A stretch of DNA of 45,904 nt from contig JBLHSI010000001.1 in the NCBI GenBank assembly GCA_047626655.1, positions 1 through 45,904 on the forward strand. Direction: 5' to 3'. The first letter of the stretch is position 1. Each line of letters begins with the position of its first letter. This document shows, one piece after another, positions 1 through 45,904 of the stretch. The notes below the pieces were generated by a model. That model saw only the letters and a program-made list of their open reading frames with translations. It did not search any database and was not told the DNA's origin. Made by a program: the position numbers and the translations under genes. The DNA is from Halioglobus sp. (GTDB taxonomy: Bacteria > Pseudomonadota > Gammaproteobacteria > Pseudomonadales > Halieaceae).

Positions 1-485
1 TTATTTACAAGCCGCTTGATGGTATGGGCGGCACGTCTATATTTCGAGTTAAGCAAGACGACCCCAATATTAATGTCATTTTAGAGATTCTTACCGAGTT
101 TGGTGCTCAAACCATAATGGCGCAGCGTTATTTGCCCGAAATTAAACAAGGCGATAAACGTATCCTGATGATTAATGGTGAAGCCGTTCCCTATGGCTTG
201 GCTCGCATTCCTACAGGCGATGAAACCAGAGGCAATTTGGCGGCAGGCGGCAAAGGGCGGGCGCAGCCGCTATCGGAGCGAGATTTATGGATAGCGAAAG
301 AGATAGGCCCCAGTTTGCGGGAAAAGGGCTTGTTGTTTGTGGGGTTGGATGTAATTGGTGACTATCTGACTGAAATTAACGTCACCAGTCCAACCTGTAT
401 TCGCGAAATTAACGACGAATTCAACTTAGATATTGCAGGTGATTTGATGAAATGTATCGCGCAAGAATTGCGCGATAGGGGCTAA
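1..485 (+). CDS. gshB: glutathione synthetase, C-terminal part (5' end lies outside the window)
   Basis: The frame is open from the window edge (..[16 protein letters not shown]..). ATP-grasp type motifs are present: [35 protein letters not shown]. Stop at 483-485. Confidence 0.9.
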
Positions 486-492
486 AATCTCT

Positions 493-1368
493 GTGACTTA
501 TGAGGGCATGGAGCGTGAACCAGACCGGCATGAGCGCTTGCAGTTTGCCGTTTTTTTGGCCGCAGCGCTGCATCTCACTTTTATACTGGGCCTCACCTTC
601 GAGGCATCTGAGGCCGTCAGCTATACACCGCAACTCGAAGTGACCCTGGCTACTCGCCCCAGCGAGCAACTACCTGACAAAACCGAGCTTCTCGCCGCTA
701 TGAATCAGCTTGGCAGTGGCGATGAAGCCGACCGCAACGAAATAACCAGTCGAGAGGTTTCCCCAGCGATTCAGCCGGAGATAGAACCGCAGGCGAGTCA
801 GGCAAGGCCGGAGCGTCAGCAGGAACAGTATGCCACGCCCACGGCAGCGACAGCCGCCGCGGCTGACGCCTATATTACCAAAGAGCCCGAGCAAAAAATC
901 CGACTGAGAGAGAGGGCGTCCGGTGCGACTAGCGAGGTTGACCGATTGTCCCGCGAGTTGGCTAGTCTGGAAGCGCGCTTGGATTCGCAGACTCAGGCGC
1001 TCTCAATCATGCCTAGAGTTCGCCGGCTTACGTCGGCGTCAGCTAAACAGGCGGCCGATGCAGCTTACCTGTTACAGTGGCGACAGCGGCTGGAAGCGGT
1101 GGGTAATAAGTATTACCCCGCAGCGTCCGAGCGCTATGGTATTTATGGCAACTTGCAGTTGCTGGTAGTGATAGCGCGGGATGGAAACCTCGAAGATATT
1201 CAAATATTGTCGTCTTCGGGGCATGCAGTACTAGACGAGGCCGCCATAAAAATTGTCCGTATGGCGGCCCCTTTCGCGCCGTTTTCAGAAGAGCTTCGAG
1301 CGACCACCGACACACTGGAAATTATACGCACATGGCAATTCCAGCAAAACAAGCTAAGCTCAGGTTAG
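493..1368 (+). CDS. TonB-family energy-transducer-like protein
   Basis: N-terminal hydrophobic anchor (FAVFLAAALHLTFILGL), a Pro/Glu/Gln-rich spacer, and a C-terminal TonB-type domain (GNLQLLVVIARDGNLEDIQILSSSGHAVLDEAAIKIVRMAAPFAPF). It sits next to gshB, as tonB3 does in Pseudomonas. Start is GTG 493 or ATG 508. Confidence 0.75.
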   Translation: MTYEGMEREPDRHERLQFAVFLAAALHLTFILGLTFEASEAVSYTPQLEVTLATRPSEQLPDKTELLAAMNQLGSGDEADRNEITSREVSPAIQPEIEPQASQARPERQQEQYATPTAATAAAADAYITKEPEQKIRLRERASGATSEVDRLSRELASLEARLDSQTQALSIMPRVRRLTSASAKQAADAAYLLQWRQRLEAVGNKYYPAASERYGIYGNLQLLVVIARDGNLEDIQILSSSGHAVLDEAAIKIVRMAAPFAPFSEELRATTDTLEIIRTWQFQQNKLSSG

Positions 1369-1408
1369 GACTTAGTTTGATTAGCAAATCAAAATACCAG
1401 GAGTGACC

Positions 1409-1993
1409 ATGTCCCTCATTAACAGCCAAGACGAGCATAGCAGCAGTCTGCGAAACCATTTTTTGCTGGCTATGCCCTCATTGCGTGAAAGCATTTTCTC
1501 TCAGAGTATTACCTATATTTGTGAGCATGACGAACAGGGTGCAATGGGAATAGTCATTAACCAGCCTTTAGAGCTTTCGTTATCAGAGATTTTTGAACAT
1601 TTGCAGATAAAGGCGCAGGTTAAGGTTCCCCAAGTACAGATTATGTCGGGTGGGCCAGTGCAAATCGATCATGGCTTTGTGCTGCATCGAAAAAGTGATC
1701 GTGAGTGGGAGGCAAGCCTCAATGTTACCGCCGAAATTACGTTGACCACGTCTCGAGATATTCTACAGGCCATTGCGCAAGGCGACGGCCCTCCTGACCA
1801 TTTGATGGCTTTGGGCTACGCCGGTTGGTCTGCGGGTCAGCTGGAGGAGGAGCTGGTAGAAAATAATTGGCTGACATTACCGGCCGATGGTGACGTTATC
1901 TTTTCCACGCCTTACCACTTAAGGCACAGTGCGGCGGCGGCCAGCCTGGGAGTTGATATGAACTTAATTTCTGCTCAGGCGGGGCACGCCTGA
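1409..1993 (+). CDS. yqgE: YqgE/AlgH family protein
   Basis: Family signature FLLAMPSL..SI.YICEHDEQGAMGIVINQP. AGGAG at 1399-1403 lies 5 nt before ATG 1409; the ORF track's GTG 1403 start is less likely. Confidence 0.85.
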   Translation: MSLINSQDEHSSSLRNHFLLAMPSLRESIFSQSITYICEHDEQGAMGIVINQPLELSLSEIFEHLQIKAQVKVPQVQIMSGGPVQIDHGFVLHRKSDREWEASLNVTAEITLTTSRDILQAIAQGDGPPDHLMALGYAGWSAGQLEEELVENNWLTLPADGDVIFSTPYHLRHSAAAASLGVDMNLISAQAGHA

Positions 1994-2012
1994 ACACTCT
2001 GGGACCAAGCCG

Positions 2013-2435
2013 GTGGTAGTTCGCGCTACGATTACTGTCCTCGCCTTTGATTTTGGCTTGCGTCAAATTGGAGTGGCTGTGGGCAATAGTTACAGTCAGA
2101 CCAGTCAACCGCTCGCCATTGTGAAGGCAAAAGATGGAAAGCCTGATTGGCAAGCGCTGGAAAAGTTAAGGAAAGAGTGGCTACCCGATTTGCTAGTGGT
2201 GGGCGACCCCCTCAATATGGACGGGAGTGCTTCAGGCATGAGTGAGCGGGCGCATAAATTTGCCCGCAGGCTTCATGGCCGCTGGGGCATCACCTATGAA
2301 ATGGCCGACGAACGTCTCACTAGTTTTGAAGCCAAGCAGAGCCAAAGTGAGCGAGGGCACCAGGGTAACTATAAAGATGAGCCTATCGATAGTTACGCAG
2401 CTGAGCTGATTTTGCAGAGCTGGTTTCGCAATTGA
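2013..2435 (+). CDS. ruvX: putative pre-16S rRNA nuclease / Holliday junction resolvase-like YqgF
   Basis: N-terminal LAFDFGLRQIGVAVGN motif, about 140 aa, and conserved position after yqgE. GTG start. Confidence 0.85.
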   Translation: MVVRATITVLAFDFGLRQIGVAVGNSYSQTSQPLAIVKAKDGKPDWQALEKLRKEWLPDLLVVGDPLNMDGSASGMSERAHKFARRLHGRWGITYEMADERLTSFEAKQSQSERGHQGNYKDEPIDSYAAELILQSWFRN

Positions 2436-2484
2436 ACGTGGATCGGCCCGCCTATAGCTCCGGTACTAAGCTCGGACTGCCTAT

Positions 2485-3591
2485 CTACCTTTGGTGTTTA
2501 CCGGGACTATTGGATGCGTCATAGGACAGGCCATCGACACGGGGACCAGATTCTCGATTGCCATGCATTTTAATCGCCAGGCGAACTTCGTTGGATGAGT
2601 CGGCAAAGCGAACCGCGTCCTTAGCACCTATGTCTCCTGCCTTATAGCTGGCAATCAGAGATTGATCCATGGTTTGCATGCCCAGTTCGGTAGACTTAGC
2701 CATCAAGTCTTTAATGAGATGCACATCTCCCTTGCGGATATAGTCAGCCGCAAGAGGGGTATTTAAAAGTACTTCTACCACAGGGATACGCCCTTTACCC
2801 TTTTTTGCGGGCAAGAGTTGCTGTGCCACCATCGCTTTGAGGTTAAGAGATAGGTCCATCCAGATTTGCGAGTGTTGGTTGGGCGGGAAAAAGCTCTGTA
2901 TTCGATCTAATGCCTGGTTGGCGTTATTGGCATGCAGTGTGCAAAGGCAGAGGTGACCTGTTTCGGCGAAAGTGAGGGCTTGTGCCATAGTGTCTGCCGA
3001 TCGTACCTCGCCGATCATGATGACGTCGGGAGCCTGGCGCAGGGTGTTTTTCAGTGCGACCTCGAAGGACTCTGTATCGGTTCCGACTTCACGCTGTGTG
3101 ACGATACAGCCGGCGTGTTCGTGAACAAATTCAATCGGGTCTTCAATGCTAATAATGTGGCCGCGACTGTTGCGGTTGCGTTCCCCTATGATGGCGGCAA
3201 GCGATGTCGACTTACCTGTGCCGGTTGCGCCGACAAAGATGACAAGCCCGCGTTTGGTCATCGCCAGTTCTTTAATAATAGGTGGCAGACCTAGGTCTTC
3301 AATTTTGGGAATGGTAGTTTCGATACGACGCATGACCATGCCGTACTGACCGCGCTGGACAAACGCGCTGACCCGGAAACGACCGAGGCCCTGCCAGGCT
3401 ATAGCAAAGTTACATTCTTGACTGACTAAAAACTCTTTCTTTTGCTCCTCCCGCATGACAGAAAGCACGAGCTCCTTCGCTTTCGCTTCCGACAATACTT
3501 TGTCAGATACTGGAAGCAGCTGTCCGTCAATTTTAATACTGGGCGCGGCGTGTGCCGATATAAAGCCGTCAGATGCGCCTTCTTTGACCAC
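2485..3591 (-). CDS. pilU: type IV pilus retraction ATPase PilU
   Basis: Walker A GATGTGKSTSLAA, Asp box ISIEDPIEF, Walker B DVIMIGEVR, and His box TGHLCLCTLHANNA, directly downstream of pilT. Conserved N-terminal residues continue upstream of the GTG at 3591, up to 3618 (see finding). Confidence 0.9.
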   Translation of the reverse strand: MVKEGASDGFISAHAAPSIKIDGQLLPVSDKVLSEAKAKELVLSVMREEQKKEFLVSQECNFAIAWQGLGRFRVSAFVQRGQYGMVMRRIETTIPKIEDLGLPPIIKELAMTKRGLVIFVGATGTGKSTSLAAIIGERNRNSRGHIISIEDPIEFVHEHAGCIVTQREVGTDTESFEVALKNTLRQAPDVIMIGEVRSADTMAQALTFAETGHLCLCTLHANNANQALDRIQSFFPPNQHSQIWMDLSLNLKAMVAQQLLPAKKGKGRIPVVEVLLNTPLAADYIRKGDVHLIKDLMAKSTELGMQTMDQSLIASYKAGDIGAKDAVRFADSSNEVRLAIKMHGNRESGPRVDGLSYDASNSPGKHQR

Positions 3592-3656
3592 CCGTTTGAG
3601 TAAGTCATCTATATTTATGGGGGCGTCCTCATGTGATTATCGACCAACGTTACCGG

Positions 3657-4691
3657 CTAAAAATTTTCCGGCATTCTGGCTTTTCCTTTGGCTGTTTCCC
3701 GCATGATAATTTTCTTAGCGAGCAGTTCTTGCAGACACTGATCCATAGTTTGCATGCCCAGAGCCGACCCAGTTTGTATCGCAGAATACATTTGCGCTAC
3801 TTTATCTTCTCGAATCAAGTTTCTGATGGCGGGTGTGCCTCGCATGATTTCGTGCGCAGCCACACGACCTCCGGTGGCGCGCTTCAACAGTGTTTGTGAT
3901 ACTACCGCCTGCAGTGATTCCGATAACATGGAGCGAACCATGGACTTCTCCTCACCGGGAAACACATCGACAATACGGTCTATAGTCTTCGCAGCGGAAG
4001 TAGTGTGCAAGGTACCAAAGACCAAATGACCCGTTTCGGCAGCGGTTAGTGCCAGACGAATAGTCTCTAGGTCGCGCAGTTCGCCCACTAGAATAATATC
4101 GGGGTCTTCGCGTAATGCCGAGCGCAGGGCCTCACTAAATCCCAGCGTGTCTCGGTGTACTTCGCGCTGGTTTACCAGACATTTTTTGCTTTCGTGGACA
4201 AACTCGATAGGGTCTTCTACCGTGAGAATGTGCTCGTATTTGTTGTCATTGATGTAGTCAACCATGGCGGCCAGTGTCGTGGACTTACCTGAACCGGTAG
4301 GACCGGTGACCAAGACCAACCCCCTGGGCATCATTGATATATCCCTGAACACTTGGCCCATGCCTAGGTCTTCCATGGTCAGGACCTTAGATGGAATGGT
4401 TCGAAACACGCCGCCGGCACCGCGATTGTGATTGAAGGCGTTGACCCGAAAACGGGCCACTCCTGGTACTTCGAAGGAGAAGTCGGTCTCCAGGAACTCT
4501 TCATAATCTTTGCGCTGTTTATCGTTCATGATATCGTAAATTAATTCGTGAACTTGCTTGTGCTCCATCGGCGGCAAGTTAATGCGGCGCACGTCTCCGT
4601 CGACACGAATCATCGGTGGTAGTCCAGCCGAAAGGTGCAAATCTGAAGCGCCCTGTTTCGCACTAAACGCCAGTAGTTCTGTAATATCCAT
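3657..4691 (-). CDS. pilT: type IV pilus twitching-motility ATPase PilT
   Basis: 344 aa. MDITELLAFSAKQGASDLHLSAG.., Walker A GPTGSGKSTTLAA, TVEDPIEF, and TGHLVFGTLHTTSA are all typical PilT motifs. Confidence 0.95.
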   Translation of the reverse strand: MDITELLAFSAKQGASDLHLSAGLPPMIRVDGDVRRINLPPMEHKQVHELIYDIMNDKQRKDYEEFLETDFSFEVPGVARFRVNAFNHNRGAGGVFRTIPSKVLTMEDLGMGQVFRDISMMPRGLVLVTGPTGSGKSTTLAAMVDYINDNKYEHILTVEDPIEFVHESKKCLVNQREVHRDTLGFSEALRSALREDPDIILVGELRDLETIRLALTAAETGHLVFGTLHTTSAAKTIDRIVDVFPGEEKSMVRSMLSESLQAVVSQTLLKRATGGRVAAHEIMRGTPAIRNLIREDKVAQMYSAIQTGSALGMQTMDQCLQELLAKKIIMRETAKGKARMPENF

Positions 4692-4763
4692 GGTGTCCCC
4701 TCTACGCCCTAATCGCAGACCATTTTATTATCATATCGCCCGCCCTGAGGAAAATCAGCTACT

Positions 4764-5465
4764 ATGACTCTCATGAGTAATTCACTAATTTCGCAGAACG
4801 TAACAAAGCTAGCAAGCAGAGTACGTCTCGCCGCACAAAAAAGCCAGCGCAGCCCTCAGGACATCAGCATTGTCGCAGCCAGTAAAACCCGTTCTGCCGA
4901 TATCATCGAGCAGGCATTTCAGGCGGGCATAACCCACTTTGGGGAAAACTATCTACAGGAGGCGCTGGAAAAAATCGACCAGCTGCGCGCGCTCAAGATT
5001 GTGTGGCATTTTATTGGGCCGATTCAATCTAACAAAACCCGGGCAATTGCCGAAAATTTTGATTGGGTACACAGCGTTGATCGAGCCAAAGTTGCCCGCC
5101 GGCTCAGCGCTCAGCGCCCTGATAAGCTGCCACCTCTGCAATTGTGCTTGCAGGTCAATATTTCGCAAGAGCCTAGTAAGTCGGGCGTGCTAGCCCAGGA
5201 ATTGCCCGAGCTCGTACAAGAAATATCTGAGCTTGAAAATATCCAACTGCGTGGCCTGATGGCGATTCCCGCAGCCACCACGGATGCACGCGAGCAACTT
5301 TTGGCATTTGGTCAGATGCGCGAGCTTCTGGCGTCTGTGCAGGCTATGAGTCCGACCATGGACACTCTGTCTATGGGTATGTCTGCTGATTTGGAAGCGG
5401 CCATCGCGCAGGGGTCTACCCTCATTCGGGTGGGTACTGATGTTTTTGGCCCGCGTGACAGGTGA
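4764..5465 (+). CDS. yggS: YggS-family pyridoxal-phosphate homeostasis protein
   Basis: AASKTR (PLP lysine), FGENYLQEA, and WHFIGPIQSNKTR motifs; 233 aa. Confidence 0.9.
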   Translation: MTLMSNSLISQNVTKLASRVRLAAQKSQRSPQDISIVAASKTRSADIIEQAFQAGITHFGENYLQEALEKIDQLRALKIVWHFIGPIQSNKTRAIAENFDWVHSVDRAKVARRLSAQRPDKLPPLQLCLQVNISQEPSKSGVLAQELPELVQEISELENIQLRGLMAIPAATTDAREQLLAFGQMRELLASVQAMSPTMDTLSMGMSADLEAAIAQGSTLIRVGTDVFGPRDR

Positions 5466-5535
5466 TATTGCCTACCCGCCCTGTGTATACTGGGCTATTC
5501 GGTAAAACACCTTTTTAGACAGTATAGGTACAGAT

Positions 5536-6357
5536 TTGGACACACCACGTATTGCTTTTATTGGCGCAGGAAATATGGCCAGCAGTATTATTGGCGGCTT
5601 GGTTGAGAGCGGCCACTCGCCACAAGATATCAGCGTTGCCGATCCCTATCCGCCCAGTTTGGAGAAGTTGAGTACGATCGCTGCTGTGCGCGTATGTCAC
5701 AGCAACGAGGCGGCGGTAGACGGCGCAGATGTTGTGGTTCTGGCAGTGAAGCCGCAAGTCATGTCCGAGGCGATTAGCAGTATTGCGGGGGCGGTCGCCA
5801 CGAGCGGTGCAGTGCTTATGTCTATTGCTGCTGGTGTTACCATTGCCAGTATGCAGAAACGCCTGAGTGCACCGGCCGCCATCGTCCGCTGCATGCCTAA
5901 TACGCCCGCTTTGCTGGGCTGTGGTGCCAGTGCGCTGTATGCTAATGAACATACATCTGAGCAACAACGAGATTACGCACAGAGCGTATTGTCGGCCGTA
6001 GGGCTAGCGACATGGGTGGACGACGAAGCGTTGCTGGAGGCTGTAACGGCCTTGTCTGGTAGCGGCCCTGCCTATTTCTTTCTGTTTATGGAGGCGATGA
6101 TTGCCGCCGGAGTCGAGTTGGGCTTGGACAGTCAAACCGCCACGCAGTTGACACATCAAACGGCTTTAGGTGCTGCTAGAATGGCCGTGGAAAACGATGT
6201 CCCATTGGCCGAGCTGCGGCGTCGTGTTACTAGTCCCGGCGGAACCACCCAAAGTGCCGTTGAGAACTTTCAAGACAACAATCTCAACATCATAGTTGCC
6301 CAAGCCATGCAAGCTGCCGCCAATCGAGCAGCGCAAATGGCCGAAGAAACGGGCTAA
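5536..6357 (+). CDS. proC: pyrroline-5-carboxylate reductase
   Basis: IAFIGAGNMASSIIGGL Rossmann motif, plus CMPNTPALLG, SGSGPAYFF and VTSPGGTT. TTG start at 5536. Confidence 0.9.
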   Translation: MDTPRIAFIGAGNMASSIIGGLVESGHSPQDISVADPYPPSLEKLSTIAAVRVCHSNEAAVDGADVVVLAVKPQVMSEAISSIAGAVATSGAVLMSIAAGVTIASMQKRLSAPAAIVRCMPNTPALLGCGASALYANEHTSEQQRDYAQSVLSAVGLATWVDDEALLEAVTALSGSGPAYFFLFMEAMIAAGVELGLDSQTATQLTHQTALGAARMAVENDVPLAELRRRVTSPGGTTQSAVENFQDNNLNIIVAQAMQAAANRAAQMAEETG

Positions 6358-6376
6358 ACAAGGAGTAAATGAAAAG

Positions 6377-6964
6377 ATGGGCGCATTAGCTGATATCTCT
6401 GCGTATCTTGTGCAAACAGTTGTGAGCCTGTATCTGCTGGCCATGTTACTGCGATTTCTACTGCAGCTGGTGAAAGCGGATTTTTACAATCCGATTAGCC
6501 AGTTTCTGGTCAAGGTTACCAATCCCTTAGTGATCCCTCTAAGAAAAGTCATTCCCGGCTTTGGTGGGATAGACATCGCCACGTTACTGCTGTCGTTACT
6601 GTTGCAGATACTAGCGATGGTGGCCGTGCTAATGCTCAACGGCTGGCAGCTACCCAACCCCTTACAATTATTACTTTGGGGTGGGCTTGGCTTGGTTGGA
6701 TTGCTGGTTAACATTTACTTTTTTGCGCTGTTGGCAATGATTATTTTGAGTTGGGTGGCGCCGGGTAGCAGTAACCCCGCAGTCTATATGCTGCACCAAA
6801 TAACGGAGCCGGTGATGGTCCCCGTGCGAAAAATTGTGCCGCCTATGGGTGGTCTGGATTTCTCTCCTATTGTGGTGTTTATACTGATCAATATTATTCA
6901 AATAGCATTGGGACATATGGCATCCGAGATACAGCTGCCCTCCGGCTTGGCCATTGGCCTCTAG
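6377..6964 (+). CDS. yggT: YggT-family integral membrane protein
   Basis: Two YGGT-type repeats with 4-5 hydrophobic helices. AAGGAG at 6360-6365 precedes ATG 6377. The longer ORF from 6296 overlaps the proC 3' end. Confidence 0.85.
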   Translation: MGALADISAYLVQTVVSLYLLAMLLRFLLQLVKADFYNPISQFLVKVTNPLVIPLRKVIPGFGGIDIATLLLSLLLQILAMVAVLMLNGWQLPNPLQLLLWGGLGLVGLLVNIYFFALLAMIILSWVAPGSSNPAVYMLHQITEPVMVPVRKIVPPMGGLDFSPIVVFILINIIQIALGHMASEIQLPSGLAIGL

Positions 6965-6973
6965 ACTAATGCC

Positions 6974-8158
6974 GTGAATAGCAGCAGCGAAAATGGTTCA
7001 GCGAGCACGCGCGCATCGCCCACCGATGCGAATCTTGCGGACTTGGTGGTGCCCCAGCGAGCACAGTTTGACGAGCCGCTCCAGCTCGCCTGCGGGCGTG
7101 AACTAAGCCGCTATGAACTGGTGTATGAGACCTATGGCGAACTCAACGCAGCAAAATCGAATGCCATTTTAATCTGCCATGCATTGAGCGGTCATCACCA
7201 TGCTGCCGGCTATCATCACCGCGACGAAAAAAAACCCGGTTGGTGGGACGAATGCATAGGCCCTGGCAAGGCTATTGACAGCAATAATTTTTTTATCGTC
7301 AGCTTAAATAATTTGGGCGGTTGTCACGGATCCACCGGGCCCTGTTCAATCAACCCGGACAGCGGAGAACCTTGGGGCCCTGATTTTCCAAGCCTGCGCG
7401 CGCGCGACTGGGTTCACTCGCAAGCCCGATTGGCAGACCGTTTGGGTGTTGCCTGCTGGGCCGCTGTGATAGGGGGTAGTCTGGGAGGCATGCAGGCTAT
7501 GCGCTGGTCGCTGGAATATCCCGAGCGGGTAAAACACTGTATCGCTATTGCTTCAGCGATGAAGCTCAGCGCCCAGAACATTGCCTTTAACGAGATCGCC
7601 AGGCAGAGTATTTTCGCCGACCCCGATTTTGCCCAGGGTTATTATTTGAAAAAAGGCACTGTGCCGGCCAGAGGCTTGGGGCTTGCCCGCATGGTAGGTC
7701 ACATCACGTATTTGTCTGAAGATGCCATGGCGAAAAAGTTTGGCCGGGATTTGCGCAGTGGCACCTTAGATACCGGTACAGACGATGATATTGAGTTTCA
7801 GGTCGAGAGTTATCTGCGTTACCAGGGCCGTCAGTTCTCCGACAACTTCGATGCGAACACCTATATCCTCATGACCAGGGCTTTGGATTATTTTGATTTG
7901 GCTCGTGAGTATGACAATGATCCAGTCGCTGCATTCAAGCATGCCCGTTGCAGTTATTTAGTACTTTCTTTTTCAACAGACTGGCGATTTTCGCCGACCA
8001 GATCGCGTGAAATAGTCGATGCATTAATCGCGGCGGGTCGGCCCGTATCCTATTCGGAGCTAGTGGCCAATGAGGGTCATGATGCCTTCTTACTGCCTAT
8101 ACCGCGCTACCTGAGCGTGCTTAGTGCCTACATGCGTCGCGTGGGAGCGGAGCTGTAA
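6974..8158 (+). CDS. metX: homoserine O-acyltransferase (MetX family; acetyl vs succinyl specificity not decidable here)
   Basis: Alpha/beta-hydrolase with [11 protein letters not shown] and the nucleophile elbow GGSLGGMQA, followed by metW. GTG start. Confidence 0.9.
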
Positions 8159-8763
8159 TGCGTCTCGATCTCACACATATACAGCGCTGGATAGACACGG
8201 GCTCTCGCGTATTGGATTTGGGTTGTGGCAACGGTGAATTCCTGCAAATGTTGCGCGATGGCCGTCAAGTCATTGGCATGGGCCTTGAAATTGATGATGA
8301 CAATATCACCGAGGCCATTTCACGCGGACTCAATATAATTGAGCAGGACTTGAATGGCGGTCTAACTAACTTCCCCGATCAGAGCTTTGATACGGTAGTG
8401 ATGGCTCATGCGCTGCAGGCGGTTCGCTATCCCGATTTGGTACTGGATGAAATGCTGCGCATTGGCCGTGAGTGCATAGTGACTTTTCCCAACTTTGGAC
8501 ATTGGCGTTGCCGCCTCCATCTTAGTACTAGGGGTCGCATGCCGGTATCTGACTTAATGCCCTACAACTGGTACGACACGCCCAATATTCATTTTTGTAC
8601 GGTGCGCGATTTTGAGCAGCTTTGCGATGCCAAGGGGATTACTATTTTGGCGCGCGAAGTGGTTGGCAATACTCAGCGTAAACCTATGTTAGCCGCTCAA
8701 TGGCCCAACTTGTTTGCCACTACGGCCATCTATCACATTACCCGAGGAGGCGAAGATGCCTAA
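8158..8763 (+). CDS. metW: methionine biosynthesis protein MetW
   Basis: SAM-MTase-like VLDLGCGNGEFL, FPNFGHWRCRL and NIHFCT motifs. Its ATG overlaps the metX stop (TAATG). Confidence 0.9.
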   Translation: MRLDLTHIQRWIDTGSRVLDLGCGNGEFLQMLRDGRQVIGMGLEIDDDNITEAISRGLNIIEQDLNGGLTNFPDQSFDTVVMAHALQAVRYPDLVLDEMLRIGRECIVTFPNFGHWRCRLHLSTRGRMPVSDLMPYNWYDTPNIHFCTVRDFEQLCDAKGITILAREVVGNTQRKPMLAAQWPNLFATTAIYHITRGGEDA

Positions 8764-9208
8764 TTACATGACAGCTTTAGCCGCTTTACTTTGCCTGCTG
8801 CTTTTTAGTAGTGCCTCCGGGGCGCAGCAGTCCCAGATGTTTGATCAGTATGAAGTGCATTACAGTGTAGTTAATTCGACATTTTTGGATCCCAAAATTG
8901 CCGCTACCTACGGTATTACCCGAGGTAAAAAGAGCGCCATTTTGAATCTAGCGGTTCGCGAGCACTTGAGTGAAGAGCCCAATGGGCCAACAGAAGCCAG
9001 AGCCATGCTGCTAAAAGGAAAAACCTGGGATCTCATTCAAAACCAATCCTTGGAATTCCAGCAGGTGAAGGAAAGCGCGGCTATTTACTACATTGCCGAG
9101 TTTAAGTTTATCAACGAAGAGTGGCGTTTTTTTGAAGTAGACTTTCGACCCGAAGGCGCCGATAAAACCTATACCTTTAAGCTGAAGCACCAGCTGTACA
9201 TCAACTGA
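8756..9208 (+). CDS. DUF4426-like secreted protein
   Basis: GGAGG precedes ATG 8756. Signal peptide MPNYMTALAALLCLLLFSSASGAQQ. Conserved position between metW and rdgB in Pseudomonas-like genomes. Confidence 0.7.
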   Translation: MPNYMTALAALLCLLLFSSASGAQQSQMFDQYEVHYSVVNSTFLDPKIAATYGITRGKKSAILNLAVREHLSEEPNGPTEARAMLLKGKTWDLIQNQSLEFQQVKESAAIYYIAEFKFINEEWRFFEVDFRPEGADKTYTFKLKHQLYIN

Positions 9209-9810
9209 TGGTCGCACAAGACGCATCGGTTGTTGTGCTGGCCAGCGGCAACGCGGGCAAATTGGCAGAGCTGTCTCGCATACTGTCTCCGCTGCCGTTC
9301 AGTTTGCGCTCGCAAGCCGAATTTGATATGCCCGATGTCGTGGAAGATGGTCTTAGTTTTGTGGAAAACGCCATTATAAAAGCCAGAGCCGTGGCCAAAT
9401 TCACTGGCCATGCAACTATTGCCGACGATTCCGGTCTGGAGGTGGATCATTTGTTGGGTGCTCCAGGTATCTATTCTGCGAGGTACTCGGGCGAGGGCGA
9501 CGCAGCCAACAATGCGAAATTGCTAACGGCGCTGGCAATGCTGCCTCGCAGTGAGCGTACCGCTCGTTTTCAATGTGTCCTGGTTTACATGCGCCACTGG
9601 CGTGACCCTACGCCCATTGTGTGTCAAGGCAGTTGGGAGGGAGAGATTTTATTTGAAGCGGCGGGCGTTAACGGCTTTGGCTATGACCCATTGTTCTTCC
9701 TCTCCAAATATCAGTGCAGCTCCGCGCAATTGGATGCCGCCGAGAAAAACCGCGTGAGCCACCGTGCCAAGGCCAGCGTGCTCCTATTGGAAGCACTGCG
9801 TCAACGCTAA
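9208..9810 (+). CDS. rdgB: XTP/dITP diphosphatase (non-canonical purine NTP pyrophosphatase)
   Basis: VLASGNAGKLAEL, ADDSGLEVD.LLGAPGIYSARY, GFGYDPLF and SHRAKA motifs. TGATG overlap with the upstream gene. Confidence 0.9.
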   Translation: MVAQDASVVVLASGNAGKLAELSRILSPLPFSLRSQAEFDMPDVVEDGLSFVENAIIKARAVAKFTGHATIADDSGLEVDHLLGAPGIYSARYSGEGDAANNAKLLTALAMLPRSERTARFQCVLVYMRHWRDPTPIVCQGSWEGEILFEAAGVNGFGYDPLFFLSKYQCSSAQLDAAEKNRVSHRAKASVLLLEALRQR

Positions 9811-9811
9811 T

Positions 9812-10957
9812 ATGCCACTGTTGGAATTGCCACCACTGAGTCTGTATATCCACCTGCCCTGGTGTGAGAAAAAGTGTCCCTACTGCGATTTCAACTCTCA
9901 TGAATCTACTCAAACTTTGCCTGAACAAGACTATGTAGACAGTCTGTTGGCTGATCTGCAGGCTGATTTACCTTTCGTGGCAGGCAGGGCTATAGGCACC
10001 ATTTTTATCGGGGGTGGTACTCCCAGTCTGTTTTCGGCCTCGGCTATTGCGCGTCTAATGCGCGGTATTGCCGAGCGCCTAGAACTGTCTGTAGGGCTTG
10101 AGGTTACGATGGAGGCGAACCCGGGCAGCGCAGAAGCTGAGAAATTTCATGGCTATCGCGAAGCTGGCATCAATAGAGTTTCTCTGGGTATTCAGAGCTT
10201 TCAAGATGATCAACTACAGTCACTGGGTCGCGTACACAGCAGCCATGAGGCTCACGCAGCCATCGAGAAATTGAGCTTGGCTGGGCTGAGTAATTTTAAT
10301 ATTGATTTGATGCATGGACTCCCGGGTCAAACTGAGCGAGGTGCCACCGCCGACCTAGAAACAGCGCTATCGTATGAGCCTGCTCACCTGTCTTGGTATC
10401 AGCTGACAATCGAGCCCAATACGGTATTTCATAAACGCCCCCCGACTCTGCCCGTTGACGATACGCTTGCTGACATACAAGCAAGTGGCGAGCGCCTAAT
10501 AGGCGAACGGGGATATCGACAATATGAAGTTTCAGCCTATGCTCGTCCTGACAAACACTGCCGGCACAATGAAAATTACTGGTCCTTCGGTGATTATCTC
10601 GGTATCGGGGCTGGTGCGCACAGCAAAATTAGCCGTTTAGACGGTCCGGTTACCCGCTATGCAAAGCGCCGGCAACCGGGCGAGTATATGCGGGCTGAAA
10701 ACAATTGTTTTATCGCCAGTAGGCGTGAGCTAGAACCCGAAGACATCATCGGCGAGTTCATGCTCAATGCGCTGCGTCGGAATAGGGGCTTTAGTTTACC
10801 GCACTTTAGCCTGCGTACAGGTCTTGGTACAGAGGTTGTCGAGTCAAAAGTTTCGGCTCTGGTTGATAGGAAGCTGTTGGTTTTGGACGGCGACTTTATC
10901 TGTACGTCAGAGCTCGGTCGCCGTTTTTTAGACACGGTTGTCGCTGAGTTTTTCTAG
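9812..10957 (+). CDS. hemW: radical SAM heme chaperone HemW (coproporphyrinogen III oxidase-like)
   Basis: LYIHLPWCEKKCPYCDFNS (CxxxCxxC) and the GGGTPS motif. ATG 9812 lies 1 nt after the rdgB stop. Confidence 0.9.
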   Translation: MPLLELPPLSLYIHLPWCEKKCPYCDFNSHESTQTLPEQDYVDSLLADLQADLPFVAGRAIGTIFIGGGTPSLFSASAIARLMRGIAERLELSVGLEVTMEANPGSAEAEKFHGYREAGINRVSLGIQSFQDDQLQSLGRVHSSHEAHAAIEKLSLAGLSNFNIDLMHGLPGQTERGATADLETALSYEPAHLSWYQLTIEPNTVFHKRPPTLPVDDTLADIQASGERLIGERGYRQYEVSAYARPDKHCRHNENYWSFGDYLGIGAGAHSKISRLDGPVTRYAKRRQPGEYMRAENNCFIASRRELEPEDIIGEFMLNALRRNRGFSLPHFSLRTGLGTEVVESKVSALVDRKLLVLDGDFICTSELGRRFLDTVVAEFF

Positions 10958-11031
10958 GTATTGGGCGCGACTCAGAGGGGCTATCTTATGCTCTCGTGAA
11001 GGCGTTTTTTTGTCACTGGGCTGGTAGTAGG

Positions 11032-11655
11032 CTATTCAAAGTAGGTTGCTTGGCTAGTATTGTTCTTGAAGTCCCAGGCGGCCAACAAGTCGCCCGCAAT
11101 AGTGCGTCCAGTCGATAGCGGGGGTAAATTATCCAGTTCAAAATAAGCGGCACCGGAAGTTTCTAAGCCAGGTGACACGGCGTGGTTGTTCTTTATACGA
11201 CACAGGAAAAACATTTTATAAAAATCTATTACGTCAGGGTCGTAAGCGCCTTTTGATTTGTGCCTTACGCTGTAAAGGTGAGTCGCCTCAACCTCGATGT
11301 TGGCTTCCTCGTGTACCTCCTTTTCGACGTTCTCGGCTGGCGACAGCCCTAAATCTGCGAAGCCTCCCGGGAGAGCCCAAAGGCCATCAGATTTTTCTTG
11401 TATCAGTAAAATTCGATCTTCATGAAAAACGGCCGCGCGGACCTCGCCTTTAGGTGTTTGGTAACTCGCGGCGCCTTCGTTAAATAGATCCGCCATAACC
11501 TCCACTGGTTTTTGGCTAAGGTCAGCCATCATCTGCAATGCGATAGCAGAGACTTCGTCATATCTCTCTTGATCAAATTTGTCTTGAACGTAGGTGTTGC
11601 CGGTGGTCGCTATCGCCTGCAGCCGCTTTGCCATTGATAACCAACTGTTTTCCAT
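11032..11655 (-). CDS. NUDIX hydrolase with N-terminal NUDIX_N-type domain
   Basis: Nudix box GGFADLGLSPAENVEKEVHEEANIEV (GX5EX7REUXEEXGU-like). The N-terminal helical region WLSMAKRLQAIATTGNTY..ERY is typical of this subfamily. Confidence 0.8.
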   Translation of the reverse strand: MENSWLSMAKRLQAIATTGNTYVQDKFDQERYDEVSAIALQMMADLSQKPVEVMADLFNEGAASYQTPKGEVRAAVFHEDRILLIQEKSDGLWALPGGFADLGLSPAENVEKEVHEEANIEVEATHLYSVRHKSKGAYDPDVIDFYKMFFLCRIKNNHAVSPGLETSGAAYFELDNLPPLSTGRTIAGDLLAAWDFKNNTSQATYFE

Positions 11656-11691
11656 TACTGCTCCGTGAGGCCCTCTTTTAGATGGCCCGAT

Positions 11692-13128
11692 TTATTGTTC
11701 CAGTTTATCCAATAGAGCGCGTATCTCAGATTCGTTGGGTGGCCCAAATCGAGTCAGCAACACATGGCCCTCAGAATCGGTAATGAGGGTGGCGGGCAGG
11801 CCATCTATTTGGAGTGCGTCGGTCAAAATTTTCTTTGCTGCCGCTCGCGATTGCTCGGATAAGCCAATCAGGAGCTCATAGGGTGGTGTGTACTTTGACA
11901 CCCATTCAGTGAGCAAGTCCTCGCCTTCCTCTTCATCGTAGGGAAGCCCCACCATAGCCATCACGTTCTCGCCAATGGAGTCGCGCAGCGTGGTCAGTGC
12001 CGGGAGCTCGGCCAAGCATGGACCACACCAAGTTGCCATTGTGGTGTACATGATGAGCTTCGATTCGCCTGTGTTGTTGATCAGGGGCAGCAAGATGGGT
12101 TTGTTGCGCACAACTGTGGGCTTATCGCGTACTACCGGCGTGGGCACTGTATCTGTCGCTGCTAGAAGTGAGCGTATCTCGGATTCGTTGGGGGGGCCGA
12201 AGCGCGTTAGCAGTACTCTGCCGCGGGTGTCGGTGATTAGGGTCGCCGGTAAGCCATCTATTTTGAGAGCACCTTTCAAAATGTTCTTTGCCGCCGTTCT
12301 AGAGTCATTCGCTAGTGTAGTGAGCAGTTGGTACGGCGGGTTATATTGATCCAGCCAGTCTTCCAGCAGGTTTTCACCCTCGTCTTCGTCGTAGGGAAGG
12401 CCCACCATGGCCATTACATTCTCGCCTATGGCGTCACGCAAACTAGTCAGCACCGGAAGCTCAGCGATGCACGGGCTGCACCAGGTGGCCATTGTGGTGT
12501 ACATGATTAAACGCTGTTCTCCGCTAGGGCTCACTAACGGAGGGAAGACTGGGAGGTTGTTATGGGGAGTTTCGATTGTCGAAAAGTCGATGGTGGCCGC
12601 ATAGGGAGCCACAGTAAATGATTGACCCGCAGGCGCAGCTTCTTTATTTTCGAATAGTGTGACTAATTGCCCCGCGTTGATGGGTCCGATGCTCTGTGTC
12701 TTACCTGATGGCCAGTGCACGCGAATATTATTTACTTGCGATTGCTCTCCCAGGCCGATCAGCATGGTCGCGCTATTTTGCGCGCCCATCCCTTCACCTG
12801 CGCGGTGCTCGCGGAGTAAAACCTTGTCATTCAATTCGACTTCTACTGTTACGCCATAGCCGTCACGATTACTCCAAGCCTGGTTCGCGTTGGGGGTTCT
12901 GTTACCGCCCTCGAAGCGCAGCGCAATGATTTGCATGGTGGAGTTTTGTGCGGAGTTTTGCTGCGCGCCGAGATTTCGGTACAAGGCAAAGCGAGGAGCA
13001 TTAGCGCCAACCACCGCGGCGTCCAGCCAACCATCGCGGTCAAAATCGAGCCAGCTGAAGGCCCTGCCGTCGCCTGAATGGTCGAGGCCGGAGACAGCGG
13101 AGACATCGGTGAACTCCTTGCCGCCCAA
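11692..13128 (-). CDS. 3' segment of the interrupted CRTAC1-family frame: last FG-GAP repeat, UnbV/ASPIC domain, and two TlpA-like thioredoxin domains
   Basis: UnbV_ASPIC-like WSNRDGYGVTVEV..GEGMGAQNS..IGLG..VHWPSGK. Two thioredoxin-fold domains carry WCSPC (12469-12480) and WCGPC (12016-12027). It is in the same frame as 13288..15399. The ORF-track start is an internal TTG (Leu). Confidence 0.8.
   Translation of the reverse strand: MGGKEFTDVSAVSGLDHSGDGRAFSWLDFDRDGWLDAAVVGANAPRFALYRNLGAQQNSAQNSTMQIIALRFEGGNRTPNANQAWSNRDGYGVTVEVELNDKVLLREHRAGEGMGAQNSATMLIGLGEQSQVNNIRVHWPSGKTQSIGPINAGQLVTLFENKEAAPAGQSFTVAPYAATIDFSTIETPHNNLPVFPPLVSPSGEQRLIMYTTMATWCSPCIAELPVLTSLRDAIGENVMAMVGLPYDEDEGENLLEDWLDQYNPPYQLLTTLANDSRTAAKNILKGALKIDGLPATLITDTRGRVLLTRFGPPNESEIRSLLAATDTVPTPVVRDKPTVVRNKPILLPLINNTGESKLIMYTTMATWCGPCLAELPALTTLRDSIGENVMAMVGLPYDEEEGEDLLTEWVSKYTPPYELLIGLSEQSRAAAKKILTDALQIDGLPATLITDSEGHVLLTRFGPPNESEIRALLDKLEQ
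11707..12540 (-). repeat. tandem intragenic duplication of a TlpA-like thioredoxin domain (period 453 bp, 151 codons)
   Basis: Copy 1 is about 12160-12540 and copy 2 about 11707-12087. The CxxC motifs lie exactly 453 nt apart. By hand alignment about 90 of 121 residues are identical. Confidence 0.9.
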
Positions 13129-13255
13129 ATTCAGAAATAGGTGGTTGCGCTCGTGGCCGCTAAAAGAAGAGCCGCGCTCCAGGTCTCTTGAACTGACGCG
13201 TAAAGCGCCCGCCTCACCGCCCCCGTCAAACTCATGAGTGATGGGAAGCTTCGAA

Positions 13256-13280
13256 TCCGTGCGCGCAACTGCGCGCCAGA
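13256..13280 (-). promoter_or_regulatory. SECIS-like RNA hairpin 3' of the in-frame UGA
   Basis: The mRNA reads UGA-ACUGACUUCUG-GCGCGC-AGUU-GCGCGC-ACGGA. A perfect 6-bp GC stem starts 11 nt after the UGA and carries an AGUU loop (GU in the loop). The stem can be extended by G-C, U-G, C-G and U-A pairs with one bulged A. Confidence 0.4.
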
Positions 13281-13287
13281 AGTCAGT

Positions 13288-15399
13288 TCAGGTGTCGACC
13301 GGGATTTCGGCTTCCCCCGGCGCCGTGTAATAACCACTCAAAGCAAAAATATCCAGGGTACCGTCGTTGTTAACGTCGGCAAATTGGCTACCCCAGCTCC
13401 AACCCGCATGCTCAACCGTTAAGCTGGGCTGGGTCATACCCGAGACATGCTGAAACGTACCTTCGATGTTGCGTAGCAGCGAGTTGCCGCGCGCCATCTT
13501 TACAATTCTCGGATCAATACCAGGAATTTGTGCAGTAATTCTTTGTCCGGCTTTGCTGTACATGTTCGAGACGTATAGATCTTGTCGACCGTCTTGATCG
13601 TAGTCGCCCCATGTGGCGCCCATGCCAAAGCCAATGTCGGCTGTGTTGCTGGCCTGTGTGACGTCGGTAAACTTACCTGTGCCATCATTGCGCAACAAAA
13701 CATTGGGGGAAAAATCATTGGCAACGTACAGATCCGGGTCGCCGTCACGATCGTAGTCGGCCCATGTCGATTGGTAGCTGTTTAGGAATAGACGGGTGTT
13801 GGCTTCGCTACCCACAGCAGTAAATCCCGAGCCCGTATTACGCAGAAGTACGTTTGGGGGCCCGGGTCTGTTGAGATTTTCGTGCGTGTCCTTTTTTTCT
13901 AATAAGCGGCTGAGTTCGTCAGAATCAGAGTCGGGCAAAAACCGTTCGAATGCCTCGCGGCCCTGATGTCGAATAAGGTCAGCGGCATATGTTGAAATAT
14001 ACAGATCAAGCAGGCCGTCGCCATCGTAGTCGGCTGCAGACATCGACGAAACGAAAAAGGGCATTGGGACATCTATATCTTTGGAGTGGTCAACATAAAC
14101 ACCGCCTTCATTCTTTAGGTAAACACTTCTAGCCAAAGTCCTGCCGACAAAGACATCGGGGTCACCATCGTTATCAAAATCTGCAAAAATGGCGGATGAA
14201 TTGAAATCGGTTAAAGCCAGCCCGTAGTCATCTGCGCTTTCACTGAATGTACCGTTGCCTTGATTGCGCAGGAGCATCGCCGGTCCCCACCGCGCCAGAA
14301 GATAGATGTCGTCGAATCCATCATCGTCGATATCGACGATAGCAACTCCGGGGTGTCGGTCGAATGCCGGCAAACTGAACAGCTCATGCGGCTTTGATCG
14401 GACACCATCTTCTTCGCCGAGCAAAAATTTTAGTACGAACTCTTCATGGCGTGAGCGACGTGCTTCAGCCAGGTCTGCCGGCGACAGCACCAAATCGAGT
14501 ACATCTGCAAACAGTAGTTGGTCTGATTCTTGTATTTGTAGCTTGGAGGTGTGCCATTCTTTTATACGCCAGCCGGAGGCCTCCTCCGCCGGTACAGATG
14601 GCTCGCGACCCCAAACCAGAGTGAGTTTGCCCTCAACCGATGCATGCTGACCTTGGTTCAGGCGCGCGAGCGCATAAAATCCCACGGAGGTCTCATAACG
14701 CTGGTGAGTGTCGTCAAGAAAACGGCCTTTTATCGGGTAGAACTTTGCATGCTCAAAATACTTGACTGTTGTTAACAACGGCTGCCACAGGAGCAAGCTT
14801 TCTCGTGAGATCGTCTGAGTCTGTTTCGCGATAGTAAGTTCGCGTTGGATTAGTTGGGCTGTTAGTGCTCTTGCAGGTGCAGAGCTTGTGGCGTCACTGG
14901 TTAGGTCCCGCACCATGACTTGCTCGGCAAACAGTAAGCTACCTTCGTGATCAGGTAACTTTAGGTTGAGAATACTGCTGGAGAGTGTTTTTTTCAGTGG
15001 TAGTGTTAGTTTGAGTAACAGTTCTTCGCCAGCCGACATCTCCTCCCATGCCAGGCGTAAGTCACGGTCCGGGTCGATGATGTGCAACGCTTTTAGGTTG
15101 CCATAGATACCCACACACAAAACAGACAGCAAGCCCACTACTGCGATGCGCACAGTAGAAACCGTAAATCTGAGGGCGGGCTGGCGCAGTATTAGCCATA
15201 CCCCGGCGGCGAAGATAAAAACTTGCAATACGACGATGATAGCGATGCTGGTCTCAGCGTAGATGTGCTGATCGGCGCTGAATAGCCGCTCCAGAGACCA
15301 CTTGTTAAAAATAAGGGCAACCAGCACCAATAACAGACCAATAAGGCGATGTGGGAATCTACCTGACTCTGCGCTTGAGTGTATTGGCTGTTCGTTCAT
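13288..15399 (-). CDS. 5' segment of the interrupted CRTAC1-family frame: 3 TM helices, an uncharacterised region, and FG-GAP/VCBS repeats, ending at an in-frame TGA
   Basis: N-terminal hydrophobic helices. Repeated D.D.DG..D calcium-binding-type FG-GAP motifs: DIDDDGFDDIYL, DFDNDGDPDVFV, DYDGDGLLDLYI, DYDRDGDPDLYV, DYDQDGRQDLYV, DVNNDGTLDIF. The frame terminates at TGA 13288-13290 but continues in the same frame. Confidence 0.85.
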   Translation of the reverse strand: MNEQPIHSSAESGRFPHRLIGLLLVLVALIFNKWSLERLFSADQHIYAETSIAIIVVLQVFIFAAGVWLILRQPALRFTVSTVRIAVVGLLSVLCVGIYGNLKALHIIDPDRDLRLAWEEMSAGEELLLKLTLPLKKTLSSSILNLKLPDHEGSLLFAEQVMVRDLTSDATSSAPARALTAQLIQRELTIAKQTQTISRESLLLWQPLLTTVKYFEHAKFYPIKGRFLDDTHQRYETSVGFYALARLNQGQHASVEGKLTLVWGREPSVPAEEASGWRIKEWHTSKLQIQESDQLLFADVLDLVLSPADLAEARRSRHEEFVLKFLLGEEDGVRSKPHELFSLPAFDRHPGVAIVDIDDDGFDDIYLLARWGPAMLLRNQGNGTFSESADDYGLALTDFNSSAIFADFDNDGDPDVFVGRTLARSVYLKNEGGVYVDHSKDIDVPMPFFVSSMSAADYDGDGLLDLYISTYAADLIRHQGREAFERFLPDSDSDELSRLLEKKDTHENLNRPGPPNVLLRNTGSGFTAVGSEANTRLFLNSYQSTWADYDRDGDPDLYVANDFSPNVLLRNDGTGKFTDVTQASNTADIGFGMGATWGDYDQDGRQDLYVSNMYSKAGQRITAQIPGIDPRIVKMARGNSLLRNIEGTFQHVSGMTQPSLTVEHAGWSWGSQFADVNNDGTLDIFALSGYYTAPGEAEIPVDT

Positions 15400-15718
15400 G
15401 ACGTCCTGTTTATCCTTGGTGAGCTATGCATTGCGCGGACGAAACAAACGGTTTATTCCAGTTGTAGTGTTCGGCTGGCATCAGCGCAAAATTGCCTAAA
15501 GAGGATAAACAATCTCCAGTTGGAAATCTATCGCAATTAGAAACCGTGGTTTTTAAGAGATCAATTGAACTCCGTCGTCGTATTCAAAGATTCTAATGCA
15601 CCAAATTTGTGCACTATAGTAGACGCTTGTTAGTACTTAGATGATGACATACCCTGTCGAGATGCTCACCGAAAAACAAAAATATCAGGGTCAGTATTAA
15701 ACACAGTATGTTTATGTC
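15400..15718. promoter_or_regulatory. divergent intergenic control region (CRTAC1-family gene <-> flippase/oxidase genes)
   Basis: 319-bp non-coding, AT-rich gap between divergently oriented starts at 15399 and 15719. No individual promoter elements could be called with confidence. Confidence 0.4.
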
Positions 15719-17185
15719 ATGAGCACAAACTATCAGCAGAAACAGAGTGTATCGCACAGTCAGGTGGTTATCATCTTGTCCACCGTGTTGCGGCTGGTGG
15801 CATCGCTTGCCCTAACAATGTTGATAGGTAGAGAGCTGGACCCAGCGGATTTTGGGTTTTACGCGCTGGTAATAACGCTTTTTGTCATGGCGAGAGAATT
15901 GATGGACGTCGGCTCTACGAGCTTGGCGGTGCGCGAAATAGCTCTTGATCCTAGTGGCGAAAAATCGATTCTGGAAAGGCTAGTCGGTTTGCGGCTAGTG
16001 GCAGGGATTATCCTCGGTATATTGTGTTTGAGTCTTGCATGGCAGCAAAGTGAGCTATCACACCGATTAGTATTGTCCGTCACCGCGCTTATGTTACCGC
16101 TGCTGGCAGTGGGGGCGCTAGGTGTTGTGTATCAACTGCGGCAAAACTTACTGCCACTAGCGATCAACTCAACGAGCTTACAATACGGCCTGCTAATAGG
16201 TTGTTTCGGGCTTTATTTTGTTCAGGCGCCGGCGTGGTCTTATCCCTGCCTGCTTCTTGTACGAGAGCTGGCCGGCTTGCTGTGGTTAAAAATACACGCA
16301 GGAAAAACGCTGGGATATACAGTTACACCGAATTTGGCTTTTAACAACATGCGGTCATTTTTGCGCAAGCTGGCTGTCGTTGGAGCTGCAGCTGCGATGT
16401 ACAACTTGTACTTTTACGTGGGTCCGCTACTCATTTGGCTGCTTCGCCCGGCAACAGAAATGGGTGCCTACTCCGCTGCATTTAGACCGATTAGCCAAAT
16501 ATTGTCATTTCCCTTGATGTTGATGGTTCCGCTGCTGCCTGTTCTCACCCAATTTTTTGCCAACGATCGCCCTGCGCTGCAAAGGCAGGCCGCATGCTTT
16601 ATTCCTCTCGCGATTGGCCTGGGTGCAATTGGCGGGGTGGTGGGTCTGGAGGTGAGCAGAGATCTACTGTTTGTGCTGTATGGCGACATCTATATTGTGG
16701 GAGCCTTGTCGGCGGAGAGAAGCTTGCAAATTCTTTCTCTGTCGTTCGCTTTTTCAATGGCAACGGCGGTTGTGATTATGTTTCTGCTGGCACAGGGCCT
16801 CGAACGAGTACTTGTTGTGATGTGCTCAATGGGTTTGATCGTCAATCTGTTGTGTAATTTTGTGCTGTTGCCAAAGATTGGTTTTACCGCCGCGGCGATG
16901 GCGACGCTCGCTACCGAAGTGGCGGTTTTCCTCTTTGGCGCCGTTACCATGATACGCCTCAAGGTTTGGAGAGTGTCTGCATTATCCCTCGCAGCCTGCC
17001 TGCTTCCGACAATCGTTTTGGCGATTGCAATTCAACTCATGCCCGAGGCTGGGCAAGGTTGGCCCAGGCTTGTACCGGTGCTGGTTCTGGCGGTTACCGC
17101 AATGTTGAGCTTGTTATTGCTGCCCAGCACGAAACGCGGGCGGGAGGATCTTTCTCGCCAAGCTGTGGACGCCGTCACAAGTTGA
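15719..17185 (+). CDS. MOP-superfamily oligosaccharide/polysaccharide flippase (first of two in the window)
   Basis: 488 aa and very hydrophobic (12 or more predicted helices). The N-terminal pattern LRLVASLALTMLIGRELDPADFGFYALV is typical of Wzx/polysaccharide biosynthesis protein families. Confidence 0.75.
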   Translation: MSTNYQQKQSVSHSQVVIILSTVLRLVASLALTMLIGRELDPADFGFYALVITLFVMARELMDVGSTSLAVREIALDPSGEKSILERLVGLRLVAGIILGILCLSLAWQQSELSHRLVLSVTALMLPLLAVGALGVVYQLRQNLLPLAINSTSLQYGLLIGCFGLYFVQAPAWSYPCLLLVRELAGLLWLKIHAGKTLGYTVTPNLAFNNMRSFLRKLAVVGAAAAMYNLYFYVGPLLIWLLRPATEMGAYSAAFRPISQILSFPLMLMVPLLPVLTQFFANDRPALQRQAACFIPLAIGLGAIGGVVGLEVSRDLLFVLYGDIYIVGALSAERSLQILSLSFAFSMATAVVIMFLLAQGLERVLVVMCSMGLIVNLLCNFVLLPKIGFTAAAMATLATEVAVFLFGAVTMIRLKVWRVSALSLAACLLPTIVLAIAIQLMPEAGQGWPRLVPVLVLAVTAMLSLLLLPSTKRGREDLSRQAVDAVTS

Positions 17186-17353
17186 GCAAAGAGCCTATTA
17201 GCAGCACTGCTTAGAGCGCAAAAGACTGATCTTTTTGGATGTTTTTTTGGTATGTTGCAAACACAATGAGGTAAAATGCGATCGTTAGGTTCTCCAGCCG
17301 CACCCATTTGGTGGCATCGTTGGTTTGCAAATAGGTAATGAAAAGAGGCACTT

Positions 17354-19168
17354 ATGAACAGGATTCACTCGCTTTTGGCGCTTACGTGCCTGCTGCCATT
17401 GCAGCATGTACACGCTCAAGGGACTATCTCTGGATTTGACCACTTCAGCTCACTGGTTGAATGGCAGGAGTCTTCTGGGCGCGAAGTAACGCCGCTGCAT
17501 GCATCGTTACTGCCAACCGGTGACATATTGTTTGTCAGCTACTTCAAGTTTTTTGAAGATCCGGAGTTAGATTTAACAACACCTGGATTTATACCTGAAT
17601 TTGCCTTTGTCATGGCCCCCGGCGCGCCTTATGTGCCTCCACCTGCAACAGTAACCGTGCAACCCGAGCTGATTCCATTCTCTCTCACCCTTGATATCGA
17701 TGAGCAAACGAATACCGCGTACTACAAAAGCCTAGTCTGCAGCGGCCACTCCTTAATGGAAGATGGCAGCTTGTTTTTCGGTAGCGGTACCGACGTTGAA
17801 ATCGATTTGGATCTTTATAACAGCGGTCAGCTTACAGAGAGCTTGGTTGTCGATGGATTGACTGAATCGCTCACTTACAACCCGTTTGGCCAAAGCTGGA
17901 TTCAAAACCCCGATACTATTGGCGCGGGGCCATTACTCGATAGGCCCGGACGCTGGTATGGCACCGTCACCAGACTCGCCGATTCAAGAATGTTACTGAC
18001 AGGCGGATATGAGAAAGTTGTGCCGGATAATTCTTACAACAATACGGTGGAGATTTTTGATCCGACAACAAACGCCTGGTCTATTGTTTCTGATTTAAAT
18101 GATACGCCGTTGGGCATTGAAAACCCCGATTATCCTCATGTGTTCCAGTACCCATTGGATTTCGGCTCCTACGGTTTGGTGCTAATGATTGGCGGTTCAG
18201 GAGAACCCAAGTTCTTGATGATGGATGGCGCCAACACATTTTGGTATGAGACCGGAAAGTATCGACCCGGAGCCCAGGAATATATCGATGCAAAAGCACC
18301 CGCTAAGGTCTTTCCCAATCATGGATCCTCTAGTGCTATGTTGCCTCTTCGGCTACCCGGTGATGGCTGGGGCTATACCAATGGTAGCGTCGTTAATGTA
18401 GGCGGCGCCCATATGACACCTATGGAAGGCAATGTTGACGTTTTTGATACGGGTTTAAATGAGTGGCTACCCTCCGTTAGCATGGGAGGTTTGCGCCATC
18501 ATGCATCAACGGTAATTCTTCCAGATGGTCGCATACTTATCCTCGGCGGCCACGATGACATGAGCCCTGTTAAGGAGACTGGGTTGGCGCTATACGTAGA
18601 CCCCAAAAACAATTTTGAAGTGACTAAAGGTTTGTCGGTCATGGCAGAAACACGCGGCTACCACACGGTGTCACTGTTAATACCCGATGGACGCGTATTA
18701 ATCGGTAGCGGTAACCCCGGTGGTAAGGAAGGCTTTGAGTTGCCCAATTTCCGCTACTACTATCCCGATTACATGTTTGAGCCTCGACCACGAATCGTCT
18801 CTATCAAGGAGACCATGGAGATGGCTAAATATTCGCTGCTCTTTGTGCCGCATTTAACGAATGTCGAGGAGGCAGTGCTCATTGGACTGGGCTCCATGAC
18901 ACACTCTTTTGATATGAGCCAGAGGAGCGTGCAACTTGCCGTGACCGACATGGCGATTATAATTCAATTGACTGCGCAGGGATGGGCAACCGTTGGTCCA
19001 GAGGAATGTGTGAGTCAACCGGAAAGCTGCTTCGATTTACATGCAATACGGGCACCTGAGTCAGAACAGATGGCACCTCCAGGTTATTATATGCTGTCTA
19101 TTCTCGATGAAAACCGTGTTCCATCACCTGCTAAAATGGTGAAACTAGAACGTAGCCCTAGTGCGTAA
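17354..19168 (+). CDS. secreted copper radical oxidase (galactose oxidase / glyoxal oxidase-like, AA5-type, with C-terminal DUF1929-like domain)
   Basis: Signal peptide MNRIHSLLALTCLLPLQHVHAQG. VCSGHS (Cys129, 17738-17740), GRWYGT (Tyr202, 17957-17959), RGYHTVSLLIPDGRVL (Tyr436-His437, 18659-18664) and MTHSFD (His517, 18902-18904) match the Cys-Tyr cofactor and Cu ligands of galactose/glyoxal oxidases. AAAGAGG precedes the ATG. Confidence 0.8.
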   Translation: MNRIHSLLALTCLLPLQHVHAQGTISGFDHFSSLVEWQESSGREVTPLHASLLPTGDILFVSYFKFFEDPELDLTTPGFIPEFAFVMAPGAPYVPPPATVTVQPELIPFSLTLDIDEQTNTAYYKSLVCSGHSLMEDGSLFFGSGTDVEIDLDLYNSGQLTESLVVDGLTESLTYNPFGQSWIQNPDTIGAGPLLDRPGRWYGTVTRLADSRMLLTGGYEKVVPDNSYNNTVEIFDPTTNAWSIVSDLNDTPLGIENPDYPHVFQYPLDFGSYGLVLMIGGSGEPKFLMMDGANTFWYETGKYRPGAQEYIDAKAPAKVFPNHGSSSAMLPLRLPGDGWGYTNGSVVNVGGAHMTPMEGNVDVFDTGLNEWLPSVSMGGLRHHASTVILPDGRILILGGHDDMSPVKETGLALYVDPKNNFEVTKGLSVMAETRGYHTVSLLIPDGRVLIGSGNPGGKEGFELPNFRYYYPDYMFEPRPRIVSIKETMEMAKYSLLFVPHLTNVEEAVLIGLGSMTHSFDMSQRSVQLAVTDMAIIIQLTAQGWATVGPEECVSQPESCFDLHAIRAPESEQMAPPGYYMLSILDENRVPSPAKMVKLERSPSA

Positions 19169-19200
19169 GCCGAGAACTTGGTCTAGTCAAGGATCCCTAG

Positions 19201-20154
19201 TTAGGGTTCTTTGACGGGTCGACTTTCTTGCGGTGGTGCAAACAAGTTGTGGATGTAGCGTCGTGTGACAGTTAATGGACGTGTTGCAAGATAGCGTATA
19301 GAGCCCTTCTTAAAGATTCTTATTAGTCCTTGCCATACATCCGTTTTTGTCAGGATTTCTAGTAGGCCAATATGTGCCTGATGGACTTCTCTGCGGTGTT
19401 TCAAAAGTGCTTTATCGATTAGCGGTTCGCAGATATCAAGAATTTCCAGGACTTCGTAGTGCACAGTGATTTTCGATGTTCCGGAATAAGAAATACTCTC
19501 CTCGTGTTTGCGATACCAGCAGCATAGTTCTGGTAATGCAGCGGCTAAGTAGCCTCTGGCCACCATTAGAATGTAGTAGTAGTCTGAGATTAGGACAATG
19601 CTGGGTGGAATGCCGCCTATTTCGAGTACTGCCGATCGGCGCAGAACGACAGAACTGTATGATATAAAAGAGGGCATGGTGATAAGCTTTTGGAATACAT
19701 CACCTTGCGGGAGTTCATTTCTATTGTGCCACCGATCGAAGGGCTCTACTTTTTCGGATTGATAAAACTGCAGGGCCCAGCCATAGACTATTCCGAGCTT
19801 TCCAGAAGTATCCCGATCAATGGCGGCGCTCTGTAGCGCCAGTTTATTTGCTGGCCAGATATCGTCATGATCCAGGAACGCTAGCCAGTCTCCCTTGGCA
19901 AAGTGCACCACCAAATTACGCGCTGGTCCGACGGTAGTATGTTCAGGTGCGTAGAAGTATTTGACTCTATCATCATCAAGGTCTTTACAAATCGCAGCAG
20001 TGTTGTCTGTAGACTGGTTGTCCCAAATAATGAGTTCCCAGTCGGTACAGGTTTGAGCGAATACGCTTTCTAGCGCTTCCGGTAAGTATTTTTCCCCATT
20101 GTATGCGTTGATAATGATGGAAAACTTTGGGGTTTTCGATTCACTCTTGTTCAT
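19201..20154 (-). CDS. family 2 glycosyltransferase
   Basis: FSIIINAYNGEKYL..ALESVFAQT..ELIIWDNQSTD and FLDHDD (DxD) motifs. Start taken as ATG 20154 (MNKSESKTPKFSIII); the ORF-track start at 20283 adds a non-homologous extension that covers a palindromic site. Confidence 0.8.
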   Translation of the reverse strand: MNKSESKTPKFSIIINAYNGEKYLPEALESVFAQTCTDWELIIWDNQSTDNTAAICKDLDDDRVKYFYAPEHTTVGPARNLVVHFAKGDWLAFLDHDDIWPANKLALQSAAIDRDTSGKLGIVYGWALQFYQSEKVEPFDRWHNRNELPQGDVFQKLITMPSFISYSSVVLRRSAVLEIGGIPPSIVLISDYYYILMVARGYLAAALPELCCWYRKHEESISYSGTSKITVHYEVLEILDICEPLIDKALLKHRREVHQAHIGLLEILTKTDVWQGLIRIFKKGSIRYLATRPLTVTRRYIHNLFAPPQESRPVKEP

Positions 20155-20201
20155 GATTATTATTAACTGACTATGACCTATAAGCATACGCGAACCACCC
20201 G

Positions 20202-20214
20202 ACAATTCAATTGT
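20202..20214. promoter_or_regulatory. palindrome ACAATT-C-AATTGT, candidate operator
   Basis: 6-bp perfect arms. It shares the AATTCAA core with the palindrome at 20501-20520 in the same divergent intergenic region. Confidence 0.3.
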
Positions 20215-20500
20215 TGATGAATAAGCTCGCTCCGTTATTGTCGAAAAGTCGCCATTTTGTGCACTTTCTAGGATTGTGCTCACTGCGCGGTAAAAAAAAT
20301 GCCCAAACGTGGCCTTTTAACGCTTATTTTATGAGTTGGGAAGGCCCTGGCCTTTTGTTTATCGAGGAGAAATGTTTGATGCGTTGTGGGGCATAAGAAA
20401 TTGAGGTACCAGTTCACAAAACGGAGATAATTACAGCAATTCGATCTAAGTGGCGCAACTATCTGCATAACTTAGTATGGGTTGTGGTTTGATCTTCCTT

Positions 20501-20520
20501 ATAATTCAACATTGAATTAT
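20501..20520. promoter_or_regulatory. palindrome ATAATTCAA-CA-TTGAATTAT, candidate operator
   Basis: 9-bp perfect inverted arms ending 17 nt upstream of ATG 20538, just 5' of the AAGGA ribosome-binding site. Confidence 0.4.
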
Positions 20521-20537
20521 ACAAACAAGGACCTGAA

Positions 20538-21440
20538 ATGCAGGAGTTGGGATACGCTTGTTCCGCCTATGCCGAATCTCTGAGTGAATTTGGTACTCCG
20601 CAGCGGCTTGCTGAATCGGGAGGATGGATTTTGGAGAGGACTATCGCCGATTCGCGACTGCGAGATGCAATAGGGTGTTATCCAATTTTCAGCTGTACCG
20701 ATTGGTCGAAAATTCATTTGGATTTTGAAAACATCGGCGATGACTTGGTCAGTTTGTCTATGATCCCCGATCCGTTCGGCGATTACGACGTGGCCTACTT
20801 GAGAGAGTCCTTCAAGGACTTGGTGATACCTTTCAAGCAACACTATGTTATTGATATGGAGCGACCAGTAGAGGATATCGTCTCGCGCCATCACAAAGCA
20901 GCTGTTCGCAAAGCGCAGGGAAAAATTCAAACTGAAGTGTGTCTTAAGCCGTTAGAAATTCTAGACGAGTGGGTTGCCTTGCATCAGAACCTGGTTGCCA
21001 AACACGGTATTACGGGTGTGCGTGCTTTTTCCAGGCGGTCCTTTGAGCGGCAGTTAAGCACACCGGGATTAGTCGTTTTGCTGGCAAAGCACAATAACGA
21101 AATAGTGGGTGCACAGTTGTGGTTTCAGCATGCCAATGTAGCCTACGGGCATGTTCTGGCTTTTAGTGATCTGGGTTACAAACTTGGCGCAAGCTACGCT
21201 TTGTATTGGTTTGCGCTAAATTATTTTTCTGACAAGGTGCGATGGTGTGACCTTGGTGGCGTGGCAGGAAACAAAGACAGCGCGGAAAGTGGTCTTCACA
21301 AATTTAAAGAAGGGTGGTCAACGGGGCAGCAAACGGCTTATCTTTGTGGCCGAATTTTAAACCCATCACGTTATAAAGAGCTGGTAAAAAAAAACGCACT
21401 AACCGCTGATTTTTTCCCGGCCTACAGGCAGGCTTTCTGA
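20538..21440 (+). CDS. FemAB-like / GNAT-fold (Acetyltransf_6-type) transferase
   Basis: 300 aa. The C-terminal half (NEIVGAQLWF..AYGHV.AFS..G.KLGASYALYW..GLHKFKEGWS) resembles the FemAB/BioF2-like acyl- or aminoacyl-transferase fold. This rests on motif recollection, not a search. Confidence 0.5.
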   Translation: MQELGYACSAYAESLSEFGTPQRLAESGGWILERTIADSRLRDAIGCYPIFSCTDWSKIHLDFENIGDDLVSLSMIPDPFGDYDVAYLRESFKDLVIPFKQHYVIDMERPVEDIVSRHHKAAVRKAQGKIQTEVCLKPLEILDEWVALHQNLVAKHGITGVRAFSRRSFERQLSTPGLVVLLAKHNNEIVGAQLWFQHANVAYGHVLAFSDLGYKLGASYALYWFALNYFSDKVRWCDLGGVAGNKDSAESGLHKFKEGWSTGQQTAYLCGRILNPSRYKELVKKNALTADFFPAYRQAF

Positions 21441-21496
21441 GCGCCTGTTAGTGCAGCTACTGTATACTCAATACGAACAAGGGAGTCCTTATCACG

Positions 21497-22654
21497 ATGA
21501 CGGTTGTCGACGGAAATAATAAATCAATGGTTGCGGCCGCTAAGCCGCTTTTTCCGGCAGAAGATATTGCCAGTCTTCAGAACACGTTTGGCAAAATACT
21601 AGAGTCGGGTCGCCTTATCTTGGGTGAACAAACGCATGGCTTCGAAGAAGAATTTAAATCTTATGTCGGCGCACAGTACGCTGTTGCTGTTAGTAGCTGT
21701 ACTGCTGCTATTCAAATCGCGTTGCGATACTACAAGGTAGCGGGTCGCGAGGTTATTTTGCCAACCAATAACTTTGTTGGTGTGGTGAGCGCTGTGATTG
21801 CAGAGGGTGGGCTACCCGTGTTGGCAGAAATGAACCCGGATACTTTTTGCGGCACTACAGATGATATTCTAAATCGAATCACCGACAACACAGCCGGGAT
21901 TATTATCGTCCATATCGCAGGACTTATCTCGCCTGATGTAGAGCGCCTGAGTAAAGTGTGTGAAGAGAGAGGCCTATTTTTACTTGAAGATGCCTCGCAC
22001 GCGCACGGTGCTTCAATTGATGGTCAAAAAGCGGGTGCTTTGACAGAAGTGGGTTGTTTCTCTTTTTATCCCACCAAGATGTTGACTACATGCGTTGGCG
22101 GTATGCTGACTACGCGTAATCCCGAACTGGCGTCTTATGCGCGTTCTGTTCGTCATCACGGGGTAGGCGGCAGCCTCGAAGATATTGTGCTTTTGGGAAA
22201 CGACTGGTGCATGAGTGAAATCCATGCCGCCATGGGCCGCTCTCAGTTACTTCGAGTGGACGATAATGTTGATCATCGCAACGAAATGGTCGCTCGCTAT
22301 CGGGCGGGCTTGCAAGACAAGTCCTGGTTGACGATACCCAGCTATCCAGACAATATTCGGCACGCTTATTACAAGTTTCCGACGTTGCTCGCGGAGCAGG
22401 CTGACTGCTTGAAATTTCGACGAATGTTGTTCGAAGACTATGGAGTAGAGAATGGTGCGATCTATAATCCACCTTGTCATCTGCAACCGGTACTTCGACA
22501 GAGATATGGCTTTAGCGAAGGCCTATTCCCAATTGCAGAATCAGTTTTGAATCGTCAATTGTGCCCGCCTATTCATTCGGCCATTACAGAAGCGGAGGTC
22601 GATCGAGTGATCGAATCGATCATCGCGGTGGCGCAGCGTTGTGGTTTGGAGTAG
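21497..22654 (+). CDS. DegT/DnrJ/EryC1/StrS-family PLP-dependent sugar aminotransferase
   Basis: Motifs LGEQTHGFEEEFKSYVGAQYAVAVSSCTAA, DASHAHGA and FSFYPTKMLTT (PLP lysine). AAGGGAG precedes the ATG. Confidence 0.85.
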   Translation: MTVVDGNNKSMVAAAKPLFPAEDIASLQNTFGKILESGRLILGEQTHGFEEEFKSYVGAQYAVAVSSCTAAIQIALRYYKVAGREVILPTNNFVGVVSAVIAEGGLPVLAEMNPDTFCGTTDDILNRITDNTAGIIIVHIAGLISPDVERLSKVCEERGLFLLEDASHAHGASIDGQKAGALTEVGCFSFYPTKMLTTCVGGMLTTRNPELASYARSVRHHGVGGSLEDIVLLGNDWCMSEIHAAMGRSQLLRVDDNVDHRNEMVARYRAGLQDKSWLTIPSYPDNIRHAYYKFPTLLAEQADCLKFRRMLFEDYGVENGAIYNPPCHLQPVLRQRYGFSEGLFPIAESVLNRQLCPPIHSAITEAEVDRVIESIIAVAQRCGLE

Positions 22655-22736
22655 CTAGCGCCCGCGACGAGTCGGCTGTGGTAGAACACATTTTCCCGCG
22701 GCAAATCAACTATGAGTCTTAATCCAGGAAAGAGAG

Positions 22737-23549
22737 ATGGCAGAAAAGGTCAGTGAAAATATGGGACGTTTGTCTGGCAAAGTGGCTATCGTTGCCGGTG
22801 CCGCATCTGCAAGCGGTGCAGTAGGGATAGGCGCGGCTACTGCCACCTTATTTGCCCGTGAAGGCGCTAAGGTTCTTTTGGTCAACCGCACTCAGGACCG
22901 CGTGAAACGGCTGTGTGAAGAGATTATTGAACAAGGTGGTGATTGTTCGGTATTCGTTGGAGATGTAACACAGGAAGACGATGTTAAGCGTATGGTTGAA
23001 GCGGCGCTTACGACTTACGGGCAAATCGATATTTTGCATAATAATGCCGGTGCGGGTGCGCCCGGGACAGTGGTGAATGTAGAGCAGGCCGTTTGGGACA
23101 ATGCGATGAATACGAATTTACGGGCAACCATGCTGACTTGTAAATACAGTATTCCTCATATGATTGCTTCGGGCGGAGGCTCTATTATCAACACTTCGAC
23201 TGTGGGTGCTACGCAGGGGTTTCGTCGAGGCGATATAGGTTTTGCTGCCTATACGGCCTCCAAGGCCGGCTTGATTGGTTTGACTCTATCGATAGCGGCA
23301 GACTATGCCGCCGAGGGCATTCGGGCCAATAGCCTCATTGTTGGAATGGTGAACACGCCGGCGCTCGACAAATTTGGCGAAGAGGCGCGTGAAAAGCGTC
23401 GCTTAGCGGTACCCCTGCAAACCGAAGGCACACCGTGGGATGTGGCTTCGGCCGCAGTGTATTTAGCAAGCGAGGAGGCGCGCTGGGTTACCGGCATTTC
23501 GCTGCCAATAGATGGCGGACAAATGAACCTGCGTCAGTGGCCGGGCTAA
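22737..23549 (+). CDS. short-chain dehydrogenase/reductase (SDR)
   Basis: GKVAIVAGAASASGAVGIG cofactor motif, NNAG, catalytic YTASKAG (YxxxK), and PIDGG at the C-terminus. Confidence 0.85.
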   Translation: MAEKVSENMGRLSGKVAIVAGAASASGAVGIGAATATLFAREGAKVLLVNRTQDRVKRLCEEIIEQGGDCSVFVGDVTQEDDVKRMVEAALTTYGQIDILHNNAGAGAPGTVVNVEQAVWDNAMNTNLRATMLTCKYSIPHMIASGGGSIINTSTVGATQGFRRGDIGFAAYTASKAGLIGLTLSIAADYAAEGIRANSLIVGMVNTPALDKFGEEAREKRRLAVPLQTEGTPWDVASAAVYLASEEARWVTGISLPIDGGQMNLRQWPG

Positions 23550-23560
23550 AACGCTAGCGC

Positions 23561-24742
23561 TTACTCTTTTTCTTTATTGAAAAACTTCAGTGGTTCATAC
23601 ACTTCTTTGGCCAAAGCGTCATGCAGTGCCGCTTTGCTTTTGTAGTTCTTGAGTACCAGTTGCGCCATTTTGACATAGCCGTCTACGACTGCATCCCAGC
23701 GATAAAGAGAGTCCGAACGACTCTTAGCAAGGATACGCAGTGCTGACACTTTCTCTGGGTCGTTATCAAGCTCTTGAATTATGGAAGCGAGATGGTTATC
23801 TCTTTTGGAAAAGAACATGCCGTCGTCGGTCATGACTTGGCGATGAAAAATGACGTCCATTGCCACCGGCGCGGCCGACATGTGCATTGCGTTCAACAAG
23901 CTGGGATTAGTGCCTCCCACTTCATGTCCATGCAAATACACATAAGAATTTTCGAACAAGGCGTTGAGTTTGTTCTTTTGGTAGATCGACCCTATGCAAT
24001 GCACAATCTCGTCATCTTCAGCGGCGATAGCTCTGCCGTAAGGTGTGTCATATCGAGCGTCACCCACCACAATAAGTGGTTTGGTAGACTTTGCCTTGCG
24101 ATACTCACGGATAATGACATCGATATTATTGTCGGGCTCTATTCGTGCGACACAAAGGTAGTATTCGCCTTTGGTCAAGCCAAATTCTTTTAAGATAGAT
24201 TCGTCAGAATGGTCTCCCACTTCTCCTGCATAGGGAATAAAACTGCTTTTTGATTTGTATTCCTCTACATAGTAGTCCTGCATCGCCTTAGAGTCTGTGA
24301 CTAGCCAATGCGCGAATAAAGCGGAGATTTTTTCAGACCATTTATAGTAGCGTTGCTGTAGCGGGCTCCATTTCTGGCGTTTCCAGCCCATTCCGTCGGT
24401 ATGAATGATCACAGGGTGTCCACGGACTCGAAGCGGCAGAACAAAAGGGCCATTCCCGGGGTCCAAAACCAAGACTACATCGTAGCTACAAAAAGCAGCA
24501 TGCAGTATGGCGATATTGCTGTGTACGATACTCTCGAGGCTTTTGCCACCTGGGGCGGGCAGATAAACACATTTTACCCCGTTGTAGAGCGGAGGCTTGC
24601 TGTCGTAGTAATTACTGCGGCAATAGACAGTTACTTCAAATCCATACTCTGCGACCATGCGCGTCGCCATTTGTTCGACCAACGTGCTAAAACCACTGTA
24701 TTTAGCGGGAATACCCCGGTCACCAATTATTGCGAGTTTCAT
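23561..24742 (-). CDS. DUF1972-type family 4 glycosyltransferase
   Basis: MKLAIIGDRGIPAKYSGFSTLVEQ is the characteristic DUF1972 N-terminus. C-terminal GT-B motif: HGHEVGGTNPSLLNAM. Confidence 0.8.
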   Translation of the reverse strand: MKLAIIGDRGIPAKYSGFSTLVEQMATRMVAEYGFEVTVYCRSNYYDSKPPLYNGVKCVYLPAPGGKSLESIVHSNIAILHAAFCSYDVVLVLDPGNGPFVLPLRVRGHPVIIHTDGMGWKRQKWSPLQQRYYKWSEKISALFAHWLVTDSKAMQDYYVEEYKSKSSFIPYAGEVGDHSDESILKEFGLTKGEYYLCVARIEPDNNIDVIIREYRKAKSTKPLIVVGDARYDTPYGRAIAAEDDEIVHCIGSIYQKNKLNALFENSYVYLHGHEVGGTNPSLLNAMHMSAAPVAMDVIFHRQVMTDDGMFFSKRDNHLASIIQELDNDPEKVSALRILAKSRSDSLYRWDAVVDGYVKMAQLVLKNYKSKAALHDALAKEVYEPLKFFNKEKE

Positions 24743-24824
24743 ATTTTATTCTTCTATTGAGGCCAAGGTAACGCAGATCTGAAATAGGTAGAAGCGTCAC
24801 CCGGAGGTCTGTTTTAGTTAGTTT

Positions 24825-25991
24825 TCACTGTAGTCCGTATTGCTCGGCAATGCCGATTTCACTCTCTGGCAAGGAGGCTATTTTCGCATACATTGCCAGA
24901 TAGTCCTGCTTCAATTCAAGCCAGTTATACTTGCGACTGATTTCTTCGCCATTGCTCAATGCTACTAATTTCTCTGGATGGTCTACCAGTTCTCTAACCC
25001 GGTTTGCTAAATTCCCTTCGACATTCATGTCGAGAGCTGCAGGCTCGTTATTCATCAACCAGAGAAAATGAGGTGCATTATGCGTTAATAATGGGAGGCC
25101 GGTTGAAGCACCCTCGATTAATGCCAGACCAAATGCTTCATAGGTGGCAGCGTGAACCATCAAATCTGCTAAGGTGAATAACTCGCCAACACACTTTGAA
25201 GGCAAATGAGTAATTCTGCAGCGATCCCCCAATTTTTCTTGTGCATATGTTAGTAAATCCAGGTCGCCTTGGTCCATGCTCCCGTCAACCCAAAGCAGAA
25301 TATCGCCTTCAAGTTTGCTAAATTCATCGATTAGGTAATCAGTGCGTTTGTGATAGCGATTGATGGCTGCCACACAGACCACGACAAACGTACTCTCGCT
25401 AATATCATATTTTTCACGCAAATCTTTGCGGCTGTTTGTTACCGAGAAAAAGTCGGGGTTGATCCCCAGAGGAATCACTGTCATAAATTCTGCGGGAATA
25501 TTGTAGTCGATAGCCTCGTTATGGGTAACCTGCGAAATCTGCTGTATGTGGTCCGAGGGCGGATAGTCACTCGCAGGCATTGCGCACCCTTCACAATAGA
25601 GAATACGAAAATTCAGCTTGAACATTCTTCGCAGCTTGTAGAGTATCCTGGTTAGAGGTGGGTCGGCGCAGTGAACTATTTGAAAGCCCTGGCCCCGCAT
25701 AGCGAGTAGTAGGCTTATTGCAAATGTTAAACACTCTACATGATATTCTGTTCTGCCCAGTAACTTGTGAATGGGGAACCATTTCAAAAACCTGCCGTTG
25801 CGAGTAGTAAAGAGAAGCCTGCGCTCTTTTTTTGATTCCTTGCCGCCACCCTTGAACAGGGTAACATCGATGTCATCCTCCAATAAGTCAAAAAGATCTT
25901 GGAACATTCGCTCGAAGCCCCTTTGCACCAAGCCAACACCCGGGCAAGCCATGGCGACTTTTACTCCGCTGGAATTTTTGTTGTCAGTCAT
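24825..25991 (-). CDS. family 4 (group 1) glycosyltransferase
   Basis: GT-B C-terminal motif YEAFGLALIEGASTGLPLLTHN (EX7E-like). Confidence 0.8.
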   Translation of the reverse strand: MTDNKNSSGVKVAMACPGVGLVQRGFERMFQDLFDLLEDDIDVTLFKGGGKESKKERRLLFTTRNGRFLKWFPIHKLLGRTEYHVECLTFAISLLLAMRGQGFQIVHCADPPLTRILYKLRRMFKLNFRILYCEGCAMPASDYPPSDHIQQISQVTHNEAIDYNIPAEFMTVIPLGINPDFFSVTNSRKDLREKYDISESTFVVVCVAAINRYHKRTDYLIDEFSKLEGDILLWVDGSMDQGDLDLLTYAQEKLGDRCRITHLPSKCVGELFTLADLMVHAATYEAFGLALIEGASTGLPLLTHNAPHFLWLMNNEPAALDMNVEGNLANRVRELVDHPEKLVALSNGEEISRKYNWLELKQDYLAMYAKIASLPESEIGIAEQYGLQ

Positions 25992-26093
25992 TGTGCTGCT
26001 GCTGATACATAGGTTTCACCTCTCTTCATAGGAGTGGAGTAAGCATGCTTTGCTCTTGATAGAAATATGACCGGCGTGAGGTCTGTACTGAGA

Positions 26094-27545
26094 TCATGAC
26101 TTTGCGGCCGAACGGTTTTTCACTAGTGCAATCACCGATTCCAGCTTCTCTTTAGATACGCCGCCAACTAGAAAGGTCACCAAAACGAATATGATCAAGC
26201 TGACGATGCCGCCAACAAGCGAGCCATTAATCGGTAGAAAGGATACGACTGCAACCGCGGTCACTGCGGCCAAAAATAACTTGAGGACCGGCAACCAGGA
26301 TAACGAGTAGTCGGCCATACGCAGGCTGAGGTAGATCACTGGCACCGCCGTGACAACTAACTCAACAAAAAGGTAGGTGCCGACAGCGCCATTTATGCCA
26401 TAAATTGGCACCAGATAGGAGACCAGAAAAGCACTGGAGATCACAACCATAACAGTGATCCACATCGTTTTTCGCTGTCCTCCGCAGATGATAATGGGAG
26501 ACGCCATAGCAATACTCAAGGCTCGGGCGAGAATTGCCCATGATAGTGCTCTCAGGATTCGAGCCGATTCGTCCATCGACTCACCAAAAAATGAAACGAT
26601 AAAGTCGGAACTGCTATAAACAAGGCAGAAAAAGAAAGAGGAAACCAAAACGATGATTTCGACAACGTTTTGTTGGGTGACGGCAAACAGTTTCTTGTCA
26701 GTATGAAAATAGTTAGACAAGGGAGTGTAAAAAACATTAACGATTGCGTGAGTCACCATAATTATCGGGAACACCAATCGTATTGCTACCGTATAAATTG
26801 CGACAGCTTCCATACTTACCATCTTGGATAAAACCAGTGGTATTAAGGCGTCATAACATGCCACTGTAATGCCCGCAACGCCCAGAGGTCCCGCCTGCCG
26901 CAGCAATAAGTTAACGTCACCTTTATAGTCCGCTTTTAGCTTGGGTCGATAAACGCGTGAGCCGAGGACCAAATTCACGGCAAAGTAAATAAAACGAGAT
27001 ATGGTGTAGCAGGCTACAAAAGCGGTGACGTTGGGCTCGCCTAGCGCTAACAGCAGCGCCAGAATAAGCATCACTAATACGCCAGTTGACTCAGACATCA
27101 TGTCCTTGTGCATCGTCATATCGACGCGACAACTCACGCGATAGATTTGGGCCCCACCATAAAACACAATGCCAGCACCGCCTATATATACTGCCGTCGC
27201 AAGCTCCGGATAACCCAAGAGATTGATGGCAAGTATGACCGCGCCGAAGGCAAGCACTGCCTGCAAGAGTTTGATTAGGGAGAAGGCATCTAGAATAGCT
27301 TTTCTTTTGTCGTGACTCTGGGCGATATTTCTAACGGCTATATCGGTGAAACCAAAGTCCATTAGCCATTCGCCGATGTAGAGGATGCTCATGACAACGA
27401 CGTATTGTCCCAATACTTCGGTGCCAGCCACGCGCACAATAATGAGTACGATGAGCAGCCGCGACATACTAACGAAGACCCGACCACTGACCAGGCTGGC
27501 TATGTTCTGGAGAAGCTTCCAGTTTGAGTTCGCAGAGTTAGGCAT
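26094..27545 (-). CDS. wzx: Wzx-type oligosaccharide flippase (second MOP-family member)
   Basis: 483 aa polytopic membrane protein with the N-terminus typical of polysaccharide biosynthesis proteins. Its start lies 5 nt after the stop of the upstream Wzy-like gene. Confidence 0.75.
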   Translation of the reverse strand: MPNSANSNWKLLQNIASLVSGRVFVSMSRLLIVLIIVRVAGTEVLGQYVVVMSILYIGEWLMDFGFTDIAVRNIAQSHDKRKAILDAFSLIKLLQAVLAFGAVILAINLLGYPELATAVYIGGAGIVFYGGAQIYRVSCRVDMTMHKDMMSESTGVLVMLILALLLALGEPNVTAFVACYTISRFIYFAVNLVLGSRVYRPKLKADYKGDVNLLLRQAGPLGVAGITVACYDALIPLVLSKMVSMEAVAIYTVAIRLVFPIIMVTHAIVNVFYTPLSNYFHTDKKLFAVTQQNVVEIIVLVSSFFFCLVYSSSDFIVSFFGESMDESARILRALSWAILARALSIAMASPIIICGGQRKTMWITVMVVISSAFLVSYLVPIYGINGAVGTYLFVELVVTAVPVIYLSLRMADYSLSWLPVLKLFLAAVTAVAVVSFLPINGSLVGGIVSLIIFVLVTFLVGGVSKEKLESVIALVKNRSAAKS

Positions 27546-27550
27546 TGGGG

Positions 27551-29065
27551 TCAGTTTATGCCTGGCCTTTTATACTGGCCTTGAGCATTATTTTTGTGCC
27601 ATATATCTATGGCAACGATGAGCGCAGCAACTATGAAGAAAACTCTGCCACAATTGGGACTGCGGATAAAAAAGCTCGCCATACCATCTGCCAATAGCGC
27701 TAACATACCGGCCATACACCCAAGGTTCACCACTGCCAAAAATGGATGTGTATAGTGCGCCACTCCGCGCCATGCCATTAGCATCAAATGGTAATTAAAC
27801 GCCAGAAAGAGTATTAGGCCAATTGTGCCCTGCTCTGACCAGACCAACAGGTAAATATTGTGTACAACAGGTAGATCGTCTCCAAACTTATCCAACACAG
27901 CCTGATAGCTTCCATACTTGGTGTATGGTGGCGCCTGCCAGACAAAAGAATTTAGACCAAAACCTAATACGGGTTTGGCCAAAGCCATGTCGAACGCGAC
28001 CTCCATGAACTCCCAACGAAAACTGACAGCGCCGGTGTCACTTTGCGTTAATCGTTTGATGATGGGACCGGACAGGGCGCCGGCTATCAGGAAGATAAAG
28101 ACGACGGACATTAGTCTGCCCAGCACGTATTTTCTTCGTAAGCTTGGATGTGCAAATGAGATAGCCATCAATACTATGTAGGCGAGCCCGAAAGCGATCC
28201 AGCCCGACCGAGAAAGCGTGAGGACGAGGCTCACAGAACCCACAACTACAGTAGCAAGCAGAAACGCTTTGTAAATAGGCTTGGCATTTGAAAATAGAAC
28301 GGCGAGGCCAATAGGTACATTCATCGCCATAAAGATCGCAAGTAAATTTGGGTGTCCAATCATCCCACCGACGCGGTTGGTATATCCACCATCTCGGTAG
28401 GTTGCCTGGGAAGTAAAGTCTGTTCCCTGCTCGGTGACTTCACCCAGTATTTGGGCGCCAAAGTTCAAATCAAAGACGTACTGCAGTAATGCCACTAGGC
28501 CCTGAAAAGCGACTCCTATCATTAACACCGCGACAATATGTTCTATCTGTTTTACCCGGACGGCTTCATTGACGATCACCAAAAATAAAAGTGACAATTT
28601 GAGCATTCTGACCATTTCCAGGAACGCAACTTCCCTCATTGGCCCGGTTAGTATGTCTAAAAAGCCCAGCAGTGCCATGCCAAGCCACCAGTACAATACC
28701 TTTGGGACCACCAAGTTGGCGCGATTGCCCGTGGCGTAGTCACGCAGCAGAAATACGACGAGTGGTATTATGAAGACGTCGACCGCATCAATAGAGATAG
28801 AGCCGGCACCGCCCATATGAGCTGTAACCATAAAGCTTATGTTGAGCGCAAATGGGGCGGTGATGATCAAGCCCCACAAACAAAACAAACGTATATTTCC
28901 GCAAGCGATCAATGCCACGATAAACAGTAATCCGCCCGTAATTGCGAATACGATTTTGGAGCTGGCGAGAAACAGCATTAACACAATGGTTGTTGCTGCA
29001 AGAGCAGCAAAAATCAATGTCGCAAACGAGGAAAAGGTCTCTCTGGACTGGTCGCTAAGTTGCAT
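27551..29065 (-). CDS. wzy: O-antigen ligase/polymerase family membrane protein (Wzy-like)
   Basis: 504 aa with 10 or more helices. The central segment LTLSRSGWIAFGLAYIVL followed by a larger loop fits the Wzy_C/O-antigen ligase pattern. Confidence 0.65.
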   Translation of the reverse strand: MQLSDQSRETFSSFATLIFAALAATTIVLMLFLASSKIVFAITGGLLFIVALIACGNIRLFCLWGLIITAPFALNISFMVTAHMGGAGSISIDAVDVFIIPLVVFLLRDYATGNRANLVVPKVLYWWLGMALLGFLDILTGPMREVAFLEMVRMLKLSLLFLVIVNEAVRVKQIEHIVAVLMIGVAFQGLVALLQYVFDLNFGAQILGEVTEQGTDFTSQATYRDGGYTNRVGGMIGHPNLLAIFMAMNVPIGLAVLFSNAKPIYKAFLLATVVVGSVSLVLTLSRSGWIAFGLAYIVLMAISFAHPSLRRKYVLGRLMSVVFIFLIAGALSGPIIKRLTQSDTGAVSFRWEFMEVAFDMALAKPVLGFGLNSFVWQAPPYTKYGSYQAVLDKFGDDLPVVHNIYLLVWSEQGTIGLILFLAFNYHLMLMAWRGVAHYTHPFLAVVNLGCMAGMLALLADGMASFFIRSPNCGRVFFIVAALIVAIDIWHKNNAQGQYKRPGIN

Positions 29066-29074
29066 AAGAGCAGC

Positions 29075-29815
29075 TTAATCTTCAGATAAAATGTGTTTTA
29101 CATTGGTGATATTGTGGTTCGCAAATATTTCCATTTTCTGATCAAAGCTCTCAATCGCGGTAGTTCGCTCCTCGAGGTGGAGAAGAACGAGGTCGGCTGA
29201 CTTTGCGTAGGGCAAGTAACGCGTATCGATCTGAATATCATCTTGCTGCAATATGACGTAATCGTACTCTGCTTTGAACTTGTCTATAAATGTTTGAACT
29301 TGCTCTTCCGAGACATAGGGTACTCGGCGCTGTTGAGCTACCCCGGCAGAAATAAAGGAAACGTTGCCGTTTAACTGGTGAGTTACCGACTCAAAATCTG
29401 GTGTGGAACTGTCGCCCGGGACCAGTACATCGATAATTCCTGGTCGATCCTCCAGCCCGAGTAAGCGCGTAAGGCCGTTGTTTCTGAATGTTGCATCGAT
29501 AATCAGCACCGAACTGCTTAACTCATCCTGCAGAAAATGGCTAAACATCAACAAAACCTCACTGCTTTTGGTCATATCGGAGGCGGAGGAAAAAACGATG
29601 GAATTCCCCGTTTCAGAGGTGTTCATGTCCAATGCTATTTTTCGAGCTAGATAGCGATAAGACGCGGACGGAAACACAGGGTTTTCAAATCGCGCGAGAA
29701 ACTTTTGCGTCTGCTCACGTATTCTCTTTATGAGGTATATGAGGGCGGTGCGCAGAGAACTTAGCAGTTTCTCGCTCCCACGACGTAAATCGGCTTTATT
29801 TGGTTTAGATAACAA
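29075..29815 (-). CDS. BY-kinase/CpsD-like P-loop fold protein with degenerate Walker motifs (probable pseudo-kinase)
   Basis: The layout matches the Wzc/CpsD ATPase domain, but Walker A is SSASDMTKS (residues 76-84), Walker A' is VLIIDATFR, and the Walker B region is DYVILQQDD. There is no C-terminal Tyr cluster. TTG start with GAGGA 6 nt upstream. Confidence 0.55.
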   Translation of the reverse strand: MLSKPNKADLRRGSEKLLSSLRTALIYLIKRIREQTQKFLARFENPVFPSASYRYLARKIALDMNTSETGNSIVFSSASDMTKSSEVLLMFSHFLQDELSSSVLIIDATFRNNGLTRLLGLEDRPGIIDVLVPGDSSTPDFESVTHQLNGNVSFISAGVAQQRRVPYVSEEQVQTFIDKFKAEYDYVILQQDDIQIDTRYLPYAKSADLVLLHLEERTTAIESFDQKMEIFANHNITNVKHILSED

Positions 29816-29841
29816 GGAAATTCCTCAAATGCTGCAATAAA

Positions 29842-31494
29842 TTATAGCTTTTCTAGCCGCTTAACAGACGTATCGCTGTCAGGGCTAATTAAGCTGTAGT
29901 GACTCGCTAGAAACTCCGTATCTCGTCGCACAATGGCGTAGACTTCGTATCGCGCAGCAGAGGCAGAAAGTCGATATCTGCTCACCCGACCATAGATGAA
30001 GTCGAGGGCAATCGCAGCGAATATCCCCACTAGGGCGCCTACGACTAAAGCCGCGATGAGAAGTAGTTTTGTTTTTGGCCAGTACGGCTTTTCGGGATAG
30101 TCGGCATAGGCTACCACTTGAATAGCTGGTGGTGCAGAGAGCACAGTTGCGCGAGATATGGCGGCGGTCGTCAGCTTGTTACTCAGCCCGGTATATTTCG
30201 TTTCCATATGGGATTGTTCACGTTGAAGAGCGTGAGTCGTGTTTATCTTCCCCGGGAGTGCCTTCAGCGTTTCTTCTAGCTGCTTATCGGCCGCATTTTT
30301 AACCTTCAAGTTTGCTTCTATTCCGCTCAGCTCAGATAGCAGGTTGCTCTTGCGACTTACTAGTCCTTGGTAGGTCTCGCTAATCATTTGGATAGCTTGA
30401 GATTCCTCTTTTTCTTCTTCTCCCTCCCACAGCCTGGTGAGCCCGGTAATCTGTGCTTGAATTTCGCTGACTTCAGGAGACTCGGCGCTATAGCGGAGCT
30501 TGGTTTGCTCCAGGGCAATTTTCAACTGAATGATTTGATTGCGTAGAGTGACCCTGGCGGCGTTGTTTATCATAACTCTGCTACCAACAATATTTTTCTT
30601 TTCAAAGCCGAGTTGCCTGTCTATTTCTTTAAGCGTCGCTTCGGTATGGGCTTTTGTTGCTTCGATCTCTATGATGGAAGCCTTGAGTTCCAGCCAAGTA
30701 CCCACTTGCAATTTGTCCTTCTCGAAGGCCAGCAACATATTGTTTTCGCTGTAGTGAGCTTGCAGCTCCATCTCTTTCGCCGTCAACGCGACGAGCGCTT
30801 TGTCTACTTCCGTTTTGAGTGCGTTATAAGCGCGATCGGCCTCTTCCAGCATCCGTTCTTGCCGGCCCTCGAGGTACATATCGACCATGGTGTTTAGTGT
30901 ATCGGCAATTCTGGGTGATGGGCCCCGTGCGATTAGCGCTCCCATATTGGTATCCGGTACGGGCTGTAAAATAACACCGTCCTTAAAGCTTAAGACTGTT
31001 TTCCCCCGCTCAAGCTCTTCCGGTGTCGCTGCGTAAAGCGTGCTGGGTGGAAAAACCCAGTGTTTGACACTCCGGTAGGTTCTTCCGATCAAGGACTCTA
31101 CCCATATATAGCCTACATGGGTCATAAACGAGTGATACACATCGTCAAATTCCAGCTCGAGTTCATCGACAACTTTTCCGATCAATAGGGTCGAGGTCAT
31201 CATTTCGCCCTCGTCTGGCAGAGAGTTAGTGCGAAATACGTTCCAGTGGTTGTAGAAATCGTCGCGACGCTGGTCTTCTGCAGAATCGGCGATAAGGACT
31301 ACTTGTACTTGATACGACGCGGGAAATGCCATTATGTAAATGATAACAAGCAGCAAAGTGCCCACTGTGGTTCCCAAAATAAGCGCTTTGTGGCACAGGA
31401 GTGCCTGTTTGACCGCCTCGAGTGACCTCTGGAAATCAAAGGAATCTGCCTCCGGTCGATGAGGAATAGCTTCTATTATTTCTGTGCTCATCAA
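29842..31494 (-). CDS. polysaccharide co-polymerase / chain-length determinant (GumC/Wzz-like, no kinase domain)
   Basis: N-terminal TM (ALILGTTVGTLLLVIIYIMAF), a long coiled-coil periplasmic region, and a C-terminal TM (LLLIAALVVGALVGIFAAIALDFIYG). Confidence 0.75.
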   Translation of the reverse strand: MMSTEIIEAIPHRPEADSFDFQRSLEAVKQALLCHKALILGTTVGTLLLVIIYIMAFPASYQVQVVLIADSAEDQRRDDFYNHWNVFRTNSLPDEGEMMTSTLLIGKVVDELELEFDDVYHSFMTHVGYIWVESLIGRTYRSVKHWVFPPSTLYAATPEELERGKTVLSFKDGVILQPVPDTNMGALIARGPSPRIADTLNTMVDMYLEGRQERMLEEADRAYNALKTEVDKALVALTAKEMELQAHYSENNMLLAFEKDKLQVGTWLELKASIIEIEATKAHTEATLKEIDRQLGFEKKNIVGSRVMINNAARVTLRNQIIQLKIALEQTKLRYSAESPEVSEIQAQITGLTRLWEGEEEKEESQAIQMISETYQGLVSRKSNLLSELSGIEANLKVKNAADKQLEETLKALPGKINTTHALQREQSHMETKYTGLSNKLTTAAISRATVLSAPPAIQVVAYADYPEKPYWPKTKLLLIAALVVGALVGIFAAIALDFIYGRVSRYRLSASAARYEVYAIVRRDTEFLASHYSLISPDSDTSVKRLEKL

Positions 31495-31500
31495 ATATCT

Positions 31501-32256
31501 CTAGGTGCCGGATAGGTCTTCTATTAGCTGATACTGAAAATATGGGGTCAATATCAAATTGACCGCACCCAATGGTTGAATTATAAAGTCTTGAATTAAA
31601 CGGCCGCCCTTTGATCGTTTGTTTTCAGGCACAACGATTAGATCATCAGCTTTCAGAGCGGTGTTTTGAAAGGCGGCATAGGGCCCCGCGGGACCTTTCG
31701 CGGGATCTTCCAGCAGATGCATTTTTATGAAACCGTCGCTATCTAATCGTATCAATGCCACATCGTTGAGCGATGCATCTCTAGTCACCCCGCCCGCATA
31801 GGCTATGGCCTGAGCTATAGTTCGCGCTTCGCGCAGTGGTATCGGTTTGGTCAAGCCAACTTCGCCGTAGACATACACCATGGGGTCGAGAGGATTGGTG
31901 AGAATGATGGTGACTTCGGGGTCTTTTAAGCGGCTGGAAAGCCTTTGTGTAATCGTGTCATCAAGCTCCTGAGGAGTCAGTCCACCGGCAGTAACTTCAT
32001 CCAGTAGGGGTAGCGATATCATCCCGTCTGGACGCACGACCACAGCGCGAGAGACATCGCCATTCCTGTACACAGCGACTTCCAGCTGGTCGCCGGGCAC
32101 AATCACGTACTCTCTTGAGTAGCGCTGTAGTGATTTAATAATTTCCGGCCCAGCAGCGATATCGTAAGGTGTTTGGGTACTGCTACAGGCGCTCAACAGC
32201 GCAAGTAGAGCGGCGACCGCTAGCGGGAATCGAATATTAGTTTTGAGAATCTTCAA
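31501..32256 (-). CDS. wza: Wza-family polysaccharide export outer-membrane lipoprotein (short form)
   Basis: Lipobox LLSAC. Poly_export motif YVIVPGDQLEVAVYRN..VVVRPDGMISLPLLDEVTAGGLTPQELDDTI..RL..LKDPEVTI, followed by an SLBB-like segment. The TTG start overlaps the upstream stop. Confidence 0.8.
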   Translation of the reverse strand: MKILKTNIRFPLAVAALLALLSACSSTQTPYDIAAGPEIIKSLQRYSREYVIVPGDQLEVAVYRNGDVSRAVVVRPDGMISLPLLDEVTAGGLTPQELDDTITQRLSSRLKDPEVTIILTNPLDPMVYVYGEVGLTKPIPLREARTIAQAIAYAGGVTRDASLNDVALIRLDSDGFIKMHLLEDPAKGPAGPYAAFQNTALKADDLIVVPENKRSKGGRLIQDFIIQPLGAVNLILTPYFQYQLIEDLSGT

Positions 32257-33263
32257 TGTATCTCTTTAAGCCTCAGTTTAGGCGCCTCTTGTGGTTCAGG
32301 CAGCTCGGGTAAAAACCAACTTAATATCCTTGGTGATACTAAAGCTATCGGTGCTATCAACCAAAGTTTGATTGATCGCAAGTTGTTGCCAAAGCATTTT
32401 ATTATGTAACTCCGGCACTGTGCTGCTTTGCCCTGACGTGCACTAATCAACGCTTTTGAACGATACAGCCTTGACAAAATGACTCTGCGATTACGTTCCG
32501 CAATTCCGGTATAGGTGCGCCGCTCAAATTGCTCGATCATTGCATCGACCGGTTTTTCATTATTGAGAAATTGTTGATAATGCCGCATCGATGTTGTGTG
32601 AAATCGAACAGATATCAATTCTTCCTTCTGAAACCATCCCTGACACCCATGATCTCCCAAGTGCATAAATATATCGCTCTCGAATGGGAAATTCCCCACG
32701 CCTTTAGGGTCTACAAACCCGGAAGTCTTCAGCGCACTCGTTTTAAACAGCGTGCCCGAGATTAGAGTAAACCCGCATTTCAAATGACCCTCAACGACAT
32801 CAAATGGTCCCTGCTCTGCATCCACCCGACCGTGCTCTTGTAGAAATTGTTGTGTTACCGATTCTGATGAAATGCCGTTTTCGTCAATAATATTGGCATT
32901 AGCGCAAAAGTAAGCGATATCGGGCGACTTTGCCAGTCGATCTACTGCTTTTTCGACGTAGTTCACACCTAGGGCGTCGTCGTCATGAAGAATCATGAAA
33001 TAGGGGCTATTTTCAGCTTCTGCGAAGAAGTATCGGCCCTGGCCGTATTCACCTCCATTGGTTTCTTGCTGGTGAAATCGCACGCGACTATCACTAAGCT
33101 CGTCAATAAATGAAGAGATTGACTCGCCAACGCCAGGTTCCGAACAGTTGTCGCTAACCACAACCTCTATATCGGTATAACTCTGTGCCAAGGCACTGAG
33201 GATAGCGTCTCTTACGAACTCCGGCCTATTGATGGTAGGGATACCTATAAAGACGTTAGCCAT
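32253..33263 (-). CDS. family 2 glycosyltransferase
   Basis: FIGIPTINRPEFVRDAILSALAQSYTDIEVVVSDNCS, and ILHDDD (DxD). Confidence 0.8.
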   Translation of the reverse strand: MANVFIGIPTINRPEFVRDAILSALAQSYTDIEVVVSDNCSEPGVGESISSFIDELSDSRVRFHQQETNGGEYGQGRYFFAEAENSPYFMILHDDDALGVNYVEKAVDRLAKSPDIAYFCANANIIDENGISSESVTQQFLQEHGRVDAEQGPFDVVEGHLKCGFTLISGTLFKTSALKTSGFVDPKGVGNFPFESDIFMHLGDHGCQGWFQKEELISVRFHTTSMRHYQQFLNNEKPVDAMIEQFERRTYTGIAERNRRVILSRLYRSKALISARQGKAAQCRSYIIKCFGNNLRSIKLWLIAPIALVSPRILSWFLPELPEPQEAPKLRLKEIH

Positions 33264-33266
33264 TTT

Positions 33267-34238
33267 CTAGTCCTTATTGGCCGCTAGATACCATTCGTAG
33301 GTCTCAGCAAGACGATCCACGACACTGGCAGCAGGCTTCCAGTTCAAAGTCGTTTTTGCTAAGTCAGAAGATAAGTACTGATGCAAAATCTCTCCCTGAG
33401 CGGTATTTTGAACATCGGGCTGCAAGTCTTCTCGATCGGCAGCCTTTAGTATTAGGCGAATAAATTCGAGGACAGAGAGAGGCTCGCCGGTGCCGAAATT
33501 ATAAGCTTTACCGTGAATACTCTTGTCTTCCATGTGCTCTGCCAGTGTCATGTAAGCTGCCGCAATATCCTTAACGAACACGTAATCTCGTTTGGGTGAG
33601 CCGTCACTGCGAATTATTGGTCTTCGATTCATCGCAATGTCGCGCATTGTGCCAGGTACGATGCGATCGTAATGCAGATCTCCCGGTCCGAACAAGTTGC
33701 CACATCGGGTAATGCAAACGGGTGTGCCATAAGTGTTGTGGTAAGTGCTTGCAATCAGATCAGCGCAACTTTTTGAGACATCATAGGGATGACTTCCCTG
33801 CAGCGCGAAAGTTTCATCGTAGGGCAAAACATCATGGTCTCCATAAGCCTTGTCACTGGAGGCGATCACCACACGGGTGACTAGCGAGTTCCGCCGGCAG
33901 GCTTCTAGTAAAACCCAGGTGCCTTTAATGTTAGCTTCAAAAGTCGACATAGGATTGCGATTTGCCACACCCACTATTGCTTGCGCACCCAAGTGAAAGA
34001 CCGTGTCGATATGGTGCTCGTTGATGGCTCGCTCAATAGTATCGTAATCTTCTAGTGAGCCGTGTACGACGGTAATTTTTTTATCCAGCCCCGCCAGATA
34101 AAAAGGTGCCTGTGGCACTAGGTCGCGAACCAGACCGACGACATTAGCGCCTTGTTTAACTAGCTCATCGGTAAGCCACCAGCCCAAGAAGCCCGTGCAG
34201 CCGGTGATAAAAACGTTTCTGTTCTGCCAAAATTCCAT
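33267..34238 (-). CDS. NAD-dependent NDP-hexose 4,6-dehydratase (CDP-glucose 4,6-dehydratase-like)
   Basis: FWQNRNVFITGCTGFLGWWL resembles the RfbG N-terminus. SDR extended-family YDVSKSCAD catalytic motif. It lies immediately downstream of the cytidylyltransferase gene. Confidence 0.6.
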   Translation of the reverse strand: MEFWQNRNVFITGCTGFLGWWLTDELVKQGANVVGLVRDLVPQAPFYLAGLDKKITVVHGSLEDYDTIERAINEHHIDTVFHLGAQAIVGVANRNPMSTFEANIKGTWVLLEACRRNSLVTRVVIASSDKAYGDHDVLPYDETFALQGSHPYDVSKSCADLIASTYHNTYGTPVCITRCGNLFGPGDLHYDRIVPGTMRDIAMNRRPIIRSDGSPKRDYVFVKDIAAAYMTLAEHMEDKSIHGKAYNFGTGEPLSVLEFIRLILKAADREDLQPDVQNTAQGEILHQYLSSDLAKTTLNWKPAASVVDRLAETYEWYLAANKD

Positions 34239-34245
34239 AACAATC

Positions 34246-34944
34246 CTATTGCTCTACTGTCCAGGGGTAAGGCCTACTCGAAGCGATCTCGGCAAACTCG
34301 ATTTGGTCTTTGTAACTATCCAGGGATTTAAAGAAACCTCTGTGTGGAAACGAGTAAACTAGATTTTTTTCGACCAGCTTCGGAAAAACGTGCTGCTCCA
34401 TATTCGTTCCATCCCAGTGGTCAAAGACCTCCTTCTCAAATACGATGAAACCGGCATTCATCCAGTGGTCTTCAATAATGGGCTTTTCTCTGAGCTGGGT
34501 AATTTGCTGGTTTTCGTCGAACTCAATGAGCCCATACTGACTGTATAATGGCACGGTAGTAATTGTTGCCAGGCCGTCGTTCGCGTTGTGAAAGTCTACT
34601 AGCTTGCGCACGGGCACGTTACATAGTCCATCGGCATACGTTACGATAAATTGATCACCCGCATGTTCCTTGCACGCCAAGACTCTGCCGCCTGTGTCGG
34701 TATCGTCACCCGTATCAAGTATCTTGATGTTTGCGTCTAGGTCTTTCCCTTCGAAATAGTCCTCAAGCACATCTTGGCGATAGCCGGCAGCAAGAATAAA
34801 ATCGTCATATCCTTGTGCGATAAAATTCTTGATCACTTGAGAGATTATGGGCGAGCCACCCACGGGCAGCATTGGTTTTGGCATGTATTCAGTAAATGGG
34901 AATGCTCGTATCCCCTTGCCACCACAAAGTATAATTATTTTCAT
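34246..34944 (-). CDS. rfbF: glucose-1-phosphate cytidylyltransferase-like sugar nucleotidyltransferase
   Basis: MKIIILCGGKGIRAFPFTEYMPKPMLPVGG (G-G-x-G-x-R motif) and WMNAGFIVFEKEVF. ATG 34944 is preferred over the TTG at 34968. Confidence 0.7.
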   Translation of the reverse strand: MKIIILCGGKGIRAFPFTEYMPKPMLPVGGSPIISQVIKNFIAQGYDDFILAAGYRQDVLEDYFEGKDLDANIKILDTGDDTDTGGRVLACKEHAGDQFIVTYADGLCNVPVRKLVDFHNANDGLATITTVPLYSQYGLIEFDENQQITQLREKPIIEDHWMNAGFIVFEKEVFDHWDGTNMEQHVFPKLVEKNLVYSFPHRGFFKSLDSYKDQIEFAEIASSRPYPWTVEQ

Positions 34945-35240
34945 TTTGTTAAAATGTCCTTTTCTCAATTGATTATTATTAGGATTACATGTCTAGAAAC
35001 TGCTTCCCGCAGAAGGCACCGTATGATCAAGTGTCGCCCGATGCCTCAGGCGTTTGCTGTGTTCACCTTACCGCTGCAATATTATAGATGAGAAAAACCT
35101 TACCATCATGAGCAAGCGCTGAGGGAGATGAATAGCCGGCTAATCCTTTTTCTGTGGGGTACTTCTCAGATTGCGCCAAAACTTGTCGTTGTCGGCCAAG
35201 CCCGGTTCCGCTGGAAGACGCCGCTAGAGCTGAAAGCTCG

Positions 35241-36698
35241 TCAATATACATCATTGCCACTTAAGCTAAAAATTGTTTTAAATAGAATTTTTACATCCAG
35301 CCACAAAGACCAGTGTCGAATGTATTCCAGGTCTTGTTCAATCCGTTGCTCCATCTTACTGAGCGACTCGGTTTCACCTCGCAAGCCACTTACCTGGGCC
35401 AGTCCAGTAATGCCTGGCTTGATTTTGTGCCTAAGCATGTAGCGGCGAATGAGCTTGCGCAGGTCTTCATTCACCGTGTCAGGGTGCGGCCGGGGGCCAA
35501 CAACAGACATATTCCCTATGAGCACATTCAGAAATTGGGGAATTTCATCCAGCGAAGTCTTTCGTAGAAAAGCTCCAAGCCGGGTTATCCGAGGATCGTT
35601 TTTGGTTGCCTGCACAAACTCGCTACCTTCGGGCTCATAGTACATAGTGCGAAATTTATACATTTGGAAGCTCTTGCCCTTAATGCCGTAACGGTTCTGC
35701 TTGTAAAGCACAGGGCCCGTCGAGCTCAACTTTACAAGCACGGCAACGACTGCCATTAAAGGTATAACGAGGGGCATCGCTGTTATGCAGATAAGAAGGT
35801 CTTCAACTCGTTTTAGATACCGTTGGTTGTCGACAAAAGGTGACTCAACAATACTGATAATGGGCTGGCCATAGACTTCATCCCAGCGTGAATTCATTAA
35901 GTCGAAGTTGGAGAAGCTCGGGCAGTAATAAATAGACGCTGTTGTATCAGTGAGAAGATTAATGAAGTACTTAACTCGGTTCTCGGCTGCTAGCGGCAGG
36001 CAAATGTAAATAATGTCCAACTCACAGTCTTTGGCCATTTCCACAAGCTCTGATACTGTTCCCGCGATTTCGTCAGTTCGCAGAGCCAGGCGACTCTCTC
36101 CGTCTTTCATTCGATCGTCGTAAATCCCCAGCGTATTCATTCCCATCCAGGGGTGATCTGAGAAGATAGTTTTCATGCGTAATGCAATGTCGGTGGCACC
36201 AATAAACGCAACCTTGCGCACATCGAATCCCAGTGCTCTGGCGTAGCGAGTGAATATGCGTATGCCACAGTGCACGGCGGCCATGACGAAAAAAGCAAGA
36301 CTAAACCACGTACCCAGCAGATAAGCGTCGATGGAGTGCTTGTTCTCCGATACGTACAGCACGAACGTTAAAATCACCAATGTACTGGTCCAGTACAGCA
36401 GTATCTTTATGACTTCGTATCGAAGTCTGATAACGCGCCAAGATCGGTAGAGGTCAAAAAAACTTGCCAAGATTTGGTAAATCAACGCAGAGAGTAAACC
36501 TGCTACAAGGTGCTCGGGCAGCCATTCATATTGGTAGAACCAAAGTGAGGCGAAAAGGCTGGCAAATATAACCAGTGCGTCGAATAAGCTGCATAAGCGT
36601 ACAAGAATCACGCTGTGTTGGCGCAAAAAGCCGGCTTTGAGCTGCTCATTGCGGCTATACAGCTGACCTTTTTTCGGCACCGTTTTGACGATGCTCAT
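35241..36698 (-). CDS. undecaprenyl-phosphate hexose-1-phosphate transferase (WcaJ/WbaP-type priming enzyme)
   Basis: 4-5 N-terminal TM helices, a central Rossmann-like region, and a C-terminal bacterial sugar transferase domain (RPFNIF-type: KFRTM..DPRITRLGAFLRKTSLDEIPQFLNVLIGNMSVVGPRPH). Confidence 0.85.
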   Translation of the reverse strand: MSIVKTVPKKGQLYSRNEQLKAGFLRQHSVILVRLCSLFDALVIFASLFASLWFYQYEWLPEHLVAGLLSALIYQILASFFDLYRSWRVIRLRYEVIKILLYWTSTLVILTFVLYVSENKHSIDAYLLGTWFSLAFFVMAAVHCGIRIFTRYARALGFDVRKVAFIGATDIALRMKTIFSDHPWMGMNTLGIYDDRMKDGESRLALRTDEIAGTVSELVEMAKDCELDIIYICLPLAAENRVKYFINLLTDTTASIYYCPSFSNFDLMNSRWDEVYGQPIISIVESPFVDNQRYLKRVEDLLICITAMPLVIPLMAVVAVLVKLSSTGPVLYKQNRYGIKGKSFQMYKFRTMYYEPEGSEFVQATKNDPRITRLGAFLRKTSLDEIPQFLNVLIGNMSVVGPRPHPDTVNEDLRKLIRRYMLRHKIKPGITGLAQVSGLRGETESLSKMEQRIEQDLEYIRHWSLWLDVKILFKTIFSLSGNDVY

Positions 36699-36753
36699 TT
36701 GATACCCCGACCCGCGATGTGTAGGTAAGTTTTCTGTGTGAGAGGGTCGGAGT

Positions 36754-37959
36754 TTAGTCGCATGCGATTAATGATGCATCAGTTTTTCTAATCTTGGGAT
36801 CGCACGACTCTTCTACCACCTGCTGGTACATCCTAAGATGCCTCTCAAAACAGATGTCTTCATTCAGATCTGTTTGAACATCGACTCGCCCAGCTGCACC
36901 GAGGCGCCTGCAAAGCTCGTTATCGTTCCACACTCTGGATATTTTCTCGGTCAGCTCCTCTACATTGCCAGTTTCAAATAACAGGCCGGTAACGTCGTCT
37001 TGTATAAGGTCTGGCATTGCGCCGATTCTCGGAGCAATTACCGGTACGCCGTGGCTCTTGGCTTCTGATAAGACTGTCGCAAAGGTCTCTTCCCACAGGC
37101 TCGCTACGACCAATACTCTGGCACCACGGTAAAATTCAACTAGAGATTCTGGCGTTGGCGTTGCCACGCACTCGACGTCATCGCCGGGCTTGATCTCCGG
37201 ATGCTGCAAGCTATCACCCGCCAAACGCAGAGGTAGTTTTGCGCGCCTGCAGGCTTCAATAAGTAGTTCAACTCCCTTCTCTGGAACAAAGCGACCCGCG
37301 TAGCCAACGTAGGCACCTTGAGCGGGGTCGGTAATGCCTGTATCCGGTGTGGGTATGGCCAGCGGGATGACCGCCACGCGCTCGGTTTCTATTCCCGCCT
37401 TCTGTTCAATCCATTGCTTAGAAAATTCGCTGAGCACAATAAAGCGTGATATGTGATCAGTAAAAAGACCAAATCGGGTGGCGACGCCACTGCGCAAACT
37501 AAACGCCAGGCTTTCGGGTAGGCTGTCGCGGCAGTTGTTGAGTAGTGCGTTATATTCTTTGCCGCCGTTGCACGCATGACAAATGCCATTTTTGTTGTGG
37601 TGAGTTGCCACGGGACAGGTGATCCTGAAGTCATAGCAGGTCATCACTACTGGGATGCCGGCGGCTGTGCAGCGCGGTAATATCCAAGGTGAGATTAATG
37701 GAAAAAGCTCGTGTACATGCACCACATCGGGCTTAAAATCCTGTAAAAATTGTTCGAAATCTCTCACCCCTGAACGGCTGTATATGCCTCCAAAAAAGGC
37801 TCTAACTTTGCCCCTGAGCCCAGCGGGGAGATCTTTGCTATCTTTCTCAAAAAACCCAAGGTCCATGCCTCGCTCGGTACAGACAGCCATGACTGAATGG
37901 CATGCCGCATCTGAGCCGCCAACGCCTCTGTGCTGATTATTGACATGAAGTACACGCAT
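36754..37959 (-). CDS. family 4 glycosyltransferase
   Basis: MRVLHVNN.. N-terminus, GRFVPEKG, and a C-terminal EETFATVLSEAKSHGVPVIAPRIG motif. ATG 37959 lies 4 nt after the upstream stop. Confidence 0.8.
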   Translation of the reverse strand: MRVLHVNNQHRGVGGSDAACHSVMAVCTERGMDLGFFEKDSKDLPAGLRGKVRAFFGGIYSRSGVRDFEQFLQDFKPDVVHVHELFPLISPWILPRCTAAGIPVVMTCYDFRITCPVATHHNKNGICHACNGGKEYNALLNNCRDSLPESLAFSLRSGVATRFGLFTDHISRFIVLSEFSKQWIEQKAGIETERVAVIPLAIPTPDTGITDPAQGAYVGYAGRFVPEKGVELLIEACRRAKLPLRLAGDSLQHPEIKPGDDVECVATPTPESLVEFYRGARVLVVASLWEETFATVLSEAKSHGVPVIAPRIGAMPDLIQDDVTGLLFETGNVEELTEKISRVWNDNELCRRLGAAGRVDVQTDLNEDICFERHLRMYQQVVEESCDPKIRKTDASLIACD

Positions 37960-37963
37960 CGCG

Positions 37964-38911
37964 CTAGCGCCCACCGCGCAAAAATGACTTAAACGAAACC
38001 CATGCGTAGCGACGGCTGGTCACGTACTTTTGAGTGTATTCAGAATCATTTCCAAGCTTTGACAGAAGCGCAAAACAGGGCCACCGAATCGAATAGCCAA
38101 AGGTTAGTAGCAGATCGTAAAAACAGGTTTTTAGGCGCCCGTGGCGAATCTGAAAGTAGGCTCGGTTACCCTTTACTGCACTCGCCAGTACGTCTTCTGA
38201 AGTGTGTTTAGCGAGGCTCTGCCGCAGATGATGCATGACCGTTGCTTCGGATGTGTACATTACGCGCTTGCCAGACCTTTGCACCCTGTCACACAGCTCC
38301 AAATCCTCACCGTACATAAAAAACTGATCATCAAAGATAGCGTTGCCTGTCGCGTCGCGAGAAATCATCAATGCCGCGCCAGAAACCCAGCCAATATCTT
38401 TGGTTCCGGGAAGATCTTCAATCAGAAATGTGGGAGGAGGAGCCCATTTTTTAGGCATAATTTGGTTGAAAAAGAGATAGTGCCAAGCAACGTTATACAA
38501 AGTCGGCAATGCGCCGCCGGATGAGCGCTGGAATGAGCCGTCTGTATTGCAAAGCTTTGCACCTAAAATACCCGCATTGGCAGTTTCACGCATGATTTCC
38601 AGCATCCTTGGGATGGCACCCTCGCGAATCTCGGTGTCTGGATTGAGTAATAGCGTGAAATCACCCTTGCACTGCAAGAACGCTTGGTTGTTGGCACGGG
38701 CAAACCCCCGATTATCATCGTTGGCAATTAGCTGAAACTGGGGAAATTTTGATCTGACCATTTCCACGCTTTTGTCCGCCGAGTTATTGTCGACGACCAA
38801 TACTTCAAATTGCTCGGGTTTGAGTCCGATGTTTTTTTCCACTGAACGAAGACACGACTCCAGCAAGTCGCAAACATTCCAGTTCACTACTATTATTGAT
38901 AAATCGTGCAT
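37964..38911 (-). CDS. family 2 glycosyltransferase (first gene of the minus-strand operon)
   Basis: LSIIVVNWNVCDLLESCLRSV..VLVVDNNSADKS, NRGFARANNQA, and YGEDLELC motifs. Confidence 0.85.
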   Translation of the reverse strand: MHDLSIIVVNWNVCDLLESCLRSVEKNIGLKPEQFEVLVVDNNSADKSVEMVRSKFPQFQLIANDDNRGFARANNQAFLQCKGDFTLLLNPDTEIREGAIPRMLEIMRETANAGILGAKLCNTDGSFQRSSGGALPTLYNVAWHYLFFNQIMPKKWAPPPTFLIEDLPGTKDIGWVSGAALMISRDATGNAIFDDQFFMYGEDLELCDRVQRSGKRVMYTSEATVMHHLRQSLAKHTSEDVLASAVKGNRAYFQIRHGRLKTCFYDLLLTFGYSIRWPCFALLSKLGNDSEYTQKYVTSRRYAWVSFKSFLRGGR

Positions 38912-39456
38912 CTCAGATTTCTTTGCTTCGCTTTGAATACATGGGATGCACTTATAAAGTGCGGGACGCTTTTTGGCGAGAGTCGGTTGTTTCTAACGTG
39001 CATCATGCCTTCCTATATTGCGCCTATTATTATTTTGGTAGTCATTTTTTTCGCTATAACTTTTTTTCTTTTTTTAAAACGCTGCCTGATGAGCTATTTG
39101 TATATCGTATCCTGCAGGCGCTAAAGACTATATATATAGCGGTTAGTGATTTTTCAGTGGAAAATTTTTGAAGAAAAAAGCGATCAAAACCCAATTGGTA
39201 ATTTTTCTACGCGTCTGGACATACGCTAACGACCATAATATAGTCTATACTAGCTTACGCAGCAAGCCTCAAAGCGCACTAGTTCACAGGGTTTACACTT
39301 TTTTAATCTGGGTCGGCAGTATCTGCGAGCCAAGTCACAACACTATAATAAAACCATAGACATTGTGAAATTTTGATCCTATCTTGGGCGTCCGATGGTC
39401 GGGGCATATGTCAGCCGCGGTCCGATATACATAAAAAATAATAAGACAAATATTAA
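38912..39456. promoter_or_regulatory. 545-bp AT-rich divergent control region between the two halves of the polysaccharide locus
   Basis: No credible CDS. Contains T-runs at 39044-39077, the CTATATATATAG palindrome at 39128-39139, and several TATAAT-like hexamers. The divergent starts are at 38911 and 39457. Confidence 0.6.
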
Positions 39457-39888
39457 ATGGAGTTGTTTGTGGATAGTAAAAGTAATGCGCTTAGAGAACA
39501 GTACCTCGATGATCCGTTGGTTAAGTTGGAAGCACCCTTTGAAGACGATAGAGGCGCTATTTACCCTATTGTTGATGAGTCTATGGAATCTTGCGTAATA
39601 ATTATGTCTAAGACGGGCACGGTGCGAGCAAATCACTACCATAAAACAGATTGGCATTATTGCCATGTCATGGATGGGGAAATTGAGTACCACTGGCGAG
39701 CAACGGGCGACGAGTCTGAGCCGCGCGTGGTAACCATTGGGAAAGGAGAATGTTTTTTCACTCCGCCCATGGTCGATCACGCAATGGTGTTTACACGTGA
39801 TACTACCTTTCTAACCTTGGGACGCAATCCCCGAGATCAAAAAACTTACGAAGAAGATATCGAGCGAATAGACTTAGTTCGAGTCTAG
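39457..39888 (+). CDS. cupin-fold NDP-sugar epimerase/ketoisomerase-like protein (WxcM/RmlC-like)
   Basis: 143 aa. DDRGAIYPI...RANHYHK..WHYCHV..G beta-barrel His motif, as seen in sugar 3,4-ketoisomerases and 3,5-epimerase-like cupins. Confidence 0.6.
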   Translation: MELFVDSKSNALREQYLDDPLVKLEAPFEDDRGAIYPIVDESMESCVIIMSKTGTVRANHYHKTDWHYCHVMDGEIEYHWRATGDESEPRVVTIGKGECFFTPPMVDHAMVFTRDTTFLTLGRNPRDQKTYEEDIERIDLVRV

Positions 39889-39897
39889 TTGGCCAAA

Positions 39898-41154
39898 ATG
39901 CCAGCCTCTCATATCCATCGAAGCGACTGTCGGTTATGCAATTCTACAAATGTGGAAAAAGTATTTTCGCTGGCGGCTACCCCTCCTGCAAACGAGTTAC
40001 TCGGCGCTGCCTCAGACGCAGCTACGCAGGAGCGTTTTCCACTAGACCTGTATTTTTGTAATGATTGTTATCACTTGCAGTTGTCCGATGTTGTAAATCC
40101 TGGCCGTCTTTTTTCTAATTATGTGTATGTCTCTGGTACTGCGCCGTCTTTCAGGCTTCACTTTAAAGACTACGCAGCTGAGATTATTGAGCGGTACAAG
40201 GTAGATCAAGGTAGCCTGATTGTTGATGTAGGCAGTAACGACGGCACTTTGCTGTCGGCTTTCAAAGACACGGGGATGCGCGTTCAAGGGATTGACCCGG
40301 CAAACGACATTGCAAAAAGGGCCAGCGAGAGTGGCATTGATACTATTGCTGACTTTTTTACAGCCGATATAGCCAAACAAATACGAGAGGAAAAGGGGCG
40401 GGCGAAAGTAGTGGTCGCAAACAATGTGTTTGCGCACATTGACGATTTGCACGCTATCTTGAATGGTGTCGATGAGCTCCTAGATCAAAGCGGGCTTCTC
40501 GTTATCGAAGTCTCTTACTTGAAAGACGTTGTTGAAAAAACCTTGTTCGATACGATATATCACGAACATCTCGACTATCATTCGGTCGGGTCGCTAAAAA
40601 CCTTTTTTGCCCGCAATCAGTTTGAAATCGTGGACGTCTGTGCGATTGAATCACATGGTGGGTCGATTCGCGTAGTCATTCAACGCAGTTCCGGAAGCTA
40701 CGACATTAAGCCGTCGGTTGCTTCTTTTATAGAGGAAGAGGCCGCCGTGGGTCTTTTCTCTGCCGATACTTACCGCGCTTATGAGCACAAAATTAATGAA
40801 CTCGGCACCGAGCTGACAACATTGATAGCGAAGATCAAAGGCGAGGGTAAATCAATAGCTGGCTATGGGTTACCGGCTAAAGCTACCACTTTAATGCACC
40901 AGTTTAATATCGGCTCAGATGCTATCGATTATGTTGTCGACGACAGCCCGCTTAAGCAGGGTTTGTTTTCACCGGGATTTGGCATTCAAATTGTCAATAG
41001 CGATCGACTTAAAGCAGATAGGCCCGATTATATTATTATATTGGCCTGGAACTTCGCGGATCCCATCATCGATAACCTTCAATGGTTTTTGGAATCGGGC
41101 GGCGTGGTGATTGTGCCTCTCCCAACAATAAGAGTAGTGAGCCAAAATGACTAA
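39898..41154 (+). CDS. NDP-hexose C-methyltransferase (class I SAM-dependent, TylCIII-like)
   Basis: N-terminal Zn-ribbon CRLCNS..(x)..CNDCYHLQL, SAM motif LIVDVGSNDGTLL, and a C-terminal C-methyltransferase-type domain (GYGLPAKATTLM..DDSPLKQG.F.PG..I.I). ATG 39898 or TTG 39889. Confidence 0.75.
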   Translation: MPASHIHRSDCRLCNSTNVEKVFSLAATPPANELLGAASDAATQERFPLDLYFCNDCYHLQLSDVVNPGRLFSNYVYVSGTAPSFRLHFKDYAAEIIERYKVDQGSLIVDVGSNDGTLLSAFKDTGMRVQGIDPANDIAKRASESGIDTIADFFTADIAKQIREEKGRAKVVVANNVFAHIDDLHAILNGVDELLDQSGLLVIEVSYLKDVVEKTLFDTIYHEHLDYHSVGSLKTFFARNQFEIVDVCAIESHGGSIRVVIQRSSGSYDIKPSVASFIEEEAAVGLFSADTYRAYEHKINELGTELTTLIAKIKGEGKSIAGYGLPAKATTLMHQFNIGSDAIDYVVDDSPLKQGLFSPGFGIQIVNSDRLKADRPDYIIILAWNFADPIIDNLQWFLESGGVVIVPLPTIRVVSQND

Positions 41155-42211
41155 ATTATATGTAGATTCAGATATCGAAAATATCGCCATGAGGCTTGAG
41201 CCTTTTTTTGAGGACTTGAGTGGCAAGCACATTTTGATGTGCGGCGGCGGCGGCTTCCTGGGGCGTTATTTCACCGCGTTGTTCCAGCACCTCAATAGAA
41301 CTGTTTTAAAAGAGCAATGCAAGTTGACAGTTTTAGATAACTTTGTGTCGGCTAATAATCCCGCCTATGAAGAAGGTGAAAGGGACGGTGTGACGTTTAT
41401 TCATCACAATGTGATTGAGCCTTTTGAGACCGAAATAAATTTTGACTACATCATTCAGGCCGCTGGTATTGCGAGCCCCTTTTATTATCGTGCCTTTCCA
41501 TTAGAGACGATTGAGGTCGCGGTAACGGGCACAAAAAATATGTTGGAGGTAGCTCGCAAGACAGGTGCTCGTTTAATTTTCTTCAGCAGCTCCGAGATAT
41601 ATGGCGACCCCGATGCCAAGCATATTCCAACCGCCGAGAGTTATCCTGGTAGCGTATCGTGCCTAGGGGCGCGTGCTTGTTATGATGAAAGTAAGCGGCT
41701 GGGCGAAACATTGTGCCGGGTTTATCACACGCAGTTTGGTGTGCACACCAATATGATCAGACCCTTTAATATCTTTGGCCCTGGTATGGGTGAACTGGAC
41801 TACCGTGTGTTGCCAAACTTTGCCAGTAAGGCAAAAGACGGCTCTCCGTTTAATATTTATGGGCACGGTCTTCAGACGCGGACTTTTTGCTATATCACCG
41901 ATGCAATTGTGGGTTTCATGCATGTCTTGATGCGCGGCGTTCCAGGCGAACCCTACAATATAGGCAATCCTAAGCCTGAGATTTCTATGGTAGATCTCGC
42001 GCACAAAATTAAGGATATGTTAGATATTCCCAACGACATTAACTTGATCGAATATCCAGATAGTTACCCGGCGGACGAGCCCAATCGCCGCTGTCCGGAT
42101 ATATCCAAGGCTAGGACCCAGCTAAAATATAAGCCTGAAGTTGATTTGGATGATGGTCTAGAGCGCTTCTTTGCCTGGACTCAAGAGCACTTTGTAGGTG
42201 AGAATAAGTAG
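41147..42211 (+). CDS. extended SDR NAD-dependent epimerase/dehydratase (UDP-glucuronate decarboxylase-like; possibly a 4-ketoreductase)
   Basis: ILMCGGGGFLGRYF, the YDESKRLGETLC catalytic motif, and PYNIGNP. The ATG overlaps the preceding stop. Confidence 0.7.
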   Translation: MTKLYVDSDIENIAMRLEPFFEDLSGKHILMCGGGGFLGRYFTALFQHLNRTVLKEQCKLTVLDNFVSANNPAYEEGERDGVTFIHHNVIEPFETEINFDYIIQAAGIASPFYYRAFPLETIEVAVTGTKNMLEVARKTGARLIFFSSSEIYGDPDAKHIPTAESYPGSVSCLGARACYDESKRLGETLCRVYHTQFGVHTNMIRPFNIFGPGMGELDYRVLPNFASKAKDGSPFNIYGHGLQTRTFCYITDAIVGFMHVLMRGVPGEPYNIGNPKPEISMVDLAHKIKDMLDIPNDINLIEYPDSYPADEPNRRCPDISKARTQLKYKPEVDLDDGLERFFAWTQEHFVGENK

Positions 42212-42213
42212 CA

Positions 42214-43143
42214 ATGGCGGGTTTGGCGCTGGTTGGAGTTGGAAAGTGGGGAGCTAACTTTCTTAGAACACTAGCGCAGTCTGAGTTTGATGATCTGGTT
42301 GTTATTGTTAGCTCGAAATCACAAGAGCAACTGGGGTCTATAGCAAAAAGTTCAGCCACCGTACTGCCCAATCTCTCGTTGCTCGAAAACCATGTGCACG
42401 AAATTGATGGGATTGTTGTTGCAACCCCTCCCGGCGTCCGTCCGGCAATAGTCGAGCAGTGCCTGCGCCTGGGTATACCGGTTTTGGCGGAAAAGCCGTT
42501 GGCTTCTGATGAGAAAGCCAGCGCAGGATTGCTGAGCTTGGCGAAAGCTCTAAATGTCCAGCTGTTAGAGGATTTTATCCACCTATACAGCTGGCCCTAT
42601 TTAAAGCTACTGGATCAAATCACCGATGATAGGCCAATTACCATTGAATCCTCGGGCGCCGGCCATGGCCCTTTTCGTGACTACTCGCCGATAGCCGATT
42701 ACGGACCACATGACGTGGCTATGGCATTACAGCTATTTTCGACCTTACCAACCCACACAACGTTGGAGATACGAGATGTAGAGGGCCCGCTGGCCTTTAC
42801 GGCAAAGATCAAACTCGATTTTGCTGAGCTTGGGCAGGCCAATATTACTCTCAGTAACGTGAGTAAAGAGAAAGTGCGAACATTTCGGGTCGCGCAGAAT
42901 AATGATACATGGCTGTATGATGATACGTGCCAGGATAAATTAGTGCGTAACAACGTACCTCAAACCAGCTCTTTGCAGGACTACAGTTCAATGCAGTTAG
43001 TTCTGGATCAATTCTGTGGTCGCAGAGTGCTCTATGAGAGCGAGAGCCAGCTATGGCTTAGCGGTGCTGTGGCGGAAGTTTTGCAAGATCTAGAAGAAAA
43101 ATGCCGCGTTTTGCTCGCCAGTGCTCAATTATCCAAACAATAA
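42214..43143 (+). CDS. Gfo/Idh/MocA-family oxidoreductase
   Basis: LALVGVGKWGANFL Rossmann motif and the LAEKPL motif; 309 aa. Confidence 0.75.
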   Translation: MAGLALVGVGKWGANFLRTLAQSEFDDLVVIVSSKSQEQLGSIAKSSATVLPNLSLLENHVHEIDGIVVATPPGVRPAIVEQCLRLGIPVLAEKPLASDEKASAGLLSLAKALNVQLLEDFIHLYSWPYLKLLDQITDDRPITIESSGAGHGPFRDYSPIADYGPHDVAMALQLFSTLPTHTTLEIRDVEGPLAFTAKIKLDFAELGQANITLSNVSKEKVRTFRVAQNNDTWLYDDTCQDKLVRNNVPQTSSLQDYSSMQLVLDQFCGRRVLYESESQLWLSGAVAEVLQDLEEKCRVLLASAQLSKQ

Positions 43144-43213
43144 AGAGCAGTCAATTCTTACAATAAAGTGGCTGTGCTAAGGTTAGTTTGCCAACGATTA
43201 ATGGAAAAATAAC

Positions 43214-45202
43214 ATGAATATTCCCAAAGTTTGTTTGATTGGCGTTGGGCATTTTGGCAAAGCCCACCTTTCAGAATGGCTGAAATTACAGGACGAAGGG
43301 CAAGCTCATATATCCGCTCTCGTTGTGCAATCTGAAGAGTCGCGCGCTGAGCTCGCTGCTGCGTATTCAATTCCTGTATTTACTGACCTCAATGACGAAA
43401 TGCTGCGGGATACCGATGTTGTCGACATTGTGACGCCGGGCGACACGCATTTGGCTTTGATAGAACAATGCTTGCCGCATTGCCACGTATTGGTAGAAAA
43501 GCCGCTGGTGACATCGATGGAGCAGCTTAATGCGCTCAATTCGATGCTCGAGGAGTATCCGGATAAATTGATGGTGGGTCACAACTATCGATTTAACCAA
43601 GTCGTCATAAAGTTGGGTGAACTGATTGAGCGAGAGGTCGAGCAGCCTTCACTGGTTGAAATAACCATGCTTAACAAGAGCACGACTGTAGTTGATTTGA
43701 ACCCAAACCTGGAATATGTCCACGCCTTCGATATTATGGACTGTTTGTTTGAGCTCGAACCGACCGTGGAGACATCCAGGTCTATCGACAATAGCCATCA
43801 AGTCAGCATCCGCTATGGCGATTCGCTGCATTGTGTTATGAGCTTGGGCTGGCACGACAAGCCCAGTAAAAGAAGCATCCATATCGTTTACCCGAATATG
43901 GATATCAGCTGTGATCTGTTGAAATACTCCATTCGTGTTAATAGCAATAGCCATTTCGATTCGTTTAACTTACCCCATAATCAAACTGCATTGAGAGACG
44001 AGCTACAGGCATTTTTGCAGTATTTTAAGGGCAATGTCAGCAATCCCGTGTCGGCTCAGGTTGCAGCTAGATCCCTTAAAACGGCATTGCGAACTACCCC
44101 TAAGGGCAGAAGGAAAGCCCCCACTGTCGCGGTAATCGGAGGAGGAATTTTTGGCACAAACTGTGCTCTAGAGCTGAGTGATAGCTGCGAAGTTTCTCTG
44201 TTCGAACGCCATCCAAAACTGATGGAAGAGGTATCCTTTGTCAATCAGTGGCGGCATCACTCTGGTTTCCACTACCCCAGAAGCTATGACACTATTCAAG
44301 AAATTCGATCTACTAAGAATACCTTTGAAGAGATTTACAAAGACGCGATCACTTATGACAACACCTCATATTTTTGCCCCTCTGCCTCGGGTGTAGAAAT
44401 TCCTGCGGAGCGATATCTGGCCGCTTGCTCAAGCAACTACCTGTCTTTTTCTTTCGAGTATCCACCCCGCGATATCGTTGACCGCGACGCCATCAGTCTC
44501 TCTCTGAAAACCGATGAAGGCGTATACGATTTTTACAAGCTTAGGGAGATGGTTGAGCAACGGTTGGCCGCTGCGAGTCACATTCAAGCGCATACCAGTA
44601 CCAATATTGTGGGAGCGGAGATTCTGCCCGATGGGTCGAAACAGCTATCAATCGAACGCGATGGTGAAGTGACCACAATGGTTTTCGACTACCTCATTAA
44701 CGCAACCTATGCGAACCGAAACCTGCTGGCCAAGTGGTTTTCTTTTCCAATTGAGCCTCTGAGGTTTGACCTTTATGAGATGCTGGTTGTGCGCCTGCCG
44801 ATTGAGCAACTCTGTGTGACTATCATCGATGGGCCTTTTACCAGTTTGGTGGGCATGGGGTATGACAACCTCTTTTTGCTGTCACATATTCACGACTCAG
44901 TACTAAAAAGTGAGGTTACCGCGGATGGTATGCCTCCCGACTGGGGCGATATTCAGTCAAACAGTTACAATATGCTGCGCAGTGCTTCGAAGTATATACC
45001 GGTGTTAAAGGACGCAGAGATTGTTGAGTCACGCTATGCAACAAGAGCCGTAAACGCTTACGCACGTGATTTCGATGCTCGACCGTCGGTTATTAGAAAC
45101 CATGGCTTTGGCTGCTGGTCAGTTATGGGTGGAAAAATCGTTACCTGTGTGAGCAACGCGCGAGAGATTGCAGCTGGCATTGAGAAAACGCTCGTTCGAT
45201 GA
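43214..45202 (+). CDS. two-domain fusion: N-terminal Gfo/Idh/MocA oxidoreductase plus C-terminal FAD-dependent (DAO-like) oxidoreductase
   Basis: N-terminal domain: VCLIGVGHFGKAHL, VEKPL, GHNYRFN. From about residue 300: VAVIGGGIFGTNCALELS..EVSLFER (GxGxxG-E dinucleotide fold) and NQWRHHSGFHYPRS. Confidence 0.7.
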   Translation: MNIPKVCLIGVGHFGKAHLSEWLKLQDEGQAHISALVVQSEESRAELAAAYSIPVFTDLNDEMLRDTDVVDIVTPGDTHLALIEQCLPHCHVLVEKPLVTSMEQLNALNSMLEEYPDKLMVGHNYRFNQVVIKLGELIEREVEQPSLVEITMLNKSTTVVDLNPNLEYVHAFDIMDCLFELEPTVETSRSIDNSHQVSIRYGDSLHCVMSLGWHDKPSKRSIHIVYPNMDISCDLLKYSIRVNSNSHFDSFNLPHNQTALRDELQAFLQYFKGNVSNPVSAQVAARSLKTALRTTPKGRRKAPTVAVIGGGIFGTNCALELSDSCEVSLFERHPKLMEEVSFVNQWRHHSGFHYPRSYDTIQEIRSTKNTFEEIYKDAITYDNTSYFCPSASGVEIPAERYLAACSSNYLSFSFEYPPRDIVDRDAISLSLKTDEGVYDFYKLREMVEQRLAAASHIQAHTSTNIVGAEILPDGSKQLSIERDGEVTTMVFDYLINATYANRNLLAKWFSFPIEPLRFDLYEMLVVRLPIEQLCVTIIDGPFTSLVGMGYDNLFLLSHIHDSVLKSEVTADGMPPDWGDIQSNSYNMLRSASKYIPVLKDAEIVESRYATRAVNAYARDFDARPSVIRNHGFGCWSVMGGKIVTCVSNAREIAAGIEKTLVR

Positions 45203-45437
45203 GTCGCTCCCTCTGCTATAGAAAATTTACGAGAGTGATGCGACAGCTGCGATAGCAGCGGCTCATCTGGAACTCGGACTCGAGAACGTTGTGCAGGGGC
45301 ACTGTTGCTACTATCACCTCTATGCCACGTATCGGTGTGTCTGTGGGCATACCTTCATCGCACTTTATACAGTTGAGTTCATAGTCCAGCATTTGATCAC
45401 GACCTAGGCGTGCCGTTAGTGGCTGCTTCAGAGCGAC

Positions 45438-45904
45438 TTATTTTTGCAGTCGCCCGTTTGGGCGTATCTCGAGCAAGTCTACGGCTACACCGGCGGGCTG
45501 TGCCAGCGCAAAAGCTACTGCCTCGCCAAGTTGAGCCGTCTCCATTCCGGTCCTCATGTAAGCCCCGGCCTCTTTCCATGCACTCACACCTGCTTGCAAT
45601 GCTTCGTTGTCCCAGCCATTTGCAAAGTTTGTCCATGCGTTCCCCGGGCGAATGCAGGTGACGCCAATGCCGTCGACTTGCAATTCGGTACTTAGATCGC
45701 GGCTAAAACGCTCCAGGGCAGCCTTAGTGGCGGCGTAGATAGACAAGTGGCTCATCTCATCATAGTGATGCGCAGATGCCGAAGATATATTAATAATACG
45801 GGGGTTGTCGCTGCCGCGCAGCAGCGGAATAGCGGCCTGACAGCAAAATACGGCGCCCAAAAAATTAGTATTTAATTGTAGTAATACTTCGTCTACGATG
45901 AGTT
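45438..45904 (-). CDS. SDR-family oxidoreductase, C-terminal part (5' end lies outside the window)
   Basis: The frame is open to the window edge (..LIVDEVLLQLNTNFLGAVF..). IINISSAS and YAATKAALERF (YxxxK) motifs, then IRPG. Confidence 0.8.
   Translation of the reverse strand, partial: LIVDEVLLQLNTNFLGAVFCCQAAIPLLRGSDNPRIINISSASAHHYDEMSHLSIYAATKAALERFSRDLSTELQVDGIGVTCIRPGNAWTNFANGWDNEALQAGVSAWKEAGAYMRTGMETAQLGEAVAFALAQPAGVAVDLLEIRPNGRLQK

Follow-up and report, generated by a model that had tools for sequence, protein, structure and literature searches.

On the minus strand of the window, the whole 45,904-nt stretch of DNA analysed here, an ORF of 703 aa (13288..15399) and the frame 11692..13287 lie in phase, and the sole stop between them is the TGA at 13288-13290. 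Gene callers cut this 1,235-codon frame into ORFs of 703 and ~478 aa, and they split its homologues at the same point. The original prediction, made from the DNA alone, had claimed that one TGA joins two minus-strand ORFs into a single frame of 1,235 codons, and no other stop was indeed found between them; its hand translation across the junction, ..GEAEIPVDT*TDFWRAVARTDSKLPITHEFDGGGEAG..SFSGHERNHLFLNLGGKEFTDV.., is exact, and the FWR..V and SF.G.ERN..FLN motifs that it named are found in full-length homologues. Elsewhere in the window TGA behaves as an ordinary stop, ending 11 of 38 ORFs with short open stretches after it, and reassignment of the genetic code was rejected for this reason. The gene sits in a putative exopolysaccharide locus. 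Its features are listed in Table 1.

Table 1. Features of the candidate selenoprotein gene, with positions in the window
Feature	Position	Strand	Basis or remarks
Complete candidate selenoprotein gene	11692..15399	-	1,235 codons including one putative Sec-UGA; ATG 15397-15399; TAA 11692-11694
N-terminal membrane region, three hydrophobic segments (~residues 18-36, 50-73, 80-104)	15088..15348	-	Kyte-Doolittle scan
FG-GAP/VCBS beta-propeller blades upstream of Sec	13291..14352	-	Pfam FG-GAP_3 (PF13517) 3.4e-38, FG-GAP (PF01839) 6e-23
In-frame TGA, read as selenocysteine (candidate), residue 704	13288..13290	-	Shared alignment column; Cys in P0004, P0130
11-nt spacer from UGA to upper-stem base, ACTGACTTCTG / ACUGACUUCUG	13277..13287	-	Length invariant in 18/18 aligned sequences
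SECIS-type hairpin GCGCGC / AGUU / GCGCGC	13261..13276	-	Pairing, covariation, bSECIS criteria
Extended 10-bp form with bulged A	13256..13280	-	Predicted fold for the window; lower 4 bp without comparative support
UnbV_ASPIC domain	12658..12861	-	Pfam PF07593, 1.4e-14
First thioredoxin-like domain (TlpA/DsbE/ResA-like)	12172..12519	-	CSPC at 12469-12480
Second thioredoxin-like domain	11701..12078	-	CGPC at 12016-12027

The FG-GAP_3, FG-GAP and UnbV_ASPIC matches all exceed the Pfam gathering scores, and an FG-GAP/VCBS propeller followed by UnbV_ASPIC is the arrangement of the CRTAC1/UnbV-ASPIC family; one more propeller blade lies downstream of the Sec position. Modelled with AlphaFold (pLDDT 85, pTM 0.85), the Cys-form matched murine CRTAC1 (9etn) in Foldseek with an E value of 9e-22 and a TM score of 0.70 (normalised to target), and helix 657-666 of the model begins with the Cys. 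The two C-terminal CxxC thioredoxin-like domains noticed in the original prediction are real and form a tandem duplication, the second copy sharing 96 of 150 residues with the first. In Pfam they match AhpC-TSA (42.9, cut-off 26) and Redoxin (35, cut-off 26.6), and the homologous domain of P0004 gives structural matches to ResA, TlpA, StoA and DsbE. Because all their NCBIfam scores fall far under the equivalog or subfamily cut-offs (dsbE, 62.6 vs 123; TlpA, 59.4 vs 230), they are best classed as related domains that belong to no specific orthologue group of TlpA/ResA/DsbE. The N-terminus is predicted to be cytoplasmic and the remainder of the protein to lie outside the cytoplasm, and the propeller, the UnbV_ASPIC domain and the ResA/TlpA-like CxxC domains are all probably extracytoplasmic.

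Conservation of the TGA column

Alignment of relatives places a TGA in this same column in 19 distinct loci, which represent at least five phyla (TGA-form loci: the window itself, WIN, and L001-L004, L006, L009, L010, L081, L084, L164-L168, L169 with two copies, and L171), their sources being Acidobacteriota, Gemmatimonadota, Verrucomicrobiota, Pseudomonadota, Planctomycetota and Rokubacteria. The stop is TGA in 19/19 loci, never TAA or TAG, and past it the frame stays open for a further 209-531 codons. Scans of contig collections provided at least ~10 usable Sec-form loci, the rest being mostly distant CRTAC1 paralogues, and further loci were gathered by exact-protein look-ups. Among predicted proteins, 126 of the best 150 cluster representatives at 50% identity terminate exactly at this column, as do ~35 of the best 120 homologues, and P0001 (94% identical, 7 member sequences) stops at the same residue as the window ORF.

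The sequence 3′ of the TGA is evidently under purifying selection, with pN of 0.225 and pS of 0.79 between the window and L081 over 380 codons (pN and pS are given instead of dN/dS since synonymous sites are saturated). The pieces downstream of the TGA in relatives carry UnbV_ASPIC and AhpC/Redoxin domains.

At this column the original prediction had looked for Cys in support of Sec and for Trp, Arg or Gly against it. Cys is present in two clusters, P0004 (..NIDL-C-SDFWRGVVR) and P0130 (..DYDL-C-NEYWRSVVR), and sense-codon relatives never have Trp, Arg or Gly; Ser, Thr or Glu, found in the other full-length relatives, make the column less typical than a simple Sec/Cys pair. Cys-forms are rare, being limited to the query P0004 and one of 10 representatives spanning the column.

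The hairpin downstream of the UGA

The layout described in the original prediction (TGA, 11-nt spacer, GCGCGC, AGTT, GCGCGC) is present in the sequence, with the arms at 13271-13276 and 13261-13266 and the loop at 13267-13270, in a region that encodes W-R-A-V-A-R. A seventh pair, A13270 with U13267, closes the stem and covaries; G13269-U13268 remain exposed. Over 18 sequences, 96% of cells are paired and four of the seven pairs have changed on both sides. The covariation score is 0.363 vs 0.188 in shuffles, with 0/500 shuffles reaching the observed percentage paired, number of both-side-changed cells or covariation score, and controls in which the hairpin was slid along the alignment are 9-72% paired. 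Both bases of the closing pair are synonymous third positions (G-C in 10 sequences, A-U in 7, C-G in 1), and in L164 (CGU...GCA) two synonymous changes keep it. The loop is GGUC in 10 sequences, AGUU in 7 and CGUG in 1, its G and U (alignment columns 28-29) are invariant in 18/18, and the upper stem runs without interruption in 18/18; the hairpin is shifted in L006, and L001, L165 and L169b have one mismatch each. Because both the TGA and the hairpin recur across phyla, their combination is far above chance.

For the window, RNAfold reproduced the stem of about 10 bp with a bulged A that had been proposed from the sequence (48-nt MFE –18.1 kcal/mol; z = –2.2 vs dinucleotide shuffles), the hairpin itself having a dG of –10.9 kcal/mol. 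Conservation is confined to the loop and the upper 6-7 bp. The 4-bp extension below them has zero both-side changes and two pairs that are open in 5/18 and 8/18 relatives, and as a conserved element it was not supported.

Stem dG ranges from –6.7 to –10.9 in 17/18 Sec-forms, and 4/5 distinct non-Sec relatives encoding a WRxxxR-type peptide are without the stem (dG +4.6 to –3.4). The Glu-form L174 retains a stem of –8.6 kcal/mol with the loop CGCC, without GU; GC-rich WRAxVR codons can therefore yield a partial stem without SECIS selection, and the argument that controls lack the hairpin is weaker than it first looked. Searches of Rfam with the hairpin region at E ≤ 10 and with the whole window at gathering thresholds returned nothing relevant, and no Rfam match is expected for short bacterial SECIS elements.

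The real E. coli fdhF sequence confirms the geometry that the original prediction had given for its SECIS, with an 11-nt spacer, a loop that contains GU and a bulged U: fdhF reads TGA + CACGGCCCATC + GGTTGCAGGTCTGCACC, and the window TGA + ACTGACTTCTG + GCGCGCAGTTGCGCGC. Both elements lie inside the coding sequence directly 3′ of the UGA, and in both an 11-nt spacer leads to the base of a short GC-rich upper stem topped by a tetraloop exposing G-U; the fdhF loop GGUC is identical in 10/18 family members, the window loop being AGUU. The bulged U matters for SelB binding in E. coli. It is missing from the 5′ arm of the family stem in 18/18 sequences, in agreement with its reported absence here, and for that reason the family G-U stands one nt nearer to the UGA. 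The family stem is a perfect 6 bp plus the covarying closing pair, its lower stem is not conserved, and the fdhF host protein is unrelated to the window protein; the window hairpin resembles the fdhF element and is not identical to it. The bSECISearch model has an apical loop of 3-9 nt, an upper stem of 4-16 bp, G in the first two loop positions followed by U, an MFE ≤ –7.5 kcal/mol and a UGA-to-loop distance of 16-37 nt (PMC13188914). The window hairpin agrees with all four bSECIS criteria (4-nt loop, 6-bp stem, G at loop position 2, UGA-loop distance 17 nt, dG –10.9) and shows no substantive difference from the consensus, lying at the short, compact end of its range.

Probable selenocysteine and rival explanations of the TGA

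Judged from these comparisons of sequence, the in-frame TGA is very probably a Sec codon accompanied by an RNA signal for insertion, and not the scar of a broken gene. We are confident, short of certainty, that TGA 13288-13290 is a selenocysteine codon with a SECIS and that the gene represents an uncatalogued, large and widespread family of CRTAC1-like membrane-anchored proteins. Between the two possibilities that the original prediction had offered, a new selenoprotein or a nonsense pseudogene, the 19 loci, the 126/150 representatives, the purifying selection, the Cys homologues and the covarying bSECIS-type hairpin speak for the selenoprotein. The hairpin at 13261-13276, 11 nt past the UGA and with G-U at its tip, would serve as a bacterial SECIS; at the UGA, SelB-GTP bound to the hairpin and carrying Sec-tRNA(Sec) would deliver selenocysteine to the ribosome. 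Translation would then run on to give a single protein of 1,235 residues, made up of a membrane anchor, a CRTAC1-like FG-GAP propeller, UnbV_ASPIC and ResA/TlpA-like CxxC domains, of which there is usually one and here there are two. We infer that selABCD are present in the genome. Pfam/NCBIfam annotation of ~40 ORFs found no selA, selB or selD in the 46-kb window, no tRNA-Sec was found in the window or in 16 related Sec-form loci, and a literature search on selenocysteine use in Halieaceae or Halioglobus gave nothing specific.

Two long ORFs separated by one stop are what a recent nonsense mutation would leave, and a CRTAC1-like gene might have been killed by a point mutation or interrupted by a miscalled base in sequencing or assembly. 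This explanation, to which we give next to no chance, is already effectively refuted by the recurrence of the TGA at one column in 126/150 representatives and in 19 loci of several phyla, assembled independently, by P0001 ending at the same residue, by purifying selection on the frame 3′ of the TGA and by the covarying hairpin after the stop; an artefact shared systematically over differing sequencing platforms and assemblers is implausible. Termination at the TGA followed by re-initiation downstream, with the hairpin acting in pausing or mRNA stability, would instead produce two separate polypeptides, as might be expected from the two genes that public annotation has in every case and from TGA being a normal stop in this genome. 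Coding conservation begins, however, at the first post-TGA codon (TDFWRAVAR), where there is no start codon, whereas the called downstream ORFs begin 22-160 nt later at varying positions. The break would also fall between propeller blades and detach the helix that starts at the Cys of full-length relatives, full-length relatives with Cys, Ser or Glu consist of one chain, and TAA or TAG never replaces TGA in the 19 loci, all of which makes two polypeptides very unlikely.

We give similarly little credence to programmed read-through of the UGA in which the hairpin, without SelB, would promote insertion of a standard amino acid such as Trp or Cys by a near-cognate tRNA. Downstream hairpins can stimulate read-through in some systems, and the Sec machinery is not among the genes of the 46-kb window. 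Against this stand the SelB-type geometry of the element, with its 11-nt spacer, G-U loop on a GC stem and fdhF-identical loop in 10/18 loci, and the presence of Cys, Ser, Thr or Glu, but never Trp, Arg or Gly, in sense relatives. Exclusive use of TGA across such large evolutionary distances is a signature of Sec, and favours selenocysteine over read-through.

Relation to known families and possible function

The newest catalogue of prokaryotic selenoproteins (May 2026) holds 119 families or subfamilies, and FG-GAP, VCBS, UnbV_ASPIC and CRTAC1 appear in none of them (PMC13188914, Table 1). An NCBIfam scan of both halves of the protein gave no selenoprotein-specific model above threshold, the sole match to a selenoprotein model being the sub-threshold Trx-domain WAxxUGC_long (27.9 vs 300). 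The original prediction's statement that no selenoprotein family with such an architecture had been described agrees with both sources, and in the literature searched there was no report of a CRTAC1 relative as a selenoprotein. The catalogued envelope or periplasmic selenoproteins with predicted thiol/selenol redox roles were likewise found through an in-frame TGA, a SECIS and Cys homologues, and have their Sec within a thioredoxin-fold motif (UxxC, UGC, CxxU). Unlike those, the window protein keeps CxxC in both Trx domains and has its Sec ~270 residues upstream, in the beta-propeller, at a site with no nearby Cys in most members.

The propeller and UnbV_ASPIC are common to the window protein and the CRTAC1/UnbV-ASPIC family (9etn and the bacterial “CRTAC1 family protein”), to which the Sec subfamily adds an N-terminal membrane anchor, a ~230-residue domain without Pfam match and the C-terminal thioredoxin-like domain(s). 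It has Sec, or rarely Cys, where a large paralogous group has Glu, and is without five Cys columns that are conserved in the Glu group. The C-terminal domains share the thioredoxin fold and W-C-x-x-C with ResA/TlpA/DsbE(CcmG)/StoA/Etrx, in sequence and in structure, and differ from them in being fused to a propeller protein. As with DsbD-fed reductases, a gene with a DsbD_N domain lies directly downstream in two relatives (L164 and L168).

With at least 126 clusters at 50% identity, the family is large; it extends over many phyla and is probably located outside the cytoplasm. It is unusual in that its Sec site is not of the thioredoxin fold and its Sec-forms far outnumber its Cys-forms. It is missing from the newest catalogue, NCBIfam and public annotation, the last of which divides every member into two “genes”; correction would mend many gene models and add to the selenium use estimated for marine and soil bacteria.

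Environmental bacteria have CRTAC1/UnbV-ASPIC proteins in abundance, and such proteins also occur in humans, in whom CRTAC1 serves as a plasma marker of osteoarthritis and COVID-19; we know of no biochemical function for them. Since selenocysteine in an enzyme is usually catalytic, its conservation strongly suggests an active site, and the fixed position of the Sec provides a testable hypothesis on where CRTAC1/UnbV-ASPIC chemistry occurs. It is possible, if on balance doubtful, that this is the first beta-propeller (CRTAC1/UnbV-ASPIC) selenoprotein, that Sec is the normal state and that it marks the place where the CRTAC1 superfamily has its catalytic centre, in the position taken by Glu in the paralogous group, for which the structural and functional literature on CRTAC1 offered no usable explanation. 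If true, the protein would be an extracytoplasmic selenoenzyme, recycled by its fused ResA/TlpA-like domain via a DsbD relay and acting on exopolysaccharide or envelope substrates, and would offer a first way into the function of a superfamily to which human CRTAC1 belongs.

Sec may act here as a periplasmic, redox-active nucleophile; the fused thioredoxin-like domain(s), themselves fed by a DsbD-type relay, would return it to the reduced state, and the protein would have its role in the envelope, tied to exopolysaccharide synthesis. As regards function only, Sec might instead be a soft-metal ligand, replacing the Glu that ends the D-x-D-x-E motif of a paralogous subfamily, a reading that we consider rather unlikely. 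It would account for the acidic [D/E]-x-D-x that precedes the column in most members (PVDTU, DADLU, DFDLU, DLDLE), for Glu at the column in the largest paralogous group and for Sec-forms without a Trx domain, and it has a precedent in the metal-ligating Sec of formate dehydrogenases and [NiFeSe] hydrogenases (review text); the window and L081 also share a syntenic galactose-oxidase-like copper protein. Thiol/selenol redox cycling is nevertheless indicated by the Trx-like CxxC domain that is frequently fused or adjacent in Sec-forms and by the DsbD_N gene of L164 and L168, and the Ser and Thr variants are more in keeping with a series of nucleophiles than with a soft-metal ligand. The Cys of the Cys-form model stands at a helix N-terminus, a position typical of redox Cys/Sec. 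The proposed redox link from Sec to the Trx domain is to be read together with the occurrence of some Sec-forms without a fused Trx domain and of some Glu-forms with one, such as P0024, which has Redoxin and AhpC-TSA matches.

The TGA column in the Halioglobus gene and its relatives

The candidate selenocysteine (Sec) gene lies on the minus strand of the window, where a 703-aa ORF and a downstream frame in phase with it make up 1,235 codons with a single stop, a TGA. The original prediction had joined the two ORFs through this one codon, and its hand translation of the intervening gap was exact. Pfam places five FG-GAP_3 stretches before the TGA and, after it, one further FG-GAP blade, UnbV_ASPIC and a pair of thioredoxin-like domains; both predicted C-terminal CxxC motifs are present, as CSPC and CGPC.

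Positions of features in the window and in loci of relatives (L numbers)
Feature	Locus	Position	Strand
ORF upstream of TGA (703 aa; ATG 15397-15399)	Window	13288-15399	-
In-phase frame downstream of TGA	Window	11692-13287	-
In-frame TGA	Window	13288-13290	-
11-nt spacer after TGA	Window	13277-13287	-
5' stem arm GCGCGC	Window	13271-13276	-
Loop AGTT	Window	13267-13270	-
3' stem arm GCGCGC	Window	13261-13266	-
Two tandem thioredoxin-like domains	Window	11701-12519	-
CSPC motif, first thioredoxin-like domain	Window	12469-12480	-
CGPC motif, second thioredoxin-like domain	Window	12016-12027	-
Exopolysaccharide cluster	Window	15719-20283 and ~20.5-45.2 kb	
Block syntenic with window (flippase, GlxA-like, GT2)	L081	5189-9679	
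DsbD_N-domain gene	L164	13229-13708	
DsbD_N-domain gene	L168	8313-8831	
Second CRTAC1-like paralogue	L081	2741-5185	
Second CRTAC1-like paralogue	L168	2356-4938	
Second CRTAC1-like paralogue	L171	8978-11407	
Tandem Sec-form gene pair (TGAs at 7119 and 10130)	L169	5001-10819	
Frameshifted downstream part of Sec-form gene	L164	~12700-13200	
12 tRNA genes	L002	11849-13706	-

Homologues found with the fused protein as query fell into two classes: full-length ones, 850-1,120 aa long and carrying UnbV_ASPIC, and, among the top 120, about 35 short proteins of 683-799 aa with FG-GAP repeats only. The short homologues stop at a common motif, ..SGYYTAPxxxxxxD[TIL], with P0087 (out of frame) as the sole exception. 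At the DNA level, a TGA occupies the shared column in loci from Acidobacteriota (L001), Gemmatimonadetes (L002), Akkermansiaceae (L003), Proteobacteria (L004), an uncultured bacterium (L006), Pirellulaceae (L009, L010), a Halioglobus MAG with 70% identity to the window (L081), a metagenome contig (L084) and Rokubacteria (L166), as well as in L164, L165, L167, L168, L171 and both tandem copies of L169. The stop at this column was TGA in 19 of 19 distinct loci and never TAA or TAG. Carriers on long contigs include L164 (2.96 Mb), L165 (6.47 Mb) and the Halioglobus MAG GCA_045110675.1. In the Sec-form loci the frame stays open after the TGA, via [ST]xxWRxVxR, for 209-531 codons and runs into UnbV_ASPIC, usually also into a Trx-like domain. 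In an exhaustive search seeded with the full-length homologue P0004, 126 of the best 150 representatives of 50%-identity clusters stop exactly one residue before its Cys657.

Full-length relatives with a sense codon at this column carry Cys in P0004, the closest of them (NIDL-C-SDFWRGVVR), and in P0130 (DYDL-C-NEYWRSVVR), Ser in P0054, P0122, P0126 and P0127, Thr in P0178, and Glu in P0073, P0123, P0124 and P0129. Glu is also found in a large group of ~40% identity (DLDL-E-SNLWRTMVR), several named members of which are Verrucomicrobiota. Trp, Arg and Gly, the residues named beforehand as arguing against Sec, are absent. In an alignment of the Sec and Glu groups, the former has no conserved Cys besides the CxxC of the Trx domain, and the latter conserves Cys at five columns (e.g., WSWGGCFADFDND and REHRCG) where the Sec subfamily has Ser, Gln, Asn or Ala. 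The two groups are therefore distinct subfamilies, beyond the Sec column alone.

A comparison of the window with L081 showed saturation at synonymous sites (pS 0.79) and a pN of 0.225 over the 380 codons downstream of the TGA, against 0.127 upstream; the low downstream pN at saturated pS indicates that the downstream part is translated. Together with the shared TGA column and the open downstream frames, this effectively rules out a pseudogene or a sequencing error. Reassignment of the genetic code is likewise ruled out, since TGA is an ordinary stop here, ending 11 of the 38 window ORFs with only 10-46 open codons afterwards.

A hairpin in register with the TGA

Over 48 nt, RNAfold gave an MFE of -18.1 kcal/mol (z = -2.2). 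The fold takes the form of the predicted 10-bp stem with a bulged A, but the lower 4 bp have no comparative support. Across the Sec-forms the register is TGA nnn nnn nnn TGG CGC x1x2x3 GTy z1z2z3 CGC, in which the 5' arm consists of the last G of the Trp codon, the Arg codon and x1x2, the 3' arm of z1z2z3 and the second Arg codon, and x3 and y pair to close the loop around G-U.

Covariation was measured for the 7-pair stem in an alignment of 18 Sec-form sequences (A2). The stem is 96% paired, and four of its seven pairs have changed on both sides (15 cells). The covariation score was 0.363 vs. 0.188 in shuffles, and 0 of 500 shuffles scored as high, a count that is not readable as a probability because the aligned sequences are related. 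In slid controls with the partner moved by 1-3 columns, pairing was 9-72% with at most one pair changed on both sides. Third positions of the sixth and seventh codons following the TGA form the loop-closing pair, which is intact in every sequence (10 with G-C, 7 with A-U and 1 with C-G), and both main states are seen in each amino-acid class (GCA GTT vs. GCG GTC; ACA GTT vs. ACG GTC). L164 has CGT...GCA in place of the CGC...GCG found elsewhere, and the amino acids themselves co-vary across the stem (Ala/Ala GC-GC, Thr/Val AC-GU, Val/Met GU-AU). Despite the kinship of the sequences, a real RNA structure is supported by the slid controls and by pair switches that recur independently.

Seventeen of the 18 Sec-forms have hairpin energies between -6.7 and -10.9 kcal/mol; in the remaining one, L006, the hairpin is displaced by 4 nt. 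Among non-Sec controls the corresponding values were -0.4 kcal/mol for the Cys-form L082, -3.4 kcal/mol for each of the Glu-forms L005 and L085, +4.6 kcal/mol for the Ser-form L173, and -8.6 kcal/mol for L174, which encodes the Glu-form P0073. L174 has the stem GCGCGC-CGCC-GUGCGC at the SECIS position, after GAA, with a CGCC loop in place of a GU loop. GC-rich codons for a WRxxxR-type peptide alone can thus yield part of the stem, and the one in L174 is a remnant of an earlier SECIS or else a by-product of the GC-rich WRAAVR codons.

The bacterial SECIS model specifies a loop of 3-9 nt with G in its first two positions, usually then G or U, an upper stem of 4-16 bp, 16-37 nt from UGA to loop and an MFE of at most -7.5 (PMC13188914). 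The window element lies within it throughout, with an AGUU loop of 4 nt, a stem of 6 bp, a UGA-to-loop distance of 17 nt and an energy of -10.9 kcal/mol. The E. coli fdhF element served as reference in the form TGA-CACGGCCCATC-GGTTGCA-GGTC-TGCACC, which is 100% identical to fdhF in the records listed and matches at 99% or more in 5,413 of 5,420 records, across 5,419 genomes. Real fdhF has the 11-nt spacer that the original prediction had given for it, in common with the family hairpin, and its GGUC loop is that of 10 of the 18 family members; its bulged U, however, is absent from the window element, as had been stated, and from the family hairpin. Rfam holds no model matching the hairpin. No selA, selB, selD or tRNA-Sec gene was found within the 46-kb window, nor tRNA-Sec in 16 related loci, which says little because such genes need not be linked.

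Structure, neighbours and possible function

AlphaFold predicted the structure of P0004 with a confident grading (pLDDT 85.4, pTM 0.85). The propeller and UnbV_ASPIC of the model superpose on murine CRTAC1 (9etn; E 9e-22, TM 0.70), and its C-terminal domain on the extracytoplasmic reductases ResA, TlpA, StoA, DsbE and Etrx. Cys657, the Sec equivalent, opens helix 657-666 in the model, a typical place for a redox-active Cys or Sec. Three hydrophobic segments at the N-terminus of the window protein would place its remainder outside the cytoplasm. Its two thioredoxin-like domains are identical at 96 of 150 residues and look like a recent duplication in its lineage; L001, L003, L165, L166 and L167 have one such domain.

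The leading, though tentative, reading is that the window protein is a putative periplasmic redox selenoenzyme whose oxidised Sec would be re-reduced by the fused Trx-like domains. In two distant relatives, L164 and L168, the Sec-form gene is immediately followed by a gene with a DsbD_N domain, suggestive of an electron relay dedicated to the Trx-like domain. Against such recycling, L009, L010, L084 and both L169 copies are Sec-forms without a fused Trx domain, and P0024, a Glu-form, matches Redoxin and AhpC-TSA. The acidic [D/E]-x-D-x context at the Sec column, with Glu in paralogues, also speaks against it and would fit Sec as a metal ligand instead, a role we consider unlikely and less probable than redox recycling.

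The window gene borders a ~30-kb Wzx/Wzy-type exopolysaccharide cluster containing flippases, Wzy_C, GNVR, Poly_export, a priming sugar transferase, many glycosyltransferases, DegT and sugar epimerases. A Wzx-like flippase adjoins the Sec-form gene in the window, L081, L169/L170 and L171, and the first two share a syntenic trio of this flippase, a galactose-oxidase/GlxA-like protein (604 aa) and a GT2.

Novelty and variant architectures

FG-GAP, VCBS, UnbV_ASPIC and CRTAC1 are absent from the inventory of May 2026, which lists 119 families and subfamilies of prokaryotic selenoproteins (PMC13188914). The deep-Sep, BSepDB, GOS and Tara papers and the 2022 review do not mention them in their main text. 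Combining these domain names with selenoprotein or selenocysteine retrieved no relevant paper from full-text literature that covers subscription journals in part. NCBIfam has no model for the Sec-form family, and NCBI names a single relative, calling it a truncated 'FG-GAP repeat domain-containing protein'. The family has thus most likely not been described before. The recoding mechanism itself is standard and already known; what is new is the family, with its fold, size, probable extracytoplasmic location and dominance of Sec over Cys.

Each gene of the L169 tandem pair has its own TGA and hairpin, and the second copy is followed by a separate AhpC-TSA gene in place of a fused Trx domain. Two fusion variants, P0200 (1742 aa) and P0132 (1459 aa), likewise terminate at the Sec column; the region upstream of the Sec-form unit resembles, by eye, an NRPS condensation-adenylation-carrier module in P0200, and P0132 is extended at its N-terminus by sequence that contains FG-GAP-like repeats. 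L164, L165, L169 and L171 also have AMP-binding or PKS genes as neighbours. On the 2.96-Mb contig of L164 the downstream part of the gene is frameshifted after UnbV_ASPIC, probably through an indel error or a real disruption, and callers report UnbV_ASPIC and AhpC-TSA as separate pieces. A second, full-length CRTAC1-like paralogue of 809-860 aa, not split by a TGA, lies near the Sec-form gene in three loci, and the Gemmatimonadetes Sec-form gene (L002) has an array of 12 tRNA genes within 1.9 kb some 4 kb downstream of it.

Follow-up and report, generated by a model that had tools for sequence, protein, structure and literature searches.

A putative copper radical oxidase encoded in a Wzx/Wzy-type exopolysaccharide cassette of a sea-ice Halioglobus sp.

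The stretch of DNA analyzed here (45,904 nucleotides, hereafter the window) comes from a sea-ice gammaproteobacterium, Halioglobus sp., and encodes a protein with the fold and the complete set of active-site residues of a copper radical oxidase (CRO), the close homologues of which are consistently encoded near exopolysaccharide (EPS) genes. We think it probable, if far from assured, that this protein is a functional, Sec-exported, mononuclear CRO serving as a dedicated part of a Wzx/Wzy-type EPS cassette, in which it would oxidize the flipped glycan unit or the polymer. An earlier note on this DNA had described a secreted oxidase of this type beside a flippase and had proposed that it oxidizes a surface glycan; the observation is confirmed, and the interpretation is partly supported.

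Fold, export signal and active-site residues

The CRO gene starts with an ATG codon, 5 nt upstream of which lies AGAGG. The gene and the features of its product are as follows.

17354..19168, + strand: CRO gene, 604 aa (ORF, Pfam, AF2, Foldseek)
17354..17416, + strand: predicted Sec signal peptide MNRIHSLLALTCLLPLQHVHA, with cleavage before Q22 (sequence inspection)
17738..17740, + strand: Cys129 in VCSGHS, predicted thioether partner of Tyr202 (invariant, 77/77; aligned with the Cys of GlxA LFCTGHT)
17954..17959, + strand: Trp201-Tyr202 in GRWYGT, predicted second-shell Trp and cross-linked equatorial Tyr ligand (GlxA alignment)
18659..18664, + strand: Tyr436-His437 in RGYHTVSLL, predicted axial Tyr and first His copper ligands (invariant; alignment)
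18902..18904, + strand: His517 in MTHSFD, predicted second His ligand, within the E-set domain (invariant; alignment)

The signal peptide (aa 1–21) is followed by a kelch-type beta-propeller (approximately aa 30–477) and a GO-like E-set domain (aa 478–597), the arrangement of propeller and C-terminal E-set that defines the AA5 superfamily. In Pfam, the E-set (DUF1929) model PF09118 scored 57.9 bits (cutoff 25) over aa 478–597, and Kelch_1 scored 36.7 bits (cutoff 20.1). Structure prediction, which the earlier note had named as a check together with HMM searches, agrees with these matches: the AF2 model has a pLDDT of 93.3 and a pTM of 0.91, and Foldseek aligned it over its full length with GlxA, GalOx, AlcOx and GLOX (E 1e-23 to 1e-29). 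All of the best matches are CROs, headed by GlxA and galactose oxidase (E ~1e-29), at sequence identities of 15–19% to the solved enzymes.

The N-terminus (MNRIHSLLALTCLLPLQHVHA|QG) has recognizable n-, h- and c-regions, with V at position -3 and A at position -1, and ends in VHA|Q; since AxA|Q-type ends recur among the homologues of the clade, the cleavable signal peptide claimed in the earlier note is well borne out as a prediction, and cleavage is probable. In the AF2 model, residues 2–12 form a helix and residues 13–21 are of low confidence. A lipoprotein N-terminus was considered and rejected, as A-L-T-C12 misfits the lipobox and C12 is not conserved. Because a Sec signal peptide in a Gram-negative cell directs a protein to the periplasm, oxidation after flipping is better founded than the 'post-export' oxidation that had been proposed earlier.

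Each residue previously assigned to the radical copper site was found in the motif claimed for it. In an alignment of 77 sequences (34–94% identity), C129, Y202, Y436, H437 and H517 are all invariant, a property shared by 42 of the 604 positions overall; the chance of all five pre-named positions being invariant is ~1.6e-6. A second check on 88 sequences taken from genome loci (24–69% identity) found Y202, Y436, H437 and H517 in 88 of 88 and C129 in 85, the three exceptions being two truncated ORFs and one Gly. The second-shell W201 is conserved in at least 90% of the first set and in 84 of 88 sequences of the second.

Profile alignments relate these motifs to those of solved enzymes. RWYGT aligns with RWYPT of GlxA, and PDB entry 5lxz (GlxA W288A) has Ala at exactly the W201 column, so that Y202 is the equivalent of GlxA Tyr289. 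The aligned counterparts of Tyr436-His437 lie in RNYHS in GlxA and in RTYHS in the Pseudoarthrobacter galactose oxidase, and MTHSFD is matched by STHVTD in GlxA and by VTHTV in 9g8h. All four copper ligands (equatorial Tyr, axial Tyr and two His) are thus present at homologous positions, as is the thioether cysteine, C129, which is both aligned and conserved. From this homology and the fold match, we infer that all five meet at a single copper site. The mature protein (residues 22–604) would bind one Cu via Tyr202, Tyr436, His437 and His517, and would form a Cys129-Tyr202 thioether by self-processing, against which Trp201 would stack in the manner of GlxA and the glyoxal oxidases. Its predicted reactions are two-electron oxidations that consume O2 and release H2O2.

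Relationship to characterized copper radical oxidases

CROs have been studied almost entirely in fungi. The earlier remark that these enzymes are mostly fungal holds for characterized enzymes only and fails for the family as a whole, as tblastn confirmed at least 574 bacterial relatives among species-representative bacterial genomes. Judged by sequence, the protein falls outside the GlxA orthologue group and outside both AA5_1 and AA5_2. Its place is in a deep bacterial clade, the predicted second shell of which is of the Trp-Tyr type seen in GlxA and glyoxal oxidases.

The best structural match is GlxA of Streptomyces (SCO2837/SLI_3188, PDB 4UNM; Foldseek E 5e-29 to 9e-29, TM ~0.66), in which each of the Cys, Trp-Tyr, Tyr-His and His motifs has its aligned counterpart in the CRO. 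A second-shell Trp directly before the cross-linked Tyr (W201-Y202 in the CRO) is characteristic of GlxA and the AA5_1 aldehyde oxidases, and goes with activity on small aldehydes in vitro. Both GlxA and the CRO, moreover, are extracytoplasmic (by prediction for the CRO) and genetically tied to a glycan-making machine. However, the two are only 15–16% identical, and the GlxA equivalog model (NCBIfam NF052501) gives the CRO 89.5 bits against a cutoff of 800, matching well only over aa 384–537. GlxA belongs to a Gram-positive system, in which an uncleaved TM helix at its N-terminus joins it in a complex to the processive GT2 synthase CslA, encoded in the same operon. CslA requires GlxA for activity, the physiological substrate of GlxA is still unknown, and GlxA may in part be a structural partner. 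The Gram-negative CRO, in contrast, has a short h-region and a predicted cleavable signal peptide (VHA|Q), and Pfam searches of its neighbours, a MOP flippase and a 360-aa GT2, detected no CslA-like processive synthase; where GlxA is partnered with CslA, the CRO is found with a MOP flippase and a Wzx/Wzy/Wza/Wzc pathway. Another bacterial homologue of galactose oxidase, FbfB of Stigmatella aurantiaca, reportedly adjoins the chitin-synthase-like FbfA and is said to be required for a surface/multicellular trait. On that description, FbfB would resemble the CRO in its genetic pairing with a glycan-synthesis gene and differ from it in that the partner is a synthase-type GT2 instead of a Wzx/Wzy pathway.

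The AA5_1 enzymes (e.g., FgrAldOx, PDB 9N3U) share with the CRO the propeller and E-set core, the first shell and the Trp-Tyr pair (W509-Y510, corresponding to W201-Y202), yet gave the weakest profile score among solved CROs (96 bits). Glyoxal_oxid_N (PF07250) scored 24.5 bits on the CRO, below its gathering score of 37.5, and its matches among CRO homologues are mostly classed as 'faint' or 'weak'. AA5_1 enzymes are fungal and often carry WSC domains, and we know of none in a glycan-locus context. The AA5_2 enzymes (FgrGalOx, PDB 1GOF; Pseudoarthrobacter siccitolerans galactose oxidase, PDB 9G43/9G8H) likewise share the fold and the first-shell ligands, and 9G43 gave the highest profile score of all (163 bits), but over the C-terminal half only. 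Unlike these enzymes, to which it is 17–19% identical, the CRO lacks a CBM32 domain. Furthermore, the stacking Trp of GalOx, W290, comes from a separate loop ~18 residues after the Tyr; on motif spacing (GGSW versus GGYE), and with what we take to be the FgrGalOx sequence around Y272-W290, the corresponding CRO residues are Y219/E220, which vary across the family, so that the AA5_2 stacking Trp appears to be missing from the CRO.

The exopolysaccharide locus and its conservation

The genes surrounding the CRO gene in the window, assigned with Pfam and NCBIfam, are listed below.

11692..15399, - strand: putative selenoprotein, with three N-terminal TM segments, an FG-GAP propeller, an in-frame TGA, UnbV_ASPIC and two thioredoxin-like domains
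13256..13280, - strand: SECIS-like hairpin CUGGCGCGC-AGUU-GCGCGCACGG, starting 7 nt after the UGA
15719..17185, + strand: MOP-family flippase MOP1, upstream of and co-directional with the CRO gene (PF01943, E 5.5e-13)
19201..20283, - strand: GT2 glycosyltransferase, convergent with the CRO gene (PF00535, E 7e-29)
20538..21440, + strand: FemAB-like acyl/aminoacyl-transferase
21497..22654, + strand: DegT-type sugar aminotransferase
22737..23549, + strand: SDR
23561..45202, no single strand assigned: rest of the Wzx/Wzy-type EPS locus, including the five entries that follow
26094..27545: second MOP flippase (PF01943)
27551..29065: Wzy_C
29075..31494: split Wzc (Wzz/GNVR and a tyrosine-kinase-like protein)
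31501..32256: Wza (Poly_export)
35241..36698: WcaJ-type initiating transferase (NCBIfam, 486 bits versus a cutoff of 410.75)

The locus thus encodes an initiating phosphoglycosyl transferase, a MOP flippase, a Wzy-type polymerase and Wza/Wzc export proteins, the set expected of a Wzx/Wzy system; its right-hand part (23561..45202) also holds two GT4s, a GT2, a CDP-glucose-pathway-like pair, further GTs, a C-methyltransferase, an epimerase and GFO/IDH oxidoreductases. As the earlier note had stated, the CRO gene lies directly after a MOP flippase gene, from which it is separated by 168 bp, and next to the convergent GT2 gene. Its placement at the edge of the polysaccharide locus proved only roughly right, since the locus starts at ~11.0 kb and continues past 45.2 kb, and the FG-GAP/ASPIC/thioredoxin genes left of MOP1 are part of the same conserved cassette. 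GC content around the CRO gene (0.48–0.51) is like that of the remaining EPS locus, and nothing in this comparison stands out as a signal of horizontal transfer.

Among CRO homologues of at least 50% identity, EPS genes lie within 10 kb in all 12 loci, and a MOP flippase is among them in 10. None of the four loci of 45–49% identity has EPS genes nearby, and such genes are almost absent from 78 more distant CRO loci; in an NJ tree, the seven EPS-linked sequences that were included group together as one clade. The glycan-locus association that had been expected of the homologues is therefore confined to one CRO clade and does not extend to the whole family. As the active site is unchanged in the 45–49% relatives and in the wider family, which have no glycan genes nearby, the chemistry of the CRO is not intrinsically glycan-directed. 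Our literature search found nothing relevant on CROs in Wzx/Wzy, exosortase or Gram-negative EPS loci.

The linked cassettes share several genes and differ in others. Counterparts of the flippase lie beside the CRO gene or within 10 kb of it in L001, L003, L007, L009, L088, L089 and L096, and L002 has a Polysacc_synt gene two genes away. L009 had seemed to lack a cassette when searched with the window proteins (tblastn, 1e-8), and queries from other loci then located it 6–10 kb downstream. The GT2 has a 72% identical counterpart in L001; in L002, L003, L007, L088 and L089 its slot is filled by a ~400-aa protein that has no homologue in the window and gave no Pfam, NCBIfam or PDB sequence match. 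Counterparts of the FemAB/DegT/SDR set (20538..23549) accompany the CRO gene at 55–80% identity in L001, L002, L003 (where the SDR was not detected) and L088, and DegT has a counterpart in L097 as well. In L088, FemAB, FG-GAP, ASPIC, AhpC/TSA, DegT, SDR and CRO genes form one co-directional run. FG-GAP neighbours occur in the window, L001, L088, L097 and L005; fewer than half of the linked loci have this partner. One variant of the cassette has a gene for an LpxO/OlsC-like acyl hydroxylase upstream of the CRO gene, with a class-III (omega-type) aminotransferase nearby. Natural fusions of the CRO with Ig and FG-GAP (P0018) or with Ig and DUF4214 (P0017) point to a life outside the cytoplasm and in association with the surface.

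In a sea-ice metatranscriptome library, the CRO gene is covered by contigs at a depth of 6–13; as assembled contigs, these may include DNA carry-over. As one contig starts at 17291, inside the 168-bp gap, and the flippase gene has a depth of 0 from its middle into its 3' part (16071–16992) in the same library, the CRO gene may have its own promoter. A scan of 15300–20600 for promoters and terminators gave no more matches than expected from shuffled sequence.

A side observation concerns the genes divergent from MOP1 and the CRO gene. The FG-GAP and ASPIC/thioredoxin ORFs form a single reading frame of 1235 codons (11692..15399, - strand), with thioredoxin-like motifs WCSPC and WCGPC, interrupted at codon 704 by an in-frame TGA (13288..13290, - strand) that is also present in L001, L088 and L118. 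The SECIS-like hairpin behind it, with an apical-loop G 18 nt downstream of the UGA, is kept in three loci with one compensatory G-C to A-U change. On the strength of this continuous frame, its conserved TGA and the hairpin, it is likely an unannotated selenoprotein. A search of Rfam for a SECIS element at the TGA gave just a chance-level, unrelated match, no homologous gene calls spanning it were found, and the best 120 matches included no Cys-containing homologue across it; an intact paralogue in L001 has a gap at this position. A literature search on ASPIC/UnbV/FG-GAP selenoproteins returned nothing relevant.

Proposed role and alternatives

The linkage seen across the clade suggests an oxidative tailoring step of Wzx/Wzy-type EPS synthesis that has not previously been described. 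The cassette supplies a MOP flippase, a glycosyltransferase (or the ~400-aa protein) and genes for amino-sugar synthesis and acylation, and the CRO would act on the outer side of the inner membrane (periplasmic/extracytoplasmic), on the unit delivered by the flippase or on the growing polymer. The product may be an aldehyde, made from a primary alcohol (e.g., a hexose C6-OH), or a carboxylate, made from a hydrated aldehyde. As a WcaJ-type glucose-1-P transferase begins the repeat unit, a free C6-OH is plausibly present; however, 6-deoxy and dideoxy sugars, which lack a primary alcohol, probably make up many of those that the locus encodes, and a GlxA-type second shell goes with small-aldehyde activity in vitro. 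With its second-shell Trp placed as in GlxA and AA5_1 and unlike that of galactose oxidase, oxidation of a hydrated aldehyde to the acid is equally plausible, so the alcohol-to-aldehyde chemistry put forward in the earlier note is a guess, and the cross-linking role it had mentioned is pure speculation.

The second shell likewise bears on whether the substrate is a glycan at all. Were the CRO an oxidase of diffusible small molecules of glycolaldehyde or glyoxal type, working in the periplasm or matrix chiefly as a source of H2O2 (for defence, for signalling or for a partner that uses peroxide) or else to detoxify reactive carbonyls, its co-location with EPS genes would reflect a shared surface/biofilm programme. 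Its W201-Y202 pair is the arrangement of enzymes that prefer small aldehydes in vitro, the wider family keeps this active site outside glycan loci, and the adjoining thioredoxin/AhpC-TSA-type redox protein could handle peroxide. We nevertheless regard this as unlikely, since co-regulation alone hardly explains EPS linkage in 12 of 12 loci across otherwise differing cassettes, and the window was found to hold no peroxidase or LPMO-type consumer of H2O2. The precedent of the GlxA-CslA complex, with its dependence of synthase on oxidase, and the position of the CRO gene one or two genes from the flippase gene in the clade (MOP flippase within 10 kb in 10 of 12 loci) would fit a structural or activating role, in which the CRO docks on the flippase, the polymerase or the adjacent GT to activate it or guide the nascent chain, catalysis being secondary. 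This strikes us as decidedly unlikely: GlxA holds CslA by an uncleaved TM helix whereas the CRO has a cleavable-looking AxA|Q N-terminus, no CslA-like processive synthase adjoins it, and the invariance of its catalytic residues argues for selection on chemistry.

That same conservation weighs against a catalytically dead kelch/E-set protein (a lectin or scaffold), which the low Glyoxal_oxid_N score (24.5 versus 37.5) and the 15–19% identity to solved CROs might otherwise suggest; with cofactor and ligand residues and the second-shell Trp (84/88) kept over 24–94% identity, we find it hardly credible. Somewhat less remote, yet very unlikely, is a protein or lipid target, be it matrix proteins (FG-GAP, PEP-CTERM-type) that are oxidized or cross-linked, or a hydroxylated acyl or amino-alcohol substituent. 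The FG-GAP fusion P0018, the FG-GAP neighbours in five loci including the window, and the acyl hydroxylase and class-III aminotransferase of one cassette variant could be read in this way; however, more than half of the linked loci lack the FG-GAP partner, the aminotransferases have no export signals and hence belong to another compartment, and we know of no CRO that acts on proteins.

We favour a glycan target. In part of the clade, the membrane-anchored, periplasmic FG-GAP/selenocysteine/ASPIC/thioredoxin protein may be a redox partner, which would support cofactor biogenesis by holding Cys129 or the copper in the reduced state, or would dispose of H2O2. A more specific version, rather improbable as it stands, is that the two form a periplasmic redox pair that puts an aldehyde (or carboxylate) on the flipped amino-sugar unit for covalent (e.g., imine) cross-linking of the EPS; if true, this would be a new post-flipping tailoring step of the Wzx/Wzy pathway, coupled to a previously unannotated selenoprotein family. 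Whatever the role of the CRO, the conserved in-frame UGA and its SECIS-like hairpin are of consequence for annotation, as they lie in a widespread FG-GAP/ASPIC/thioredoxin gene which gene callers break into two.

The one glycan-tied bacterial case so far, GlxA-CslA, is Gram-positive and synthase-dependent, and its in vivo chemistry is not yet settled. A monophyletic clade of exported CROs in Wzx/Wzy cassettes of aquatic Gram-negative bacteria would extend the partnership of oxidase and glycan to the commonest route of polysaccharide assembly, and would provide a second, genetically distinct system for studying how such oxidases act on a nascent glycan. If the CRO does oxidize the polymer, this would explain the carbonyl or extra acidic groups that some marine and sea-ice EPS gain after assembly, and would offer a bacterial, E. 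coli-compatible CRO scaffold for the functionalization of polysaccharides.

Enzyme class, fold and predicted export

17354..19168, +: ORF of 604 residues, the window copper radical oxidase (CRO) gene

An AGAGG sequence lies five bases 5' of the ATG of this gene, and its closest homologues have the same start methionine. The five active-site residues named in the earlier note (C129, Y202, Y436, H437 and H517) are positioned exactly as claimed there, and all are invariant among 77 homologues (34–94% identity) aligned with MAFFT. Mean column identity in this alignment is 36%, and only 42 positions are invariant; the chance that five pre-named positions would all be invariant is about 1.6e-6. W201 is kept in at least 90% of these homologues. 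Among 88 translated genomic and metagenomic sequences (24–69% identity), Y202, Y436, H437 and H517 occur in all 88, C129 in 85 and W201 in 84. Comparing the alignment profile with PDB sequences, we found that VCSGHS pairs with LFCTGHT of GlxA, the Streptomyces radical copper oxidase that is paired with the CslA glycan synthase, and that RWYGT, RGYHT and MTHSFD pair with its RWYPT, RNYHS and STHVTD. PDB entry 5lxz ('W288A mutant of GlxA') has alanine instead of the wild-type residue in the exact column of W201, which identifies Y202 as the counterpart of the cross-linked tyrosine of GlxA.

In Pfam, a galactose-oxidase E-set domain (residues 478–597; 57.9 bits, cutoff 25) and kelch motifs were detected, Glyoxal_oxid_N remained under threshold (24.5 vs 37.5), and a CBM32 domain is absent. 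An alignment-based AlphaFold2 model (pLDDT 93.3, pTM 0.91) retrieved copper radical oxidases as all 27 of its best Foldseek matches in the PDB (E 1e-21 to 5e-29, TM about 0.6–0.66, identity 15–19%), comprising GlxA, the galactose oxidases of Fusarium and Pseudoarthrobacter, Colletotrichum oxidases and Fusarium glyoxal oxidase. The Pfam search and structure prediction, parts of the check proposed in the earlier note, bear out the fold, and the enzyme class that the note assigned is upheld by residues, profile alignment and Foldseek alike.

The N-terminus, MNRIHSLLALTCLLPLQHVHA followed by QG, shows all three parts that make up a Sec signal peptide; V occupies position -3 and A position -1, and the peptide would be cleaved off. 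N-terminal ends in which AxA precedes Q recur across the CRO clade, one member of which carries a Tat-like RREFL motif. The mature protein contains just three cysteines, C129, Cys552 (19007..19009) and Cys559 (19028..19030). The latter two, located in an insertion of the E-set domain and each present in 36 of the 77 homologues, probably form a disulfide. Two natural CRO fusions have a C-terminal Ig-like domain, with FG-GAP repeats in P0018 from locus L008 (1011 aa) and with two DUF4214 domains in P0017 (942 aa).

The possibility that the protein is a GlxA orthologue was rejected, as its match to the NCBIfam equivalog, at 89.5 bits, falls far short of the cutoff of 800. Profile scores were 157 bits for GlxA, covering all four motif regions, 163 bits for Pseudoarthrobacter galactose oxidase, covering the C-terminal half only, about 141 bits for Fusarium galactose oxidase (FgrGalOx) and 96 bits for Fusarium aldehyde oxidase (FgrAldOx). 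In AA5_1 aldehyde oxidases (W509-Y510) and GlxA (W288-Y289), a second-shell tryptophan directly precedes the cross-linked tyrosine and adopts a flipped orientation compared with W290, which in galactose oxidase is supplied by another loop; the authors of a structural study tied this arrangement to a glyoxal/aldehyde-oxidase activity profile (PMC13094651, 2026). Like these enzymes, the window CRO has adjacent W201 and Y202. The positions that we take to be equivalent to W290, assigned by motif spacing against FgrGalOx, are variable among the 88 sequences. On these grounds, the window CRO belongs to a deep, unclassified bacterial branch with a GlxA/AA5_1-like active-site architecture.

The description of these enzymes as mostly fungal holds for characterized CROs, but not for homologues: searching a single genome for each bacterial species yielded at least 574 tblastn-confirmed relatives from 600 candidate stretches, spread, among the matches listed, over Actinomycetota, Acidobacteriota, Gemmatimonadota, Planctomycetota, Proteobacteria and others. 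A search of 1.84 billion cluster representatives gave the window CRO 260 matches at E <= 1e-30, of which only about five full-length representatives were at least 50% identical. Hence, the clade of the window CRO is a small part of a large family.

Linkage of the oxidase to EPS loci

The CRO gene lies inside a Wzx/Wzy-type EPS locus, which begins near 11 kb, continues past 45 kb and encodes a WcaJ-type initiating transferase (486 bits, cutoff 410.75), two MOP flippases, a Wzy_C protein, Wza, a split Wzc and five or more glycosyltransferases, together with a CDP-glucose-pathway-like pair, a C-methyltransferase, a DegT aminotransferase, a FemAB-like transferase, an SDR and GFO/IDH oxidoreductases. 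The left flank (1–11 kb), of slightly higher GC, encodes PilT-like T2SSE ATPases, an alpha/beta hydrolase and a HemN-like radical SAM protein; no polysaccharide genes were found among the ORFs scanned there. As the earlier note described, the CRO gene follows a MOP flippase gene and adjoins a glycosyltransferase gene; the gap to the flippase gene is 168 bp, and the glycosyltransferase gene is a convergent GT2 32 bp away.

Both flippase genes, 15719..17185 (+) with the CRO and 26094..27545 (-) with Wzy/Wzc, belong to the one EPS locus. Their products are weakly alike (one short local match, about 25–30% identity, E near 1e-4), and because such pairs recur in L001, L007 and L089, they suggest that two different lipid-linked substrates are flipped at these loci.

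A Halioglobus MAG locus (L001, CRO 69% identical) is fully syntenic with the window, and CROs of 50–59% identity from unrelated assemblies are likewise embedded in EPS genes (L002, L003, L007, L008, L088, L089, L092, L096 and L097). L009 was rejected as an exception, its cassette being located 6–10 kb downstream of the CRO gene. Thus, all 12 loci with usable flanks are linked, and 10 contain a MOP flippase; the two in which none was detected, L092 and L097, are short or one-sided. Conversely, EPS-type neighbours are lacking for CROs of 45–49% identity (L004, L006, L090, L091) and in L005 (36%), and 78 further genome loci at 24–38% have just scattered single matches. In a neighbour-joining tree, the seven linked CROs included in the alignment form one clade, with three of the unlinked CROs (P0033, P0047 and P0042) branching just outside. 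The association with glycan loci thus holds within one clade and not for more distant relatives; for the window CRO, the link to a glycan pathway stands, backed by conserved synteny.

The constants of the cassette are the CRO, a MOP flippase, an aminotransferase and a convergent gene, which encodes GT2 in the window and L001 and elsewhere a conserved, apparently soluble protein of about 400 aa without matches in Pfam, NCBIfam or PDB sequences:

L002 11859..13070, -: ~400-aa convergent protein, followed by flippase
L003 11741..12865, -: the same
L007 10683..11885, -: the same
L088 10794..12035, -: the same
L089 4056..5294, -: the same

One cassette variant combines a DegT aminotransferase with FemAB-like and SDR proteins, another a class-III aminotransferase with an LpxO/OlsC-like hydroxylase. 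The most telling locus is L088, where FemAB-like, FG-GAP, ASPIC, AhpC/TSA, DegT, SDR and CRO genes follow head to tail on a single strand. Just 5' of the CRO gene, L009 (4120..9425) and L003 (941..7162) have a selenoneine/ergothioneine-type cluster of GT4, AIRS/SelD-like, DinB_2+FGE-sulfatase (EgtB/SenA-like) and Methyltransf_33 (EgtD-like) genes, with a Transglut_core protein encoded downstream.

Many sea-ice metagenomes contain window positions 15500..20400 with a word share of 100%, and the region also occurs in seawater and sediment; among named relatives the closest is the Halioglobus sp. MAG, with 62–82% aa identity along the locus. Assembled contigs of one metatranscriptome library, from sea ice, account for 87% of the words sampled from the CRO gene, at depth 6–13, the middle and 3' part of the upstream flippase gene (16071–16992) has depth 0, and one contig starts in the intervening gap at 17291, 14 nt past a TAAAAT box (17272–17277). 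These data suggest that the CRO gene has its own promoter, although the contigs are assembled and DNA carry-over is possible. Another contig (18283..19530) begins within the CRO gene, crosses the stop codon and reaches the GT2 gene at its 3' end, indicating overlapping convergent transcripts or read-through.

A putative selenoprotein beside the oxidase

13288..15399, -: FG-GAP ORF, divergent from the upstream flippase gene
11692..13128, -: ASPIC/UnbV ORF with two thioredoxin-like domains, likewise divergent
L088 14333..17821: selA, selB and tRNA-Sec (anticodon TCA), directly downstream of a CRO cassette with the TGA-interrupted FG-GAP/ASPIC gene

The two window ORFs form a single 1235-codon frame (11692..15399, -) with one in-frame TGA at 13288..13290. 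This TGA and its flanking peptide, PVDT-U-TDFWRAV, are kept in L001, L088 and the distant L118, a stretch annotated as intergenic included, with the consensus [T/L]-U-[T/S]-D-[F/Y/W]-W-R across the four loci. A GC-rich hairpin (13256..13280, -; CUGGCGCGC-AGUU-GCGCGCACGG) begins 7 nt past the UGA and is kept in three loci with one compensatory change; an Rfam match to it was not found. Its loop G is 18 nt from the UGA, a distance that, for a GU-containing loop, we take to fit bacterial SECIS geometry. An intact paralogue of 814 aa aligns colinearly with the read-through product on both sides of the TGA. Since none of the best 120 homologues (P0255–P0374) of a 240-residue stretch across the TGA (window 12680..13569, -) has a gene call spanning it, all stopping there or beginning after it even in 7–8 Mb genomes, the split is family-wide, as presumably is the UGA.

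Most simply, the frame is likely an unannotated selenoprotein split by gene callers, and its product would be a membrane-anchored periplasmic protein of 1235 residues with Sec704 and two WCxPC thioredoxin motifs; our literature search found no published description of such an FG-GAP/ASPIC selenoprotein. Members of the family occur alongside the CRO in the window and in L001, L088 and L097; as others occur without one, the family is not an obligatory partner. We speculate that the protein may keep Cys129 or copper reduced, like TlpA-type periplasmic reductases, or may handle H2O2.

Proposed function and rival explanations

Following Sec export, the window CRO would take up copper and form its Cys129-Tyr202 cofactor outside the cytoplasm, and would then use O2 to oxidize a primary alcohol or a hydrated aldehyde, producing H2O2. 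A glycan substrate is proposed because the CRO clade is coupled to a flippase and a glycosyltransferase-type neighbour; it would be either the lipid-linked unit once flipped or the polymer, during its growth or when complete. As the WcaJ-type transferase implies a repeat unit starting with glucose, C6-OH would plausibly be available as a target. The sequence fits conversion of alcohol to aldehyde as well as of hydrated aldehyde to acid. The interpretation in the earlier note is thus supported in part: its enzyme class and glycan link hold, while the alcohol-to-aldehyde step, the post-export timing and the cross-linking that it put forward are hypothetical.

That the protein is a functional exported CRO is, taken alone, very probable. 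For the combined statement, that this exported enzyme oxidizes a flipped EPS unit or polymer, we have a slight preference. With its W201-Y202 pair the enzyme might instead oxidize small-molecule aldehydes or serve to produce H2O2, which we consider unlikely in view of the neighbours kept throughout the clade. GlxA illustrates that such an oxidase can be the obligatory partner of a glycan machine and that its in vivo chemistry may not be easy to establish; a mainly structural, GlxA-like role for the window CRO is, with every cofactor residue retained, a rather doubtful alternative. A non-glycan target is improbable, and the invariance of the active site makes a dead enzyme scarcely credible. 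The favored reading remains oxidation of an EPS unit or polymer, and the window CRO is a new member of an established enzyme superfamily, here partnered in a novel way with a Wzx/Wzy cassette in Gram-negative bacteria.
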